Shown: positions 1 through 64,000, counted from the stretch's first letter. The stretch: DNA of 64,000 nucleotides from a bacterium (GCA_021802705.1 JAJZRL010000001.1:84379-148378), one strand, 5' to 3'. Program-made: numbers and translations. The notes: generated from the letters alone by a model not told the origin.

Positions 1-1621
1 CGCCCCGCTTCTGGCTCTTGTATTCCGAGGGGTTCGTGCGCTTCACGTATCCCCCCTGGGTGATGACGAGCACGGAATCCTCGTCCGGAACGAGGTCTTC
101 CGTGGAAATGTTCCGTGCCCCGCTCTTCACGATCCTCGTACGACGATCATCGCCGTATTTCTCGCCGAGTTCTTGAAGTTCGGATTTGACCACGGCGAGG
201 ATCTTTTTAGGTGAAGAAAGGATGTCCTGGAGCTTCTTGATGAGCGTCTGCACCTCGGCGAGCTCGGCTTCGATCTTCTTGCGCTCGAGGCCGGCGAGCT
301 TCGAGAGGCGCATCTCGAGGATAGCTGCGGTTTGGAGCGCCGAAAAACCGAACTTTTTCTGAAGCGCGGCGCTCGCCGAAGGGACATCCGGCGATTTCTT
401 TATGAGCGCGATGACTTCATCTATATGATCGAGAGCTTTCGAGAGTCCGAGCAGGATGTGCTCGCGTTCCTGCGCCTTCCGAAGATCAAACTCGGTACGA
501 CGCTTCACCACCTCCTGCCGATGGACGATGAAATGCCCGAGCATCCCCGAGAGCGAGAGCATTTCCGGCACGCCGTCCACAAGCGCGAGCATGTTGTAGT
601 GAAAGGTGCTTTCAAGCTCGGTGTGCTTATAAAGAGCGTTGAGGACCGCCTGCGGGTGCGCCGTATTCTTGAGCTCGACGACGATACGGATGTCGCTCGT
701 CGATTCGTCGCGCAAGTCGCGGATGCCCTCGATCCTCTTTTCCGAAACCAGCTCGGCTATATGCGCGATGAGCTCGCTCTTGTTCACGCGGAATGGTATC
801 GAGGTGATGAGGATGCGCGCGTCCTTCTTCCCGTCATCGACTATTTCCGCTTCGCCACGCACGACAACCGGCCCCTTGCCCGTACCATACGCATGCTTGA
901 TGTCGGCGTGATTGAACGCTATGCCGCCAAGCGGAAAATCCGGACCCTGCACGAACGAGAGGAGATCATCCGTCGTCGCATCCGGATGGTCGATGAGGTG
1001 TATCGTCGCCGTGACGATTTCCCGGAGGTTGTGCGGCGGGATGTTGGTCGCCATACCGACGGCGATACCGAGCGTCCCGTTCAGGAGCAGGTTCGGCAGG
1101 GCGGCGGGGAGTACGTTCGGCTCTTTGCGCGTCGCGTCGTAATTGGGACTCCAGGAGACCGTCTCCTTTTCGAGGTCCTGGAGCAGCGCCTCGGCGATAC
1201 GCGACATCTTCGCCTCGGTGTAGCGCATCGCGGCCGGGGAATCTCCGTCGACGGAACCGAAATTCCCCTGCCCTAAGACGAGCGGATAGCGGTGTGAGAA
1301 ATCCTGCGCCATCTTCGTCATCGAGTCGTAAACGGCGATATCGCCGTGCGGATGATATTTACCGAGCACGTCGCCGACGACGGCAGAGCTCTTCCTGAAC
1401 TTCGCTCCCGGCACGAGCCCCATCTCTTTCATCGCATAAAGCGTGCGACGATGGACCGGCTTGAGGCCGTCGCGCACGTCCGGAAGCGCCCGGCCCGTGA
1501 TGACCGACATCGCGTAATCGAGGTACGACGTCCGCATCTCCGAAACGATCGGCTGGTCAATGACGGTATCGGCAGCGGGCGGCTCTCCGCCCTTTATTTT
1601 TTCTTCTTTTTCGCGCGCCAT
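1..1621 (-). CDS. gyrA: DNA gyrase subunit A, N-terminal ~540 aa (gene runs off the window start)
   Basis: Minus-strand translation from the ATG (plus-strand 'cat' at 1619-1621) reads [40 protein letters not shown]...[13 protein letters not shown]..., a canonical GyrA N-terminus, and continues in frame to position 1. It is absent from the ORF track because there is no in-window stop. The listed + ORF 332..1276 is its antisense shadow. Confidence 0.9.
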
Positions 1622-1673
1622 GGTGATTCTAAAATGGTATACGTTCCGTATCGCTCGTTACTTAACTGCTTTA

Positions 1674-2042
1674 TCAAAACGGTATGATCGTTCTGTCGGA
1701 TTCGGACGGAGCGCCTGATGCCGAAGATGTCGAGTTCACGATCTCGATACGCGCCGGTCCCGAATTGTTCCCCGAACTCTGCCCGTCCTGCGGGAGAGCC
1801 GCGGCGGCGCCGGCAAGGCTCTGTCCTTGCTCGCTCGTGCCGGCGACGATCGTAGGCTCTTGACCGGTACTCTCGGCAAACGAGGTTCCATGTATAGCGA
1901 AAGCTCCTGTCGAAAGCTCGCCCGCAAACCACACAAGAGCAATGAACGCGGTACCGAACGAAGCAGCCCCAAACGCGACCTTTTTGCGGATATGATGGGG
2001 TTTCCCTTTCACGTGTTCGATGTGTTCAAGAATAGTTTTCAT
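1674..2042 (-). CDS. hypothetical small protein with one predicted TM helix
   Basis: The ORF sits immediately upstream of and co-directional with gyrA. It has a hydrophobic stretch (FGAASFGTAFIALVWFAG) and no recognisable family. Confidence 0.35.
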   Translation of the reverse strand: MKTILEHIEHVKGKPHHIRKKVAFGAASFGTAFIALVWFAGELSTGAFAIHGTSFAESTGQEPTIVAGTSEQGQSLAGAAAALPQDGQSSGNNSGPARIEIVNSTSSASGAPSESDRTIIPF

Positions 2043-2051
2043 ACGCCTGGT

Positions 2052-2693
2052 CTAGGGGGTTATGACCAGTATACTCCCATCGCGGCCCGCAAGATCCTTT
2101 TTCTTCAAGGTAAGCTTATCAACCCTCTCGCCATCGGTCCCCGCGCCCTTCAGATAAGACTCAAGCGCCGCAGGGTCACCCATGCCGTTCCAGTGCATCG
2201 GGATTATGATCTTCGGCTCAAGAGAGACCGCAAGTTCATGCGCGGCGGAGGGCGAAAGAACGCCGGATCCGCCGACCGGAACGAAGAGAACGTCTATCTC
2301 GTCGATGCCTTCACGCGCCTCCCTCGAGAGCTCGTGATCGGAAAGGGCACCGAGATGGACGAGCGTCATGTCTTCGAGATGGACGGCAAACACCGTGTTG
2401 GCCGCCTCTGTACGGCCTTTTGCAAGCCCGTAAGCGCTGTGTGAGAAAAAACCCTGGGCGACAACACCCTGCCTCTCATACTCTCCGGGTCCGGAGATTA
2501 CGAAAGGAGTCTTCTCTCCATAAGTCATCTCTTCAACGCCATTCATGTCCGGATGGTGGCGTGATACGAACACGATATCGGCGCCAAAACGCGAAGAAGG
2601 CAGGGTCGCCCCCTTGGCGACAGGGTCAAAGGCAAGTGTGAGATCTCCGAATGTTACCTTGAAGCACTGCCCGCCGTGGTGCGTGATAACCAT
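2052..2693 (-). CDS. metal-dependent hydrolase, MBL fold (UPF0173-like)
   Basis: MVITHHGGQCFKV...DPV...H..HPDM... matches the UPF0173/YtkL-type beta-lactamase-fold pattern, and the length (213 aa) fits. Confidence 0.75.
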   Translation of the reverse strand: MVITHHGGQCFKVTFGDLTLAFDPVAKGATLPSSRFGADIVFVSRHHPDMNGVEEMTYGEKTPFVISGPGEYERQGVVAQGFFSHSAYGLAKGRTEAANTVFAVHLEDMTLVHLGALSDHELSREAREGIDEIDVLFVPVGGSGVLSPSAAHELAVSLEPKIIIPMHWNGMGDPAALESYLKGAGTDGERVDKLTLKKKDLAGRDGSILVITP

Positions 2694-2784
2694 ACCTCAA
2701 TGATAGCATTTTCCGCCGATGCGTGCTATGGTGTCGCATATACGCGTGCTAAAGAAGTAGAGACCGGCTAACCCTGACTGCCTC

Positions 2785-3948
2785 GTGGAGTCAGTACCTG
2801 TCCTGAAAATCGCACCGTTCATATTTTTAATGCCTGAAGAGAAGAAAAGACCGGTTCCGGCAGTAACGATCCGCCTCGATAGCAGCCATCCCATGGCTGC
2901 CCTCGTTGACGCCATCGCGACCCCGCCCTCATCCGGAGACCTTGTCGAAGGAGCGATTATCGCCATTGACCGCGGGCGCGTCTATGTCGATCTCCCGCCG
3001 TTTGGTACCGGTATCATCTATGGACGCGAGTACCTGAACGCGGCGGATGTCCTGCGTAAAGCGAATCAGGGGGATACCATCACCGCAAAGGTCGTCGATG
3101 CGGCCGGACGCGATGGTTACATCGAGCTTTCCCTCAAAGAAGCCCGCCAGGCGGCCATTTGGGGCGAAGCCGAACAAGCCATCGTCGCGCAGACGCCGTA
3201 TACGCTCACCGTCGAAGAGGCGAACAAAGGCGGGCTCATCCTTTCCTGGCAAGGCATTCAGGGATTCCTTCCCGCTTCGCAGCTTTCAAAAGAACACTAT
3301 CCTCGGGTACCGGAGGGAGACAAGGAGAAGATCCTCGGCGAGCTCATGCGATTCGTCGGACATCCTCTTTCGGTGCGTATCATTGCCGCCGATGCGAAAG
3401 AGGGCAAGCTTATATTCTCGGAACGCACTGAAAATGAGGAGGAGGAAAAGGCATCTCTTATCGACAAGTACCAGGTGGGCGACACGGTTTCAGGCGAAGT
3501 GACCGGCATCGTCGATTTCGGCGTCTTCGTGAAGCTTGAACCGGGGCTTGAAGGTCTCGTCCATATAAGCGAGCTCGACTGGGGCCTCGTCGAAGACCCC
3601 CGCTCGCTCTTTAACGTAGGCGACAACGTTACGGTCAAGGTGATCGAAATAAAGGACGGGAAAATATCGCTCTCGATAAAGGCGCTCAAAGAAAATCCGT
3701 GGCACACCGCCGCCGAGCGTTACAAGAAAGGCATGGAGGTCCCGGGCGTCATCATCAAATACAACAAACATGGCGCGCTCGCTTCCATCGAGGAAGGCGT
3801 CGCAGGACTCGTCCATGTTTCCGAGTTCGAGACGCCCGCCGAGCTTCGCGAGACGCTTGAGCTCGGAAAGACGTACTCCTTCCTCATCTCGCTCTTCGAA
3901 CCGAAAGACCAGCGCATGACGCTGACCTACGTAGGCAAAAAGAAATAA
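2785..3948 (+). CDS. rpsA: S1 RNA-binding-domain protein (short ribosomal protein S1-like, about four S1 repeats)
   Basis: Repeated S1 motifs are present (GDLVEGAII..., GDTVSGEVTGIVDFGVFVKLEPGLEGLVHISE..., GMEVPGVIIKYNKHGALASIEEGVAGLVHVSE). The true start is uncertain (possibly Met at ~2830 or ~2890), and no clear Shine-Dalgarno sequence is visible. Confidence 0.75.
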   Translation: MESVPVLKIAPFIFLMPEEKKRPVPAVTIRLDSSHPMAALVDAIATPPSSGDLVEGAIIAIDRGRVYVDLPPFGTGIIYGREYLNAADVLRKANQGDTITAKVVDAAGRDGYIELSLKEARQAAIWGEAEQAIVAQTPYTLTVEEANKGGLILSWQGIQGFLPASQLSKEHYPRVPEGDKEKILGELMRFVGHPLSVRIIAADAKEGKLIFSERTENEEEEKASLIDKYQVGDTVSGEVTGIVDFGVFVKLEPGLEGLVHISELDWGLVEDPRSLFNVGDNVTVKVIEIKDGKISLSIKALKENPWHTAAERYKKGMEVPGVIIKYNKHGALASIEEGVAGLVHVSEFETPAELRETLELGKTYSFLISLFEPKDQRMTLTYVGKKK

Positions 3949-3977
3949 TCGAGTTTCTCGCCCGCTTACCTTTATCT

Positions 3978-4574
3978 TTATCGCGTGTTCGCGAACATCG
4001 TCGCGGCGGAAACGCCGTCGGCTATGAAGAGACGCGCCGCTTCGGCCGCTTTCTCGAGCGCCTTTTTGAGCGCCGCCGCTTCGGACGGCTTCCACTTGCC
4101 GATCACGTGCTTGATAACCTTCTCCTCGCCGGAGATCTTCTTCGCCTGATTCTTTTTCCCCGCTGCGCTGATGCCGATACGGATGCGCGCGAAGTTCTTC
4201 GTCTTAAGCGCACGCATGATGCTTTCGACGCCTTTGTGCCCGCCGCTGCCGCGGCCGAAGACCATCTTTATGGTACCCAGAGGCAAATCGAGGTCGTCAT
4301 GGACAACGAGGAGTTTTTCTGCCGCTCTTGAACCTTTTACGAACAAGGCGACCGATTTCCCCGAGAGGTTCATCATCGTTTCCGGCAGTACGAGGGTCGC
4401 GTTCTCGCCCGCTATCGCACCTTTGCTTACGAGCGCGTTGCCCGTCTTGTTGAAGACGAGTTCTCCGAAATCTTCCTGTTTCGCAAGGAGCTTGACTGCC
4501 ATGCGGCCAGCGTTGTGCCGCGTCTCTTCGTACTCTCTGCCGGGGTTTCCGAGGCCTGCGATGACGAACGCCAT
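3978..4574 (-). CDS. pth: peptidyl-tRNA hydrolase
   Basis: Starting from the internal Met (plus-strand 'cat' at 4572-4574) gives MAFVIAGLGNPGREYEETRHNAGRMAV..., a canonical Pth N-terminus. The longer ORF (to 4721) adds a non-homologous 49-aa extension. Confidence 0.9.
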   Translation of the reverse strand: MAFVIAGLGNPGREYEETRHNAGRMAVKLLAKQEDFGELVFNKTGNALVSKGAIAGENATLVLPETMMNLSGKSVALFVKGSRAAEKLLVVHDDLDLPLGTIKMVFGRGSGGHKGVESIMRALKTKNFARIRIGISAAGKKNQAKKISGEEKVIKHVIGKWKPSEAAALKKALEKAAEAARLFIADGVSAATMFANTR

Positions 4575-4650
4575 GAAGGGATCGTAGCACACGCATTCGC
4601 CGGCAGCGGAAAATACTTGCGCATACGCGCGCGATGCGTACAATACGTTC

Positions 4651-5244
4651 ATGAAAGATACCGGAAAAGGTCTTCTGAAGGATCTTTTCGTTCTCACGCT
4701 CCTTATCGTGGTCGTTGTCATTCCGATTCGCGCTTTCGTGGTGTCCCCGTTTGTCGTCGACGGCGAATCGATGCATCCGACGTTCGAAAATCTCGACTAT
4801 CTCATCGTCGATGAGCTCGTCTATGATTTCGAGGCGCCGGCGCGCGGCGACGTCATCGTCTTCCGCTACCCGGGCGATCCGTCCATCTTTTACATCAAGC
4901 GCATCATCGGGCTTCCGGGCGAGACCGTCTCCATCAATCGCGGCGTCGTTACCATCACGACTCCCGCCGGAAAGACCTTTACGCTCTCCGAACCGTACGT
5001 GGTGAGCGAAGACGCGACGTACACGAAGAGCGTCACGCTCAGTTCCGATGAATACTTCGTCATGGGCGATAATCGCCCGAACAGTTCGGACAGCCGCGTC
5101 TGGGGCCCCCTGCCGAGAAAAGACATCATCGGACGGGTCGACTTACGGCTCCTTCCCCTTTCGGAAATCGGGTTCTTCCCCGGTAAAGCGGCATACGCGA
5201 CCGACACGGTTGCAAGCACGACGGCATCTTTGCCGAAATCATGA
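4651..5244 (+). CDS. lepB: signal peptidase I
   Basis: An N-terminal TM helix is followed by the S26 boxes ...VVDGESMHPTF..., GDVIVFRYP, YIKRIIGLPGETV and YFVMGDNRPNSSDSR. Confidence 0.85.
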   Translation: MKDTGKGLLKDLFVLTLLIVVVVIPIRAFVVSPFVVDGESMHPTFENLDYLIVDELVYDFEAPARGDVIVFRYPGDPSIFYIKRIIGLPGETVSINRGVVTITTPAGKTFTLSEPYVVSEDATYTKSVTLSSDEYFVMGDNRPNSSDSRVWGPLPRKDIIGRVDLRLLPLSEIGFFPGKAAYATDTVASTTASLPKS

Positions 5245-6386
5245 TACGCGACGTCATACCGGCAGAAGAGCTTTTAAAAAAAGCGCGGGCAGTCGGCCAA
5301 TACTACGGTTTCACTCCCCTTGAAACCCTTACGGCAAAAACGCGCGGCAGTCGCAAAGCGACGAGCTATCCCGAAACGCTCGCAAATCTGAAGCTCGATC
5401 CGGTCGCCGATATCGTGGCAAGCTTCTTGCATCAGTTTCAAAACGCCGATGCTGCGCCGTCGGTGCGACAGCCGCTCTTCGTCTGGCATACGAACATCGC
5501 TCCGGGACGCGCCGTTCAGAAAAAGAAAGCGGTCATCCAGTTCCACGCGCTCGGCACGGACCGAGCGCTCGCCGATGCTGTCGTCATCCGTGCGCTCCTT
5601 GCGCTTTCAAGAGACCTTTTCCGCGAGGAGCCTGTCATCCGTATCAATTCGATGGGCGACAAAGAAACCCGCGCGCGCTACGCGCGCGAGCTCGGTGTTT
5701 TTTTCAAAAAACGCGCGCATCTGCTTCCTGAGGACTGCGTGAGCTGCGCGAAACGCGACCCTCTCGAAGCGGCGGAGCTTGTCGTGGCACGTTCCGGCGC
5801 GGACGATCTCCCGACGCCGACCGAACACCTCTCGGACATGAGCCGCAAGCGTTTCGAGGATCTGCTCGAATATCTCGAAACGACCGAGACGCCCTACGAG
5901 CTTTCGCGCGATCTCCTCAGTCGCGGCAACGTATGGAACGACGCCTGTTTCGAGCTTGTTGTCGACGAGCAGCGTGTGGCATGGGGTTCGCACTACAGCG
6001 ACCTCGCGCGCCATTTCTTCCCTCGCGCGCCTTTCAGCGCGGTCGGTGCCATACTGCAAGTAGCGAGCGAAGGCGCGGTGAGCGCGAAACCGGCTCAGGC
6101 GCGCGCCCGTTTTTCATTCGTCCACATAGGAGACGAGGCAAAGCGGCTTTCGATCCGTCTTGCCGAAGATTTCCGGCGGGCGCATATCCCTCTCGCTCAA
6201 GATATCGGCGTCGAATCGCTCAATGAGCAGCTCTATCTCGCAGAACGGCGCAACAGCCCCTACTTGCTCATCATGGGGCGCAAAGAAGCGCTTGAAGGAT
6301 CCGCCATCCTGCGCAATCGGCAAACGCAGGAGAACACCGTCCTTCCTCTTATGGGTATCACCGAACGCCTCAAGGCCATATCGTAG
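5241..6386 (+). CDS. histidyl-tRNA-synthetase-like protein (HisS/HisZ family, divergent)
   Basis: RINSMGD and CVSCAKRDPLEAAE resemble the HisRS INSLGD and CxxC...NPLRxLD insertion. The C-terminus (LLIMGRKEALEGSAILRNRQTQENTV) resembles the HisRS anticodon-binding domain. The class II catalytic motifs are degenerate and the protein is short (381 aa). The start overlaps the lepB stop. Confidence 0.55.
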   Translation: MIRDVIPAEELLKKARAVGQYYGFTPLETLTAKTRGSRKATSYPETLANLKLDPVADIVASFLHQFQNADAAPSVRQPLFVWHTNIAPGRAVQKKKAVIQFHALGTDRALADAVVIRALLALSRDLFREEPVIRINSMGDKETRARYARELGVFFKKRAHLLPEDCVSCAKRDPLEAAELVVARSGADDLPTPTEHLSDMSRKRFEDLLEYLETTETPYELSRDLLSRGNVWNDACFELVVDEQRVAWGSHYSDLARHFFPRAPFSAVGAILQVASEGAVSAKPAQARARFSFVHIGDEAKRLSIRLAEDFRRAHIPLAQDIGVESLNEQLYLAERRNSPYLLIMGRKEALEGSAILRNRQTQENTVLPLMGITERLKAIS

Positions 6387-6421
6387 ACAAACGTCGCGGT
6401 GATATGGTAGAGTCACTAGCA

Positions 6422-6697
6422 ATGGTAACGGCCGGTACCCGAGTCGAAGTCCGTCGCGGAAAAAGCGAGAGCTCTTCCGCGCTTATTCGTCGTTTTACGC
6501 GCCGAGCGCAAGGACTCGGTCTCGTCCACGAAGTTCGCGACAGGCGGTACTGGCAGCGCACGAAATCAAAAAACGTCAATCACAAACGGGCGCTTATCTC
6601 GAAAACGCGGCGCGAAAAATATGAGGAGCTCGTCAAGCTCGGAAAGATCGATCCGGCGGCGCGGAAAGGCGGACGAGGGAGGAGCGACAAGCGCTAG
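6422..6697 (+). CDS. rpsU: 30S ribosomal protein S21
   Basis: TRVEVRRGKSESSSALIRRFTRRAQGLGLVHEVRDRRYWQRTKSKNVNHKRA matches the S21 pattern (VxVRxxExxxxALRRFxR....EVRxRR.Y.kP). The start may be the upstream Met at 6404. Confidence 0.8.
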   Translation: MVTAGTRVEVRRGKSESSSALIRRFTRRAQGLGLVHEVRDRRYWQRTKSKNVNHKRALISKTRREKYEELVKLGKIDPAARKGGRGRSDKR

Positions 6698-6702
6698 ACG
6701 GA

Positions 6703-7155
6703 ATGGGGGGCGTTTCGGTCAAAAATCTTACGCGGCGCGTTTCGGTGCCGCGTTTCGCATACGGAACGATACTCGATGAGACGCTTCCCCGCTGGGACGT
6801 CTCGCTCGTTTTCGTCGGACCGGCAAAAGCGAAGCTATTGAACAAGCAGTTGCGGGGAAAACTGTACACGCCGAACGTCCTCTCATACGCTCTTGGAGAA
6901 AGGAGCGGCGAGATCATCATCTGCCTGCAGGAGGCGGAAAAACAAGCGCCGGCTTATGGCATGACGAAACGCGATTTCGTCCTCTATTTGTTTATCCACG
7001 GATTGCTGCATTTGAAAGGCATGGCACATGGCGCTACGATGGATACATGCGAACAAGAACTCTTGGCACGGTTTGCCAAGAGTGGCGTGCGCACCACCCT
7101 CTCTACATGTCTCGGAACATCGTCACCGGAATCGATATCGGAACGTACCAGGTAA
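6703..7155 (+). CDS. ybeY: endoribonuclease YbeY (rRNA maturation factor)
   Basis: The HGLLHLKGMAHG metal-binding motif (H..LHL.G.DH type) is present. The length is ~150 aa. The 3' end overlaps ftsA by ~48 nt. Confidence 0.75.
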   Translation: MGGVSVKNLTRRVSVPRFAYGTILDETLPRWDVSLVFVGPAKAKLLNKQLRGKLYTPNVLSYALGERSGEIIICLQEAEKQAPAYGMTKRDFVLYLFIHGLLHLKGMAHGATMDTCEQELLARFAKSGVRTTLSTCLGTSSPESISERTR

Positions 7156-8264
7156 AACTGGTCGTCATCGAGGAACTCGCGGATAAGCGAGGCGGGCGGC
7201 AACGGCATGTTATCGGGACGGGACTCGCCGAGTCGAAAGGGCTACGGCACGGGTACGTCGTCAACAAGGACGAGGTCGTCGCGAGCATTCTCGAAGCGAA
7301 ACGGCAGGCCGAAGCCATCGCGCGGATACCTATCCGGTCCGGCTTCCTTTCTATCGGCGGGATCTCGCTCGACGAAGCTCACGCGACCGGCAGCACGATC
7401 ATTTCGCGCGCGGATCAGGAGATAACCGCGCTCGATATAGAAAAAGCGGGGAAAGCCGCCCGCGAAGCCGCGACGCCCGCTTTCCTCAACCGTTACGTCC
7501 TCCATAGCATCCCGCTTGAATACCGCATCGATGACGTCAAGGTTCTCGGCGACCCTCTCGGCATGAAAGGCGTGCGGCTCGAGGTCGACTATCTTTTCGT
7601 CACGTGCCTCGCGCAGCACAAGGACGCTCTCTCACAGGCGGTCGAAGATGCGGATATCGAGGTTATCGACCAGATGGCCTCCCCGCTTGCGGGCTCATAC
7701 GTACTCCTCGACGGGGATCAGAAGATGAAGGGCTGCGTGCTCGCGAATATCGGCGCCGAAACCGTCTCGATCGTCGTGTACGACGAGAACATACCCATTT
7801 CCGTAAAAGTGTTCCCGATGGGCTCAAGCCACATCACGGATGACATAGCGCTCGGTTTCCGCATCTCGCTCGAGGAAGCCGAACGGGTAAAGATGGGACG
7901 GCTCGCCGGGCAGATGTACTCGCGCAAGAAGATAGAAGACCTCGTCGCGAACCGTCTCGAGACGATGTTCACGCTCATCGACAAGCATTTGAAATCGCTC
8001 GGGCGGCGCGGACCGCTTCCGGCAGGCATCATCATATCGGGCGGCGGAGCCGGTATCGGCTCCATAAGCGATATCGCGAAAGATTCGCTTAAGCTCCCTG
8101 CCCGGCTTGCCGAATTTCGCCTCTCTTCCGACGCTAAGATCCAGGATGCGACGTGGGCCGTGGCCTACGGCCTCGCGCGCTGGGGACTCACGGGCGATAC
8201 GGGCGTGCCAAAAAAGAGTATGGGCATCAACGTCGGGAAATTCTTGCGGCAATTCTTGCCGTAG
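7107..8264 (+). CDS. ftsA: cell division protein FtsA
   Basis: MSRNIVTGIDIGTYQVKLVVIEE... shows the actin-like ATPase fold and ...IISGGGAGIGSI.... The gene is directly upstream of ftsZ. The start is taken at the internal Met because the longer ORF overlaps ybeY. Confidence 0.9.
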   Translation: MSRNIVTGIDIGTYQVKLVVIEELADKRGGRQRHVIGTGLAESKGLRHGYVVNKDEVVASILEAKRQAEAIARIPIRSGFLSIGGISLDEAHATGSTIISRADQEITALDIEKAGKAAREAATPAFLNRYVLHSIPLEYRIDDVKVLGDPLGMKGVRLEVDYLFVTCLAQHKDALSQAVEDADIEVIDQMASPLAGSYVLLDGDQKMKGCVLANIGAETVSIVVYDENIPISVKVFPMGSSHITDDIALGFRISLEEAERVKMGRLAGQMYSRKKIEDLVANRLETMFTLIDKHLKSLGRRGPLPAGIIISGGGAGIGSISDIAKDSLKLPARLAEFRLSSDAKIQDATWAVAYGLARWGLTGDTGVPKKSMGINVGKFLRQFLP

Positions 8265-8310
8265 ATGAGGATTTCCCGAAGACCACGAAGTAAATAACGA
8301 GTCACATCTT

Positions 8311-8316
8311 TATAAT
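8311..8316 (+). promoter_or_regulatory. candidate sigma70 -10 box (TATAAT) upstream of ftsZ
   Basis: A perfect TATAAT lies in the AT-rich ftsA-ftsZ spacer ~58 nt before the ftsZ ATG. The -35 is weak. Confidence 0.3.
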
Positions 8317-8373
8317 GTCAATATTTGCATATCGTCCGGTTCTGCTATGATAGCCACACGAATCTAACTATCC

Positions 8374-9636
8374 ATGTCCAAACGCGTAGAGCCAGAAATT
8401 GAGACTTTTGCACGGATTCGCGTCGTCGGTGTCGGCGGTTCGGGGAAAAACGCGATCAATCACATGATCGAATCCAAGGTTCGCGGTGTTGAATTCATCG
8501 CGGTTAACTCCGACGCTCAAGATCTCCACCGCTCGCTCGCGAAGCGAAAGATCCACATCGGCAAGAATCTCACGCGCGGGCTCGGTACCGGCATGAATCC
8601 GGAACTCGGCAGGCGCGCAGCCGAAGAGACGCGGCAGGAAATCCAGGAAGCGCTCTCCGGAAGCGACATGGTCTTCATCACCTGCGGCATGGGTGGAGGC
8701 ACCGGCACCGGCGCTTCCGCTGTCGTCGCGAAGATAGCGAAAGAAGTCGGCGCGCTCGTCATCGCGGTCGTCACCAAGCCGTTCTCTTTCGAGGGTGCGC
8801 AGCGTAAAGATATCGCCGAACGCGGCCTTGCCGACCTTAAGAAAGAGGTCGACGCTTTTATAGTCATCCCGAACGACAAGCTGCTCTCTATCGTCGATAT
8901 GCAGACCTCCGCGAAAAACGCTTTCGCGATGTGCGACGAGATACTGCGCCAGGCCGTCGAAGGGGTCTCCGACATCATCACGACCCCGGGCGATATCAAC
9001 ACCGACTTCAACGATATCAAAGCCATCATGGAGGGAGCCGGGCCTGCGCTCATGGGCATCGGCATAGCCGAGGGAGACGGGCGCGCGAAGGAGGCGGCGC
9101 AACAGGCGGTCAATTCCCCGCTCCTTGACGTGTCCATCAGCGGCGCGAAAGGCATCCTCTTCGTCGTTGCCGGCTCCGATGATCTCGGCATCATGGAAGT
9201 GCAGGAAGCCGCGAAAATCATAAACGAGTCCGTTGATAAGAATGCGAAGGTCATCTTCGGCATGATGAACGACGATAAGCTCAAGAAAGGACAGCTCCGT
9301 ATCATCGTCATCGCGACAGGATTCCCTGAAAGTGCCGCGCATGCATCGCACGGCGGGCTTGAACGTTCCCTTTTCTCGCTGCCTACGGAAGGGCGCGCCG
9401 AGGAACGCGGACGCATCTACCATGAGATCCTGAAGCGCGAAGAAAAACAGGAGGCTGAAGAAAAGAGCAGCGAGACGAAGCGCGACTCGAAAAAAGAAGA
9501 ATCTTTCACGGCCCTGGAAAAAGAAGAGCCCGTCGTAACGGCGACGCCTCATAAACGCGAAGAGATTCCAGCGATTCCTGAGGACGATGAAGCATGGGGC
9601 GCTATCCCCGCTTTCCTGCGCAGACACAAGAAATAA
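8374..9636 (+). CDS. ftsZ: cell division protein FtsZ
   Basis: The tubulin signature GGGTGTG is present, together with NTD...FEG..R and an acidic/basic C-terminal tail. Confidence 0.95.
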   Translation: MSKRVEPEIETFARIRVVGVGGSGKNAINHMIESKVRGVEFIAVNSDAQDLHRSLAKRKIHIGKNLTRGLGTGMNPELGRRAAEETRQEIQEALSGSDMVFITCGMGGGTGTGASAVVAKIAKEVGALVIAVVTKPFSFEGAQRKDIAERGLADLKKEVDAFIVIPNDKLLSIVDMQTSAKNAFAMCDEILRQAVEGVSDIITTPGDINTDFNDIKAIMEGAGPALMGIGIAEGDGRAKEAAQQAVNSPLLDVSISGAKGILFVVAGSDDLGIMEVQEAAKIINESVDKNAKVIFGMMNDDKLKKGQLRIIVIATGFPESAAHASHGGLERSLFSLPTEGRAEERGRIYHEILKREEKQEAEEKSSETKRDSKKEESFTALEKEEPVVTATPHKREEIPAIPEDDEAWGAIPAFLRRHKK

Positions 9637-9707
9637 TCTTTTCAATAAAAGAATCCGGCGGCCGCTGAATAGTCTTCCGGCCGTTTTTCGTCTGGTATAC
9701 TTCGATT

Positions 9708-10631
9708 ATGCATGACCTCATCATTATTGGCGGCGGCCCTGCGGGGATCGCAGCGGGCGTTTACGCGGCGCGCAAGCGCTTGAAAGCTGTTCTCATCACG
9801 GAAGAAATCGGCGGGCAATCGACCGTCTCGGACGGTATTGAAAACTGGATCGGCACGACAAAGATAAGCGGCACAGATCTCGCGAAATCGTTCGCGGACC
9901 ACCTCGATGCCGTGAGGGACGATGTTATAACGCTTGTCGCGGGCGAACGGATCACCTCGCTTGAGAAAAGCAAAGACGGCTTCCTGGCAAGGACGAAGAC
10001 CGGCAAAGAATTCTCCGCGAGAGCCGCGCTCATCGCCTCAGGAGCGAGCAGGCGGAAACTGGACATTCCCGGAGCGGAAAGATTCGAGCACAAGGGCGTC
10101 ACGTACTGCGCGTCCTGCGACGGCCCTCTTTTCGCCGATCAGGATGTCGCGGTCGTCGGCGGCGGTAATGCCGGCTTTGAAACGGCGCTGCAGCTCCTTG
10201 CGTATGCGAAATCCGTAACGCTCTTCCACCGGCATAAGGAGTTCAAGGCTGATCCGGTAACGATCGAGAAGGCATGCGCGCATCAGAACATGCATGTCGT
10301 AAGGCACGCCGAACCGCTCGAAGTCAAAGGAGACCAGTTCGTAACCGGCCTCACGTACAAAGACAAGGATTCAGGCGAAACGAAGAGCCTCGCCGTCTCC
10401 GGCATATTCGTCGAAGCCGGCGTCATCCCGAATACGGAATTCGCCTCCGGACTCGTCGAACTCGATGCGGTGGGACGCATCAAGACCGATCCCCGAAACC
10501 AGCGCACGAACACCGAGGGCGTTTGGGCGGCTGGCGACTGCACTGACGAGCTTTATCACCAAAATAACATCGCCGCCGGCGATGGCGTGAAGGCGCTCGA
10601 GGATATCTACCTCTGGGTCAAGAAGCGTTAG
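9708..10631 (+). CDS. trxB: thioredoxin-disulfide reductase
   Basis: An FAD-binding GGGPAG motif, the redox-active CASCDG motif and the NADPH-binding GGGNAG motif are all present. Confidence 0.9.
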   Translation: MHDLIIIGGGPAGIAAGVYAARKRLKAVLITEEIGGQSTVSDGIENWIGTTKISGTDLAKSFADHLDAVRDDVITLVAGERITSLEKSKDGFLARTKTGKEFSARAALIASGASRRKLDIPGAERFEHKGVTYCASCDGPLFADQDVAVVGGGNAGFETALQLLAYAKSVTLFHRHKEFKADPVTIEKACAHQNMHVVRHAEPLEVKGDQFVTGLTYKDKDSGETKSLAVSGIFVEAGVIPNTEFASGLVELDAVGRIKTDPRNQRTNTEGVWAAGDCTDELYHQNNIAAGDGVKALEDIYLWVKKR

Positions 10632-10655
10632 TCTCCACGGGTCTGCCCGCCTGTT

Positions 10656-11519
10656 TTAAGGCTGTTGCGCGGGTCCGACGATAAAACGCACGGAATAATC
10701 CGGCTCGACGGTTAAGTCGATTTCTCCATGGCCGTCAAATTCATAGTAATACGACCAGCAGCCCGGGTTTTCGTGCGCCGGAAACGCTTCGCCATAAGGT
10801 CCGGCGTTTGAAACCCAGCCGGCCGTCGCATTGCCGTTGATGGTTTTGAACCGGAGATTGTGCTCTTTGTCCGGGTAGACATCCTTAGGGAGGTTGATAA
10901 AGAGCCGGGTCGTTTCGGGCACCTCCTGCGTCGAACCGTTCGGGATGCCGCCGCAAAGAAGGATTTTCCCGTTATCGGACATGGCGGTCATAAGCGGAAG
11001 GGGCTCCAAAGGGCGGCCTTGCAAAATAGCATCGACTTCCTCGTAACCGGATGGGAAAGCGTAATTGTAACGCGCAGGGAGCGCAAAGACGTACTGAGCA
11101 TTGTAGCCGAGCCGGGTAGGGTTTATGGGTGCCGCACCGATGTGGAATTCGCCGCGCAAAAGCGCATCCCACTGCGTCAGCGTGAAAACCATGATCGGAA
11201 TATCTTGAGAGGGCTTTTGGGCGGTCCATTTTGGGTTTCTGATCGAAATCAGGGGTCCGTGCTCCGTGGGCACGTCGCCCCGGGCGGCAATCGAGTACCC
11301 GTCCCACGTACTCATGATGATGGAGTAACCGCTCCAATCCTGCGGCAGAGAGAATTTGAATCCATACTGGCTATTCACATATTCGACAGAAGTTTGAACA
11401 GGAGGAGGTTGTGCGCTTCCTGTCGCGTGTTCATTCTTATTTAAAAACCACGCATATCCGATGGCGGCTATTGCCAACAGTACGACTGAAAAAATTAAGA
11501 GTTTTCTGTTCATGATCAA
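10656..11519 (-). CDS. hypothetical secreted or membrane-anchored protein
   Basis: An N-terminal signal-anchor (MIMNRKLLIFSVVLLAIAAIGYAWF) is present. No family was recognised. Confidence 0.55.
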   Translation of the reverse strand: MIMNRKLLIFSVVLLAIAAIGYAWFLNKNEHATGSAQPPPVQTSVEYVNSQYGFKFSLPQDWSGYSIIMSTWDGYSIAARGDVPTEHGPLISIRNPKWTAQKPSQDIPIMVFTLTQWDALLRGEFHIGAAPINPTRLGYNAQYVFALPARYNYAFPSGYEEVDAILQGRPLEPLPLMTAMSDNGKILLCGGIPNGSTQEVPETTRLFINLPKDVYPDKEHNLRFKTINGNATAGWVSNAGPYGEAFPAHENPGCWSYYYEFDGHGEIDLTVEPDYSVRFIVGPAQQP

Positions 11520-11630
11520 AAGTTTGTCTTGTCTTTACCAGCGCATGCATGAATGGTACCAGATTGAAGAAATGATAGTTTTCGCCGATTGATAGATGAG
11601 TTAGAATAACCAGAATCTTCGGAGTTTCAA

Positions 11631-12005
11631 ATGAAAATGGATACAAAAAGAAAAAAAGAAATCGAAGAAATTGAGCAATCCTACAAGACTCCCATGGACA
11701 ACACCTTGCGCGGGTTTCTGGATTTCATCCGTGAACAGGGCGTCGTCGGGCTCGCGATCGGATTCCTCTTTGGCGGCGCGGTGTCCAAGGTCGTCGCAGC
11801 TCTGGTGACGGACATCATTAACCCGCTTCTCTCCTTTGCGATGGGATCGGCAAACGGGCTCAAACAGGCATACATCCCGCTTGGCGGCGCGAAAATCATG
11901 TGGGGAGATTTCCTCTCGGTCCTTATCGACTTTCTCATCATCGCGATCATCATCTACTTCGGCTTCAAGGGGCTCGGCCTCGACCGGCTAGAAAAGAAGG
12001 AGTGA
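11631..12005 (+). CDS. mscL: large-conductance mechanosensitive channel
   Basis: ...FLDFIREQGVVGLAIGFLFGGAVSKVVAALVTDIINPLL... followed by a second TM helix and a charged tail is a clear MscL architecture. Confidence 0.9.
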   Translation: MKMDTKRKKEIEEIEQSYKTPMDNTLRGFLDFIREQGVVGLAIGFLFGGAVSKVVAALVTDIINPLLSFAMGSANGLKQAYIPLGGAKIMWGDFLSVLIDFLIIAIIIYFGFKGLGLDRLEKKE

Positions 12006-12252
12006 AAGATGTTCCTGGGGTCTTAAAGGAGCGTTTTCTATTCCTCCGCAAACCAATACTCAAACTCGTACTGATGCTCTTTGCCGATGACGGTGATTTT
12101 CATTTCGCCCTCCGTCGTCACGAAAGGGGCCCCGAGTCTGCCCGATACTTTCTTCTAAGGGCGGGAGTCCCCAGACTCGAGCTATTCGGGCCTGCCGATA
12201 AAACCGCCTCACCGTGTCGATATAACGACACATTCGATAAAAAAGTCTAGCT

Positions 12253-12339
12253 GCGGAGAGGGTGGGATTCGAACCCACGGTCCAGTTACCCGGACGCCGC
12301 ATTTCGAGTGCGGTGCCTTCGACCACTCAGCCACCTCTC
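12253..12339 (-). tRNA. tRNA-Ser (anticodon CGA), long variable arm
   Basis: The reverse complement GGAGAGGTGGCTGAGTGGTCGAAGGCACCGCACTCGAAATGCGGCGTCCGGGTAACTGGACCGTGGGTTCGAATCCCACCCTCTCCG folds as a cloverleaf with a long variable arm. The anticodon loop is CTCGAAA. No CCA is encoded. Confidence 0.85.
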
Positions 12340-12398
12340 CTGACTCCGAAACCTTACCATTTTTGAAATCGTCGCGGAAGGTGATAGATTTCATAGAC

Positions 12399-12470
12399 GG
12401 CCCTATCGTCTAACGGTTAGGACAGCGCCCTTTCACGGCGTAAATCGGGGTTCGATTCCCCGTAGGGTCA
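12399..12470 (+). tRNA. tRNA-Glu (anticodon TTC)
   Basis: GGCCCTATCGTCTAACGGTTAGGACAGCGCCCTTTCACGGCGTAAATCGGGGTTCGATTCCCCGTAGGGTCA has acceptor GGCCCTA/TAGGGTC and an anticodon stem GCGCC/GGCGT with loop CTTTCAC. Confidence 0.85.
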
Positions 12471-12559
12471 CAAATTGAAACTTATGCCGGATTGAGTGCG
12501 GCGGAGCCGCGCCGAGCGCGTGGTGGCTTGAACCCGAAGCGTACGCCCCGACCTCCCAA

Positions 12560-12649
12560 ACGCGCCTCGGCCGCGCTCGCTCCGCTCGCGCGGCAAACCC
12601 AAAAATTTCCTTGCCATTTTGTGCGGCTCCTCCCCCGACCCCTCCGCCG
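12560..12649. repeat. left arm of a ~90-bp imperfect inverted repeat (IR-L)
   Basis: acgcgcctcggccgcgctcgctccgctcgcgcggcaaacccaaaaatttccttgccattttgtgcggctcctcccccgacccctccgccg matches the reverse complement of 14646-14733 at roughly 90% identity. The alignment was done by hand. Confidence 0.8.
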
Positions 12650-12753
12650 AAAGGCAAAAAGAAGGAAAGGAAATTTTTTGGTTTGCTCCGCCGCTTCGAA
12701 TGTTCATTGAATATTAAGAATCGTTACGATAGTTTCGATGTTGTAAGTCTGTT

Positions 12754-13383
12754 ATGATGATACATATGCAACAGAAGACAATTCTCGGAGCAGTAATTGT
12801 TGTCGTGCTCGTCGCGGGCGGTGTTGTGGCGTGGAATTTTACCGCTACGTCTGGAGTACCTACAACAACCGAATCTCCAACTAGCTCGACCACGGCGTCA
12901 AATAATGTGACTCAGCCTGAATGGAAATCATATACTGACTCCACTACCGGATTCACGTTCAAATATCCAGCACAGTATGTAGTGGAAGCATCACCACTTC
13001 CGCCAGGTGACTGGGGATCACGAAGACTGCTCATGGTAGATGACAATCCAGATTCTACATCGACCAAAGCACGTGCACTTCCCATGACCGTTGACTTGCA
13101 AAAGCAACCTGTAACTGCGGACGGAAAGATATATCACACTATCGCCGAATATCAACAGAGCGGTGCTGCGGCGGAAATGATGCAGGGAGTGACGAATCCA
13201 AACGGCAACATCGTATCAGTCAATGGTACACAAACGCTCCTCTATCATATTCCGCCGGCAGACTCGACTGGGATTGGAGGTGATTCGTATCTCTTTATTC
13301 ACAATGATCTTATTTACCAAGTGGGTATCAATCCGGACAATCCGTTAGCGATTCAGATGCTGAACAGCATCAACTGGCAGTAA
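12754..13383 (+). CDS. hypothetical secreted protein (signal-anchor plus Thr/Ser-rich linker)
   Basis: MMIHMQQKTILGAVIVVVLVAGGVVAWNF is followed by TTTESPTSSTTASNN. G+C is lower than the backbone. No family was recognised. Confidence 0.6.
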   Translation: MMIHMQQKTILGAVIVVVLVAGGVVAWNFTATSGVPTTTESPTSSTTASNNVTQPEWKSYTDSTTGFTFKYPAQYVVEASPLPPGDWGSRRLLMVDDNPDSTSTKARALPMTVDLQKQPVTADGKIYHTIAEYQQSGAAAEMMQGVTNPNGNIVSVNGTQTLLYHIPPADSTGIGGDSYLFIHNDLIYQVGINPDNPLAIQMLNSINWQ

Positions 13384-13420
13384 ATAAAAAAACCCCACGC
13401 CGATAGACGTGGGGTTGCTC
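13384..13420. terminator. bidirectional intrinsic terminator between convergent genes
   Basis: The sequence aaaaaaaCCCCACGccgatagaCGTGGGGtt has a 7-bp GC stem, an A-run upstream on the plus strand, and a T-run on the minus strand downstream of the M23 gene. Confidence 0.6.
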
Positions 13421-13448
13421 AAACAGAGCGGTTAGGAAAAGTGCCTTG

Positions 13449-14306
13449 TTATTTCCAGAGGTTTGCAGGAGTGACGACTGACGCGCTGTAGAGCGGATCG
13501 GTGCCACCACCGACCCAGCCATACGGATCGACGATCGGGTAGGCTTCCGGCCCAATGGATGTTGGGATATAGCGCACCTCGAAGTGCAGATGTGCGGGGA
13601 GTGAGCAGCCAGTTCCGCAACGACCACCGACCGTTCCGATGTACTGGCCAGCAGTGATGCTTTGACCAGGCGTGACGGAAATCATCGTATCCAGGTGCAG
13701 ATACTGGTAGAAGTAGTTATGACCACCAGTAGCGACCGTGGGCCGGATGGCGAGCGCACCCCAACTTGCGCAGCTTCCGCTTCCGGTATTGCCGAGATAG
13801 CAGATTGTGCTGATCACGGTTCCGTCGGCGGCGGCATACACCGGAGTCCCGAGCGACGCTTTGTAGTCATAGCCCGGATGTTCGTCGTAAGACGAATAGC
13901 CCGAGCCGCAGCCGTTGTCGTTCGTCATCCGTTTCGATGGGTCCCAATCGGGGTGAAGATAAATCGTGCCGCCGATGCAGGTGTTATCACTGCTTTTCGG
14001 TGTGCCGCTGACGCTCTCTCCATTGAACGCGATGATTTTTCCGTCTCCACCACCGCTGCTCAGTGTCCCGTAGGGATAGTAGCTGTTCGCGGGGTTGATT
14101 TTCATCGAGTGATCGAGCACCGAATTCATTGCGTTGGCGCTGTATGCGCCTTCCACCGTGTAGTCGATACTCCCTGAAGGACACACCCCGCCCACAAGAG
14201 GGTCTGAGCACTTGAGTGGAAACTGGAGAAATCCGGCAAATGCTGGAGTTGACCCCAGACCGAAAACAAGCAGCATTGCTGCCAAGACATTACGTAACAA
14301 GTTCAC
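13449..14306 (-). CDS. secreted M23-family metallopeptidase (LytM/lysostaphin-type peptidoglycan hydrolase)
   Basis: A signal peptide (MNLLRNVLAAMLLVFGLGSTPAFA) is present, and the M23 catalytic motifs HPGYDY (HxxxD) and HLHFEV (HxH) are in the expected order. Confidence 0.85.
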   Translation of the reverse strand: MNLLRNVLAAMLLVFGLGSTPAFAGFLQFPLKCSDPLVGGVCPSGSIDYTVEGAYSANAMNSVLDHSMKINPANSYYPYGTLSSGGGDGKIIAFNGESVSGTPKSSDNTCIGGTIYLHPDWDPSKRMTNDNGCGSGYSSYDEHPGYDYKASLGTPVYAAADGTVISTICYLGNTGSGSCASWGALAIRPTVATGGHNYFYQYLHLDTMISVTPGQSITAGQYIGTVGGRCGTGCSLPAHLHFEVRYIPTSIGPEAYPIVDPYGWVGGGTDPLYSASVVTPANLWK

Positions 14307-14645
14307 TTCTGTCTCCTTTTGCTAGAAAGAACAAATCGCACGCAGTAGTGCGATATCGGCAATCCCGCCGATATTTTCACCCCACCACATGAATCCTATA
14401 TGCCTCGCGTGGATAAGCATTTAATCAACTCGACCGAAGCCGCCAAGCGAGCGCGGCACGCACCGAGCAGGCCGCGCGAACGGATGTGAGCGGCCAGTGC
14501 GAGGTGCGGAACGATGCGAGCGGACGCTACCTTACCACGCGACCCCGAAGCAGGAGCGCCCCGGCCGCCGCGAAGCCGGAAAAGCGAAGGGGTTTGAGAG
14601 CATGTGAACACTTGCGACCTTAACCCGAGCTTTGAGAGGCTGAAG

Positions 14646-14733
14646 CGGCGGAGGGGTCGGGGGAGGAGCCGCACAAGATGCAAGGAAATTTTTGGGTTTG
14701 CGGCGCGAGCGGCGCGAGCGCGCCGGGGCGCGT
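14646..14733. repeat. right arm of the inverted repeat (IR-R)
   Basis: cggcggaggggtcgggggaggagccgcacaagatgcaaggaaatttttgggtttgcggcgcgagcggcgcgagcgcgccggggcgcgt is the reverse complement of IR-L with a few mismatches. Confidence 0.8.
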
Positions 14734-14824
14734 GTTAGTCCGATCGGCTGAAGTAGGTTCGCGCGAAGTTGGCTATTTCATCACACTTCAGATTACGGTC
14801 GCATCGTGGTAAGATGCCGGCACT

Positions 14825-14897
14825 GCGCGGTTAGCTCAGTTGGTAGAGCACTTCCTTGACGTGGATGGGGTCAGGGGTTCGAGTCCCTTACCGCGCA
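14825..14897 (+). tRNA. tRNA-Val (anticodon GAC)
   Basis: GCGCGGTTAGCTCAGTTGGTAGAGCACTTCCTTGACGTGGATGGGGTCAGGGGTTCGAGTCCCTTACCGCGCA has acceptor GCGCGGT/ACCGCGC, anticodon loop TTGACGT and a TTCGAGT T-loop. There is one T:T mismatch in the anticodon stem. Confidence 0.8.
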
Positions 14898-14899
14898 CA

Positions 14900-15718
14900 A
14901 TGCAGGAACGATACGGCACGCATATCCGAAAAAAGCGGATCGGGAGGAAACCTTCTTCTTCGAAGGTATACGTTTACGGCCGGCACGCTCTCATGGAAGC
15001 GCTCCGAAGCGATACGCTGAGCGAAAGCGCGCGAGCAAAACTTATCCGCAAGGTCTTTCTCGCGCCGGAAGCACGGGACAAAGAGCTGCAGACGCTCCTC
15101 GAAAAGAACGCGATACCGACCGCCGCGCTCGCGGGCGGAAAAGGAAAAGAGCTCGCGGGAAGAGACGCGGTGCATCAGGGCGTCATCGCTTCCATAGATC
15201 CGTCGGCGCTCTTCCTACCGCTCGATGACTTCTTGTCATCGCTCGACATGAAGAGAAATCCCGCGATAGCGGTTCTTGGCGAGCTGCAGGACCCCCACAA
15301 CGTGGGCGCCGTTATCCGTTCGGCTGCCGCCTTCGGCCTCGCCGGCGTCCTGATTCCCGAACACAATCAGGCCCCTATCACGGGAGCGGTGGTAAAAAGC
15401 TCTTCCGGCATGACATTCCGGATCCCGCTGGTCTCGATACGCAACGTCAACCATGCGCTCAAGGTGCTCAAGACGAAGGGTTTCTGGACGTACGGCCTCT
15501 CGATGCAGGGGAAGACCGCGCTTGGCGCGGAGACGTTCGATACGCCAAGCGCGTTCGTGATCGGTAACGAAGGTTCCGGGATCCGGGAAAAGACGCTCGA
15601 AGCCTGCGACATCACGCTTTCCATTCCTATGCATCCGCGAACGGAATCCCTCAACGCTGCCGTGTCAGCGGCGATCGTCTTTTATGAGTGGTCGCGCAAG
15701 CATCCGGACGCGCTATGA
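14900..15718 (+). CDS. rlmB: 23S rRNA (guanosine-2'-O)-methyltransferase, SpoU/TrmH family (RlmB-like)
   Basis: The SpoU motifs ...LGELQDPHNVGAVIRSAAAFG..., ...FVIGNEGSGI... and ...SLNAAVSAAIVFYE are present. The ORF-track start at 14840 overlaps tRNA-Val, so the first ATG after the tRNA (14900) was used. Confidence 0.8.
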   Translation: MQERYGTHIRKKRIGRKPSSSKVYVYGRHALMEALRSDTLSESARAKLIRKVFLAPEARDKELQTLLEKNAIPTAALAGGKGKELAGRDAVHQGVIASIDPSALFLPLDDFLSSLDMKRNPAIAVLGELQDPHNVGAVIRSAAAFGLAGVLIPEHNQAPITGAVVKSSSGMTFRIPLVSIRNVNHALKVLKTKGFWTYGLSMQGKTALGAETFDTPSAFVIGNEGSGIREKTLEACDITLSIPMHPRTESLNAAVSAAIVFYEWSRKHPDAL

Positions 15719-16581
15719 GACACGACCGGCACCTCGTATCCTCATCGTGGGATAGCTACGAGCTTCTCGACTCGGGAGATTCCTTGAAGCTCGAACGCTT
15801 CGGCGAAATCATCGTGGCGCGACCGGAAACCCAGGCGCTCTGGGAAAAACGGCAGTCGCACGCATGGGAAAAAGCAAACGCGACGTTTTCGTTCATCGAT
15901 AAGAAAGGTTCATGGGAAAAGAGGAGTGTGCTACCCGAGTCATGGGAGCTCTCGTGGGGCGCCGCGCGCTTCCTCGCGCGCCTCGCCGGATTCAAGCATA
16001 CCGGCGTATTCCCGGAACAGGCGCCGAACTGGGAATGGATAAGAACCGCTGTCGGAAAGAAAAAGGAACCGGACATCCTCAATCTCTTCGGGTATACCGG
16101 AATCGCTTCCGTCGTTGCGGCGCTTGCCGGCGGATTCGTCACGCATGTCGACGCCTCCAAGCAATCGCTCGACTGGGCGCGCGAGAACGCCCGGCTTTCG
16201 AATGTTCCGGAAAATGCGATCCGCTGGATGCACGACGATGCTATCGCTTTCGTGAAGCGGGAGGCTCGCCGTAAGGCGCGGTATGACGGCGTCATTCTCG
16301 ATCCGCCCGCTTTCGGCCGCGGAGCAAAGGGCGAGGTGTGGAAGATCGAGAAAGGGCTCCCAACGCTCCTCGAAGCATTGGCGCCGCTCCTCAAGGAAGA
16401 ACGGGGTTCGTTCTTCCTTATGAGCGGTTATGCCGCAGGCTATGCGCCCCGCTCGTTCGCGCAGGCGGTCGAGGATATCTTCGGGGATGTCGAGAGCGGC
16501 GAGAGCGGCGAGCTCCACATAAAAGAGGCGCGTTCCGAGCGCGTCATTCCTGCCGGAATCTACGTGCGATTCATGCGGTAG
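15715..16581 (+). CDS. class I SAM-dependent rRNA methyltransferase (RlmI/RlmK-like catalytic domain)
   Basis: ...ILNLFGYTGIASVVAALAGGFVTHVDASKQSLDWARENARLSN...VILDPPAFGRG.... The ATGA overlap with the rlmB stop suggests translational coupling. Confidence 0.7.
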   Translation: MRHDRHLVSSSWDSYELLDSGDSLKLERFGEIIVARPETQALWEKRQSHAWEKANATFSFIDKKGSWEKRSVLPESWELSWGAARFLARLAGFKHTGVFPEQAPNWEWIRTAVGKKKEPDILNLFGYTGIASVVAALAGGFVTHVDASKQSLDWARENARLSNVPENAIRWMHDDAIAFVKREARRKARYDGVILDPPAFGRGAKGEVWKIEKGLPTLLEALAPLLKEERGSFFLMSGYAAGYAPRSFAQAVEDIFGDVESGESGELHIKEARSERVIPAGIYVRFMR

Positions 16582-16590
16582 ACTAGAAGC

Positions 16591-17445
16591 ATGCACGAAC
16601 GCCACATAGCGGTGCTCTATCACAGCAAATGCCCCGACGGCTTCGGCGGCGCGTATGCCGCATGGAAAAAGTTCGGCGATGCTGCCGAATATATCCCGGT
16701 CGACCACGGCGATCCGCCGCCCGAAGGGCTTGATGGCCGCGAGGTATACCTTGTCGATTTCTGCTATGCAACCGCCGAACAGATGAAAGCGCTCGTAAAA
16801 ATGACGGGACGTCTTGTCGTGCTCGATCATCATCAAGGCAGCAAAGAACTCGTCGAGAGCGTACCGGAGCATATTTACGATGCGAGCCGTTCCGGCGCGA
16901 CCATCGCATGGGTCTATTTCCATCCTGACGCGCCCACCCCCCGCCTCTTGCAGTACATCGAAGATGGCGATCTCTACCGCTTCGCGCTCGCAGAAACCCG
17001 CGACATATTCTCGTACCTGCTTGTCCTCCCATTCGATTTCGCGGCATGGGACGGTCTTGCAAGCAAGCTCGATAGCGACGCGGAACGGAACGGCGTCTTG
17101 CAAAAAGCAGGGGCGTACACCGAATATTTCGAAGCGCTCGCGAACCTGTCGATCAAGCAGGCGAAGAAAGTCCGTTTCGAGGGTTATGAGGTTCTTTTTA
17201 CTGCGACGCATCCGAACATCACGATGCGCTCTTACGTCGGGCACGAGTTGTACGTAAAATTGCCGCCGTTTTCGATGGTCGTGACCGCGCATCCGAACGG
17301 GTACGGCGTCTCGCTCCGAGGAGACAGCACGGTAATAAACGTAGCTGAAATCGCACAAAGATACGGCGGCGGCGGACATCCCGGCTCCGCAGGATTCTTC
17401 CTCCCGAACGGTTCCGCGATACCGTGGGTAGAGATCGATGATTGA
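16591..17445 (+). CDS. nrnA: DHH-family phosphoesterase (NrnA-like nanoRNase / pAp phosphatase)
   Basis: The DHH motif (VVLDHHQGS) and the DHHA1 GGGH motif (RYGGGGHPGSAGF) are present. Confidence 0.75.
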   Translation: MHERHIAVLYHSKCPDGFGGAYAAWKKFGDAAEYIPVDHGDPPPEGLDGREVYLVDFCYATAEQMKALVKMTGRLVVLDHHQGSKELVESVPEHIYDASRSGATIAWVYFHPDAPTPRLLQYIEDGDLYRFALAETRDIFSYLLVLPFDFAAWDGLASKLDSDAERNGVLQKAGAYTEYFEALANLSIKQAKKVRFEGYEVLFTATHPNITMRSYVGHELYVKLPPFSMVVTAHPNGYGVSLRGDSTVINVAEIAQRYGGGGHPGSAGFFLPNGSAIPWVEIDD

Positions 17446-17451
17446 CGCGCC

Positions 17452-18639
17452 ATGAAGATACTCGCTATCGAAACCTCTTGCGACGAGACGGGGATCGCGG
17501 TCGTCGAAGCCGCAGGCGACGAGCGTGCCGCGAATTTCGCCGTCCTCGGAAACGCCCTCCTCTCGCAGATAGATATCCACAAGGAATACGGCGGCGTCTT
17601 CCCCGCTCTTGCGAAACGCGAACACGCGAAAAACCTCGTCCCTATCCTCGAAGCGGCTCTTGAGGAAGCTGAACTCCTCCGCGAGGACACGCAAGCGCTA
17701 TCCGAAGAGACGCGCGCCGCAATCGGCTCGATCCTTGCGCGCGAACCCGGCCTGACCGAAGCATTTTTCGAATTCGTTTCCGAATGCGAACCGCCCGCGA
17801 TTGATACGATCGCCGTCACGGCAGGCCCGGGACTCGAGCCGGCGCTATGGGTCGGTATCAATTTCGCGCGGGCGCTCGCGCGGGCGTGGAACAAGCCGAT
17901 CATCGCGGTAAACCACATGGAGGGCCATATCATGGCCGCTCTCGCGCAAGGGGAGGATAGCCGTCGCATCGCCATTGACGATGTCGAATTCCCCGTGCTT
18001 GCCCTCCTTATCTCGGGAGGACACACCGAACTCGTCCTCATGAAAGAGTGGCTCGTTTACGAACGGATCGGGCAAACCCGCGACGACGCCGTCGGAGAAG
18101 CGTTCGATAAGGTCGCCCGCATGCTCGACCTCCCCTACCCCGGAGGGCCGGAAATATCGCGCCTCGCCGAATCCCTCCGTTCCTCGTCACTTGGCGGTGA
18201 AACCGCCAAGTACACGTTGCCGCGGCCGATGATCGACTCCGACACGTGCGACTTCTCGTTTGCCGGACTCAAGACGGCCGTGCTCTATCTCCTGAAAAAC
18301 AATCCCGGGATGAGCGAAGACCAGAAGAAACATGTCGCACACGAGTTTGAAAACGCCGTCGCCGACGTGCTGTGGAAGAAGACATCCCGCGCGCTCCTTG
18401 AAACCGGCGCGCGAACGCTCGTGATCGGCGGCGGTGTCTCGGCGAACACGCACATACGACGGACCTTCACGGAAGCGGTTGCAAAGGAATGTCCGCACGT
18501 ACGTCTTCGGATCCCCTCCGCTGCGCTCACGACCGATAATGCCATCATGATCGCGCTTGCCGGCTTCTACCGCGCTTGCCGCGACGATTTCACCGAATCA
18601 GCCGCGCTTGCCGCGAGCGGGACCCGCTCGCTCGCATAA
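17452..18639 (+). CDS. tsaD: tRNA N6-adenosine threonylcarbamoyltransferase
   Basis: MKILAIETSCDETGIAVV...GGVFPALAKREHAKN... is a Kae1/TsaD hallmark. Confidence 0.9.
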   Translation: MKILAIETSCDETGIAVVEAAGDERAANFAVLGNALLSQIDIHKEYGGVFPALAKREHAKNLVPILEAALEEAELLREDTQALSEETRAAIGSILAREPGLTEAFFEFVSECEPPAIDTIAVTAGPGLEPALWVGINFARALARAWNKPIIAVNHMEGHIMAALAQGEDSRRIAIDDVEFPVLALLISGGHTELVLMKEWLVYERIGQTRDDAVGEAFDKVARMLDLPYPGGPEISRLAESLRSSSLGGETAKYTLPRPMIDSDTCDFSFAGLKTAVLYLLKNNPGMSEDQKKHVAHEFENAVADVLWKKTSRALLETGARTLVIGGGVSANTHIRRTFTEAVAKECPHVRLRIPSAALTTDNAIMIALAGFYRACRDDFTESAALAASGTRSLA

Positions 18640-18668
18640 GCGCGCTTATTTGCTATATTTCATAAACA

Positions 18669-20786
18669 ATGCCCGATAAGTTCCTCAAACCTTACAATCC
18701 GGCAGAAACCGAAACGCGGGTATACGAAGCATGGGAGGCGAGCGGGTTCTTTAATCCTGACAACCTTCCCGAAAACGGGGAGCCTTTCACCATAGTGATG
18801 CCGCCTCCAAACGCGAACGGTTCCCTCCACGCCGGCCACGCGCTCTTTATCACGCTCGAAGATATCCTGATCCGCTTCAAACGCATGCAAGGGTACAAGG
18901 CTCTCTGGCTCCCCGGCGCGGATCATGCAGGCTTTGAAACGCAGGTGGTATACGAGAAGAAGCTTGAGAAAGAAGGGCGGTCGCGGTTCCAGATGGATCC
19001 GAAAGATCTCTACGATGAGATCTACGCATTCACGATGCTCAATAAGACGGGGATGGAAGACCAGATACGGCAGATAGGCGCCTCGTGCGACTGGTCGCGC
19101 GAAAAATTCACGCTCGATCCGGCGGTCGTGCTCGACGTGCAGAAAACGTTCGTAAAGATGTTTGCGGACGGCCTCGTCTATCGCGGTAATCGGACGGTAA
19201 ACTGGTGCCCCAAGCATCAGACATCGCTCTCGGACGTCGAAACGACAAACGGAGAAGAGACCGCTCCGCTCTACTATTTCACGTACGGGCCGTTCACCAT
19301 CGCGACGGCGCGTCCCGAAACGAAATTCGGCGATAAGTATGTCGTCATGCATCCGGACGACGAGCGCTATGCGAAGTGGAAAGAGGGCGACTCGTTCGAA
19401 GCCGAATGGATAAACGGACCCATCACCGCGACGGTCATCAAAGACGAAGCGATCGACAAGGAATTCGGCACCGGCGTCATGACTATCACGCCCTGGCACG
19501 ATGCGACCGACTTTGAAATAGCAAAACGGCACCATCTCCCCTACGAACAGGTCATCGACTGGCGCGGCAGGCTCCTTCCCATCGCCGGAGAGTTCGCCGG
19601 AATGAAGATACTTGATGCCCGTCCGAAGATCGTCGAGAAGCTCGCTCTAAAGGGTCTCGTTTCGAAGATAGACGATACGTACCGGCACGTCGCGAAACGC
19701 TGCTACAAATGCAACACGTTCATCGAGCCGCAGGTAAAGGACCAATGGTTCGTGAAGATGGCTCCGCTTGCGCAGAAAGCGATGGAGGCCGTGAACGACG
19801 GCGCCGTGAGATTCATTCCCGAGAATTATGAAAAGATCTTCCGTTACTGGATGGAGAACACGCTCGACTGGAACATCTCGCGTCAGATCGTCTGGGGAAT
19901 CCCTATTCCGGCATGGTTCCGTAACCGCGGCACTGATGCCGAAGAATCCGTCGCTTCTCTCGAGAGGCCCGACGGAGACGGCTGGGAGGCGGACACGGAT
20001 ACCTTCGACACATGGTTCTCTTCAGGCCAATGGCCCCTCATCATGACAGGATTCCCCGAAGGGAAAGATTACGCGACATTCTACCCCACGGACGTCATGG
20101 AGACCGGGCATGACCTCATCTTCAAGTGGGTCCCGCGGATGATCATCTTCGGGCTCTATCTCGGAAAGAAAGTCCCTTTCCATACCGTATACCTTCACGG
20201 ACTCGTGAATGACGCTCAGGGCAAGAAAATGAGCAAATCGAAAGGCAATGTCGTGAACCCTCTCGACCTCACAAGCAAGTACGGAACCGACGCGCTTCGC
20301 ATGGCGCTCGTCGTCGGCAACACTCCCGGAACCGATCTCGCGCTGTCTGAGGAGCGGGTGAAGGGCTATAAGCATTTCGCGAACAAGCTCTGGAATATCG
20401 CGCGCTTCGTACTCGAGCATACCGGTGAAGCGGATATGAAAACGCCGCTTGTGGCACACGACGCGGCGCTGCGCAAAGAAGCGGAAGACCTCCTTGCGGA
20501 AGTAACGAAGGACATCGAGGAGTATCGCATTTACCTGGCGGCTGAAAAACTCTATCATTACGTTTGGCATGAGTTCGCCGACAAGATACTCGAGGAATCC
20601 AAAGAGATCCTCCGAAGCTCCGATGACGAGGCGAAAGCGTCGCGACGAGCGTTCCTTGTCCATACGCTTGACGCGTTCCTGCGCGCGCTCCACCCTTTCA
20701 TGCCTTTCGTAACGGAAGAGATCTGGCAGTCGTTGCAGAGCAAGGATGCCGCGTTCCTCATGATCGCGCGGTGGCCTTCGTCCTAG
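18669..20786 (+). CDS. valS: valine--tRNA ligase (short form, 705 aa)
   Basis: The class I HIGH motif (PPPNANGSLHAGHA), KMSKS and a ValRS-like editing/CP1 region are present. There is no C-terminal coiled-coil extension. Confidence 0.8.
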   Translation: MPDKFLKPYNPAETETRVYEAWEASGFFNPDNLPENGEPFTIVMPPPNANGSLHAGHALFITLEDILIRFKRMQGYKALWLPGADHAGFETQVVYEKKLEKEGRSRFQMDPKDLYDEIYAFTMLNKTGMEDQIRQIGASCDWSREKFTLDPAVVLDVQKTFVKMFADGLVYRGNRTVNWCPKHQTSLSDVETTNGEETAPLYYFTYGPFTIATARPETKFGDKYVVMHPDDERYAKWKEGDSFEAEWINGPITATVIKDEAIDKEFGTGVMTITPWHDATDFEIAKRHHLPYEQVIDWRGRLLPIAGEFAGMKILDARPKIVEKLALKGLVSKIDDTYRHVAKRCYKCNTFIEPQVKDQWFVKMAPLAQKAMEAVNDGAVRFIPENYEKIFRYWMENTLDWNISRQIVWGIPIPAWFRNRGTDAEESVASLERPDGDGWEADTDTFDTWFSSGQWPLIMTGFPEGKDYATFYPTDVMETGHDLIFKWVPRMIIFGLYLGKKVPFHTVYLHGLVNDAQGKKMSKSKGNVVNPLDLTSKYGTDALRMALVVGNTPGTDLALSEERVKGYKHFANKLWNIARFVLEHTGEADMKTPLVAHDAALRKEAEDLLAEVTKDIEEYRIYLAAEKLYHYVWHEFADKILEESKEILRSSDDEAKASRRAFLVHTLDAFLRALHPFMPFVTEEIWQSLQSKDAAFLMIARWPSS

Positions 20787-20811
20787 CGGATATCTGATAC
20801 AATAAGCTTCT

Positions 20812-21501
20812 GTGACTCTCTCTTCGTTTGGATACGCGTTTCTGGGCGGGCTTTTACCGTCGTTTATCTGGCTCTATTTCCTCCTGAAGGAAGATGCGCG
20901 TTGCCCTGAGCCGCGCACCTTGATCGCGCTCGCCTTCGTCGCAGGTATGCTGGCGGTGCCGCTGGCTCTTCCTTTTGAGCGCTATGCCGAAGGACATCTG
21001 CATGACAGCCTGTCCATTCTCATAGCATGGGCGACTGTCGAAGAGACCCTCAAGTATGTTATGGCCGCCCTGTTCATACTTTGGCGCCGTGCGGTGGATG
21101 AAGCGCCGGATTATGTCATATACATGATAACGGTCGCACTCGGGTTCGCCGCGGCTGAGAACATGCTTTTCCTGCTTGCCCCCCTTTCAAACGGCCACAT
21201 CGCGGCGGGAATCTCGACCGGCGACCTGCGCTTCCTCGGATCCACGCTGCTTCACGTCATCGCATCCGCCACGGTCGGCTTCGCGCTCGCCTTCTCCGAA
21301 AAGAGTTCCCCGACAAAACGGGTCTTTGCGGCGGCAGCCGGACTTATCCTCGCGATCGTGTTGCATACCGCCTTTAACGCGCTTATCATCAATCAAGGCG
21401 CCTCGACCGCGCTTGCCGCGTTCTCCCTCGTCTGGATTGCCGCGGTTATATTCTTAGCGACATTCGAAGTGCTCAAATACTTCCAGTATCGCAACCTTTA
21501 A
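20812..21501 (+). CDS. PrsW-family intramembrane metalloprotease
   Basis: Multi-TM protein with an EExxK-like motif (VEETLKY), FAAAENMLF and conserved His residues (STLLHVIAS, LHTAFNA). Confidence 0.7.
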   Translation: MTLSSFGYAFLGGLLPSFIWLYFLLKEDARCPEPRTLIALAFVAGMLAVPLALPFERYAEGHLHDSLSILIAWATVEETLKYVMAALFILWRRAVDEAPDYVIYMITVALGFAAAENMLFLLAPLSNGHIAAGISTGDLRFLGSTLLHVIASATVGFALAFSEKSSPTKRVFAAAAGLILAIVLHTAFNALIINQGASTALAAFSLVWIAAVIFLATFEVLKYFQYRNL

Positions 21502-21516
21502 TATCACTCGTTACGT

Positions 21517-22023
21517 ATGATCACGAAGCGCTCATTCTTCAATCGCCTCTACGGCAATTCATCGGTTGGCGATACGTTCGATTCTTTTGATGACGAGTTA
21601 CCGGATACGACTCTCATCCGGAAAGAGCCGCGCGAAAACGCGACCGAGGCAACGAAACGTTCTCTGCCGCTCGATGACGCTCCTTCAAGCGGTGAAGGCC
21701 AGCTTCCTGTCGACGTGCATCAGACCGCAAACGATATCGTCATACAAGCGTTCGTCGCGGGCGTGCGTCCCGACGAACTCAGTATTTCCATAAGCCGCGA
21801 TATGGTCGAGATATCCGGTGCGCGCATGGAACGCGAACAGATCGCGGGGCCGGACTATTTCACCCGCGAGCTTTTCTGGGGCTCCTTCTCGCGCACGATC
21901 CTCCTCCCGCAAGAGGTTGATGTCGATGCTTCTTCAGCAAGCGCCAAAGACGGCCTTCTCACGATCATCCTTCCGAAGCTCGACAAGGCACGGCAAACGA
22001 AATTGCGCGTCAAAGCGGGATAA
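21517..22023 (+). CDS. Hsp20/alpha-crystallin small heat-shock protein
   Basis: The ACD core PVDVHQTANDIVIQAFVAGVRPDELSISISRDMVEISGAR...GSFSRTILLPQEVDVDASSASAKDGLLTIILPK is present. Confidence 0.85.
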   Translation: MITKRSFFNRLYGNSSVGDTFDSFDDELPDTTLIRKEPRENATEATKRSLPLDDAPSSGEGQLPVDVHQTANDIVIQAFVAGVRPDELSISISRDMVEISGARMEREQIAGPDYFTRELFWGSFSRTILLPQEVDVDASSASAKDGLLTIILPKLDKARQTKLRVKAG

Positions 22024-22035
22024 CCGCAAAACGGA

Positions 22036-23124
22036 TCACTGCAGCGTGATTGTCTGCTCCTCCGGCGGAGAAGCGACTTCCTCGACGGAAAAGGGGAGAT
22101 AGGCGATGCGGCGTCCGTCCGATGTTTCTATGCTTACGCGCCACTCCCCTGCCTTGTCGATACGCACCGTCGAGTAGCCGCGGTAGCCTCCGTCGCGACC
22201 GCCGACAATCGGGTACGGAACAACCGCCTGCGTCACCCACTGTTTTTCTGCCGGGTCATACCATTGCCAGCGATGCACGATAGTCGTCATAAGCGTCGTC
22301 GGCGCAAAGACGGCGCTGTAGGCGGAGAGCGATTCGCCGGGGACGACATGCATGACCGGCGAAAACCCGAGATAACGGACGGCCCACGGCTCCGCCTCGC
22401 TCTTCGCGAGATACGCTCCCGGGACGCGCCACACGTCGTGATACACGCCGACGGCTTCTGCCGAGAGCGGCAGGGGCGGAAGGATGTTCGTAAAGTAGAA
22501 CGCATTCATGAGGATGAGTATGGCAAACGCGCCGATACCTATGCGAGAAAGGTCGGCACGGAATCGCGTGCGTGCGAAAACGTGTAGGAGCGCGATGAAT
22601 ACGGCGAAGATGCCGATTGCGAGCGCGCCGCTTTCAAGGAAAGAGAGCGTCCCGAGCGAGCCGGTATATATCGGCACGGCGAAAATGGCGTACGAGTAAA
22701 GCGCGAAGAAAAAGAGCAGGCTCGTGAAGACGAGCCGGTCATGGTAGCGGCGGAAATATTCATTGCCGAGCAGGATGAGGAAAAGAAAGGCCGGGAAAAT
22801 CCATGATCCGCCGAAAATGGCAGAACGGCCATAGAAGATGACGAGACCGCTCCAGAATCCGCCGAGCGCGAATTGCGTAACGATAGGGAGAACCCCTCTC
22901 CATCGCGGACGAGCGATGCCGGCGGCAGCACGCGACTCGATCCGGTGCAGGAGCGGGATAGTCAGGAAACAGATGAGAGTGTAAGAAGCGAAAACCGCAT
23001 GGGTTTTCCAAAGGTCAATGCGGCCGAAAAAGACATTGTCGGCAATGAATCCGGCAACCATCGCGAGTGCCGAGAGATGGCGCTCGTATCTTTGCACCCA
23101 AGCAAGAAACCTCCGGAAGAACAT
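22036..23124 (-). CDS. polytopic membrane protein with C-terminal DUF2914-like domain
   Basis: Eight or more hydrophobic helices are followed by a soluble C-terminal domain (…VRIDKAGEWRVSIETSDGRRIAYLPFSVEE). Confidence 0.6.
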   Translation of the reverse strand: MFFRRFLAWVQRYERHLSALAMVAGFIADNVFFGRIDLWKTHAVFASYTLICFLTIPLLHRIESRAAAGIARPRWRGVLPIVTQFALGGFWSGLVIFYGRSAIFGGSWIFPAFLFLILLGNEYFRRYHDRLVFTSLLFFFALYSYAIFAVPIYTGSLGTLSFLESGALAIGIFAVFIALLHVFARTRFRADLSRIGIGAFAILILMNAFYFTNILPPLPLSAEAVGVYHDVWRVPGAYLAKSEAEPWAVRYLGFSPVMHVVPGESLSAYSAVFAPTTLMTTIVHRWQWYDPAEKQWVTQAVVPYPIVGGRDGGYRGYSTVRIDKAGEWRVSIETSDGRRIAYLPFSVEEVASPPEEQTITLQ

Positions 23125-23128
23125 ACGG

Positions 23129-23201
23129 TGCTTGGAGTCGGGCTCGAACCGACGACCCCTTCCTCTTCAGGGAAGTGCTCTACCAACTGAGCTATCCAAG
23201 C
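23129..23201 (-). tRNA. tRNA-Phe (anticodon GAA)
   Basis: The reverse complement GCTTGGATAGCTCAGTTGGTAGAGCACTTCCCTGAAGAGGAAGGGGTCGTCGGTTCGAGCCCGACTCCAAGCA has perfect stems and anticodon loop CTGAAGA. Confidence 0.9.
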
Positions 23202-23212
23202 GAATACGGGCC

Positions 23213-23509
23213 TTACTGCCCCGCTTTGTACGAGTTTAGCAGCTTTTGGAGTTCGACGGAAGATGGCGTCCAAAACGGGCTTGTACTCGTCGGGCTCTGT
23301 GTTGCGTTGAATCTCTCTATGAAAGGCGTTATGTATTGCTGATAGAGATAGAGCGGGAGGGCAAGGACGATAATCCAGAAAACGACTTTGGCGATGAAAC
23401 CGATCCACTGGTCACGCCGGATGGCGCGTAACATGCGGTGGTTGTCTTTCGCGAGCGCATTGGTCTCTTCGAGAAGCCGTTTCAGCTCGGGATCCATGTT
23501 GCTCCACAT
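23213..23509 (-). CDS. hypothetical small membrane protein
   Basis: One TM helix (FIAKVVFWIIVLALPLYLY) is present, G+C is lower than the backbone, and no family was recognised. Confidence 0.4.
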   Translation of the reverse strand: MWSNMDPELKRLLEETNALAKDNHRMLRAIRRDQWIGFIAKVVFWIIVLALPLYLYQQYITPFIERFNATQSPTSTSPFWTPSSVELQKLLNSYKAGQ

Positions 23510-23801
23510 CTTATCATGAAATCCTGACGCGAAGCATGGATAACCCGTCGTCGTGCCTGCCGATAATCATGGCCTGGAGCGGAGAGCTTGACAATACTGG
23601 TAATATGCGTTTTACTTTTATCGGGATTCTATCTATCCGGAGACATTGCTGCCCCGTAAGCAGCGCGATACATGCCTTGAATTCATCAAGGTACGTATCG
23701 CGCTGCTCATGCTGAGTGGCAAACCTGTCGCGGTGTTGCGGCATCAAGCCACGGGATGCCAAAAGCTACCCGAATACGGCTACGGACTGGAGAGGAAGAA
23801 T

Positions 23802-24245
23802 ATGTACGTCGAATGGTCAGACGGTATCGGACCGCGAGAAAGGAGTCCTTTTCTTTTGTTTATCAGAGGAGACGAGATCCTTTCTTTCTATGGAGAGAAT
23901 ATCTCCGGTGTGGTTGCTATACGAGGTTTCGATCGTATCAAAAACGGAAAGTGGTCGTACACGGTGTATCGTCTGCAGGTTGCCGATGGCATCCGCTACA
24001 TCAAAGGACGCGACGGCTGGGAAACCGGCCGGTTCATCGAGGGACTCGGCGCCGCCGTCGGCTGCCCGACGCCTGATACATGGGCGGACACGGCCAAGGC
24101 ACTCGGGGTTTCGGTTTCAAGCGCCAAGGAGTTCCTACGGCGTCGGCGGCCGAAAGCTGCAGCCGAGCTCGACGAAGTCGATCGAGCGCTTGCGAACCTT
24201 GTCGTGGTGCCCCCTCCAGGAGTCGAACCTGAATCAGCTCGTTAG
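23802..24245 (+). CDS. hypothetical protein (147 aa); 3' end overlaps tRNA-Arg on the opposite strand
   Basis: A good Shine-Dalgarno sequence GGAGAGGAAG lies 5 nt before the ATG at 23802. The frame is open to 24245. The last ~13 codons (…VVPPPGVEPESAR) are read from the antisense of tRNA-Arg. Confidence 0.5.
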   Translation: MYVEWSDGIGPRERSPFLLFIRGDEILSFYGENISGVVAIRGFDRIKNGKWSYTVYRLQVADGIRYIKGRDGWETGRFIEGLGAAVGCPTPDTWADTAKALGVSVSSAKEFLRRRRPKAAAELDEVDRALANLVVVPPPGVEPESAR

Positions 24246-24279
24246 GAGTGAGCCGTTCTATCCATTGAACTAAGGGGGC
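24205..24279 (-). tRNA. tRNA-Arg (anticodon CCT), CCA encoded
   Basis: The reverse complement GCCCCCTTAGTTCAATGGATAGAACGGCTCACTCCTAACGAGCTGATTCAGGTTCGACTCCTGGAGGGGGCACCA has anticodon loop CTCCTAA and one A:C mismatch at the base of the anticodon stem. Confidence 0.8.
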
Positions 24280-24300
24280 TCTAGAGAAAGCCTAGCACAA

Positions 24301-24335
24301 AACGCGTACGCCGCTTGCGTACGCGTTTTTTCTTT
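24301..24335. terminator. strong bidirectional intrinsic terminator
   Basis: AACGCGTACGC-cgctt-GCGTACGCGTT is an 11-bp stem followed by TTTTTTC on the plus strand. It terminates the 23802..24245 gene and, in reverse, the glutaredoxin gene. Confidence 0.7.
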
Positions 24336-24360
24336 CGGAGCCGCAGGAAAACCTTTGAAA

Positions 24361-24603
24361 CTAAATGGAAACGCCGAGCGTCGAGGCGATGCGTTCTTTA
24401 TCGAAGCCGATGATCATCTCATCGTCGATAAAGATGACCGGGACGCCCATCTGGCCTGACTTCTGAATCATCTCCTGTCGCTTTTCAAGGTCATGAGCGA
24501 CATCGAAATCAGTATAGGCTATGCCCTTTTCCGTGAGGAAATCTTTTGTCATTTGGCAGAAATGGCAGGTCGGCGTGCTATAAATAGTGATTTTTTTATC
24601 CAT
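24361..24603 (-). CDS. glutaredoxin-like protein (Grx/NrdH family)
   Basis: MDKKITIYSTPTCHFCQMTKDFL... is 80 aa with a thioredoxin fold and a CxxC motif (CHFC). Confidence 0.8.
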   Translation of the reverse strand: MDKKITIYSTPTCHFCQMTKDFLTEKGIAYTDFDVAHDLEKRQEMIQKSGQMGVPVIFIDDEMIIGFDKERIASTLGVSI

Positions 24604-24688
24604 GATTATTGGCTTGTTATGCGGTAACCGCAGTATAGCATATCAGACTATCCACAGGAGCAATCTCGGCGGGAGAGCGGCCGCCGGC

Positions 24689-25090
24689 TTACACAGCATC
24701 AACCGCCGCCTTCAGCTTAGCTTCGACTTCTTTGGCGATATTCGCGAGCGCGGCGTTCTCGACGATAGACATGGCGACCGTCGGTAAGATCGTCGCGACA
24801 GAGACCTTCTTGCGAGCCTCGTACACGATGACATTGCACGGCAAAAGCAGGCCGATATCCTTTTCACTCTGTAATGCCTCATAGGCGAAAGACGGATTGC
24901 ATACGCCGAGAATGACGTAGCGGTCAAGCTCGACACCGAGCTTTCGCTTGAACGTCTCCTGTATATCAATCTCAAGCAAGGTACCGAAGCCCTGATTGGC
25001 AAAAGAGAGCTTCGTGCGTTCCACGACTTCGGGAAACGCGCCCTCGACTTCTCGTTTATATCCGTATTGCATACTGGAGAAGAATACCAC
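24689..25090 (-). CDS. DUF302 domain protein
   Basis: ...YVILGVCNPSFAYEAL...DIGLLLPCNVIVYE... matches the DUF302 core. Confidence 0.75.
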   Translation of the reverse strand: MVFFSSMQYGYKREVEGAFPEVVERTKLSFANQGFGTLLEIDIQETFKRKLGVELDRYVILGVCNPSFAYEALQSEKDIGLLLPCNVIVYEARKKVSVATILPTVAMSIVENAALANIAKEVEAKLKAAVDAV

Positions 25091-25125
25091 ACGAGAACCC
25101 TTGGAAAGCCCGAGTCGTTCCGAAC

Positions 25126-25199
25126 TGGTGCGGGTACCGGGAATCGAACCCGGGTCTCAACCTTGGGAAGGTCGCATTCTGCCACTAAACCATACCCGC
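25126..25199 (-). tRNA. tRNA-Gly (anticodon CCC), CCA encoded
   Basis: The reverse complement GCGGGTATGGTTTAGTGGCAGAATGCGACCTTCCCAAGGTTGAGACCCGGGTTCGATTCCCGGTACCCGCACCA parallels E. coli tRNA-Gly(CCC) and has anticodon loop TTCCCAA. Confidence 0.85.
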
Positions 25200-25212
25200 T
25201 CGTGTGAGCTAC

Positions 25213-25551
25213 CTAAAACCACTGAAGTATCCTTTGCCACCACGAGGTCGTCGTCGTCGGCGCCTGATTGGCGGGCGGTACCACCACGATAACTTCTTCC
25301 CCCGGTCTTGCAACCCCGAATGCGGTTCGGATAGCGGCATCTTGCCCGCGAGGCGTATTGAGCGCCGCCAGGTTCGCTTCGAGGGTCGTCTTGCGCTTCT
25401 CAAGCGATTGGTATTGCCGCTGCGTATCATGCGCCTGCGATATCGCTACCTGCGCTTTCCCGACAAGCCCCCAAATGAGCACGAGAAGCCATGACGCGAT
25501 AAGAAGGAGGAACCCTATGATAATTCCCTGCCGCAATTGCGTCCCGCGCAT
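25213..25551 (-). CDS. septum formation initiator family protein (FtsB/DivIC-like)
   Basis: An N-terminal TM helix is followed by a coiled coil (YQSLEKRKTTLEANLAAL) and the conserved ...IRTAFGVARPGEEVIVV segment. Confidence 0.7.
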   Translation of the reverse strand: MRGTQLRQGIIIGFLLLIASWLLVLIWGLVGKAQVAISQAHDTQRQYQSLEKRKTTLEANLAALNTPRGQDAAIRTAFGVARPGEEVIVVVPPANQAPTTTTSWWQRILQWF

Positions 25552-25574
25552 GAATCCCAGTATAGCGCGTCTTC

Positions 25575-27368
25575 CTAACGATCGCTTTCCTGCACCATCT
25601 TCATGAAGACTTCCTCGGGAATCTCGACTTTCCCGCGGGAAAGCAGCTTTTTCTTGCCGCGCTTCTGTTTCTCGAGGAGCTTCTTCTTGCGCGATACGTC
25701 GCCGCCATAGAGATAACCGGTAACATCTTTCCTCATCGCCGAAAGCGTCCGCGACGCGACGATGCGCCCGAGAGCTTGCGCCTGGATCTTTGTCACGAAG
25801 AGCTGCTTCGGCAGGATGGCGTGGAGCTTTTCCGCCATCCTCTCGCCCTCTTCTTGAACCCTGTGCCGCGCGACAACGCGCGCGAATGCCGGAACAGGCT
25901 CCTCGGCGACAAGGATATCGAGCCGCACGACGTCCGCGACGCGCTCGCCTATGAGCTCATACGAGAGTGATGCATAGCCGGAAGAGACGTTCTTGAGCTT
26001 ATCGAAAAATCCGCGCATAAGCTCCCGGAGCGGCATTTCCACCATGAGCTCGATGCGGCCGCCTTCGTACGTTTCCGTCGCCACGATGTGCGCCTCGTGT
26101 TCGTGGAGCATCTGCATGAGAGCGCTCATCGAATCCGGAGGCGTGATGATGGTGACTTTCGTCCAGGGTTCCTCTATCCGTACGATCTCGCCATGCTCGG
26201 GGAACTTCGCCGGCGTATAAACGATCTCCTCCTTGCCATGCCTGTCGGTAACACGGTAAGAAATGGTCGGCATGGTGACGATAAGCGAAAGGCTGAATTC
26301 GCGCTTCAGACGTTCGGTTATTATCTCGAGGTGCAGAAGCCCGAGAAACCCGCAGCGGAATCCCCTCCCCAGCACCCCTGAAGACTCCTCCTCGAAAGAG
26401 ATCGAAGAATCAGAAAGCCTCAGCCGCTCGAGCGACTGGCGTAAAAGGGGAAGGTCATCCTGACTCTCCGGATATACCGACGCCCACACGACCGGCCGCG
26501 GCCGCGAAAAACCGGGGAGCGCCGATAGCGAACCTCTCACGAGTCCGACGGTATCGCCGACAGCGACGATACCGGCTTCTTTCACACCCGTAACGACATA
26601 GCCTATCTCGCCGGCCGAAATGGAGTCGACAGGCGTCTCTTCGGGGCTGAAGACCCCGACTTCAAGCGCGGCGAATTCCCTTCCGGCAGCATGAAATCGA
26701 AGCGTCTGCCCTTTCCTGAAGGTTCCGTCGAAAACGCGGAGATACACCGTGATGCCGCGGTGAGTAGAATATGAGAAGTCGAAGATGAGTCCGCGCGGTT
26801 CCTCGCCGGATTCCGGCGAGGAACCGCGCGGGCTTGGAATACGTTCCGCTATCGCGTCAAGAAGTTCATCAACGCCGGCGCCGGTCTTCCCCGATACCGC
26901 GAGCACCTCGCTCGGCGGTATCTGCACGAGCCTGGAAAGCTCCTCGACGACCTCTCCGACCCGCGCCGCAGGAGCGTCGATCTTCGAAACGACGGGGATG
27001 ATGGCGCAGTGCTCCGCGCGGGCCGCTGCGAGCGTCGTCAACGTTTGTGCCTGCACGCCCTGCGTCGAATCGACAAGAAGAAGCACTCCCTCGACCGCCT
27101 TGAGCGCCCGCGAGACTTCGTACGAGAAATCGATATGTCCGGGCGTATCGATGAGGTTCAATATGAAGTCGCCATGCCGCATCCGTACCGGCTGCATTTT
27201 GATAGTGATGCCGCGTTCACGCTCGAGATCCATCCGATCAAGCACCTGATCGCGCATCAGGCGTTCTGGGATCGTGCCGGTGCGCTCAAGCAGACGGTCG
27301 GCAAGCGTCGACTTCCCGTGATCGACGTGCGCGATGATGGAAAAATTACGGATAAGTTTCTGATTCAC
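25575..27368 (-). CDS. lepA: elongation factor 4 (LepA)
   Basis: IRNFSIIAHVDHGKSTLADRLLE...DTPGHIDFSYEV... is a translational GTPase with the LepA-specific C-terminal domain. Confidence 0.95.
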   Translation of the reverse strand: MNQKLIRNFSIIAHVDHGKSTLADRLLERTGTIPERLMRDQVLDRMDLERERGITIKMQPVRMRHGDFILNLIDTPGHIDFSYEVSRALKAVEGVLLLVDSTQGVQAQTLTTLAAARAEHCAIIPVVSKIDAPAARVGEVVEELSRLVQIPPSEVLAVSGKTGAGVDELLDAIAERIPSPRGSSPESGEEPRGLIFDFSYSTHRGITVYLRVFDGTFRKGQTLRFHAAGREFAALEVGVFSPEETPVDSISAGEIGYVVTGVKEAGIVAVGDTVGLVRGSLSALPGFSRPRPVVWASVYPESQDDLPLLRQSLERLRLSDSSISFEEESSGVLGRGFRCGFLGLLHLEIITERLKREFSLSLIVTMPTISYRVTDRHGKEEIVYTPAKFPEHGEIVRIEEPWTKVTIITPPDSMSALMQMLHEHEAHIVATETYEGGRIELMVEMPLRELMRGFFDKLKNVSSGYASLSYELIGERVADVVRLDILVAEEPVPAFARVVARHRVQEEGERMAEKLHAILPKQLFVTKIQAQALGRIVASRTLSAMRKDVTGYLYGGDVSRKKKLLEKQKRGKKKLLSRGKVEIPEEVFMKMVQESDR

Positions 27369-29044
27369 GGTTGGACCGGCTCGTCGGCGGAAGGCGGAAG
27401 GACGGCGACCCGTCCCTTATGCTTACGTGCGAGCTTATGAAGAGCATGTACGATTGCGCCGAACTCCTCGTTTTTCATGAGGAAAAGCGCGACCGCTGCC
27501 GCAACAAGCCCCACGATACCAGCAACGAGCCCTTGTGTGAAGACGGCGAAAAGCGTCGTGAGCGGCGCGATATTCCCCTCGAACGAAAGGGTCATGTACG
27601 CGGCCGCGGCGCCAACGCACGAGGCGACGGAGCCGTCCACGAACGGCCGTACGAGCAGCCGCGCAAGGCCGGGGGCTGCGCCGCGAAGAGCGAAGAGCGA
27701 AAGGATGGCAAGAAAGATCTGCCCGAGCGTCGACGAAAGCGCGATGAGAAGGACGGCGGTTTCCGGAACGCCTCCCACGCGCAAGAAGGAAGAGAGGGGC
27801 TGGACGAGTCCCAGACTCGGCATTTCAAACAGCACGGCGAAAAGTACCGTGAGCGCGCCGCCCATAAGCTGGTAAAGAAGCGGCCTCCACGACTGCTTCA
27901 CGGCATAGAGCGCACGCGAGAAAAGGAGCACGAGCCCTTGTGCGACAAGACCGACCGCAAGAATGGCAAGAAGAGCGGCCGTAAGGCGTGTCGCATTCCA
28001 GTCGAACGCGCCGGTGCCGAGAATGACGCGCACGATATGCGCTCGCAAAACGATAATGAGACCGAGAAACACGATCGACCAAAGGATGATGTGTCTTGCG
28101 CTTGCCGAGAGGATGCGGACGAACTCGCTGCGTTTTTCAAGGGCTGATGCTTCAGAAAGGGCGGGAAATGCCGCGACCGCATATGACGCGCCGATAAGAG
28201 CGAGCGGGACCGCCTCGAGGTTCCCCGCAAGCGTAAAGACGGAGACGGCGCCGGTCCCGATCCTCGAGGCGAGCGCAGTGAGAGCGAGCGCGGTAAACGA
28301 ACCCATTCCAAGCGCGAGCGAGCGCGGTATGGAGTCGCGTATGATAGGCAGCATGCGGGCGAGCGTCGGGAATCGGAAAGTCGGCACGACATCCGAAAGG
28401 ACGACGACCGGAACATTCACCATGAGATACGCGAAAGAACCGGCAACGACGCCGATGCCGATGCCGACGAGGCCGAAACGCGGATAAAGGAAAACCGTGC
28501 CGAAAATGATGCCGAGGTTATAGAGGACCGGAGAAAGAGCAAATAAGAGGAAGCGCCGGTATACCTGGGTAACGCTCGCGAGCACGCCCGAAAGACCGAG
28601 CAGGATGGGTTGAAGGAGGAGGAGGCGCGTCAGCAGGATGAACTCTCCTTGACGCGTCGAGGCTGCGAAATCAGGATACAGGAACGCGAGAAGCTGCGGG
28701 ACGAGAAAAGAGAGCACGAGACAGATGAGTCCCCCGACGCCAAGCAGGAAAGTCGCTGACTCGGAAAGGATCGTCCGGATCGTTTCCTTATCAGCCCCCG
28801 TGATGCGGGGAATGATGACATACGCGCTCACGAGCGAAGAGACGAGAGCGAAGACGAGATCCGGGACGCGGAACGCGGCGTAGTAGAGGTCAAGCACCGG
28901 ACCGGCGCCGAACGTATGCGCGAACGTCCGGTCGCGCAGGAGAGCGAGCGCCTGAGACGCGAGAGTAAGCGCCGCGAGCAGGTAGGCCGCCTGGTGCAAG
29001 CCGCGCACCGGCGCCGTGATGCGTTCAAGAATCTTCCGAACCAT
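27365..29044 (-). CDS. murJ: lipid II flippase MurJ (MviN)
   Basis: A 14-TM MOP-superfamily protein with the MurJ N-terminal signature (…ASQALALLRDRTFAHTFGAGPVLDLYYAAFRVP…). Confidence 0.85.
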   Translation of the reverse strand: MVRKILERITAPVRGLHQAAYLLAALTLASQALALLRDRTFAHTFGAGPVLDLYYAAFRVPDLVFALVSSLVSAYVIIPRITGADKETIRTILSESATFLLGVGGLICLVLSFLVPQLLAFLYPDFAASTRQGEFILLTRLLLLQPILLGLSGVLASVTQVYRRFLLFALSPVLYNLGIIFGTVFLYPRFGLVGIGIGVVAGSFAYLMVNVPVVVLSDVVPTFRFPTLARMLPIIRDSIPRSLALGMGSFTALALTALASRIGTGAVSVFTLAGNLEAVPLALIGASYAVAAFPALSEASALEKRSEFVRILSASARHIILWSIVFLGLIIVLRAHIVRVILGTGAFDWNATRLTAALLAILAVGLVAQGLVLLFSRALYAVKQSWRPLLYQLMGGALTVLFAVLFEMPSLGLVQPLSSFLRVGGVPETAVLLIALSSTLGQIFLAILSLFALRGAAPGLARLLVRPFVDGSVASCVGAAAAYMTLSFEGNIAPLTTLFAVFTQGLVAGIVGLVAAAVALFLMKNEEFGAIVHALHKLARKHKGRVAVLPPSADEPVQP

Positions 29045-29068
29045 TCTTCTATGGTACGATACTTTCCG

Positions 29069-31438
29069 CTATTTCACCGGCGTCGATGAGGCCGAGAGGA
29101 GATCTGCCGGAAACGGGTTCTTCCCCGCTTCAAGCATCGTTATCTGCGGAGCGACTATCTTCGCGTTATCGCTCGAGAGCGCCGCGATCGATTGCATCTG
29201 CGCAAGGGCGTCCTTGTAATCGCCCTGCTTTGCGTATACGGCCGCGAGAAAGTACCGCGCGTTCGCGAACTGCGGGTTCGCGGTAACCGCCGAGGAGAGC
29301 GCTTCGATCGCGCCGGAGAGATCGTTTTCCGCCGCGCTTAAGACGCCGACCTGGAAAAGAATGTTCGGATTATTGGGGATGAAGTACGCGGCGGCGAGCG
29401 CGGCGGCGAGCGCACCCTTCACGTTTCCGTCTTGCACCTCGAGCTGCGAAAGGAGGAAGATGGCAGACGTATAGTCCTGCTTGAGCGCTATGGCAGCCTT
29501 AAGGTCGCTTTCGGCGGACCTCGTGTCGCCGTTCGCGATATCGAGCTGCGCAAGGATGTAGAGGATTTGAGGATTCGTCGGATTAAGCTTCATCGCCTTT
29601 TCGTATGCGGTCTTTGCGCTTTCGTAAGCGCCCGAAACCTTCAACGGCACCGCCTGGGCGTAGAGATTCCCGAGAACGAGCCAGTTCCGATAGTCAGAAG
29701 GGTCAAGACGCGTAGCGGTGAGCGCCGCGTTGATACCCGAAGAAAGCGTCGCTTGAAACGCCTGTTGCGTAGCGGCTTTCGTCATGGTCGAAGAAGCCAC
29801 GATCTGCCCGAGACGCGCCACGGCGATGCCGGCGTCGATCTGGTATGCGGTGGCGCTCGGTGCGAATGACAGTGCGCTCTGTACGGCTCCGTCTGCCGCA
29901 TCGAGATTGCCCGCGGAGAAAGCGGCTGCCGCGCTTGCGAGATCCGCTTCGGCGACGTATCGCTCGACAAGCGTATAGGTAGCGACGACCGATGCGAGCA
30001 AGAGAAGCGTAAGCGCGAACACGATGATGAAGCCGAAACGAGGCGAGCGCGAGAAAACGATGGTCCGTTGCCCGCCATTAAGCGCAAAACGCATCGAAGA
30101 CGCGAATATTCCCGCAAAAACGAAAGCGAGCCCAAGGATGACGGCATTCGGCAGATCGAAGACAGCGGTCGTGAAGAGATAGAGCGTCGCGACAAACGAA
30201 AGTATCGCGACGGAGCGAGTGAAGACGTCCTGCGGCGCGTAGAGGATGAGTGTCCGAAGACCAAAAATGAGAAAGAGCGCGAAGAATATGATCCACGAGA
30301 GAGCGCCGATAAGACCGGTGGTCACGAATGACGTCGGGATGAAACCGATGCCGGACGAAAAATCGACATTCCAAAAAACGGTCGAATTGAGCGCCGCGTC
30401 ACGATACTTGAGCCACTCGACGCCGAAAGTCCCCGGGCCCGTCCCGAAAACCGGAGCGGTGGCGTACACCTTGTGCGCGACTGAAAATGTCGACTGCCAC
30501 GAGGGACGGACGGAGAGCGTGTTCATATGGAGCGCGTTCGCTAAGGCATTGCCGAGGTTCCCGCCAAGAAGGAAAAAGAGCGAGATCGCAAGTACCGAAA
30601 GCGGCAGAACGAGCGAATGCCCGTTCGCACCCGTCTCAAGAGGATTACCGCTTACAACGGCATCACTAAGATCGGCCTGCTCGGCTTCCGGCCCGCGATG
30701 CATCACTGCCTCGACAAAAAGACCGAGGGAAACGAGAGCGATCAATATCCACACGAGCATGGCATTCGTTATGGCGAGCAGGACAAGCATACCAGCGCCA
30801 AGCGCGACAAGCGTCCAGTATGTGCGCCGCGAAAGCTCGAGAGTCCGAAGCGTGATGAGAACGCTGATAATGCCCAATCCGAGCAAAAGCGCGAGGTCCT
30901 CGAGAGAACCAATGATAACGAACATCGGGGAGACAAGGTTCGGCGAGAACTGCCCGATCGTTATGGCAAGAGCTTCGATGACGACAACCGCAAGCGCAGT
31001 CCAAAAGCCGACATTGAGGAAAGAGCGGTATTGTTCCGGACCCCGCAGAATGAGCGCTGCGAGCGTCCCGAGGATAGTCGCGACCAGCATGAAACCGAGC
31101 GTATCCGGCTCAAGCGCATTTCCCCAGAGCGCACTCATAAACGGGATGCTTGAAAACGCCGCCGAAAGCATGTAGGCGCCGACAGGGAGCCAGAGCGCGC
31201 CGACAAGAAGAAGAGGAGGAAAAGAGACAGAATCTCGGGAAAGCCGTGCCAGGATGAAGAGTATCAGCGTGAGAAACGTACCCGCAGCAAGCAAGAAAAC
31301 CTTGGTCGCGACAAACGGAACCGACGCCGAAGGTACAAAGACGAAGAGAGCTGCGACGATAGTCGCGATAAAGAACCATGTACTTGCTTTTTCAAACGGT
31401 CGAGGATGGCGAGCGGCTGCGAGATGTTGTGGCGGCAT
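29069..31438 (-). CDS. O-antigen-ligase-like polytopic membrane protein with C-terminal TPR repeats
   Basis: An N-terminal ~450 aa with more than 10 TM helices (Wzy_C-like) is followed by a ~300-aa soluble region with repeated TPR-like motifs (AYEKAMKLNPTNPQILYILAQL..., AIALKQDYTSAIFLLSQL...). This architecture is common in CPR-like genomes. Confidence 0.7.
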   Translation of the reverse strand: MPPQHLAAARHPRPFEKASTWFFIATIVAALFVFVPSASVPFVATKVFLLAAGTFLTLILFILARLSRDSVSFPPLLLVGALWLPVGAYMLSAAFSSIPFMSALWGNALEPDTLGFMLVATILGTLAALILRGPEQYRSFLNVGFWTALAVVVIEALAITIGQFSPNLVSPMFVIIGSLEDLALLLGLGIISVLITLRTLELSRRTYWTLVALGAGMLVLLAITNAMLVWILIALVSLGLFVEAVMHRGPEAEQADLSDAVVSGNPLETGANGHSLVLPLSVLAISLFFLLGGNLGNALANALHMNTLSVRPSWQSTFSVAHKVYATAPVFGTGPGTFGVEWLKYRDAALNSTVFWNVDFSSGIGFIPTSFVTTGLIGALSWIIFFALFLIFGLRTLILYAPQDVFTRSVAILSFVATLYLFTTAVFDLPNAVILGLAFVFAGIFASSMRFALNGGQRTIVFSRSPRFGFIIVFALTLLLLASVVATYTLVERYVAEADLASAAAAFSAGNLDAADGAVQSALSFAPSATAYQIDAGIAVARLGQIVASSTMTKAATQQAFQATLSSGINAALTATRLDPSDYRNWLVLGNLYAQAVPLKVSGAYESAKTAYEKAMKLNPTNPQILYILAQLDIANGDTRSAESDLKAAIALKQDYTSAIFLLSQLEVQDGNVKGALAAALAAAYFIPNNPNILFQVGVLSAAENDLSGAIEALSSAVTANPQFANARYFLAAVYAKQGDYKDALAQMQSIAALSSDNAKIVAPQITMLEAGKNPFPADLLSASSTPVK

Positions 31439-31531
31439 GAGATAATCCTAAATTCTGAAGTGATAATGATTCAGTATACCCCATCCCTTCCCTGTCGAGA
31501 TGTCTCCATCAACAAGAATTCAGATTCGTGC

Positions 31532-31537
31532 TATAAT
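31532..31537 (+). promoter_or_regulatory. candidate -10 box (TATAAT) for rnpB
   Basis: A perfect TATAAT lies ~15 nt upstream of the predicted 5' end of the RNase P RNA. Confidence 0.4.
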
Positions 31538-31552
31538 AAAAAAACCGGGCTA

Positions 31553-31886
31553 GGCGATCGCTCCTTGAGAAATCAGGGGGAGGAAAGTCCGAACACGGCT
31601 CCGCGTAAAACGGAGAGAACGGTAGCGGGTAACGCCCGCACGCCGTGAGGCGCGAGGTGCGAACAGTGACGCCCGGAACGAAAGCGAAGGGCATCTCCGT
31701 CGACGAAAGAAGCCGGAGATGAATTCCCGAGGCGACTCGGGAGATGAAACGGCTAAATCCTTACCACCGTGCAAGGCCGTGTCCTGCTCGAACGGGCAGG
31801 AAGAGCCGCTCGAGGTCTTGAGCAATCAGGATCCCAGACACATGATCGTCCACGACAGAATTCGGCTTATCGGCCCGGTCGCTCAT
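31553..31886 (+). ncRNA. rnpB: RNase P RNA (bacterial type A-like)
   Basis: The P4 strands GGGAGGAAAGTCCGaaCacggCTCC and ACAGAAtTCGGCTTAT are present, together with GGGTAACGCC and a P1 pairing GCGATCG/CGGTCGC. The region has no credible protein-coding ORF. Confidence 0.85.
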
Positions 31887-31892
31887 ATACGA

Positions 31893-31918
31893 AAACCCGC
31901 GCAAAACGCGGGTTTTCG
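31893..31918. terminator. bidirectional intrinsic terminator between convergent rnpB and nrdJ
   Basis: aaaACCCGCGcaaaaCGCGGGTtttcg is a 7-bp GC stem with flanking A- and T-runs. Confidence 0.6.
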
Positions 31919-31955
31919 TTATCCGGACGATCTTCCAGGAAATCCGAAGGCTATC

Positions 31956-34343
31956 TCACATGATTTCGCACGTGCCGCCGGCGCAAGCGAGCTCTTTCTT
32001 CATCTCCGTCTCGTCCTGTCGTTCGTATGCGATAAGTTTCGCATAGTCTACCTTGGGAAAGCGGGCGATGAGTTTTTCATACTCTTCTTTCGTGATGGTC
32101 TCGTACGGAGCGAGGCGGTAAATATGATTTGTGCGCGGCAGGAAAGAGAGGCCGCCGATGATGTCCCAGTTCCTCTGAATCCAGTCAACGACGCCGATCC
32201 ACTCGTCCTCGCCGACCGAGATGGTCGCGGAAGGATTGTGCTCGGTGTAATTCAATTTCACCCGCTTCCAATATTCAAGTTGCTCGATCGCCGAAAGCGT
32301 ATCTTTGAACCGCGCTTCTCTCGAGTGATCGGGCGCTTTGACGGGAAATTCGAGCACATAGGTATTCGCCTCTTCCATCGATTGACCGACTTCCGGATGG
32401 AACGGAACGCCCTGGTCGCGCATCATCTTGAAAAGCGAGTCGGTCGCACTGATACGCACGCGACGGATATAGTACGGCGCGTGGCGCGGATGGATGCCCG
32501 AAGCGCAATCGAAGGTCTGTGAGACGGTACCCGAGGGCTTTACCGCGGTTATCGCCATCGACCGCTCGACGCCAAAACGTTTCGCATAGGCGATGTTCGT
32601 CTTTATCGCCACATCGCGCACCTTGCGCATGACCTCGGGCTTGCGGACCACAGGCGAATCCCACTGGCCGGTTATCGAGACGCCGAGAAGCCGTTCCGCA
32701 CGGTTGTGGTCGGACCAGTCCTGCGAGATGTAATTGAACTTCGTCAGCGTCGACTGGTAGGTTCCGATGATCGATGCGAGACGGGCCTTGCGCAGGAGCG
32801 ACGCCTCCGTGTCGTGCGACCGCGCGATGACCTCGGAAAGATTGCAGAACTGTTTGGACTGCAGGATAATCTCCGCGCAAGGGTTCGTACCGATAGGTCC
32901 GCGAACGACGCCATCTTCTCCTATGAATCCGACTTTCTTGAAATAGTCGATGCGGCGCTTCGGCAATGTTTCAGCGAGCGAGCCGCGGTTGAAGAGACCG
33001 CGTTCACCGGCGCCGCTCTTCATGAGCGCGACCCATTCATCCATCAGTTCCGTATTCGTCGGCCGCGTTTCGTAGACTGCGGAATTATTCGCTATCGAGC
33101 GGTGCGGATCGGTCATATAGAACTGCCCCTTCTTCGCATCGCGCATCTCGGCATCATCGAGATCGGAAAGCGATATCATCGCGGTGCGACGCACGCCCCC
33201 TGCGACGACGCACTCGCCTATCTTGCAGATGATGTCGTGCGCATCGATATTGCGGAGGCGGCGCCCTTGACGCGAAAGGACGCGTTCGCGCGTAAACGCG
33301 AGCAGGCTCTTAAGCGGCTCCGGCCCCGAAGCCTTGCCGCCCATCGTCTTAAGGCGCGCTCCCGCCGGACGTATCCTCGAGAAATCGAAGTCGATATCCT
33401 TCCCGGCGTACCAGGTCGTAAGACCGAGCGTAAGCGCGTCGCACCACCCTTCTTTCGAGTCGTCGATGATGTGGACCGGGAGCTTCTCTCTCGCTTGCTT
33501 CATGATCTGCGGGAGCTGTTCGATATTCTGGCTTTCCACTGAAAATCCGACGCCGCAACCCTGCATCGAGAGGTACATGATTTCGGCGAAATCTTCGAGT
33601 TTTGTCGGGGCGGTAAACGTGCAGTTGTAGGCGCAGGTATTGCATCGGCGCGCCGCTTCGCCGGAAAACTGCATGAGGCGCATCGAAGGCATGACTTCCT
33701 GCTTCAGGATACCCGTCCGAACCTCGGCGTACTCTTTCTCGGTGAGCTTCTTGCCGAGATTTTCGCGCATAAAGCCCATGTAGCGGTCGACGGTCTCTAC
33801 CCAGGTCTCCCGTCGGCCTTCTTCGGGTATCCATCGCGCATACGTGCGCAAGTAAACGAATTCCCCGAGAGCATTGCCTTCGAAATATCTCTTACTCTCT
33901 TCCGCGAGCTTGCGCACGTGCTCCGGTATCTCTACCTTTTGCGCGCGCAACTGAGCGCGCTTGTCGCGATAAAGGATGTACGCTTTCGCCGCCTTCACAT
34001 AATCGTTCAGGATGAGATACTTCTCCACCGAATCCTGTACGCCTTCGACAGTCGGAAGAAAACCCTTGTATTTCTTTGAAAAGCGCGCCAGCTCCCCGGC
34101 GACCTGATGCGCGACGAGCGCCGCATCGTCCTGTGTCCCCTCTTCCGCTGCGGCCATCGCTTTCCAGATGGCCGCGGAAATCTTATCGAAATCAAAGGAA
34201 ACCATCCGGCCGTCTCGTTTCTCTATCTGCGGGACCGTCTCGCGATACCGGAGCGTCTCTTTCGAAACAGGCTGTTTTGCCACTGCCGCTGTTTTTGGCT
34301 TCGATGTTTTCGTGCGAACGTGAACCTTTGCAGCTTTAGACAT
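31956..34343 (-). CDS. nrdJ: adenosylcobalamin-dependent ribonucleotide reductase (class II) with N-terminal ATP-cone
   Basis: An ATP-cone (RMVSFDFDKISAAIWKA) is followed by the class II core with an active-site loop ...GTNPCAEI... and a C-terminal redox Cys pair ...CAGGTCEIM. Confidence 0.9.
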   Translation of the reverse strand: MSKAAKVHVRTKTSKPKTAAVAKQPVSKETLRYRETVPQIEKRDGRMVSFDFDKISAAIWKAMAAAEEGTQDDAALVAHQVAGELARFSKKYKGFLPTVEGVQDSVEKYLILNDYVKAAKAYILYRDKRAQLRAQKVEIPEHVRKLAEESKRYFEGNALGEFVYLRTYARWIPEEGRRETWVETVDRYMGFMRENLGKKLTEKEYAEVRTGILKQEVMPSMRLMQFSGEAARRCNTCAYNCTFTAPTKLEDFAEIMYLSMQGCGVGFSVESQNIEQLPQIMKQAREKLPVHIIDDSKEGWCDALTLGLTTWYAGKDIDFDFSRIRPAGARLKTMGGKASGPEPLKSLLAFTRERVLSRQGRRLRNIDAHDIICKIGECVVAGGVRRTAMISLSDLDDAEMRDAKKGQFYMTDPHRSIANNSAVYETRPTNTELMDEWVALMKSGAGERGLFNRGSLAETLPKRRIDYFKKVGFIGEDGVVRGPIGTNPCAEIILQSKQFCNLSEVIARSHDTEASLLRKARLASIIGTYQSTLTKFNYISQDWSDHNRAERLLGVSITGQWDSPVVRKPEVMRKVRDVAIKTNIAYAKRFGVERSMAITAVKPSGTVSQTFDCASGIHPRHAPYYIRRVRISATDSLFKMMRDQGVPFHPEVGQSMEEANTYVLEFPVKAPDHSREARFKDTLSAIEQLEYWKRVKLNYTEHNPSATISVGEDEWIGVVDWIQRNWDIIGGLSFLPRTNHIYRLAPYETITKEEYEKLIARFPKVDYAKLIAYERQDETEMKKELACAGGTCEIM

Positions 34344-34464
34344 ACAAGATCAATTAACGGGTTGCTAATAATCAGGTACGCCTGACCTTTGCGAAAGAGA
34401 GGACGGGACGCATCATTGCCATTATCTTAACGCTCGTCTTCGGGAAAAGCCCTGTGGATAGAGT

Positions 34465-34938
34465 TCATTCGGAAACGCTCGGCCAATTTTGCAATATAAG
34501 CGGCGTGCCGGTCGCGATACCATGCCTCCGCGCAAATCCGGCGACGGTCTCAAGGACATAACGGGCCGGAGCCAACGGATAAAAGACATTCGGATACGTC
34601 GAGGGCTCGACATCCTCGGCGACCGAGATAACATGTCCTTTATCGTCGAGCCAGAACATGTCGAGAGGAACAAGGGTGTCTTTCATCCAGAAGCCATAAT
34701 AATCGTCTTTCGGAAAGACAAAGAGCATACCGTAGTTATCCGGAATACTCTTCCGGCCGCCAAGACCCTTTTCTCTTGCTATGGTTGTGGTCGCAAATTC
34801 TACCTTCAAGGACACTCCGCCAAAATTTCCGGTAACAAACGATGAGGAGGGTACAGGTGATATTGTCCGATAACTGAAAAGGACCGCCAAGAACGCCAAG
34901 ACGACTATGGCGGCAGGAAAGAGATACCGACGATACAT
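34465..34938 (-). CDS. DUF192 domain protein
   Basis: ...REKGLGGRKSIPDNYGMLFVFPKDDYYGFWMKDTLVPLDMFWLDDKGHV... matches the DUF192 core. An N-terminal signal-anchor is present. Confidence 0.75.
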   Translation of the reverse strand: MYRRYLFPAAIVVLAFLAVLFSYRTISPVPSSSFVTGNFGGVSLKVEFATTTIAREKGLGGRKSIPDNYGMLFVFPKDDYYGFWMKDTLVPLDMFWLDDKGHVISVAEDVEPSTYPNVFYPLAPARYVLETVAGFARRHGIATGTPLILQNWPSVSE

Positions 34939-35011
34939 TACGGATAACTATACAACAAGCGAAACGCCCCCTTGAGGGGGCGTTTCGCTAAAGACTGACG
35001 AGCCGGTAATC

Positions 35012-35731
35012 TTACCGTCGTGGAACCGACAAGTCGCGGAATACCGACGCCGAAATGGTCGAGCTTGCTACCGGACCCCAGACACGAACCTTATCGCCGT
35101 TCTGTGCCGTGCTGAAGTCAAGCGACAGCCAGTTCCTCTGGAGCGTCTTTGCGCCCGAGGCGAGCGAAACAGAGTAACTCGCGCCCTTCTCCGTCGTGAG
35201 CGTAAACGTGTTTGACGCGGTATCAAGGCCGCTTACCGTACCCTGGATAACCCTCGATGTTCCCGCTCCCGCTCGGACATCTCCGCGCACTGACTGGATA
35301 TTCTGCTTCGCTTCCTGATGCGCCGCTTTCCGTTCCGTCCAGTCCCGGACGAGTTCCGCGCTGACGGTCCAGCTTGAGCTCTGGTCTACCGTTCCCTCGA
35401 TCCCGACGAAATCGCCTTGCTGGAAATTCGAGAGCGAGACCCCGTTCGGAAGTATCTTCGAAGTTGTAGGGACATTTACCGTCCAGATCCCGCCCCAACC
35501 TTTGACCGTGAGCGAATCAGCCGAGACCGACTCTATCGTGCCGCGCAAAAGAACCTTTCCGCGCGGACCGATCTCAAGCACCATCGGCTGCGCGTGCGGC
35601 GTACTCGATGCTGTCGTGAGCGGCACCGGATCGTGGGTGATGATCATCTGTTGAGGTGCTTGCGCGAACGCGACTCCCGCCGTACCGAGGAATCCGGCGA
35701 TTCCTGCTGTTGCCAATGCTTTTTTTATCAT
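35012..35731 (-). CDS. hypothetical secreted protein
   Basis: A signal peptide (MIKKALATAGIAGFLGTAGVAFA) starts at the internal Met; the ORF track extends to 35779. The mature part is Thr/Ser-rich and looks beta-rich. Confidence 0.55.
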   Translation of the reverse strand: MIKKALATAGIAGFLGTAGVAFAQAPQQMIITHDPVPLTTASSTPHAQPMVLEIGPRGKVLLRGTIESVSADSLTVKGWGGIWTVNVPTTSKILPNGVSLSNFQQGDFVGIEGTVDQSSSWTVSAELVRDWTERKAAHQEAKQNIQSVRGDVRAGAGTSRVIQGTVSGLDTASNTFTLTTEKGASYSVSLASGAKTLQRNWLSLDFSTAQNGDKVRVWGPVASSTISASVFRDLSVPRR

Positions 35732-35862
35732 GATATTAAAGATTAAAGATAATAAATCGCTTACATCTGCCGGCGTCATGCGCCACAGAGACGCTACGCA
35801 TAGTATATACGTACGCCATCGGATTTGTTTTCAAATGCCGGATGCGCCTCACGAAGCAAGAA

Positions 35863-36744
35863 TCAGGGAAACCTGCTCTCGAATGAGGCAGTTGTCGTCG
35901 GCGCGTTTATGGCGCTGAGCGCATACAACTTATCCGCTGTCTGGCGATTGCCGCTCCAATAGTCTCCTCTGGCGCTCAAATAGCCCGCCTTCTTCACGAG
36001 AGCCACTATCGCGGGATCATACATCCCGAATGGGTACGCGATTTCGTTGACCGGAACCCCGAGACGTTTCTCGAGTGTCTGCTTGCTGCCGTATATCTCA
36101 TCCCACAAAACAGCCTGATCGGTAATATGGGTGAGATACGGATGCGAACGCGTATGGTCGCCAACCGTCATCCCGGCCGCAAGCATCCGGTGCAAGTCGC
36201 TCCATGAAAGGAACCCTCGCCGGCCGATTGCGTTTGTAAAGACGAAGAACGTCGCCGGATAATGGTATTTTTCGAGAATAGGAAATGCATAAACGAACTG
36301 GTCGCCCCACCCGTCATCAAACGACAGTATGATCGGCTTTGACGGAAGTGCTGTCCCGTCCTTAAAATACGCCTCGAGGTCGCTAAAACGAACGACGTGA
36401 TACCCGCCGGCTTTCAGGTGCTGCATTTCAGCGGCGAACGTCTCCGGAGTAAGCGCTATGGCTCGCACCGCCGCGCTATCGCTCGGATAGCTCGGGCGGA
36501 CAATGTGATAAACCACGATCGGCAGGTCAATCGATTTTCCAGTGCTGGTAGCTGCGATGGTGTCAGTGGCTTGCGTCGAAGTCGCCGGTAGCTCGGCGTA
36601 AAACGCCTGATCCGGACTGGGATTTTGCGGTGATAATCCGCTAAAAACCTGGTGCTCATGGTCCCAGACGAAAAAGAAAGCGGTTCCGCCAATGAAAGCG
36701 GATCCGAGAATAACGAGCATACCGACCGTGCCGCGGGATAACAT
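35863..36744 (-). CDS. polysaccharide deacetylase (NodB-homology, CE4) with N-terminal TM anchor
   Basis: The NodB motifs ILSFDDGW, ...HTRSHP... and ...YPFG... are present. Confidence 0.8.
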   Translation of the reverse strand: MLSRGTVGMLVILGSAFIGGTAFFFVWDHEHQVFSGLSPQNPSPDQAFYAELPATSTQATDTIAATSTGKSIDLPIVVYHIVRPSYPSDSAAVRAIALTPETFAAEMQHLKAGGYHVVRFSDLEAYFKDGTALPSKPIILSFDDGWGDQFVYAFPILEKYHYPATFFVFTNAIGRRGFLSWSDLHRMLAAGMTVGDHTRSHPYLTHITDQAVLWDEIYGSKQTLEKRLGVPVNEIAYPFGMYDPAIVALVKKAGYLSARGDYWSGNRQTADKLYALSAINAPTTTASFESRFP

Positions 36745-36888
36745 GGGAGTTTTGGGCGTTAGATCATGAGTATACGGTGAAGCGTACTATGCCCTGTGTT
36801 AAGGAACAAACTCCGGCGCCCAAGCGTATATAAGAGAAAAGCCACCTATCGGTTACCCTACTTTCCTACCCATCCTATCGGCGCCACC

Positions 36889-38691
36889 ATGAAAACCACG
36901 CATATTCCCGGGCACTTCGGCGGGGCTTTCCGCAGCACCATGGCCTTTTTCCGGAATCACCGCACCGTAAGCATCGTCGCTGCGGGACTCCTCCTTTACG
37001 GCCTCTGGCAGGCGTACGCAGCCATTGCTACTCCTTCGACAGCGACACGGTATGTCACGACAACGGTCGCCACCGGAACCGTAGTCGCGACCATGACCGA
37101 AAGCGGACAGGTATCGGCGAGCGCAAACGTGAACATACCGTCCCAGTCCTCCGGCGAAGTCCTCTCGGTTCCGGTCGTCGCTGGAGAGCATGTCGCATCC
37201 GGAGCCGTTCTCGCCTACCTCGATCCGACGAACGCCGAGCAAAGCGTGGCGGACGCTAAGCTGGCGCTCCAGTCGGCGCAATTAGCGCTTGATCAGCTTC
37301 TCGAACCTGCGGCGACTTCGACAATCACAAACGCGCAGAACGCGGTCGCGACCGCACAAGCGAATCTTGCCGATACGCACACGAGCGGATATAACGATGT
37401 CGCTTCCGCCTTCCTCGATCTTCCGAATATCGTGAACGGTATCGATACCATCCTCCACGGATATGCGGTTCCGGGACGCACGAGCCAGCAAAACGAAAAC
37501 GCTTATAGCGACATGGTCCAATCCTACGATCCCGCGATCGTTCAATATAGAGTCGCCGCGGAAAACTCTTTTTCCGCGGCGCAAACGGCGTACACGGCCG
37601 CGCTTGCCGCATATAATGCCACACCGCGGAATACGTCTGATGCACAGATCGAAGCACTCGTGAAGCAGGCCTACGCCGCTGCCGCCGATACGTCAGACGC
37701 CCTCAAGGCCGCAACGAACTTCCTGAATACCGCGGATACGGCGCTTACGAACGCAAACCTCACCATCCCAACCATTCTTTCAAACCAGATCTCTCTCCTT
37801 ACGGCTTATACCGGAACGACAAACAGCCATGTCTCCTCCCTTTCAGGGGATGTGTTCGGCGTTGCGAATGATGAACGGGCGCTCGCGGCGGCTCAAGCGT
37901 CGCTCGCTGAGCTGCAGGCGGGCGCCGATCCGCTTGCCATCCAGTCTTCAGAGCTCTCCGTACAGGAAAAGCAGGATGCGCTTACGCAGGCTGAACAGAC
38001 GCTTGCCGATACGGTCGTACGGGCGCCTTTCTCCGGCACCGTCGCCGCGGTCAATATCGAGCAATACCAGACCATCGGCAATGGCGTTCCGGTCGCAACG
38101 ATGGTAAGCGATAACCAGAGCGTTGACATGTCCGTCAACGAAGTTGATGCTGCGAAGCTTAAGGTCGGACAAAAAGCGACGCTCACGTTTGACGCGCTCC
38201 CGAACGTTTCCGTCGCCGGAACGGTCTCTTCGGTCAATACGATCGGGTCTGTCTCATCCGGCGTCGTATCATACGACGCTGTCGTGACGTTCGATACGCC
38301 CAATAACAAGGTGCTTCCCGGCATGAGCGCGACGGTTACCATCATCACCGGATCGCAAACCGGACTTGTCGTTCCGGCGAGCGCTATAAAAACCGCCGGG
38401 ACAACGCAGTACGTCGAAGTCTTCGACCCGCCGCTCTCTCTGAGCGAGAACCCGTCCGGCGTACCGGCTCCGATGCCTCCGAAAAACGTGACCGTGACGA
38501 CCGGAATTTCCGATGACACGAATGTCATCATAGAAAGCGGCCTTCAAGCAGGGACTCAGGTAGTGGCACAGACAATCGCGGGTGCGGGTGCCGCTCTTCC
38601 GACGAGCGCCGCACAGAGCACATCGGCTTTCAAGAACGGCGCGAAACCGGGTATCGGCCAGGGAGCTCTTATGAGAACGTTCGGGCGCTGA
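36889..38691 (+). CDS. efflux ABC-transporter periplasmic adaptor (HlyD/MacA-type membrane fusion protein)
   Basis: A signal-anchor is followed by a long coiled-coil hairpin (…AKLALQSAQLALDQ…AQASLAELQAG…), then lipoyl-like and beta-barrel domains (…ADTVVRAPFSGTVAAVN…GMSATVTII…). The start is taken at MKTTH (36889) and is uncertain. Confidence 0.7.
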   Translation: MKTTHIPGHFGGAFRSTMAFFRNHRTVSIVAAGLLLYGLWQAYAAIATPSTATRYVTTTVATGTVVATMTESGQVSASANVNIPSQSSGEVLSVPVVAGEHVASGAVLAYLDPTNAEQSVADAKLALQSAQLALDQLLEPAATSTITNAQNAVATAQANLADTHTSGYNDVASAFLDLPNIVNGIDTILHGYAVPGRTSQQNENAYSDMVQSYDPAIVQYRVAAENSFSAAQTAYTAALAAYNATPRNTSDAQIEALVKQAYAAAADTSDALKAATNFLNTADTALTNANLTIPTILSNQISLLTAYTGTTNSHVSSLSGDVFGVANDERALAAAQASLAELQAGADPLAIQSSELSVQEKQDALTQAEQTLADTVVRAPFSGTVAAVNIEQYQTIGNGVPVATMVSDNQSVDMSVNEVDAAKLKVGQKATLTFDALPNVSVAGTVSSVNTIGSVSSGVVSYDAVVTFDTPNNKVLPGMSATVTIITGSQTGLVVPASAIKTAGTTQYVEVFDPPLSLSENPSGVPAPMPPKNVTVTTGISDDTNVIIESGLQAGTQVVAQTIAGAGAALPTSAAQSTSAFKNGAKPGIGQGALMRTFGR

Positions 38692-38698
38692 TATCTCA

Positions 38699-39421
38699 AT
38701 GATCGAATTAAGAGATATCGTCAAGACATACGGTTTCGGCAGCGAAACCTACACGGCGCTGCGCGGCATCACGTTCTCCATCAACAAAGGAGAGTTCGTC
38801 GCCATCATGGGCCCTTCCGGTTCGGGAAAATCGACCCTCATGCATATCCTCGGCTGTCTCGATACCCCGACGTCGGGCTCTTATGTGCTCGAGAAGAACG
38901 ATGTATCCGCCATGACCGACGACGAGCTTGCGGAAATCCGCAGGGAAAAAATTGGCTTCGTGTTTCAATCGTTCAACCTGCTTCCCCGCACGAGCGTCTT
39001 GCGCAACGTCATCCTTCCGCTCGTATACGCGGAAGTCGAGCCGAGTGAACGTGAGGAACGCGCGAAGAAGGCACTGTATGCCGCCGGGCTCGACGAAGAG
39101 CATTTCGGACACCTTTCAAATCAGATTTCAGGCGGCCAGGTGCAGCGCGTCGCCATCGCCCGCGCGCTCGTGAACGATCCTTCGCTCATCCTTGCCGATG
39201 AGCCGACCGGCAATCTCGACAGCAGGACAAGCCTTGTCGTGCTCGGTACGCTGCAGGAGCTCAACCGGACGCACAACCGCACGATCGTCCTCATCACTCA
39301 CGAACCCGACATCGCCGAACACGCAAGACGCATCATCCGCCTCAAGGACGGTCTTGTCGTTTCCGACGAGAAGAATACGGCGGTACGGGACGCGACGAAC
39401 GAAAGCAGCATCTACCCATGA
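38699..39421 (+). CDS. ABC transporter ATP-binding protein (MacB/LolD-type)
   Basis: Walker [10 protein letters not shown], the ABC signature [15 protein letters not shown], Walker [13 protein letters not shown] and an H-loop are present. Confidence 0.9.
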
Positions 39422-40653
39422 CGACGAGCGACATCATAGAGGAAACCCGCATCGCGCTCTCGGCAAACAAGGTGCGCTCCGGTCTCACGGTACTCGGCAT
39501 CGTTATCGGCATAGCTTCGGTCATCGCGCTTGTCGCCGTCGGCCAAGGCGCGCAGAACTCCGTGCAGGCGTCCATAGAATCTATCGGATCGAACCTGATC
39601 GTCGTCATGCCGGGAGCTGCGCGGCAGTTCGGCTTCGGCGCTTCTGAGGGCCGCGGGACCGCGCGCTCGCTCACAAACGGGGACGTTGCGGCCATTTCCG
39701 GCGTAGCGAATGTCGCCGCGGTGTCCGGAGAATATGACAGGAATTACCAGGTCTCGGTAGCCGGAGCGAATACGAACACGTCGGTTGACGGCGTAAGCGC
39801 GAGCTACCAATCGATCCGCAACATCCAGATGGATGCAGGCTCGTTCATTACCGACACCCAGTCCCGATCGCTCGCGAGAGTCGCCGTCATAGGCCCGACA
39901 GTCGTTACCGACCTTTTCGGCGATACCGCGACCGCACAAAACGCGATAGGACAACGCGTCCGTATCGGCGACCTGCTCTTCACGGTTATCGGCGTAACGG
40001 AACCCAAGGGAGGCTCCGGATTCGGCAACCAGGATGACACGGTTTATGTCCCGCTCGGAACCGCCCTCCAGTATTTCGCCGGAAACGGCAATCAGTACCT
40101 TTCGGTAATCGACATACAAGCGGCAAGCCAGGCGGCGATGACGCAGGTGCAGAATGACGTGACCGCCCTCCTGCTCGCGCGGCATGGCATCAGCGACCCC
40201 GCGAAAGCGGATTTCAGCATCCTCAATCAAGCGGACATCGTCTCGGCAGCATCGAGCGTTACCTCCACGTTCACGATCTTGCTGGCCGCCATCGCAGGCA
40301 TCTCGCTTGTCGTCGGCGGGATCGGGATCATGAACATGATGCTCACGACCGTTACCGAACGTATGCGTGAGATCGGATTACGGAAAGCGATCGGCGCGAC
40401 CCGTAAAGACATCAACGTGCAATTCATCAGCGAGGCTATCGCTCTGACCTTTCTCGGAGGCGGCGCCGGCATCGTGCTCGGATGGATGATATCCTACGTC
40501 GTCACGCTGACCGGCCTCGTAAAGGCTCAGGTAACGATTTCCTCGGTATTGCTCGCCTTCGGAGTCTCGACCGCTATCGGCGTCGTATTCGGGTGGTACC
40601 CGGCACGCCGCGCGGCAAACCTAAACCCCATAGACGCGCTCCGCTATGAATGA
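39418..40653 (+). CDS. ABC transporter permease (MacB/FtsX-type) with large extracytoplasmic domain
   Basis: N-terminal TM helix, a ~220-aa extracytoplasmic domain, then three C-terminal TM helices of the FtsX fold (…SLVVGGIGIMNMMLTTVTERMREIGLRKAIGA…). The start overlaps the ATPase stop. Confidence 0.85.
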   Translation: MTTSDIIEETRIALSANKVRSGLTVLGIVIGIASVIALVAVGQGAQNSVQASIESIGSNLIVVMPGAARQFGFGASEGRGTARSLTNGDVAAISGVANVAAVSGEYDRNYQVSVAGANTNTSVDGVSASYQSIRNIQMDAGSFITDTQSRSLARVAVIGPTVVTDLFGDTATAQNAIGQRVRIGDLLFTVIGVTEPKGGSGFGNQDDTVYVPLGTALQYFAGNGNQYLSVIDIQAASQAAMTQVQNDVTALLLARHGISDPAKADFSILNQADIVSAASSVTSTFTILLAAIAGISLVVGGIGIMNMMLTTVTERMREIGLRKAIGATRKDINVQFISEAIALTFLGGGAGIVLGWMISYVVTLTGLVKAQVTISSVLLAFGVSTAIGVVFGWYPARRAANLNPIDALRYE

Positions 40654-40707
40654 CGCGGGTGGCGAAACGCGTATTACTTACCAAAACCACCAATACACCT
40701 ATCGCCT

Positions 40708-41124
40708 ATGCGAAATATCACGGCTCCCGGGATTATTGCGATTATCGCGGCGCTCATCATCGGCTTCGGCGCCGGCTACTATATCCCGCACGGAACACAT
40801 GCCGCGAAGAGTCAGACGCGCAAGGACATGCGGCTCGCGCAGGGGACGAACCAGGCATCGAAGGAATTTCTCTCCGGTACCGTCGCGAAAGAAGACAGCG
40901 AAAGCATAACGGTGGATACCCGGGACGGGAACTCTCACGTGGTGCTCATAACGCCGGCTACCGTCGTCGATAAAAGCGTTACCGGAACGACGAGCGACAT
41001 ATCGCTCGGTTCCGACGTTCTCGTTTCCGGCGCAACCAACGGCGACGGGTCTGTTTCCGCTTCGCTCATCCAGCTTCGGCCGGCGGGTGTCCGAGGTATT
41101 CCAAACGGAACCAACCACCGGTAG
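40708..41124 (+). CDS. membrane-anchored DUF5666-like beta-rich protein
   Basis: An N-terminal TM helix is followed by an alternating pattern (…ITVDTRDGNSHVVLITPATVVDKS…GSDVLVSGATNGDGSVSASLIQL) reminiscent of DUF5666 domains. Confidence 0.5.
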   Translation: MRNITAPGIIAIIAALIIGFGAGYYIPHGTHAAKSQTRKDMRLAQGTNQASKEFLSGTVAKEDSESITVDTRDGNSHVVLITPATVVDKSVTGTTSDISLGSDVLVSGATNGDGSVSASLIQLRPAGVRGIPNGTNHR

Positions 41125-41131
41125 GAGAACG

Positions 41132-42655
41132 ATGTGGCTTCCGCTGCACACGCGCCGATACGTGCGCTATAGTGAAGCCATGGACGAAAATCAGGGTTCT
41201 CCCAAAGAAGAACGCGCGAATGCGTTCAAAACGCTCATAGGCAAAGTATATTTCCACCGCGTTCCTTCATACGGCAATACGATATTTTACTCGCTCGGTT
41301 TCCTGGCGCTCACTTGTCTCACGGTGCTTGTCGTGACCGGTATCACGCTCGCGTTCATGGGACAAACGTGGTGGCTGACGAACCCGTGGGGCATCTATGT
41401 CCGGAGCGTCCACTTGTGGACCGTCCAGGCTTTCATCATCGTTCTTCTTGCGCATATCCTCGTCGGATTCATGACGAGCGGCTTCCGGCCGCCGCGCAGG
41501 ATGGTGTGGGTCTTCGGCGCGACGATCTTCTGCCTGGTGCTCATTCAGACAGAGTTCGGCTATGGTTTGCGCGGCGACTTCTCTTCGCAGTACCGCGCGG
41601 TCTCCGGCGCGGATTTCTGGAATGGCGCGCATCTCGGGTACTGGCTCAATCCGCTCAATTACACGCAGGCCTTCGCGCTCCATGTCGCCATCATCCCCTT
41701 CGCGATATTCGCCTTGTTTATCGCGCACTACCTGCTCGAACACACCTACGGCATCGCGCGGCCGTACCGTAAGGATGTCCCGTATACGATGGTCGCCGCG
41801 AACCATCGTATCCTTTTCCTTCGCGGCGGAGTCCTTGTCGCGCTCATTCTGGCGCTTGCCGCGCTCTTCCACTCCCCCTATGTCGCGCCGGTGCGTATCG
41901 CGGACGTCGCACGGAAAGACCCGGGCCTCATGATGACGACGCTCCTCGCAGAATTCGACCGGACATCGGACACGGCAACCTATTTCGACTCTATCGACCC
42001 ATACACGTTCGATACGCGGCAGGTCTATATAACCGCGCCGTACGAACAATACATCCTGGACAACGGGAATCAGGATGCGTGGGCGGCATTCGAAAACGAG
42101 CCGGCTGATCTGCAGCAGGCTGACTTGCAGCAGGCCGAAGCGTACGCCAACGCGACCGACACGAGCGCTTTTGCAAGCAGCACGAACCCCGTCATCGTGA
42201 TGCTGAACACGCTTGTGCCGATGGCTCAAGGCGGATTGTATGAGTCGCTCCTGAACCAGGAAAACCCGACCGCAAACAACACCTACGTGCTGCGTTTCCT
42301 TGACGATACGGGCGCGCTCCATGCGAAAGCGGCCTCGCTCGACATGAGCACCGCCGAATGGGGTATGGCCAAAGACGAGACGGGGAGCGTCTTTAAGCTC
42401 CCGCCGGGGTCGTGGTGGCTCCTCCCTCTCGGTATGATCAACAGCGCGTTCGGTCTCCTGAGCAATCCGTACGGCGACCGCGATGCGGCGGTCATACTCG
42501 GGCTTATCATGCTCCTGTTTGTCGCCTTCCCTTACATACCGTATGTAAACCGCCTGCCGAAGCTCTTGCATCTCGCGCCATTCATCTGGGGACGCACGCA
42601 AGGGAAGCGTCCGCGCCAAGCCGAGCCTGAAAACGAACGAGCTGATACCGCCTAG
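41132..42655 (+). CDS. cytochrome b / b6-like di-haem membrane protein with long C-terminal extension
   Basis: The SD sequence AGGAGA lies 4 nt before the ATG at 41132, overlapping the upstream stop. The N-terminal half aligns to the cyt b N-terminal domain pattern (…NIFYSLGFLALTCLTVLVVTGITLAF…). Two His pairs are spaced ~14 apart in helices (VHLWTVQAFIIVLLAH and LHVAIIPFAIFALFIAH). The large antisense ORF 41267..42619 is an R/E/D-rich shadow. Confidence 0.6.
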   Translation: MWLPLHTRRYVRYSEAMDENQGSPKEERANAFKTLIGKVYFHRVPSYGNTIFYSLGFLALTCLTVLVVTGITLAFMGQTWWLTNPWGIYVRSVHLWTVQAFIIVLLAHILVGFMTSGFRPPRRMVWVFGATIFCLVLIQTEFGYGLRGDFSSQYRAVSGADFWNGAHLGYWLNPLNYTQAFALHVAIIPFAIFALFIAHYLLEHTYGIARPYRKDVPYTMVAANHRILFLRGGVLVALILALAALFHSPYVAPVRIADVARKDPGLMMTTLLAEFDRTSDTATYFDSIDPYTFDTRQVYITAPYEQYILDNGNQDAWAAFENEPADLQQADLQQAEAYANATDTSAFASSTNPVIVMLNTLVPMAQGGLYESLLNQENPTANNTYVLRFLDDTGALHAKAASLDMSTAEWGMAKDETGSVFKLPPGSWWLLPLGMINSAFGLLSNPYGDRDAAVILGLIMLLFVAFPYIPYVNRLPKLLHLAPFIWGRTQGKRPRQAEPENERADTA

Positions 42656-43821
42656 CTTTCGCGAAGCGAGGGAGCCGAAACCGATACGGCGCGATTGCCG
42701 AGCTGTATGGAGCTGTTCTCCCGCAAGAAAGCGACGACGGTCATGAGGTTCGCGCGCTCGCTCGGATTCTGTACCGCCTCGGTCCGGTCGGTCCCGTCCG
42801 GATACAGCCGCTCGATCTCGTCACGCACCCACACGCTCGTGATGCCCGTGTCGACGATGCCGCGCGCGGCATGATGGATAAGCGTCACCATCGCCTCGAG
42901 GGCGGTCGCGGACGGCTTGTATCCGCGCGCGGCCCTCATCGCCTGCTCCACGTCGGCGAGGTGGAGTATCTCTGCGACATCGATGCTCACGCCAAGACCT
43001 CCTACGGTAACGGGAGTCTCGACAGGAAGGTTTTGGTAATTGTGATGGCGCGCGGCGAGCTTGCTCTCTTCCGGAAAACCGAGCGACGCCAATATGGATG
43101 CGGAATATGCCTCATGCGGCCGGATGAGTTCCGCAAGCGTCTGGTTTACATCTATGCCCTGCCCGCTCAAGGCACGGACCGATTCCTGCGAAAGGAGGAG
43201 CGCTGCCGGCGCCACATCCTTGGGACGGTACCCTGTAGCGGCGAGCTCCTCGATAAGCGTTTCCGGATCGGATGCCGGAGAGGCGCTGCTTCGCGTAAGG
43301 GCCGCGTGGACGAACGGATCGTCCCGATGCAAATTCAAAAGATACGCGCACTCGCGGTCGTCCACCGTATTCGCTATAAGCTCGTACGGGACATCCACTT
43401 TCCCGATGTCGTGCAGCAGGCAAGCGCGATAAAAGATAGGGAGCGTGATGTGTTCCTCGCCGAAGAGCTCCGCGAAACGCACGTCGCTGCCGAGAAGCGG
43501 GCGCTCGACCTTTCCGCGCGCGATGCGGTATGTTTCGGCGCAGTGGTCGGCAGTTTCCGGATGGAAAAGCTCGATAACGGTAAAGGCTTCCCACACTTCC
43601 TCCGTCATGAACGGACCCGCATCAAAAAGCTGTTTTTCATACGCCGCTTTTACCCGGGCGACCTCCCTTTCGAGCAGGTGCTGCTCGCGCAAGGCGCGGA
43701 GCGCATATCCAAAACCCGCCTGTCTTGCGATTTCCCGCGCCCGGAGAGTAGGGTCTTCCTCGCGCGCAACCTCGCTCTCTAAGTGCCTCCCTTCGCCTAT
43801 CGTATGACTAAAATGGCGCAT
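42652..43821 (-). CDS. HD-domain phosphohydrolase
   Basis: An HD motif (…CLLHDIGKVDVP…) is present with additional His/Asp residues. No GYP motif was seen. Confidence 0.65.
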   Translation of the reverse strand: MRHFSHTIGEGRHLESEVAREEDPTLRAREIARQAGFGYALRALREQHLLEREVARVKAAYEKQLFDAGPFMTEEVWEAFTVIELFHPETADHCAETYRIARGKVERPLLGSDVRFAELFGEEHITLPIFYRACLLHDIGKVDVPYELIANTVDDRECAYLLNLHRDDPFVHAALTRSSASPASDPETLIEELAATGYRPKDVAPAALLLSQESVRALSGQGIDVNQTLAELIRPHEAYSASILASLGFPEESKLAARHHNYQNLPVETPVTVGGLGVSIDVAEILHLADVEQAMRAARGYKPSATALEAMVTLIHHAARGIVDTGITSVWVRDEIERLYPDGTDRTEAVQNPSERANLMTVVAFLRENSSIQLGNRAVSVSAPSLRES

Positions 43822-43892
43822 GAATGGTGCTGTTCACTATACCACAAAACGAAAAGAAGTTAATCGGCTCGTAGCGGTAAAGCTTCCGACAC

Positions 43893-44243
43893 TCATGCGC
43901 CTGAAAGTACCACTTTTAGGATTCGCGCGTGATTGTGCTGCTCATCTTTTGCGCCATATACGAGCGTTACCGTATGCCCTTCGGCAAGACGTCTGAGATA
44001 CTCCAGCTCGTGGGGATGGCCATTGAGTTCATCTTTGTATTTCTTACCGAACGCTTCCCATCGTTTGGCATCATGCCCGAACCACGTCCGTAACTGCGTG
44101 CTCGGCGCCACATCTTTCATCCACAGGTGGAGTTTCATTTCTTCCTTTTTCAGTCCGCGCGGCCACAACCGGTCAATGAGAATTCGCAACCCGTCGCCAC
44201 GAGCAGCAGGCTCATACGCCCTCTTTATCTTGAACATACGCAA
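43893..44243 (-). CDS. DUF488 family protein
   Basis: MRMFKIKRAYEPAARGDGLRILIDRLWPRGLKKEE... is the typical DUF488 N-terminus. Confidence 0.75.
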   Translation of the reverse strand: MRMFKIKRAYEPAARGDGLRILIDRLWPRGLKKEEMKLHLWMKDVAPSTQLRTWFGHDAKRWEAFGKKYKDELNGHPHELEYLRRLAEGHTVTLVYGAKDEQHNHARILKVVLSGA

Positions 44244-44417
44244 GTATCATACAGGATATGTAAGCCGTCTCTGTTCAGCGAGTTTGCTGCTGAGCAGATT
44301 CAGGGAGAACGGCCGGAGTCCGGGTTCCTGCTTGTGCGACATTTAATACCCGCTGTCGCTCCCACAGTCTTTTGACGAGCGCTTCGATCTTCTTTCCCTG
44401 CGCTATACTATAGCAAC

Positions 44418-45212
44418 ATGGAACCTACCCCGCTTACAGAGGCGCTTGATCTCTCATCGAAAACGGCCATAGTCACGGGCGCAGCTATGGGTATCGGCCT
44501 CGGCATCGCCTGGCGGTTTGCGGAAGCAGGCGCGCGCATCATCATTGCCGACACGAACCAGGCGGCTGCCGATGAAGCGGCCGCCCGGATCGTTGCGAAG
44601 GGGTGGCAAGCCGCAGCCATCAAGACGGACGTCTCCGACCAGGCACAGGTGATGATGATGGTCGAGGAAACATCGAGACGCTATGGCGGCATCGATATCC
44701 TCGTCAATAATGCCGGCATTTACCCTATAACGCCGGTCATGGAGATGACGCCGGATACGTTCGATCATATATTTGCAATCAACCTCAAGGGGGTGTTTCT
44801 CTGCAGCAAGGCTGCGGCCGCTCAAATGATACGTCAAGGAAGAGGAGGCAAGATAATCAATATCAGTTCTATCGACGCGCTCCATCCCTCAATCGTCGGG
44901 TTCGCCGCCTACGACGCTTCCAAGCATGGCGTATGGGGATTCACCAAGAATCTCGCGCTCGAGCTCGCCCCGCATCATATCTGGGTCAACGCTATCGCTC
45001 CCGGTGGCATCAGCACGCCCGGTACCGGCGCCGGCAAGCCGGTGAGCAAAGAAAGGGAGGAGACGATCAGGTCGTTTCTTGCGAAGATTCCTATGCGCCG
45101 CATGGGCGAGCCGGACGATATCGGCAAAGTGGCGCTGTTCCTGGCGTCAAAACTCTCTGACTACATGACCGGTTCTCAGGTCGTAGTTGACGGCGGTGTG
45201 CTGCTCGCATAG
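44418..45212 (+). CDS. SDR-family oxidoreductase (FabG-like)
   Basis: An NAD(P)-binding TGAAMGIG(L) motif, NNAG and the catalytic YDASK tetrad are present. Confidence 0.85.
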   Translation: MEPTPLTEALDLSSKTAIVTGAAMGIGLGIAWRFAEAGARIIIADTNQAAADEAAARIVAKGWQAAAIKTDVSDQAQVMMMVEETSRRYGGIDILVNNAGIYPITPVMEMTPDTFDHIFAINLKGVFLCSKAAAAQMIRQGRGGKIINISSIDALHPSIVGFAAYDASKHGVWGFTKNLALELAPHHIWVNAIAPGGISTPGTGAGKPVSKEREETIRSFLAKIPMRRMGEPDDIGKVALFLASKLSDYMTGSQVVVDGGVLLA

Positions 45213-45278
45213 CCGCTAGGCGAGCCGGATTCCATAAAGCCGCAGCAAACTTGGACTAGGTTTATCCGGTACTGGTGG

Positions 45279-45310
45279 CTTAGGGGCGAAGGGATTCGAA
45301 CCGAAAATAC
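45279..45310. repeat. degenerate tRNA 3'-end-like fragment (putative distal att-repeat remnant)
   Basis: ggcgaagggattcgaaccg matches ggcggagagattcgaactc (the T-arm and acceptor of tRNA-Ser at 62242-62265) at about 15 of 17 positions, in the same orientation. Confidence 0.4.
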
Positions 45311-45531
45311 GTTGCAAAATATAGGTTTCGGCATACTGCCGATAAAAAGTCCTAAGGGCGGTGAGGGTCGGTTGCGAACTTTACCCTTTCAAGCAGTGTA
45401 AGGCTTTTTGAGCGACTTTGGAACTAGCCAAAACTAGGGGGAACGGTCGGAGTCTGATTTTCACAAATGAGACTAATGAGACGTTTTAAGGCGTTTTCTG
45501 GTGTCTCATTCTCAAGAGTCCCCTTAGACTA

Positions 45532-46032
45532 TTACACTAAGGACTGCTTACGACTTCGTAGGTACCTGTACTCATGCCAGGTAAGCCATATCACCGCTAT
45601 GTCTAGGATGGTTATCAGTAATAGCCAAGGAGAATGCGTAAAACTGAATCGATAGAGCTGATATGCAATGAACAACCCGAAGACCACTATGGCTGTGGGA
45701 TAGTACCAGAGTTTCTTTCGAAGAAGGCCAACAATGAGGAACATTTTTATAACCCCATGACTCAACAGGAAAAGCGCAGCAAAGTGTTGCGAACTTATCG
45801 AGAAATTCTGTGCCGAGTGAAGCAAGTAATTAGCGATAAAGTCTCTGGGGTCTTGCAGGAGCTCGTGCTGGGTCAGAGCAAGTACGAGGTTTAATAGAAA
45901 TTGCTGGCTGATGAAATATATCAAGACACCGCCGATAATTTCAAACAGCGCAATAACGGCTTTGGCAATGAGACTCAGCTCAAATACCAAGTGGATGTTT
46001 TTCTCTTCAAATAGTTTCTTTAGGCCAGACAT
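45532..46032 (-). CDS. DUF2127-like polytopic membrane protein
   Basis: Four hydrophobic helices are present and the coding sequence is low in G+C. Confidence 0.5.
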   Translation of the reverse strand: MSGLKKLFEEKNIHLVFELSLIAKAVIALFEIIGGVLIYFISQQFLLNLVLALTQHELLQDPRDFIANYLLHSAQNFSISSQHFAALFLLSHGVIKMFLIVGLLRKKLWYYPTAIVVFGLFIAYQLYRFSFTHSPWLLLITILDIAVIWLTWHEYRYLRSRKQSLV

Positions 46033-46474
46033 TTTTTATTAAAAAGTAGATGACCGAAGTTGCCAGAATTGAGATAGCCATACTCCCCGCGACGTCGATG
46101 GGATGGTGGAGCCCAACGTACACCCGAGCCGCTGCGACAGTGAGTGCTAACACCCATAATACTATTCCCAACTTGCGGTTTAGATAGATTCCAATTGCTG
46201 CAACTGCTGATACAAGGAGTGCGTGGTCAGATGGAAAACCGTTATCGGGAGTATGCGGTATGAGCGGAGTAAAATTGCCGACTACAAACGGTCGCGTATC
46301 AAAATAGATATAACCACCAAGTAACGCAAGCAGGTAGATGAACGCCAGAGATGGCAGCGCAAAGACCAGTATCCTCTTTTGCACTGATCGCGGTTGGGAC
46401 AGAAAGTAGACACCCAGAACAAGGATAGGTATGACGAAAAGATATTTTGCAGAAAGGATAAAGAAAAGATCCAT
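46007..46474 (-). CDS. PAP2-family phosphatase (membrane-bound)
   Basis: The PAP2 motifs ...GFPSDHA... and ...RVYVGLHHPIDV... are embedded in TM helices. Confidence 0.8.
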   Translation of the reverse strand: MDLFFILSAKYLFVIPILVLGVYFLSQPRSVQKRILVFALPSLAFIYLLALLGGYIYFDTRPFVVGNFTPLIPHTPDNGFPSDHALLVSAVAAIGIYLNRKLGIVLWVLALTVAAARVYVGLHHPIDVAGSMAISILATSVIYFLIKNVWPKETI

Positions 46475-46922
46475 TCAGATCATTTTAGCAAAAAAGTGAC
46501 TTTATTTCAGAGAGGTTGGCCAAAGAGCAGGCCCCAAAGATTGATAAGAAATAACAAGCATTGACAAGAGGACGGACGTATTGGGTTATCCACAGCCCCT
46601 CAGACCGGGCCAGTGACAAATAATTGCGGATCCGGGATAATTACTGGCAAGTAAGCAACAGGTACCTGTCCTCCGGTTCGGAGCCGTGAGCAAGGGTGGG
46701 AAGCGCGATCGCGTTGCTGAACGCAAGAGAAAAAACAAACCAAGGTAGCCATCACACGCTCTGTGACCTACCACATTACTGGCTAATTTTCTCGTTGGCG
46801 ATCTCTACACGCTCCACCCTAGGAGCACCCTAAATTATTCGTCCTCTAATAAGGTGCGTTTAGCGTTACTTGCAGCAAGCAAGTGTGCAAAACGTACCTA
46901 CCCACAAAAGTGGTTCTTAACC

Positions 46923-48278
46923 ATGAAAAAAGAAAAAATTACAGATCTAGAAGTAGACTACGTTCCCATTACTAATCTCAAGCCCTGCGAGTACAACCCA
47001 CGCAAGTGGAGCAGTGAATCACGCAAGGGATTAACAGAAAGCATCGACGAGTTCGGCTTCGTGCAGCCGCTCGTTGTTAATGCCGCCCCAAAGCGCAAAG
47101 GCGTTGTAATTGGCGGAAACTTCAAGCTTGACATCGCCAAGAAGAAAGGCATGGCAACCGTGCCGGTCGTGTGGGTCAACATCCCCGATCTCGAGCGCGA
47201 AAAATCCTTGAATCTCAGATTAAATAAGGCGCAGGGAGAATTTGACTTCGAACTACTGGCCACCTTCGATGAGAATTTCCTCAAAGACGTAGGATTCTCT
47301 TCCGAGGAGCTCGACAATATCTTCGAGGCCGACGAGACGCCCGAGCAATTCGATCTCGTCAAAGAACTCGCCAAGCTTGATATCACCAACGTCGAGATCA
47401 AAAAGGGCGACGTGTATGAATGGCCCGACGGCTCGCGATTGGCCTGCGGCGATAGTACGGTCGCTGAAGACATGAAGTCACTCATGGGCGACGCGAAAGC
47501 AGACATGTGCTTCACGGACCCACCTTACCGACTGGATTACTTGAAAGGCAAAAAGAAAAACGGCAAACCGGTTGAGGGTTTCGGTGCCAAGCGCGACCGC
47601 AAGTACCTTGAGACCGACGTGCTACCGGAGAATTTCACTGAGCTCTGGATGGGCACTGTTGCCGCAGCCGCTAAAGATGACTTCCACATCATCGTGTACG
47701 AGAACTGGAAGAACCTTCGCGAGATTTGGGGCGAGATGGAGAAGCACTGGAAGGTCAAAAACATGCTGGTGTGGCACCTCCCGAACCGTACGCAAGGCTT
47801 TTCCGCCAAGTACAAGTTTTTCTCCAAGCATGACATCGCGATGGTAGGTTCTTCTCCTAAAGCGCGCGGTATGAATCTCAAGTCGGAAGCAGAGTTGCTC
47901 CAAAACGAATATGAAACTGCGCTGTATGCCATCCAAGGCAAACCGCACTGGGAGGGATACAAGAAGGGTCGCAAGTACCAGCCGACCGATTTCATCGAGT
48001 ATGTTGCGTCCGATGCAAAATCATCCGGGCAGGGCGTAGTGTTTGGTACTAAGCCGATCGAGATACTGATCCCGTACGTGAAAGTCCTCACCAAGCGCGG
48101 CGACCTCATCCTTGAGCCCTTCGGGGGCAGCGGCTCGAGCGGCGCTGCTGCGATCACCATGAAGCGCCGCTGCTACACCATGGAGAAGGTGCCTACGTAT
48201 GCGGAGATCATCCGTCGCCGCTGGTCGAGGTTACTGGGACAGAAGCCGAAGAAAATACATGAAAGAAAATCAGCGTAA
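46923..48278 (+). CDS. ParB-like nuclease domain fused to a DNA N6-adenine/N4-cytosine methyltransferase
   Basis: An N-terminal ParB/Srx-like domain (…PITNLKPCEYNPRKWS…FGFVQPLVVN…) is fused to a methyltransferase with a DPPY motif (CFTDPPYRLDY) and a C-terminal AdoMet motif (EPFGGSGSSGAAA). The start was moved to MKKEK at 46923. Confidence 0.8.
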   Translation: MKKEKITDLEVDYVPITNLKPCEYNPRKWSSESRKGLTESIDEFGFVQPLVVNAAPKRKGVVIGGNFKLDIAKKKGMATVPVVWVNIPDLEREKSLNLRLNKAQGEFDFELLATFDENFLKDVGFSSEELDNIFEADETPEQFDLVKELAKLDITNVEIKKGDVYEWPDGSRLACGDSTVAEDMKSLMGDAKADMCFTDPPYRLDYLKGKKKNGKPVEGFGAKRDRKYLETDVLPENFTELWMGTVAAAAKDDFHIIVYENWKNLREIWGEMEKHWKVKNMLVWHLPNRTQGFSAKYKFFSKHDIAMVGSSPKARGMNLKSEAELLQNEYETALYAIQGKPHWEGYKKGRKYQPTDFIEYVASDAKSSGQGVVFGTKPIEILIPYVKVLTKRGDLILEPFGGSGSSGAAAITMKRRCYTMEKVPTYAEIIRRRWSRLLGQKPKKIHERKSA

Positions 48279-48690
48279 AACGGTGGACGCGCGGATCGCC
48301 AAGGGCAAGCAGAAATTCTTAGAGATTCTCGAGAAAAATCCGGTGATCCATGTGGCCATCGAACGCTCCGGTATCAGCAAAGCCACCTTCTACCGCTGGC
48401 GCGATACCGATACGGAATTTGCTGAGAAAGTAGAAGCTGCCATGCGCGAGGGCAAAGGACTCGTCAGCGACATTGCCATAGCGCAGCTCGTCACCGCTAT
48501 CAAGGAGAAGAATCTCGGCGCGATTAAGTTCTGGCTCATCAATCACCACCCTGATTACGCCAACAAACTGCACGTCACGGCGGAAGTAGAAGAAAAGTTC
48601 GTATGGACGCCAGAGGACGAGGAGCGTGTGCGTAAATCGCTGGAGACCGTCGCATTAAAAGCTAAGCAAAAATTCTTCCATGGAATCTAA
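48259..48690 (+). CDS. phage terminase small subunit-like HTH protein
   Basis: An HTH segment (…GISKATFYRWRDTD…) sits immediately upstream of and overlapping the terminase large subunit. The start is taken at the internal Met, which overlaps the upstream gene by ~20 nt. Confidence 0.55.
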   Translation: MKENQRKTVDARIAKGKQKFLEILEKNPVIHVAIERSGISKATFYRWRDTDTEFAEKVEAAMREGKGLVSDIAIAQLVTAIKEKNLGAIKFWLINHHPDYANKLHVTAEVEEKFVWTPEDEERVRKSLETVALKAKQKFFHGI

Positions 48691-50206
48691 CCCTGAAATA
48701 CAAGCGATCATCGACATGATGATCAAAGATCAACCGTTCCGCAGAGCGATGGTGACGAGAGAGCCACGTCTCTTCTTCGGCACCTACCTCAGCCACTACA
48801 TCACCTGCCCCCTCGCATACTTCCACTTCGAGATGTTTGAACTGCAAAAAGACTCGCGCAACAAGACTATCGTCATCATGGGGGCGCGCAACAGCGCCAA
48901 GTCGACCATCATGAATACGAATCTTGCACTGTGGTCAATCCTCGGGGAGCCCCAAAAGAAAATGGTCGTGATACTTGGCTCCACCCAGATCAACGCAAAG
49001 AAACACTACCTGGACTTGCGTTCCGAGCTCGAACAGAACGAGCTACTGCGCTCCGACCTCGGACCTTTCAAAGAAAAGGATTCTGCCTGGGGGCCGACCC
49101 TACACTTGCCGAAGTACGGCGCTGACATCACCTTTGCATCGACCGAACAGAGCATACGCGGTTTCAAAGTGGGACCTCACCGCCCTGACCTCTTCATTGC
49201 CGACGACCTCGAAGACGATGAGTCGGTAAAGACGCTGGAAGGACGCAACAAGCTCTACGACTGGTTGACGAGGGTGGTGTTGCCCGCTGGAGACGAAAAA
49301 ACAACGCGCCTCATCGTGCTCGGGACTCTGCTACACGAAGACTCGCTCATGATGCGGTTGAAAAAAGATATTCTGAGTGGTGACAGAGAGGGTTCGTACC
49401 GCGAGTACCCGCTTCTCGACGAGTTCGGTGGCGCGATGTGGAAAGGAAAATATCCTGACGCCGCGGCTATAGAGGCACTGCGTAAGTACGTCGGCAACGA
49501 AAAAGCATTCACCCAAGAGTACCTCTTGAAGGCCGTCTCAAATAACGAGCGCGTCATCTATCCGGAATGGATTCACCGCTATACGACCTTGCCGCCGATG
49601 AATACTGACAACCGCTATCGCGGCGCGTTCATTGGGATGGATTTAGCGATAGCGCAGAACCAGCAGGCCGACAATACTGCCATGGTGGTAGGTAGAGTGT
49701 ATGGCTGGGGTGACAACATGCGCATATATATCCTACCCAATCCCGTCAACGAGCAGATGGACTTTCCGACAGCTCGCGAACGAGCGAAAGCGCTGTCTTC
49801 ATCTCTTGATGTAGGGAGGAAAGCAATGATGTTCATCGAAGGCAACGGATATCAACGTGCACTCGCTCAAGACCTTCCCGGTTATCCGGCAACTGCAATC
49901 ATCGTCCACGGTGACAAACGCGCGCGCTTAGCGCTTGAAAGCCACCGAGTGAAAGATGGCATCGTGCTGTTTCCCGACAAGGGCTGTGAGACATTGATCG
50001 CGCAACTTACCGGCTTCGGCAGCGAGCGCCATGACGATTTGGCGGACGCGTTCGGGCTCCTGGTATCAGAGGTCGCAAAGTCGAACAGTGGATACCATCC
50101 GTTTTCACCATCGCTCAACAGGCTTCCAAGACCAGAAAAGGGAGAGGACGATCCGTTTGAGAACTTAAGACCTTTCACCAGAGGATTCTTAAAAATGAAA
50201 TTCTAA
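48680..50206 (+). CDS. phage terminase large subunit
   Basis: Walker A (IMGARNSAKST) and Walker B (DLFIADDLED) are followed by an RNaseH-like nuclease domain with conserved acidic residues (…FIGMDLAIAQ…, …RHDDLADAFG…). Confidence 0.8.
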   Translation: MESNPEIQAIIDMMIKDQPFRRAMVTREPRLFFGTYLSHYITCPLAYFHFEMFELQKDSRNKTIVIMGARNSAKSTIMNTNLALWSILGEPQKKMVVILGSTQINAKKHYLDLRSELEQNELLRSDLGPFKEKDSAWGPTLHLPKYGADITFASTEQSIRGFKVGPHRPDLFIADDLEDDESVKTLEGRNKLYDWLTRVVLPAGDEKTTRLIVLGTLLHEDSLMMRLKKDILSGDREGSYREYPLLDEFGGAMWKGKYPDAAAIEALRKYVGNEKAFTQEYLLKAVSNNERVIYPEWIHRYTTLPPMNTDNRYRGAFIGMDLAIAQNQQADNTAMVVGRVYGWGDNMRIYILPNPVNEQMDFPTARERAKALSSSLDVGRKAMMFIEGNGYQRALAQDLPGYPATAIIVHGDKRARLALESHRVKDGIVLFPDKGCETLIAQLTGFGSERHDDLADAFGLLVSEVAKSNSGYHPFSPSLNRLPRPEKGEDDPFENLRPFTRGFLKMKF

Positions 50207-50415
50207 CGACGCTTCTTGCGAGGTTTGGCGAATAGACTAAGTTGATCGGGAACGAGAGGCGGCTTCTGCCGCCTCTCGACGTTCCATAGTAGCTGCAAGA
50301 GCTTTATGAGGTAGTGCCAAATCGCGTAGGCCTCTCCGAGAGAAATATTACGGCCGGTCGATTCCTTAATGATTCGCCGAAGCTCGATAGCACTCTGTTT
50401 GGAGAGAATGGCCAT
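50203..50415 (-). CDS. hypothetical small protein
   Basis: A 70-aa ORF with a basic C-terminus. No family was recognised. Confidence 0.35.
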   Translation of the reverse strand: MAILSKQSAIELRRIIKESTGRNISLGEAYAIWHYLIKLLQLLWNVERRQKPPLVPDQLSLFAKPRKKRR

Positions 50416-50466
50416 GAGGCCATTCCAGCTTAGATCTGGAGGTTTGCGAAGCGAGTTGTCTACTGG

Positions 50467-51060
50467 CTATTTGGCGAGTGCTTGAATATCAGCACGAGCC
50501 TTTGCAAAGTCGTCGGATACCTTCTGTTCGTCAGCACGTAGCTTGGTAGTGGAGATTTCTTTTATCTGCCAACTAACTGCATCGCCAGCCCAGAGGCAGA
50601 TATCACTTGCTGCATCATTAATGTCCGCATTCCAGTTGCCGAGGGCATCGGGCGAGGTGTCAGGGTATAAACTATCAGCTTGTTGGTAAGCGCTGATTGC
50701 GTTAGCTCCCGGATCATTCTTGAGGCACGTATTTGTGCGAAACGAACCAAACTGGCTTGCAGCTGAATTTGGATCGTTGAACGCCTTGAGGCCTGCGTTT
50801 GCATCTGCATACTGCATTGTGCCAAGAGCAGTCTTCCCGGCACCTAATAGCGATACGTAGTGATCAATACTTGCTGAAAGAATCGCGACAATCTTTTGCG
50901 TATCTGGAGCAGATGATGTTGCCACTGCTACAGGATTTTGTGTTGGTGCACTTTCCTGTGCCTGCTTAGTAGGCTGTGGCGTGTTGAGACCAATGATAAG
51001 CAGTAAAACAAAACCGAGAACAACTACCCCGATAATGGAGTAGAGAACTTTTTTGAACAT
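50467..51060 (-). CDS. hypothetical secreted or anchored protein
   Basis: A signal-anchor (MFKKVLYSIIGVVVLGFVLLLIIGL) is followed by a low-complexity linker. No family was recognised. Confidence 0.5.
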   Translation of the reverse strand: MFKKVLYSIIGVVVLGFVLLLIIGLNTPQPTKQAQESAPTQNPVAVATSSAPDTQKIVAILSASIDHYVSLLGAGKTALGTMQYADANAGLKAFNDPNSAASQFGSFRTNTCLKNDPGANAISAYQQADSLYPDTSPDALGNWNADINDAASDICLWAGDAVSWQIKEISTTKLRADEQKVSDDFAKARADIQALAK

Positions 51061-51379
51061 AAAATCTACTAGGATTTATGTGGCAGAACCTCCTGAGAAA
51101 ATCAAAAGGCTCCCAGCCATCGCGATAGCGCCTTTCGGCAACTACCCATACCCGTTTCCAGATATGACCTAGTAGAGTGACTCTGACTGGGAGTCCTTTG
51201 ATCTCTACTAGGTTTTGCGGCCATACCTTAGGAATTTGACTTCCTAAGGGTTAGGTCGGCTTATATTAGGTTGTGCAAGTACATGATAGCAGAAAACGCT
51301 ATCATCTGACCACCTTAGCTTAGCTTTGGGGGCTTGCGAAGCGGTTACCAACAGGTTGGGCAAATACAATTACTATCAT

Positions 51380-52783
51380 TTATACACAGCAGCTGAGCTT
51401 AGAAATATCTTTAGTAAACGAAAGTGCGGCGATCTTAATAGCTTCCGACAGCGACGGGAATATAGGGAGCGAGCTGGTGACATCGTCAATTGTATTTTTA
51501 TTTCGTATCAATATCGCGGCCTGAGCGATCAGTTCGACAGCATTCGGCGCGAGAATGTGCACGCCCATGATCTGTTTGGTTTTCGGATGAATGGCCATTT
51601 TGATGAGTCCGTCAGTCTGGCGCAGGATGATTGCTTTTGGCACATCAGCTAATGAGACGGTGCGACACGCGCAGACGCCCATCGCTTTCATCTGCCCCTC
51701 TTCGGTATAGCCAACGCTTGCGAGCTGTGGATCAGTGAAGATCGCGTACGGCACAGTGTTGTAATCGATAGAAAGCTGCGTGCCTTTGAGAGCATTTTCC
51801 GCTGCGAGCGTGCCTTCGTGTCCGGCAGTCGGCTCTAACCGCAGTGGTGCGCTCGTGATATCTCCCACCGCAAAGATATGGGACTGCGATGTGGCAAAAA
51901 ATTGATCAACAACGATTGCTTTCTTGCCATCTATCTCCACCCCCACTTTCTCAAGCCCTAATCCTTGTGTGTTTGGCGTTTTGCCAGTCGCCAGCAGTAT
52001 TTCATCGCCTGAGACTTCTTCCTGTTTGCCGCCTGAAGTGTACGTGACGTATTTCTTGTCTGCGTCTTTTCGAGCAGCGAGAACATCTACATCGGTCTTA
52101 ATGATAATTCCTTGCTTCTCGAGAATCTGGCGCAGGCGGTCGGTCAGTTCTTTCTCCGCAGGTGGAAAGATAGACGAGCCGCGCTGGAGTATTGTCACCT
52201 TCGTGCCAAATCGGGAAAATAGCTGCGCGAATTCAAGACCAAGAGGTCCTGCGCCCACAACAATCAACTCTTTCGGTTGGCGTTCCAACTTCAGCGCCTC
52301 TATGTGGGTGATAAACCCGACTTCGCGGATATTTTCAATGGGAGGGACAGTCGTGGTTGAACCTGCCGCGATAATAAATTTCTTCGCGGTGAGTCGCTTT
52401 CCGTTAACCTCTACCTCATTGGAGGATACAAACGCCGCCTTGCCGTCGATGAGAGACACATGCTCAAGACCTGTGAGAACCTTCTCGTACTTCTCATTGC
52501 GGAGCCTCTCAACGAGAGCGAGCTCGTCTTGCACGACTTTCGTAAAATTGAAGTTTTTTACTTCCAACTCAATACCGGGGATGCCGTGATGCTTTGAATA
52601 ATGCAAGATTTCACCCGCATGGATGAGCGTCTTTGAAGGAACACACCCGACGTTTACGCAGGTACCACCAAGAGGAAGTCCGCTATTTATCATCGCAGTC
52701 TTCGCACCTAGCTCGTCGGCACGAATCGCCGCCGCAAACGCTCCTGCACCACCACCAATAACAATTAGATCGTATGTTTCCAT
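51380..52783 (-). CDS. merA: mercuric reductase (no N-terminal HMA domain)
   Basis: FAD-binding GGGAGAFA, the redox-active disulfide GGTCVNVGCVPSK, a dimerisation domain and the MerA-diagnostic C-terminal vicinal Cys pair (…KLSCCV) are present. Confidence 0.8.
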   Translation of the reverse strand: METYDLIVIGGGAGAFAAAIRADELGAKTAMINSGLPLGGTCVNVGCVPSKTLIHAGEILHYSKHHGIPGIELEVKNFNFTKVVQDELALVERLRNEKYEKVLTGLEHVSLIDGKAAFVSSNEVEVNGKRLTAKKFIIAAGSTTTVPPIENIREVGFITHIEALKLERQPKELIVVGAGPLGLEFAQLFSRFGTKVTILQRGSSIFPPAEKELTDRLRQILEKQGIIIKTDVDVLAARKDADKKYVTYTSGGKQEEVSGDEILLATGKTPNTQGLGLEKVGVEIDGKKAIVVDQFFATSQSHIFAVGDITSAPLRLEPTAGHEGTLAAENALKGTQLSIDYNTVPYAIFTDPQLASVGYTEEGQMKAMGVCACRTVSLADVPKAIILRQTDGLIKMAIHPKTKQIMGVHILAPNAVELIAQAAILIRNKNTIDDVTSSLPIFPSLSEAIKIAALSFTKDISKLSCCV

Positions 52784-52788
52784 GTAGG

Positions 52789-53193
52789 TTATTTTATATC
52801 TTCAGACTTCACTGCACAGTCTTCGCAGTATTTTTGATAGCGCCGTCTAATCAGGTAGTCGGCTCCGACTGCAATTATCAGCAGTGCTGCGCCTGCATAG
52901 CCGATATTCTGGCTATGTGCTACGTAGCTGCCGTAGTAGAGAACGATCCCCGCGAGCACGGCAAGCACAAGTGCAACGGGGTTCTTATGCGCTCTGAATG
53001 AGAGAACAAATCCAATGAGGCTAATGACAACGAGCACGAGTAAGAAAGGGGTGAGCCATGTGCCCAAGAACACCAAGATGGAGCTCAAGCCGACCGTGAT
53101 GAGTAGTGGTGCGAGGATGCACGGCAGACAGACTAGCGCGAGAAATCCCGCTAAGAGACCAGTGGATTGTAATTTATTTGCATGCTTGTTCAT
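52789..53193 (-). CDS. putative mercuric/heavy-metal ion transporter (MerT/MerF-like, 3 TM)
   Basis: The first TM helix carries a Cys pair (LALVCLPCILAPL). The C-terminal cytoplasmic tail carries CEDC. The gene is adjacent to merA. Confidence 0.45.
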   Translation of the reverse strand: MNKHANKLQSTGLLAGFLALVCLPCILAPLLITVGLSSILVFLGTWLTPFLLVLVVISLIGFVLSFRAHKNPVALVLAVLAGIVLYYGSYVAHSQNIGYAGAALLIIAVGADYLIRRRYQKYCEDCAVKSEDIK

Positions 53194-53726
53194 ATGATTT
53201 CATCCAGTTCGTCCTTGTATTGCTGGTAATTGAGTGCTCCTTGATTGATGTCCGCGATGTTTCCGTTTTTATCTATGATATACGTGATTTCCGGAGCTGT
53301 GAGATTGTATGCTTGCACCACCGATTGATCGTAGCTCACGAGCGGAAAATCGGCTTTGATATAGTCGCGATACTGCTGCAACGTGCTTACCGGCTCGCCG
53401 TTGAGTATGTCAATCGCCACGACGCTAACACCTTTTGCCGCATAGTCCTTTTGGATCTGATTGAGCGCCTGACCGACTGGTATGCACTCGCCACATCCAC
53501 CGAACATTGCGAACAAAATGATAGGTTTGCCTTTATGATTGGCGAGGGAGAATTGTTTACCGTCTATGGTTTGGACACTAAAATCCGGTGCTTGTTCACC
53601 AACGGCGAGAAAAGTTGTTGAGGCGGAACCACCAGCCGAAGTCTTCGGTGTTTGCGAGATTACATAGATCCCAAATGCGATAACGACAGCGGCTCCTATG
53701 ATGATGTATGGTGTCGATGCTTTCAT
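53190..53726 (-). CDS. TlpA/redoxin-family thiol:disulfide oxidoreductase (membrane-anchored)
   Basis: A signal-anchor is followed by a thioredoxin fold with a CxxC motif (FGGCGECIPV). Confidence 0.65.
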   Translation of the reverse strand: MKASTPYIIIGAAVVIAFGIYVISQTPKTSAGGSASTTFLAVGEQAPDFSVQTIDGKQFSLANHKGKPIILFAMFGGCGECIPVGQALNQIQKDYAAKGVSVVAIDILNGEPVSTLQQYRDYIKADFPLVSYDQSVVQAYNLTAPEITYIIDKNGNIADINQGALNYQQYKDELDEII

Positions 53727-54040
53727 AACGCGAATAGTCCTCCCAACTCTTTACTGAACCCCTTTTTATTAAGTGAGTAGAAAACAGTTTGTGCTTCCTT
53801 TCTCGTTTTGACCAAATTAACTGCGCGGAGCTTGCTGAGACTGTGGGACACGTTTGATATCGTTGTTCCCACCAACTCGGCAATATCGGACACGCTTAAC
53901 TCCGAATGGTGGCGGAGAAGATAGCAGATCTTGAGCTTCGTGATATCGCCCATAACGCCGCACTGTCGAGCACATAGTTCAATGGCCTCATTGTCCCGCA
54001 GCTCCTTCTTTATTTGTTGCTTACTTGAACGCATATTCAA
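53723..54040 (-). CDS. ArsR/SmtB-family metalloregulatory transcription factor
   Basis: A wHTH domain (…LKICYLLRHHSELSVSDIAELVGTTISNVSHSLSKLRAVNLV…) is present. The gene is placed between the cop and mer genes. Confidence 0.75.
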   Translation of the reverse strand: MNMRSSKQQIKKELRDNEAIELCARQCGVMGDITKLKICYLLRHHSELSVSDIAELVGTTISNVSHSLSKLRAVNLVKTRKEAQTVFYSLNKKGFSKELGGLFAL

Positions 54041-54128
54041 ATATTACTCTTGGTGAGTGGTTATTGCAAATGAAATTATCAACACCAAGAGGTTGGGATA
54101 AGTGCCAAGGGATCTCGACGAATGACCC

Positions 54129-56351
54129 TTACCTTCTCTTCAAGAGTAAAGAGTTAGTGACCACGGAAATTGAACTAGTCGCCATCGCAACCGACGCGAA
54201 GATCGGATTTAACAGAATATGGAAGAATGGATACAAAGCGCCCATCGCAACAGGAATTAGGATGATGTTATAACCGAATGCCCAGACTAGGTTCATTTTG
54301 ATCGTGCGCATTGTTTTCTTGGAAAGTGCGATAGCTGTGGCAACGGATTTCAAGTCCTTATTTATAAGCGTGATGTCAGCTGCCTCGATAGCTACGTCGG
54401 TACCGGTTCCCATGGCAATGCCGACGTCTGAAGCGGCGAGTGCGGGCGCGTCGTTGATACCATCACCGACCATCGCAACTTTTTTACCTTCCGCCTGAAT
54501 TTTACGCACCTCTGCTTCCTTTTGATCTGGTAAGACTTCAGCAAACACGCGGCTGATGCCTAACTGCTTGGCAATGGCATTTGCAGTTCGTTCGTTGTCT
54601 CCAGTGATCATAGCCACTTCGATACCGAGCTTTTGTAGTTCGGCAAGGCCTGCTTTCGCACTTTCTTTGATGGTATCTGCAACGGCGATAAGTCCGATGA
54701 GTTGTTTTGAAGTGCCGAGCATCATCACCGTCTTGCCCTCGCTTTCCATTGTTGCAATCTGATTCCCGACTGCCTTAATGTCTACACCTTCACGATCCAT
54801 CAGACGTCTGTTACCAAAGATTATTTTCTGCCCGTCGACAACACCCTCGACACCATGCCCAACTATAGCTTGAAACTTCTCAATCCTTGATAGGCTGAGA
54901 TTCTTTACTTCAGAAGCCTTCACGATTGCTTCGGCGAGTGAATGTTCTGAGCCCTTTTCTATCGAGGCCGCGATTTTGAGTACCTCATCCTTTGAGTAAC
55001 TGCCGAAAGGAATAATGTCTGTGACCTCGGGTTTTCCATTCGTGAGCGTGCCTGTCTTATCAAAGATAATCGTGTTGATTTTGTGTGCTGTTTCCAAACT
55101 TTCTGCGTCCTTGATAAGTATGCCGTGCTCCGCTCCTTTCCCTGTGCCAACCATTATTGCGGTCGGTGTCGCAAGTCCCATTGCGCAGGGGCACGCAATT
55201 ATGAGAACGGCGACGGTATTCAAGAGTGCAAACGTGAGTACCGGAGTTGGGCCGAAAACATACCAAACAACGAACGTGCCTACGGCAAGCATTATCACTA
55301 TCGGTACAAAATATGACGACACTAAGTCTGCTAATCGTTGTATCGGTGCTTTGCTGCCTTGCGCCTCCTGCACGAGCTTGATGATTTGTGCGAGCATTGT
55401 TTCTTGTCCTACCTTTGTCGCCTTGAAAGTAAACGAACCGGTTTTGTTCATCGTCGCGCCAACAACGGTATCTCCCTTTGTTTTATCGGCAGGGATGCTT
55501 TCGCCAGTAACCATTGATTCGTCAATTGAAGATTCACCTTCGACAATAACTCCGTCTACTGGAATTTTCTCACCTGGTCGTACTCTGATGACGTCGCCTA
55601 TCACGACCTCGCTGATTGATATATCTGTCTCTTTGCCGCCGCGAATGACGCATGCGGTTTTCGCTTGCATCCCGATGAGTTTCTTAATAGCTTCCGATGT
55701 ACCCGCCTTTGCTCTCGCCTCAAAATAACGACCTAAAAGAATGAGACCAATGATGATCGCTGATGTATCGAAGTATGGCATCGGACTGATGCCGATACTC
55801 GCTACCAATTGTGGAAACAAGGTCACGAATGTCGAATATCCGTATGCAACTGACGTACCCAAGGCAACAAGCGTGTCCATATTTGCAGTGCGGTGCCGAA
55901 GTGCAGAAATAGCCGCGCGGTAAAATCCATATCCTGCCCAGAACTGTACCGGAGTCGCGAGCAACAACTGCAACCAGAAATTTTGCAAGCTCGTTGGAGC
56001 CGTTTGCATGAGCACCGGAAAACTGCCCCATAGAATCAGGCCACCCAAAACAAGACTGAGAATGACTTTAATTTTTAAGTCTTTAAGTTCCTTTTGTTTT
56101 TCAGCTTGCTCGTCTGCTTCATGTATCATTTCGTCACTGATCGAGGCTTCGTAACCGACATTAGAAACTGCCGATGAGAGGTGCTGATGGGTGACTTTCT
56201 GAGGGTCGTAAGTAACGGTAGCTTTTTCAGTAGCCAGGTTTACGGTAGCTTGTGCAACTCCATCAACTTTTTTAAGCGACCGCTCCAAAATTGTCACACA
56301 TGAGGCGCAGTGCATTCCCTTGATTGAGAAACTCTTTTTGATTTGCGGCAT
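54129..56351 (-). CDS. copA: copper-translocating P1B-type ATPase
   Basis: N-terminal HMA (GMHCASCV), a TM CPC motif ([13 protein letters not shown]), DKTGTLT, the HP motif and GDGINDAP are all present. Confidence 0.9.
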
Positions 56352-56378
56352 AATTTTTTCTTAAAATTATCTATTTGC

Positions 56379-58274
56379 CTAATATTTTCTTGCAACCCGC
56401 AAACCATTCCCGACCGCGATAAGCTCCGCGACTTCGTGAACGGTCACCGCTATGGCAACTGTCAGGAAGCCGATGAGTGCAGAGGGAATAAGGACGGCGA
56501 GGAGGAGTATTGAAAACACAATGTTCTGCAAGCTGATCCCACGAGCTTTTTTCCCCAATCCAATTGCATACGGAATCTTCGTAAGGTCGTCGGCCATAAG
56601 CGCGACATCGGCCGCTTCGATGGCCGCATCGGTGCCAGCTGTGCCCATAACCATGCCGACGGAACTTTCCGCCAGAGCTGGAGCGTCGTTAATTCCGTCG
56701 CCGACCATTGCCACCACTCCGTATTCTTTTTTAAGTTCTTTTATTGCCGCTACTTTTTCGTCTGGTTTGAGATCAGCCTTGATTTGATCAATGCCGAGTT
56801 CTTTTGCGATAGCTTGGGCAGTGACCAAGTTGTCCCCAGTTAACATAACAACGATCATGCCCATGTGTCGGAGCTGGGTGATTACCTGCTTGGCGACAGG
56901 TCTAATTTCATCTCGGACAGCAATCATTCCAAACAATGCTTTATCCGACCCGACGAGCATAATGGTCTTTCCTTCTTTTCTAAGCTTTTCCATCTTAGAG
57001 TCGAAAGGGGTTACATCAAGCTTTGAAAATAAATCTTTTTTGCCCACATAAATTGTCTGGCCATCTATGACTGCTTTTGTACCGAAGCCGGACATCGCTA
57101 TGAAGTCAGAAGACGGCAAATTTTCTATAGCAAGCGATTCCGCATATCTCACGATAGCTTGGGCGAGCGGATGGCCATTAAACTTCTCCACGCTATAGGC
57201 CAATGTGAGGACATTTTTCTCGTCGCTGTTGATGGGAATAATGTCGGTGACTATCGGCTCTCCGCGAGTCAGCGTCCCAGTTTTATCAAACGCAACAGCT
57301 CTGATTTTCCCCAAGTTCTCCAAATAGACACCGCCTTTGATGAGCACGCCTTCGCGTCCGGCTCGGCCGATTCCGGCGGCCACGGCTACCGGCGTAGACA
57401 TGACCAGCGCACACGGAGCGGCGGCGACCAAGAGGACAACTGCACGAACGCCCCACGCTGAAAGTGAAGGATCTATCAGAGAAAACAGTGCAAGACCTAT
57501 TGCGCTAAAGAGTACAACCGGCGAGTAGTATTTACCGAACTTTTCAATAAACTGCTGGGCTTTGCCTTTCTTTTCCTGCGCCTCCTCGACCAAATGCACG
57601 ATTTTGGAGAGCGTATTGTTCTCAAAGGTTGCCGTAACTTGAATCTCCAGCGCGCCTTCTTGATTGATGGTGGCGGCGAACACATGCATCCCTTGGCCTT
57701 TTTCCACAGGGATTGATTCGCCGGTGACCGGGGCTTCGTTCAGACTAGACTTGCCTTTGATGATTGTGCCATCGGTTGCGATGGATTCACCAGGGCGCAC
57801 CAAAAATATATCGCCGACTTTCAGTTCGCTAGCAGGAATCATTGTCTGTTTTCCATCTCGCATAATTCTGGCTTCCTTTGGTGCGAGATCGAGGAGTTTG
57901 CGGATCGAGGCTCGCGCTCGTGCATAGGCGTATTCCTCTAGTCCTTCGGCAACGCCATAGATAAATACCAAAAAGGCTGCCTCGTCCCACATGCCGAGGA
58001 TTATGGAGCCAATAGTCGCTCCGAGCATCAGAAGCTCTATGCCGATCTCTTTGCATTCGACCAGCTCCTCAATGCCTTCACGCGTCCAGTGGTAGCCTCC
58101 GATGACAATCGCAAAAATATAAATACCGATTTCAAATCCGGAAGGGATAATGCCGAGGTGTCTCAAACCAAATGCCAACAAGGTTAGGCCCCCAGCGATG
58201 AGAGCGTTTCGCATCGGCGGATGCGCGTAGAGCTTGCCATCAAATCCATCATGATCTTTTTCTTTGTGTGCCAT
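56379..58274 (-). CDS. heavy-metal P1B-type ATPase lacking an N-terminal metal-binding domain (APC motif; Zn/Cd/Co-type?)
   Basis: [17 protein letters not shown] and a TM motif AAAPCALVMSTP (APC in place of CPC/SPC) are present. There is no HMA domain. The start is taken at MAHKEK; the ORF track extends two codons upstream to a TTG. Confidence 0.8.
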   Translation of the reverse strand: MAHKEKDHDGFDGKLYAHPPMRNALIAGGLTLLAFGLRHLGIIPSGFEIGIYIFAIVIGGYHWTREGIEELVECKEIGIELLMLGATIGSIILGMWDEAAFLVFIYGVAEGLEEYAYARARASIRKLLDLAPKEARIMRDGKQTMIPASELKVGDIFLVRPGESIATDGTIIKGKSSLNEAPVTGESIPVEKGQGMHVFAATINQEGALEIQVTATFENNTLSKIVHLVEEAQEKKGKAQQFIEKFGKYYSPVVLFSAIGLALFSLIDPSLSAWGVRAVVLLVAAAPCALVMSTPVAVAAGIGRAGREGVLIKGGVYLENLGKIRAVAFDKTGTLTRGEPIVTDIIPINSDEKNVLTLAYSVEKFNGHPLAQAIVRYAESLAIENLPSSDFIAMSGFGTKAVIDGQTIYVGKKDLFSKLDVTPFDSKMEKLRKEGKTIMLVGSDKALFGMIAVRDEIRPVAKQVITQLRHMGMIVVMLTGDNLVTAQAIAKELGIDQIKADLKPDEKVAAIKELKKEYGVVAMVGDGINDAPALAESSVGMVMGTAGTDAAIEAADVALMADDLTKIPYAIGLGKKARGISLQNIVFSILLLAVLIPSALIGFLTVAIAVTVHEVAELIAVGNGLRVARKY

Positions 58275-58278
58275 AGGA

Positions 58279-58641
58279 TTATTTAACAATGATTTTGCCG
58301 TGATACATGTTCATGCCGCAGGAATAGGTAAATTCGCCGGTTTGTTGAGGTGTCAATTCTACGGTTACTTTTTGATTAAGCGGCAGATATTTGCGTATTT
58401 TGAAATCTCCTAGCACTACTTCTTCAAGGCAGCTCGTTGGGTCTTTACGGATAAAATTTACCTTTGTTGTCTTTTCTTTGGGAATCGAGATAGTTTCGGG
58501 TGAGTAACCGCCCTCTACAATGATGTCTACAGATGAATCAGAAACAGCAACTTCTTTTTCGCGTTTGCCCAAGAAAAACCAATAGGTAAAGGCAATTCCT
58601 GCAAGGCCGACTATAGTGACGATGATTTTATCTGGTGTCAT
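58279..58641 (-). CDS. cupredoxin-like copper-binding protein (membrane-anchored)
   Basis: An N-terminal TM helix is followed by a beta-sandwich domain ending ...TYSCGMNMYHGKIIVK (type-1 Cu-like C..H..M ligands). Confidence 0.6.
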   Translation of the reverse strand: MTPDKIIVTIVGLAGIAFTYWFFLGKREKEVAVSDSSVDIIVEGGYSPETISIPKEKTTKVNFIRKDPTSCLEEVVLGDFKIRKYLPLNQKVTVELTPQQTGEFTYSCGMNMYHGKIIVK

Positions 58642-58649
58642 ATTTCTAT

Positions 58650-58988
58650 TTAGCGTAACGCGTGTTCTGTGATTTCAAGATTACAGCTATGATGCTGTTT
58701 GCACCACACCTCGCATTTCTCTGCCCACTCTTTCTCCGCGTACCTGAAGCCACATTCAGGACAAACATGGGCTCCTGATTCTTCTTTCTCGATCTTGTAG
58801 TCTCCAAGATTCTCGATTTCTTTTTTCAGAGTCTCAAGGTCAAGAGCTTCGTTATGCTCTATTTCTGTTTTTCCGGTCGTAAAATCTACAGTGCAACTCA
58901 AGACCTCCTTGTGATCTTTACAGACATCTTCAATGAGCATCTTGCATGCGTTGCAATGAGTGCCTTTGATGGTGAGATTGGTTTTCAT
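58650..58988 (-). CDS. HMA-like metal-binding domain fused to a C-terminal Cys/His zinc-ribbon-like cluster
   Basis: GTHCNACKMLIE is an HMA variant with THCxxC. It is followed by …CPECGF…CEVWCKQHHSCN…. Confidence 0.55.
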   Translation of the reverse strand: MKTNLTIKGTHCNACKMLIEDVCKDHKEVLSCTVDFTTGKTEIEHNEALDLETLKKEIENLGDYKIEKEESGAHVCPECGFRYAEKEWAEKCEVWCKQHHSCNLEITEHALR

Positions 58989-59209
58989 GTATTTTTTGTA
59001 TCGTCTTTCTTTGTCGTTTCTTCTTTTTTATGACCTCGATTCATCATCGCCATCATGAGCACCATTGAGAGCGGACAGATGAACGCGACGAGCAACCCCG
59101 AATACTTGAGCATCTGTGGTGCAAAGAAGTAGAACAGAATGATCACAGCAAGTACGCCAATAATAACCTTCGGATTCAAGCAACACTTGATCATTTCCCA
59201 GATGCTCAT
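58985..59209 (-). CDS. hypothetical small membrane protein with N-terminal CC pair
   Basis: A 74-aa protein (MSIWEMIKCCLNP…) with two TM helices and a basic tail. Confidence 0.35.
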   Translation of the reverse strand: MSIWEMIKCCLNPKVIIGVLAVIILFYFFAPQMLKYSGLLVAFICPLSMVLMMAMMNRGHKKEETTKKDDTKNT

Positions 59210-59213
59210 ATGT

Positions 59214-60953
59214 TTATGAATCTATGACGTTAAAGCTGGTTTGTAATGCGCCCATGGGACAGACCACCCGCACGATGCCAGTGTGAGTCGGTGTAAATTT
59301 AAGGACGTTTTTCCCGCCAACCGCAAGAAGCTGTGATACTCCGTAGTCGGGAATTGTCATCACTCCCATACAGCCACCCACGTTGACCTTGTCGTCAACA
59401 GTAAGTTCAACCGGGACGTTATTTTTTACCGTAATCATCTGCGGATAAAATCCACGCTCTCGCGAGACCTCCATCGAGACTTGCTGTGCTTGTACGCATG
59501 TTGCTTTCGTAGGATCACACACTGACGAGTCTGTAGATGCCTGCGCGTCGGCCGAGACAACTGTACCGCTCGTATTCGGTATGACCGTAAACGACGCACC
59601 GCGCGTCATCATACCCATAGGACAGTTGAAAGGAATTGTTCCAGTTTCTGTCGGTGTGAACGTAACGGTGGTAATGCCCTGCGAAGAGAAGGATTTTGTG
59701 ATGCCAAGTGTCGGCATCACGAGTACCTGTCCGCAGCCTGCAGCTTGGCCTCCGTCGATTCTCCACTCAACCGGAATACCGGCTTGCACGGTAAAGTGCG
59801 AAGGACTGTAACTGTAGCCACTCACTTTCATCTCGACGATCTGTTTTCCATCTTCGATCGGTGCTGTCGCGGCTTGCGCGACGACTCCGCCGCTGGACGG
59901 AAAAGAGAGATTCACTCCCGTCAGCGTCAAAGCGTTGCCGATGTTCCAGAAGCCAAGCAGTACCACGAGGACGGCAGAGAATCGCAAGAAATGCTTTTGA
60001 AATGCACCTTTGGCAAAGCTCGACAAAGCGCTAAGAGAAAGCAGCATCGGCAAAGTACCGAGCGAGAATGCAAGCATAGTGAGCGCTCCTCCGGTGAAGT
60101 TGCCGAGGGTGAGTACGTAGAGTTGCAGCGCCAAGGTAAAGCCGCACGGCAGGAAGAAAGTAAGCGCACCTAAGACGAATGCGCCGCCTTTGGTATCTTT
60201 CCCGCTCAAGTCATGGATTTTGTGTGCGATGAACTTCGGCATACTTGGTTGAAGCCGTCGCATCCATGGGAATAGATTCAAGAGCTGAAACCCAAGAATA
60301 ATCATCACGAGACTTGCAATGATTGAGAGGAATCCTGTGCCTCGTGCCGAGAGGCTAATTACAGAGCCAAGCGCACCGATAAGACCTCCAAAGAACGTGT
60401 AGGAGACAATACGACCGGCGTTGAAGTAGAGTGTTGGTTTGAATTTTTGGTAGCCCGTGAGGTTTGGATATAGCTCGTTGTATTTTGCAGCTGCTGCTAG
60501 CAAGAGTCCTCCCGCCACCGCAAGACAGCTTGATGTACCGGCCACAAGCCCGATCAAGAAGATAAAGCCGTAGCTCATGTTGTTTGTAATACCGAGGCCT
60601 TCAGGGATGATGTGGAATTGTTTGAGAATCAGATACGCAGCGAGAATAAACAAGAACACTGCTCCAATCTCAGCGTAGTCGCGAGCGGTGTTCTTGTGTT
60701 TGGTGGCTTCGGGCGAAGTGTGGCGATCTTCCCACTTGGAAACAGAGTAGCCGTCTTCTTTGATTGCACTTTCAAATGCATGAAGCGGAACATGCTCCCG
60801 CGAGAAGACTTCAGCCTTGCCACTAACAAAGCTGACATTTACCTTTTCGACGCCGGGAAGCTTTTTGAATTTACGTTCAACTAGGACTTCACAACTTGCA
60901 CAGTGAGTGCCGTGAATCTTAAGTTTTGTTTTTTGTAATTGAGACATAAGCAT
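59214..60953 (-). CDS. HMA domain + DsbD_2-like (CcdA-type) transmembrane domain + two C-terminal cupredoxin-like repeats
   Basis: An N-terminal HGTHCASCEVLVE HMA domain is followed by a 6-TM core with SSC and FLPCG motifs. The C-terminal 200 aa contain duplicated …GCGQVLVMP…FNCPMGMM… and …GGCMGVMTIP…VVCPMGAL… motifs. Confidence 0.6.
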   Translation of the reverse strand: MLMSQLQKTKLKIHGTHCASCEVLVERKFKKLPGVEKVNVSFVSGKAEVFSREHVPLHAFESAIKEDGYSVSKWEDRHTSPEATKHKNTARDYAEIGAVFLFILAAYLILKQFHIIPEGLGITNNMSYGFIFLIGLVAGTSSCLAVAGGLLLAAAAKYNELYPNLTGYQKFKPTLYFNAGRIVSYTFFGGLIGALGSVISLSARGTGFLSIIASLVMIILGFQLLNLFPWMRRLQPSMPKFIAHKIHDLSGKDTKGGAFVLGALTFFLPCGFTLALQLYVLTLGNFTGGALTMLAFSLGTLPMLLSLSALSSFAKGAFQKHFLRFSAVLVVLLGFWNIGNALTLTGVNLSFPSSGGVVAQAATAPIEDGKQIVEMKVSGYSYSPSHFTVQAGIPVEWRIDGGQAAGCGQVLVMPTLGITKSFSSQGITTVTFTPTETGTIPFNCPMGMMTRGASFTVIPNTSGTVVSADAQASTDSSVCDPTKATCVQAQQVSMEVSRERGFYPQMITVKNNVPVELTVDDKVNVGGCMGVMTIPDYGVSQLLAVGGKNVLKFTPTHTGIVRVVCPMGALQTSFNVIDS

Positions 60954-60958
60954 TTTAA

Positions 60959-61576
60959 TTATTCACCTGCTGGAAATGCGTAGGACGCAGGAATAGCCTG
61001 CGGAGCTTCCGCGCCCGTACCATAGACGATTACTATTTCTTGATGTGCTTGCAGTTGCAACTCTCGCGGATCGCCTTGATAAAGCGTACCATTCGAGTAC
61101 ACCTTGAGCGTTTTATCTCCCGATGCGACATAGGCACCGATTGTGTCCTTCGTGAATTTCACTCCCCAGATGTCGAAGAATTGTCCGAGCGTGAATGTTT
61201 GTATTTTCGGCGACTCGACATGAATGACGCCAGTACCGTCATGCACATGGATGTCGGAAATGAATCCCGCAACCTGATTGATACCGATATTTGCAGGCAC
61301 TGGTGTCGGCTTGCCGTCAATGACGATGTCGAGATGTTGATGGATGTGTAGCGCCGTTCCTTCCGAAGAGAGCGCAGGAAGTCCTATTGCTTTTAGACGC
61401 GCAGGAAGATTTGGAATCTCGGCTCCCCACGGGGCATTAGTTGTTTGAATGCCTGGAAGCTCTCCTGATTCTGCAACAGGTGCCGGACTTTTACTTGGGA
61501 ATATATGGCTCCAAGAAAATAGGACGCCGAGCACGACTACAAATCCAACTATGCACAGTATTGTTTTTGTCTTCAT
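60959..61576 (-). CDS. hypothetical secreted protein
   Basis: A signal-anchor (MKTKTILCIVGFVVVLGVLF) is followed by a His-rich segment (LHIHQHLD…ISDIHVHDGTGVIHVE), which may bind metal. Confidence 0.5.
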   Translation of the reverse strand: MKTKTILCIVGFVVVLGVLFSWSHIFPSKSPAPVAESGELPGIQTTNAPWGAEIPNLPARLKAIGLPALSSEGTALHIHQHLDIVIDGKPTPVPANIGINQVAGFISDIHVHDGTGVIHVESPKIQTFTLGQFFDIWGVKFTKDTIGAYVASGDKTLKVYSNGTLYQGDPRELQLQAHQEIVIVYGTGAEAPQAIPASYAFPAGE

Positions 61577-61580
61577 AGTT

Positions 61581-62240
61581 TTATTTCTTTAGTGCAGCAT
61601 CTATTGCCTGCTTGAATGCTGCGTATGGCTGTGCGCCGGAAATCAATTGTTTGCCGATGATCGTTCCGGGAGTGCCATTAATTCCCATTGCGCTTCCTTC
61701 TGCCTTATCAGCATCCATTTCTTTTTGATATGTATCGGCATTCTTCACTGCAAGTTGCATGGCTTTTTGAGCGTCGGTTGCACCGAGTACGCCAGTCGTA
61801 ATCGAGAGAATCTTCGCGTCCGTTGCCCAGCCGGTATTTTCGGTTCCTTGATTGTCGTAGACGGCTTTGTGCCACTGGTAGAATTTAGTTGGCGCAATAT
61901 CCCACACGGCACGCGCTACTTTCCCAAGTCGTTGTGAATCTTCACTCAAGAATTGAAAATCTTTGAATACGATTTTTACCTTGCCGGTATCGACATAATC
62001 TTTGACGATTTGCGGCATTACCGTCTCTTCGTTTTGTTTGCAGAATGGGCACTGGTAGTCATACCAGTACGCAATAGTGACAGGAGCATCCACTTTCCCG
62101 ACGTATGGTTCTCCGTCAGTTTTGACATTGCTAATGTCAACGGCTATTTGTGGAGCGGCTTGCGCTTGAGCCTGTTGCTGTGGAACTGCAGCAGCACTTC
62201 CCTGATAGGGGACGGTCGCGGAACACGCTATCAGGTTCGT
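61581..62240 (-). CDS. DsbA-family thiol:disulfide oxidoreductase (start undetermined; ORF-track N-terminus reads through tRNA-Ser)
   Basis: A thioredoxin fold with CPFC is present (…WYDYQCPFCKQNEE…). The first 22 codons of the 61581..62306 ORF are antisense tRNA. There is no in-frame ATG after the tRNA (possible GTG at ~62093), and no signal peptide is evident, so the gene may be 5'-truncated. Confidence 0.55.
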   Translation of the reverse strand, partial: TNLIACSATVPYQGSAAAVPQQQAQAQAAPQIAVDISNVKTDGEPYVGKVDAPVTIAYWYDYQCPFCKQNEETVMPQIVKDYVDTGKVKIVFKDFQFLSEDSQRLGKVARAVWDIAPTKFYQWHKAVYDNQGTENTGWATDAKILSITTGVLGATDAQKAMQLAVKNADTYQKEMDADKAEGSAMGINGTPGTIIGKQLISGAQPYAAFKQAIDAALKK

Positions 62241-62241
62241 G

Positions 62242-62328
62242 CGGAGGCGGAGAGATTCGAACTCTCGAGACCCTTTCGAGCCTGCCGCCTTTCCAAGGCG
62301 GTGCACTAGACCGCTATGCGACGCCTCC
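62242..62328 (-). tRNA. tRNA-Ser (anticodon GGA), long variable arm
   Basis: The reverse complement GGAGGCGTCGCATAGCGGTCTAGTGCACCGCCTTGGAAAGGCGGCAGGCTCGAAAGGGTCTCGAGAGTTCGAATCTCTCCGCCTCCG has acceptor GGAGGCG/CGCCTCC, anticodon stem CCGCC/GGCGG with loop TTGGAAA, and a 5-bp variable-arm stem. Confidence 0.85.
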
Positions 62329-62365
62329 CGTTATGGTTAGGTTATAGCAGAAAAATCCGTTTTCA

Positions 62366-63268
62366 TCACGCTTTCGGACCGAGGAGCGCTTTGATGCGGT
62401 CGGGAATGGGGGGATGGGTGGAAAAGAGCCGTTCGATCCAGCCGGAGCTACCGCCGGATTTCGCTCCGAAAGGATCGCCGATGAAAAGATGCGCGGTCGC
62501 AAGGCTGGTGTGCTGCATCGGCGTCGTGTAGCTGCCGATCTTTTGAAGCGCGGAGGCGAGACCTTCAGGATACCGCGTGAGCAATACTCCCGAAGCGTCC
62601 GCAAGATATTCGCGCCGGCGAGAAACCGCGAGCTCTATGAGCTTTGCCGCGAGTGGAGCGAGTATGATGCCGACGACGGCGAGCACGAGAAGGAGCGCGT
62701 TCCCGTTGCCGTTATCATCGCGGCGGCCGCCGCCCCAGAAAGAGAGCCTCAAGAAAATGTCCGCGACGATAGCGACAAAGCCCGCGAGCACGACCGCGAC
62801 GGTCATGAGGAGCATGTCGCGGTTCTTGATGTGAGAGAGCTCATGCGCGATAACGCCCTCGAGTTCCGGGCGCGTCATCATGGAAAGAAGCCCTGTCGTC
62901 GCGCACACGACCGCATGCGCTTCGTCGCGGCCGGTTGCGAAAGCGTTCGGTGCCGGATCATCGATCACGTAGAGCTTCGGTTTCGGCAGCCCGGCTGCCA
63001 TCGAGAGGTTTTCCGCGACCGTATAGAAATCGAAGAATTCCTCGCGGGTCGCGGGTCGCGCGCGGTTTAAAGAAAGCACGAGCGTATCCGAAGCCCAGTA
63101 CGCATAGAAATTCGTCACGACAGCGATGACAACCGCGATGTAGAGGATCGCGGGGTTGCCGTAGTACCAGGAGATCCCGTACCCGACGGCTATGACGACG
63201 ATGAGGAAACCGAACACGAGTACCCACGTCCGGCGGATATTCGAAGCGCGTTCGGCATAGATATCCAT
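62366..63268 (-). CDS. htpX: protease HtpX (M48 family zinc metalloprotease)
   Basis: TM helices plus HELSHIKNRD (HExxH) and a downstream Glu are present. The start is taken at MDIYAE (63268); the longer ORF to 63397 overlaps the GGDEF gene. Confidence 0.85.
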   Translation of the reverse strand: MDIYAERASNIRRTWVLVFGFLIVVIAVGYGISWYYGNPAILYIAVVIAVVTNFYAYWASDTLVLSLNRARPATREEFFDFYTVAENLSMAAGLPKPKLYVIDDPAPNAFATGRDEAHAVVCATTGLLSMMTRPELEGVIAHELSHIKNRDMLLMTVAVVLAGFVAIVADIFLRLSFWGGGRRDDNGNGNALLLVLAVVGIILAPLAAKLIELAVSRRREYLADASGVLLTRYPEGLASALQKIGSYTTPMQHTSLATAHLFIGDPFGAKSGGSSGWIERLFSTHPPIPDRIKALLGPKA

Positions 63269-63275
63269 ACGGAAG

Positions 63276-63953
63276 TCACTGCTGGTCCGGTTTTCCGGAA
63301 GCCAGGGAGCTATAGGCGACGACCTGATTGCGCCCGACCTTTGCCGCGTAGAGAGCCTCGTCGGCTCCTTTATAGAGCGTCTTCGCCTCCTGTGCATCTT
63401 TCGATGAGATGACGCCGAAACTTGCCGTTATCGTCAGGTTCGGATGCTTGTCGAACGTCATCTGCGCGACCTTTTCGCGGAAAATCTCCGCATCGCGCAT
63501 CGCGATCGACTCTCCGGCGCCTCGCAAGAGCACGACGAACTCTTCTCCGCCGACGCGCGCCACGATATCCGTATCGCGCACCGAGTCTATGAGGAGCGCC
63601 GAGACCCTCTGGAGCACTTCGTCGCCGACCGGATGGCCGTAGGTGTCATTGATCTGCTTGAAATGGTCGAGGTCGACGAATATGAGGGAAACTTCCTTGA
63701 GCGGCTCGCCATGCGTCCGGTGTTCCGCCATCTCTCCGCGTATCAGTTTCAAGGATTGATCGAGCTCGTGCTCGAAAACCTTGCGGTTTTTCGTTCCAGT
63801 AAGGGCATCGATGCCGTGCTGCTCTTCCAGGTACTCGATGTGCCAGGCAAGCAGCGCCTTTTCGTTCTCGAGGTCCTTTATCTTTTCTTTCAAAGCCTCG
63901 TTCTTTTCGCCTTCCGGAGAAAGGGCTTTCGGTCTCGATCCGAAAAATTCCAT
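63276..63953 (-). CDS. GGDEF-domain diguanylate cyclase with N-terminal coiled coil
   Basis: The active-site motif RVGGEEFVVLL (GGEEF) is present, with the upstream DxLTG…NR and …FKQINDTYGHPVGD segments. Confidence 0.8.
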   Translation of the reverse strand: MEFFGSRPKALSPEGEKNEALKEKIKDLENEKALLAWHIEYLEEQHGIDALTGTKNRKVFEHELDQSLKLIRGEMAEHRTHGEPLKEVSLIFVDLDHFKQINDTYGHPVGDEVLQRVSALLIDSVRDTDIVARVGGEEFVVLLRGAGESIAMRDAEIFREKVAQMTFDKHPNLTITASFGVISSKDAQEAKTLYKGADEALYAAKVGRNQVVAYSSLASGKPDQQ

Positions 63954-64000
63954 ACGGACATCCGTCAGAACTGCACCTTTACCGGTTCGGCAGCGGCAGC

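Follow-up and report, generated by a model that had tools for sequence, protein, structure and literature searches.

A terminase gene trio in a metal-resistance island of a CPR bacterium as the possible core of a capsid-less, satellite-like element family

What are DNA-packaging genes doing in a bacterial genome where none of the genes for a phage particle accompany them? Three co-directional, overlapping plus-strand genes at 46923-50206 of the stretch analysed here (the window, 64 kb of a 286-kb contig) encode a ParB_N-methyltransferase fusion, a small terminase (TerS), and a large terminase (TerL), with open reading frames that overlap by 20 nt (methyltransferase/TerS) and 11 nt (TerS/TerL). 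The genome is Paceibacteria-like, and the CPR host that had been suspected from the sequence was borne out, the flanking HtpX being 81-87% identical to proteins of Paceibacterota, Kaiserbacteria, and Minisyncoccota. The original prediction saw in the trio either a hijacking module of the kind carried by phage-inducible chromosomal islands (PICIs) and satellites, or a degraded prophage. We propose, with about even confidence, that the trio is the core of a CPR/Patescibacteria-specific family of satellite-like integrative elements that would hijack the capsids of helper phages.

The three gene calls were upheld by Pfam, PHROG, motif, and AlphaFold evidence (Table 1). The first gene matched ParB_N (PF02195, 1e-9) and N6_N4_Mtase (PF01555, 3e-17) in Pfam and phrog_498 at 4.6e-69, and keeps the methyltransferase motifs DPPY (motif IV) and FGGSGS (AdoMet); its ParB motif reads IGGNFKL, as in the relative L003, against a family consensus of IGGHFRL. 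This departure from the canonical ParB/Srx GG-H-x-R motif counts against the reading proposed here; the substitutions are conservative, and the gene is under purifying selection. The second product, a small helical HTH-type protein encoded directly upstream of terL, matched six PHROG small-terminase families (best 7.5e-9). Its AlphaFold (AF2) model is all-helical (pLDDT 89), with Sf6 gp1 and 2ao9 as the nearest, weakly matching PDB folds (E 0.3, probability 0.9) and a probability of 1.0 against BFVD small terminases; as modelled, the fold appears closest to Sf6 gp1 and phBC6A51-type small terminases. TerL matched the phrog_38 large terminase at 5.4e-62 and NCBIfam terminase domains weakly, and a profile of its family matched 4bij and 8dgc among the terminases of the PDB at ~3e-6 (ATPase domains of T7 gp19 and 8dgc). 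Its ATPase motifs are G-ARNS-AKST (Walker A) and DLFIADDLED (Walker B), with K74, S75, D175, and D176 invariant across 22 relatives, and the motifs GMDLA, GDKRARL, and HDDLADAF are all conserved with invariant acidic residues (D321, D412, and D453/D456, respectively), which points to a C-terminal RNase H-like nuclease. No frameshift interrupts the gene.

The absence of structural genes, also part of the original prediction, held under closer search. HMMs from the nearest true phages returned no portal, major capsid protein (MCP), or protease in any frame of the 64-kb window, and these same HMMs do detect them in 31 phage-type IMG/VR loci (portal and major head protein verified with PHROG). Six-frame HMM scans found no structural remnants or pseudogenes, all island open reading frames were accounted for, and there are no tail genes anywhere in the 64 kb. 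Because host genes lie on both sides of the island, there is no contiguous prophage.

The trio is embedded in an island whose GC content, 0.46-0.53, falls below the 0.57-0.58 of the surrounding host DNA and whose cargo comprises metal-resistance genes of mer, cop, and cad type, including a MerA that scores 526 bits against a TIGR02053 cut-off of 454. The HtpX/tRNA-Ser junction at its right boundary is kept in four relatives (L164-L167), and the DNA past the tRNA differs in each. The island thus lies at a tRNA-Ser hotspot and combines a GC shift, a tRNA edge, and variable occupancy; it shares with tRNA-linked resistance islands a low-GC block at a tRNA 3' end and variable content among relatives. 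Unlike those islands, it showed neither a tyrosine integrase nor a direct repeat copied from the tRNA 3' end, and Rfam gave no support to a T-loop-like fragment near 45,290. The pairing of the trio with metal resistance, initially thought to be undescribed, turned out to recur: MerA/MerC, ArsR, P-type ATPase, and DUF2127 genes adjoin the trio in the closest relatives (L003 and L004), and in 10 loci a P-type ATPase gene is found no more than 10 kb from TerL.

Table 1. Features of the island and its gene trio, in window coordinates
Feature	Position	Strand	Details and evidence
Low-GC island, 17 kb, 3' side of tRNA-Ser(GGA)	45213-62240	.	Composition
Conserved non-coding 63-bp motif, TGAGAC twice plus inverted GTCTCA	45458-45520	.	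Island left edge
DUF2127 membrane protein	45532-46032	-	Pfam 1.2e-31
PAP2 phosphatase-family membrane protein	46007-46474	-	Pfam 5.8e-16
ParB_N + N6/N4 DNA methyltransferase fusion, first core gene	46923-48278	+	451 aa; Pfam, phrog_498
TerS, element-specific type	48259-48690	+	143 aa; PHROG families, AF2 fold
TerL, ATPase and nuclease motifs intact	48680-50206	+	508 aa; phrog_38, motifs, tree
Basic 70-aa conserved protein, convergent with TerL, 4-nt overlap of TerL stop	50203-50415	-	Homologues
27-nt direct repeat, copy 1	50427-50453	.	Repeat family D9, 85% identity
197-aa protein, N-terminal membrane anchor	50467-51060	-	Hydrophobic helix, residues 4-23
LOOT RNA, Rfam RF03000	51124-51257	-	64 nt upstream of 197-aa gene
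27-nt direct repeat, copy 2	51317-51343	.	Repeat family D9
MerA, mercury(II) reductase reduced to the core enzyme, no N-terminal HMA domain	51380-52783	-	TIGR02053 1.1e-157
MerC-like membrane protein	52789-53193	-	Pfam MerC 4.9e-7
ResA/AhpC-like thiol-disulfide oxidoreductase	53190-53726	-	
ArsR/SmtB metalloregulator	53723-54040	-	NF033788 1.3e-19
Copper-type P1B ATPase, N-terminal HMA	54129-56351	-	TIGR01511, TIGR01525
Cd/Zn-type heavy-metal P1B ATPase	56379-58289	-	TIGR01512, TIGR01525
HMA + DsbD-like transmembrane + cupredoxin protein	59214-60953	-	Pfam
DsbA/thioredoxin-like lipoprotein	61581-62240	-	Pfam Thioredoxin_4, NCBIfam NF041057
tRNA-Ser(GGA), island right boundary, 3' end toward island	62241-62328	-	ARAGORN, Rfam

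Related loci in species-representative genomes numbered 536, of which the best 80 were inspected, and the family's contigs reach 1.29 Mb. TerS and TerL were collinear in all 80 and a methyltransferase homologue was present in 78, a second, shorter methyltransferase often following the ParB-methyltransferase in family members; TerS alone forms a family of 707 representatives at 50% identity (E<=1e-10). Portal, MCP, and protease genes were found within +/-10 kb of none of the 80 genome loci, and neither in these nor in the window does terL stand next to a portal gene in a head module. Of the 80 record titles, at least 49 name a CPR lineage and 23 bear non-CPR organism names, these labels being taken as recorded; 21 of the 23 belong to a single TPA submission series (binchicken / SRP_co isolates).

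A typical member begins with a LexA/S24-type or XRE repressor and a small variable gene, continues with the ParB-methyltransferase, TerS, and TerL, and after TerL carries a variable cargo slot and a large serine recombinase, often adjoined by a LOOT RNA. Among the 62 sufficiently flanked loci, 53 have the recombinase (Resolvase + Recombinase + Zn_ribbon_recom), which in 51 of these 53 follows TerL on the same strand, and nine lack it; one subclade (L003, L004, L084, and L163) has kept the core with no recombinase nearby. LexA/S24 repressors, which stand upstream in many loci, are present in 28 of the 80 genome loci, and XRE regulators occur in relatives as well; cargo near the recombinase comprises restriction-modification-like gene pairs, a reverse transcriptase, and P-type/heavy-metal ATPases. 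Some MAGs and contigs hold two copies. Elements from different contexts are homologous at the nucleotide level between the 3' ends of their LexA and recombinase genes, over ~6 kb, or ~14 kb with intervening cargo; since the ends were drawn from homology breakpoints and some loci have cargo beyond the recombinase, boundaries and att sites are putative. Searches for a circular or excised form, a terminal repeat, or a pac site found none. We found no description of such elements in the searchable literature, and a 2025 preprint lists satellites of CPR viruses as unknown; the trio belongs to a widespread and apparently undescribed family of mobile elements of ultra-small CPR bacteria.

The trio is under strong purifying selection. 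Against L003, a 92%-identical relative, dN/dS was 0.059 for the ParB-methyltransferase, 0.057 for TerS, and 0.085 for TerL (0.06-0.09 overall, at dS 0.66-0.91). In a neighbor-joining tree, 121 element-type TerLs, among which the window's TerL groups, separate from 29 portal-linked TerLs, and the two groups have different TerS families. The portal-linked side is represented by head-module phages (IMG/VR L122-L162), which carry ParB-methyltransferase, TerS, TerL, portal (with Mu F), protease, and HK97 MCP, and whose TerL shares 30-42% identity with the window's TerL and as much as 50% with those of other elements; Mu-like phages, the nearest cultured relatives, reach 22-27%. Phages and elements share a homologous ParB-methyltransferase and the same left-side gene order, some of the true phages (L136, L156) keeping the run from ParB-methyltransferase through TerS and TerL to portal. 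They differ in that the phages, on contigs of ~37-58 kb, have another TerS family and continue with portal, protease, and MCP in a long co-directional array, whereas the elements end after TerL and pass into cargo and the serine recombinase. The elements may derive from phages ordered ParB-methyltransferase, TerS, TerL, portal, protease, MCP, of which they would have kept the left arm and lost everything from portal onward.

The window copy is a reduced member of this family. Its nucleotide homology with L003 extends over 46975-50463, and homology to L003 and L163 breaks exactly at the start of the ParB-methyltransferase, upstream of which these relatives have two additional plus-strand genes (~280 aa and ~125 aa) that the window lacks. 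In L004, too, a DUF2127 gene immediately precedes the trio. At the island's left edge, the 63-bp motif is 82% identical to L003 2228-2290, where it stands just upstream of the first plus-strand element gene, and may be an operator or end sequence. The 70-aa protein has homologues in the same place in L003, L004, L007, and L163. Next to it, the pair of 27-nt repeats brackets the 197-aa gene and a LOOT RNA; the 197-aa protein belongs to no Pfam, PHROG, or PADLOC family, and in L006, too, the gene for its homologue immediately follows a LOOT RNA. The window's LOOT RNA scored 77.2 bits, well above the covariance model's gathering score of 46.4, and those of four relatives 70-94 bits. Of the element-type loci, 38 had a LOOT RNA, mostly beside the serine recombinase; the phage-type and control loci had none. 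LOOT, an orphan structured RNA, is thus a recurrent part of these elements, the window copy included. The window copy keeps only the four-gene core (ParB-methyltransferase, TerS, TerL, and the 70-aa gene), followed by a LOOT RNA and membrane-protein cassette. The recombinase expected beside the RNA is absent, no serine recombinase, LexA, XRE regulator, or att repeat was found in the 64 kb, and no integrase is among the annotated island genes. These absences make it doubtful that the copy is itself mobile, and it is probably unable to excise unaided.

These losses suggest a rival reading, namely that the trio is an immobilised remnant of a decayed element or prophage, a passenger in the metal-resistance island with no present packaging role. 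The missing recombinase, regulators, and att repeat, the lost upstream genes, and the homology break at the ParB-methyltransferase start all speak for it, but the low dN/dS of all three genes, the intact catalytic motifs of TerL, and the preserved overlapping start and stop codons do not fit decay. Moreover, an entire subclade lives without a recombinase and keeps the core, as do nine of the 62 well-flanked loci, and random decay would not leave one and the same set of genes across hundreds of genomes. We consider a mere remnant unlikely.

Slightly less likely, in our judgement, is that the trio chiefly benefits the host by sabotaging infecting phages, with TerS/TerL and the ParB-methyltransferase cutting or mis-packaging phage concatemers or competing for procapsids, as an abortive or population-level defence in which transfer would be secondary or absent. 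Defence-type cargo does lie near these elements (restriction-modification-like pairs, UG/Abi-like reverse transcriptase, and methyltransferases), copies lacking the recombinase are still under purifying selection, and known satellites interfere with helper packaging (2025 preprint; PMC10085698). Against this, PADLOC has no model matching TerS/TerL and gave only generic methyltransferase matches, and integrase linkage in 85% of loci together with two-copy genomes fits a selfish mobile element better; interference is also compatible with satellite transfer, the two not being mutually exclusive.

A dispersed system resembling a gene transfer agent (GTA), in which the trio packages host or island DNA into particles encoded elsewhere in the genome by capsid, portal, and tail genes, appears improbable. 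Other bacteria are known to have dispersed GTA loci, only 64 kb of the 286-kb contig is in view, and cargo lies directly downstream of terS/terL, in the usual packaging direction; but no portal, MCP, or protease was found within +/-10 kb of the 80 genome loci or in the window, and in these small CPR genomes the trio is patchy, multi-copy, and context-variable, unlike a fixed host system. That the trio survived by chance when a complete prophage decayed in this one genome is very improbable, for although its genes are homologous to phage genes and ParB-methyltransferase plus terminase is a real phage order, the recurrence of the same three-gene set with no other phage gene in 80 of 80 inspected loci, the separate TerL clade, the strong purifying selection, and the host genes on both sides of the island effectively refute the degraded-prophage alternative as a one-off explanation.

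We therefore return to the satellite-like element as the best explanation, in which helper dependence, packaging, induction, and the part of the methyltransferase are predicted features. The element would be integrated and excised by the serine recombinase and silenced by its repressor until a DNA-damage or phage signal. At helper infection, element TerS would bind a pac-type site on element DNA, and element TerL would dock at the portal of a helper procapsid and package the element with adjacent cargo, so that capsids would be drawn away from the phage and the cargo would spread; the methyltransferase may mark the DNA and guard it against restriction once it enters a new host. No helper phage came to light; the portal homologues of the nearest true phages lie on 37-58 kb contigs, none of which is CPR-attributed.

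How far, then, does the PICI comparison reach? PICIs are defined by an integrase, a regulation module (AlpA, MerR, or Stl), a primase-replicase, and a packaging-redirecting terS, and are without structural and lysis genes (PMC10085698). Like PICIs (e.g., SaPIs), the CPR elements form small integrative islands that encode integrase, repressor, and terS and have accessory defence or resistance cargo beside the core. They differ in having a full TerL, a large serine recombinase as integrase, LexA/S24 or XRE regulators in place of AlpA, MerR, or Stl, and a CPR host, and in lacking a primase-replicase and a capsid-remodelling gene; compact six-gene relatives have no room for a primase-replicase. 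The window copy has an element-specific TerS distinct from that of related phages, with redirection of packaging predicted from sequence, and lacks the integrase, regulation, and primase-replicase parts, no replication gene being recognised among the island genes scanned for primase/replicase. Capsid-forming cfPICIs similarly own phage-derived TerS and TerL in lineages separate from phage terminases, but their core includes capsid, protease, portal, and head-tail adaptor and connector, with 9-11 components in all (PMC10085698), whereas the CPR elements have TerS/TerL only and none of these. Like PICIs, cfPICIs also carry a replication gene, and the lack of a recognised one here counts against the satellite reading. 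Without integrase, regulator, or replication gene, the window copy falls outside both the PICI and the cfPICI definition. The hijacking part of the original prediction thus fits the family evidence better than a prophage does, and its PICI label does not extend to this copy.

Lateral transduction by Staphylococcus prophages offers a further, conceptual likeness: there, as here, integrated terS/terL have cargo immediately downstream in the packaging direction, although such a prophage provides its own capsids and the window has no capsid genes. The window copy could start packaging in place, in the style of lateral transduction, and carry along the genes downstream of it. Such a route could let even a copy without a recombinase move metal-resistance genes.

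The original prediction described a phage packaging trio, i.e., a fusion of a ParB N-terminal domain with a DNA methyltransferase (MTase), a small terminase (TerS), and a large terminase (TerL), with no phage structural genes after TerL and with metal-resistance genes following instead, and Pfam, PHROG, and motif searches bear this description out. The three genes are co-directional, overlap by 20 and 11 nt, and have the same start codons in independent gene calls for the identical public contig. The fusion protein carries both the DPPY and FGGSGS motifs, and its ParB/Srx signature reads IGGNFKL in the window and in the closest relative of the trio (L003) versus IGGHFRL in the family consensus (His to Asn and Arg to Lys), in a gene that is still under strong purifying selection. 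For TerS, sequence searches of the PDB returned nothing significant, while an AlphaFold model built on 30 relatives is all-helical (pLDDT 89), with weak best PDB matches (E 0.3, probability 0.9) to the Sf6 gp1 small terminase and a phBC6A51-type protein and, at probability 1.0, matches to many BFVD entries that have a small-terminase annotation. The TerL family profile weakly matches the ATPase domains of solved terminases (PDB by sequence), and the Walker A (G-ARNS-AKST), Walker B (DLFIADDLED), and nuclease motifs (GMDLA, GDKRARL, and HDDLADAF) of the window protein all match columns invariant across relatives. Separately, many loci share a ~90-bp patch of the TerL gene (+1280 to +1400 nt) that keeps 78-89% nucleotide identity between elements with only ~45-50% protein identity in the rest of TerL. 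This patch may act in cis as a site, or may simply encode the invariant HDDLADAF motif.

Features of the window and of related loci, with their supporting matches
Feature	Sequence	Location (nt)	Strand	Support
Packaging trio	window	46923-50206	+	
ParB_N + N6/N4 DNA methyltransferase, 451 aa	window	46923-48278	+	Pfam 1e-9 and 3e-17; phrog_498 4.6e-69
ParB/Srx signature	window	47170-47190		
TerS, 143 aa	window	48259-48690	+	six PHROG small-terminase families, best 7.5e-9
TerL, 508 aa	window	48680-50206	+	phrog_38 large terminase family, 5.4e-62
Conserved TerL patch	window	~49960-50080		
Nucleotide homology to closest relatives	window	46975-50463 (exact)		
Second TerS-like gene	L003	3233-3607	+	Pfam HTH_Tnp_1_2, 1.7e-5
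Second TerS-like gene	L163	2331-2708	+	Pfam HTH_Tnp_1_2, 1.7e-5
27-nt direct repeats	window	50427-50453; 51317-51343		85% identical
LOOT RNA (RF03000)	window	51124-51257	-	Rfam, 77 bits vs gathering score 46
LOOT RNA	L004	13068-13184		
LOOT RNA	L005	11925-12052		
LOOT RNA	L006	12348-12477		
LOOT RNA	L084	5517-5639		
LOOT RNA	~30 more loci			
Low-GC island	window	45213-62240		
T-loop-like sequence	window	~45271-45300		
63-bp non-coding motif	window	45458-45520		82% identity to L003 copy
63-bp non-coding motif	L003	2228-2290		
tRNA-Ser(GGA)	window	62241-62328	-	
RNase P class A RNA	window, host part	31542-31885	+	112 bits
Six more tRNA genes	window, host part	12253-12471; 14825-14898; 23127-25199		

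Nucleotide homology to the closest relatives (TerL identity 92% for L003 and 80% for a second locus, L163) breaks on both sides of a common block, which comprises the ParB-MTase, TerS, and TerL genes and, convergent to these, a 70-aa gene for which L004 and L007 have conserved counterparts as well. This 70-aa protein was considered as a member of the XRE family that fills the same position in other elements and was found unrelated to it. Across the three trio genes, dN/dS relative to L003 is 0.059, 0.057, and 0.085 (dS 0.66-0.91), and the trio is, judged from these comparisons, under strong purifying selection. The window is without two plus-strand genes that both relatives have directly upstream of ParB-MTase, namely the second TerS-like gene and a ~280-aa gene. 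Neither a repressor nor a recombinase was found in the window, and its subclade (L003, L004, L084, and L163) is generally without a nearby recombinase; Pfam scans of the neighbours in L004 and L084, which lack the large serine recombinase, found no other integrase. In L003, the trio is flanked on its other side by MerA, MerC, redoxin, and ArsR genes, and in L004 a P-type ATPase and a DUF2127 gene lie upstream of it; thus, the link to metal resistance recurs in this subclade.

One genome from each GTDB species was scanned by pattern, which yielded 536 loci with a TerL relative, and the best 80 of these 536 were inspected. At least 49 of the 80 record titles name a CPR lineage, including Saccharibacteria, Paceibacterota, Woesebacteria, Doudnabacteria, Berkelbacteria, Peregrinibacteria, Dojkabacteria, Moranbacteria, Kuenenbacteria, and Andersenbacteria; 8 say only "bacterium", and 23 carry non-CPR names as deposited, with a single TPA submission series accounting for 21 of the 23. 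The contigs reach 1.29 Mb, and one is a complete genome. Gene counts in these 80 genome loci, obtained with HMMs made from clustered neighbours, gave TerS and TerL in all 80, MTase in 78, a large serine recombinase (Resolvase + Recombinase + Zn_ribbon_recom) in 64, and a LexA/S24 repressor in 28, while portal, major capsid protein, and protease were found in 0/80. Among genome and IMG/VR loci of the portal-less element type with enough flank, 53/62 have the recombinase, and in 51 of these 53 it shares the strand of TerL and lies 3' of it. An additional, shorter MTase gene is found in many elements between ParB-MTase and TerS, and variable genes, placed between TerL and the recombinase or just past the latter, include restriction-modification-like pairs, reverse transcriptase, P-type ATPases, and DUF4352 and OB-fold membrane proteins; PADLOC defence-system models gave generic MTase matches only. 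In one subfamily, elements located in different surroundings share nucleotide homology that begins at the 3' end of the LexA gene and stops at the 3' end of the recombinase gene (~6 kb, or ~14 kb when cargo intervenes), and the ends of the family's elements are placed, as putative ends, by such homology breakpoints only. Several MAGs or contigs hold two copies, and the TerS family numbers 707 representatives (50% identity, E<=1e-10). Terminal overlaps indicative of circular forms occurred in 0 contigs among 160 loci. Some IMG/VR elements (L086-L089, L093, and L127) have a tandem pair of full-length TerL genes.

Among cultured phages, no TerL is more than ~27% identical over most of its length, and the nearest (22-27%) belong to Mu-like and assorted siphophages. 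The 197 IMG/VR contigs with relatives split cleanly in two. Loci with TerL identity >=40% have the portal-less layout with a recombinase, except L122 and L123, whose TerL is 42% identical yet portal-linked. Loci at 30-42% are co-directional phage arrays with a different TerS family and the order TerL, portal(+Mu F) (phrog_2662, 1e-119), protease, and HK97-type major head protein (phrog_10, 6e-90). A midpoint-rooted neighbour-joining tree of 150 TerLs sets 29 portal-linked proteins apart from 121 of the element type. In some of the phages (L136 and L156), ParB-MTase lies immediately 5' of TerS, and hence the element core looks like what would be left of such a phage if only its left arm were kept. 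Contigs with homologues of the phage portal measure 37-58 kb, none of them attributed to CPR bacteria, so that no helper phage was identified. The portal (P0391) of the nearest true phage, L122/L123, has been placed in a MAG that bears the name "Candidatus Hodarchaeales archaeon", probably a binning artefact. Dozens of IMG/VR "viral" contigs (L083-L121 and others) are chromosomal CPR fragments or capsid-less elements, called viral presumably because of their terminase genes.

Beyond proteins, the terminase elements repeatedly include a LOOT RNA. LOOT is not known from other than environmental sequences and has no known function. The main text of its source paper does not discuss it. Rfam found it in the window, 64 nt upstream of a gene for a 197-aa membrane-anchored protein, and in 4/8 close relatives. 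A covariance model made from five copies and run against all loci found 38 copies in element-type loci, 0 in ~30 phage-type (portal-linked) loci, and 0 in 5 control loci. LOOT lies 0.1-2.5 kb past the TerL stop in 27/38 cases (binomial P ~8e-18) and 20-161 nt from one edge of the recombinase gene, divergently upstream or directly downstream, in 24 of the 31 copies in recombinase-bearing loci. It is usually 50-94 nt upstream of a same-strand variable gene, often one encoding an N-terminal hydrophobic helix. In the window, the recombinase expected beside LOOT is absent, and the two 27-nt direct repeats flank the 197-aa gene and LOOT as if they marked a cassette.

None of the genes after TerL in the window is phage-structural; they encode MerA (TIGR02053, 1e-157), a MerC-like protein, a thiol-disulfide oxidoreductase, ArsR, two P1B heavy-metal ATPases, an HMA-DsbD-cupredoxin protein, and a DsbA-like protein. 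GC content is 0.57-0.58 in positions 1-45212 and past 62241, and within the island 0.46 at the left edge, 0.53 in the trio, and 0.48 in the cargo, with tRNA-Ser(GGA) at the exact end of the low-GC block and its 3' end toward the island. Beyond it, HtpX is 81-87% identical to Paceibacterota, Kaiserbacteria, and Minisyncoccota proteins, and therefore the host is a CPR bacterium. The LemA, GGDEF, HtpX, and tRNA-Ser(GGA) block is conserved in Paceibacteria, and past the tRNA four related genomes (L164-L167) have different DNA every time (a NERD protein; methyltransferases and an ATPase; or DUF192 and ribonucleotide reductase). This makes the 3' side of the tRNA a variable integration hotspot, occupied in the window by the 17-kb island, and the window copy is a recombinase-less variant of the element embedded in this metal-resistance island. 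No integrase was found in the window, a direct-repeat search found no copy of the tRNA-Ser 3' end at the island's left boundary, and no clean empty site was found among relatives sharing the HtpX/tRNA-Ser flank; since the far side is not syntenic, though that flank is conserved, the island boundaries are approximate. The left GC boundary coincides exactly with GGGATTCGAACC, which resembles a tRNA T-loop but has no ARAGORN or Rfam (E<=1) support and is therefore at best a very degraded att remnant. A non-coding motif with two direct TGAGAC repeats and an inverted GTCTCA may act as an operator or mark an end of the element; its window copy lies at the left edge of the island, and its L003 copy lies 5' of the element's first gene. 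The RNase P RNA and the six further tRNA genes in the host part are ordinary housekeeping features.

The original prediction had likened the trio to the hijacking modules of phage-inducible chromosomal islands (PICIs) or satellites, or alternatively to a degraded prophage, and this interpretation is supported in part. The trio belongs, intact and under selection, to a large CPR element family. By published core definitions, the elements are neither PICIs, which have primase-replicase and capsid-remodelling genes and no TerL (PMC10085698), nor cfPICIs, which have capsid, portal, protease, and connector genes (PMC10085698), both comparisons being negative. A 2025 preprint explicitly states that the existence of phage satellites for CPR viruses is not known. 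A search of the full-text literature, which misses most subscription-journal papers, returned no description of the element family, and it is apparently undescribed.

On the best-supported reading, this is a mobile integrative element in which DNA recognition and the motor are all that is kept of a phage packaging machine. The analysis establishes the gene identities, family-wide synteny, lack of structural genes, and purifying selection, together with a lineage apart from phage terminases, the association with integrase and repressor genes, a cargo slot, and the occurrence of more than one copy per genome. In outline, the elements are proposed to work much as satellites do, and we put the chances of a satellite-type mechanism at about even. 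The element's TerS would recognise a site on element DNA, and its TerL would dock on the procapsid portal of a co-infecting phage, so that element and cargo would fill the procapsid; the LexA-type repressor would tie induction to DNA damage or infection, and the MTase would shield the transferred DNA against restriction. For the recombinase-less window copy, packaging could begin in place and take the downstream metal-resistance genes along, as in lateral transduction. Against this reading stands that no helper phage, pac site, or excised or packaged form was found, that no replication gene was recognised, and that the element ends come from homology breakpoints only. More tentatively, and at somewhat less than even probability, CPR/Patescibacteria would have in these elements their first phage satellites or satellite-like transducing elements, with a strategy absent from the four described satellite families, i.e., a complete TerS + TerL holoenzyme and a protective MTase with no capsid, replication, or capsid-remodelling genes, movement by a large serine recombinase, a LexA-type switch, and the orphan LOOT RNA as a dedicated non-coding component beside the recombinase/cargo junction. 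The elements would then be a major carrier of CPR defence systems and of metal resistance.

A large part of bacterial diversity belongs to CPR bacteria, whose genomes are tiny and most of which are uncultured; their phages are little known, and mechanisms of horizontal transfer in this phylum are poorly understood. As a practical warning, a terminase match alone has presumably brought many chromosomal CPR fragments into IMG/VR as viral contigs. If confirmed, the elements would give LOOT RNA its first genomic context and provide a set of compact recombinases of the large serine type that come with natural cargo slots and may appeal to genome engineers. Finally, they would represent a new minimal design of capsid piracy, with the element's own motor and a stolen shell, and a concrete route for the horizontal transfer of defence and metal-resistance genes among CPR bacteria.
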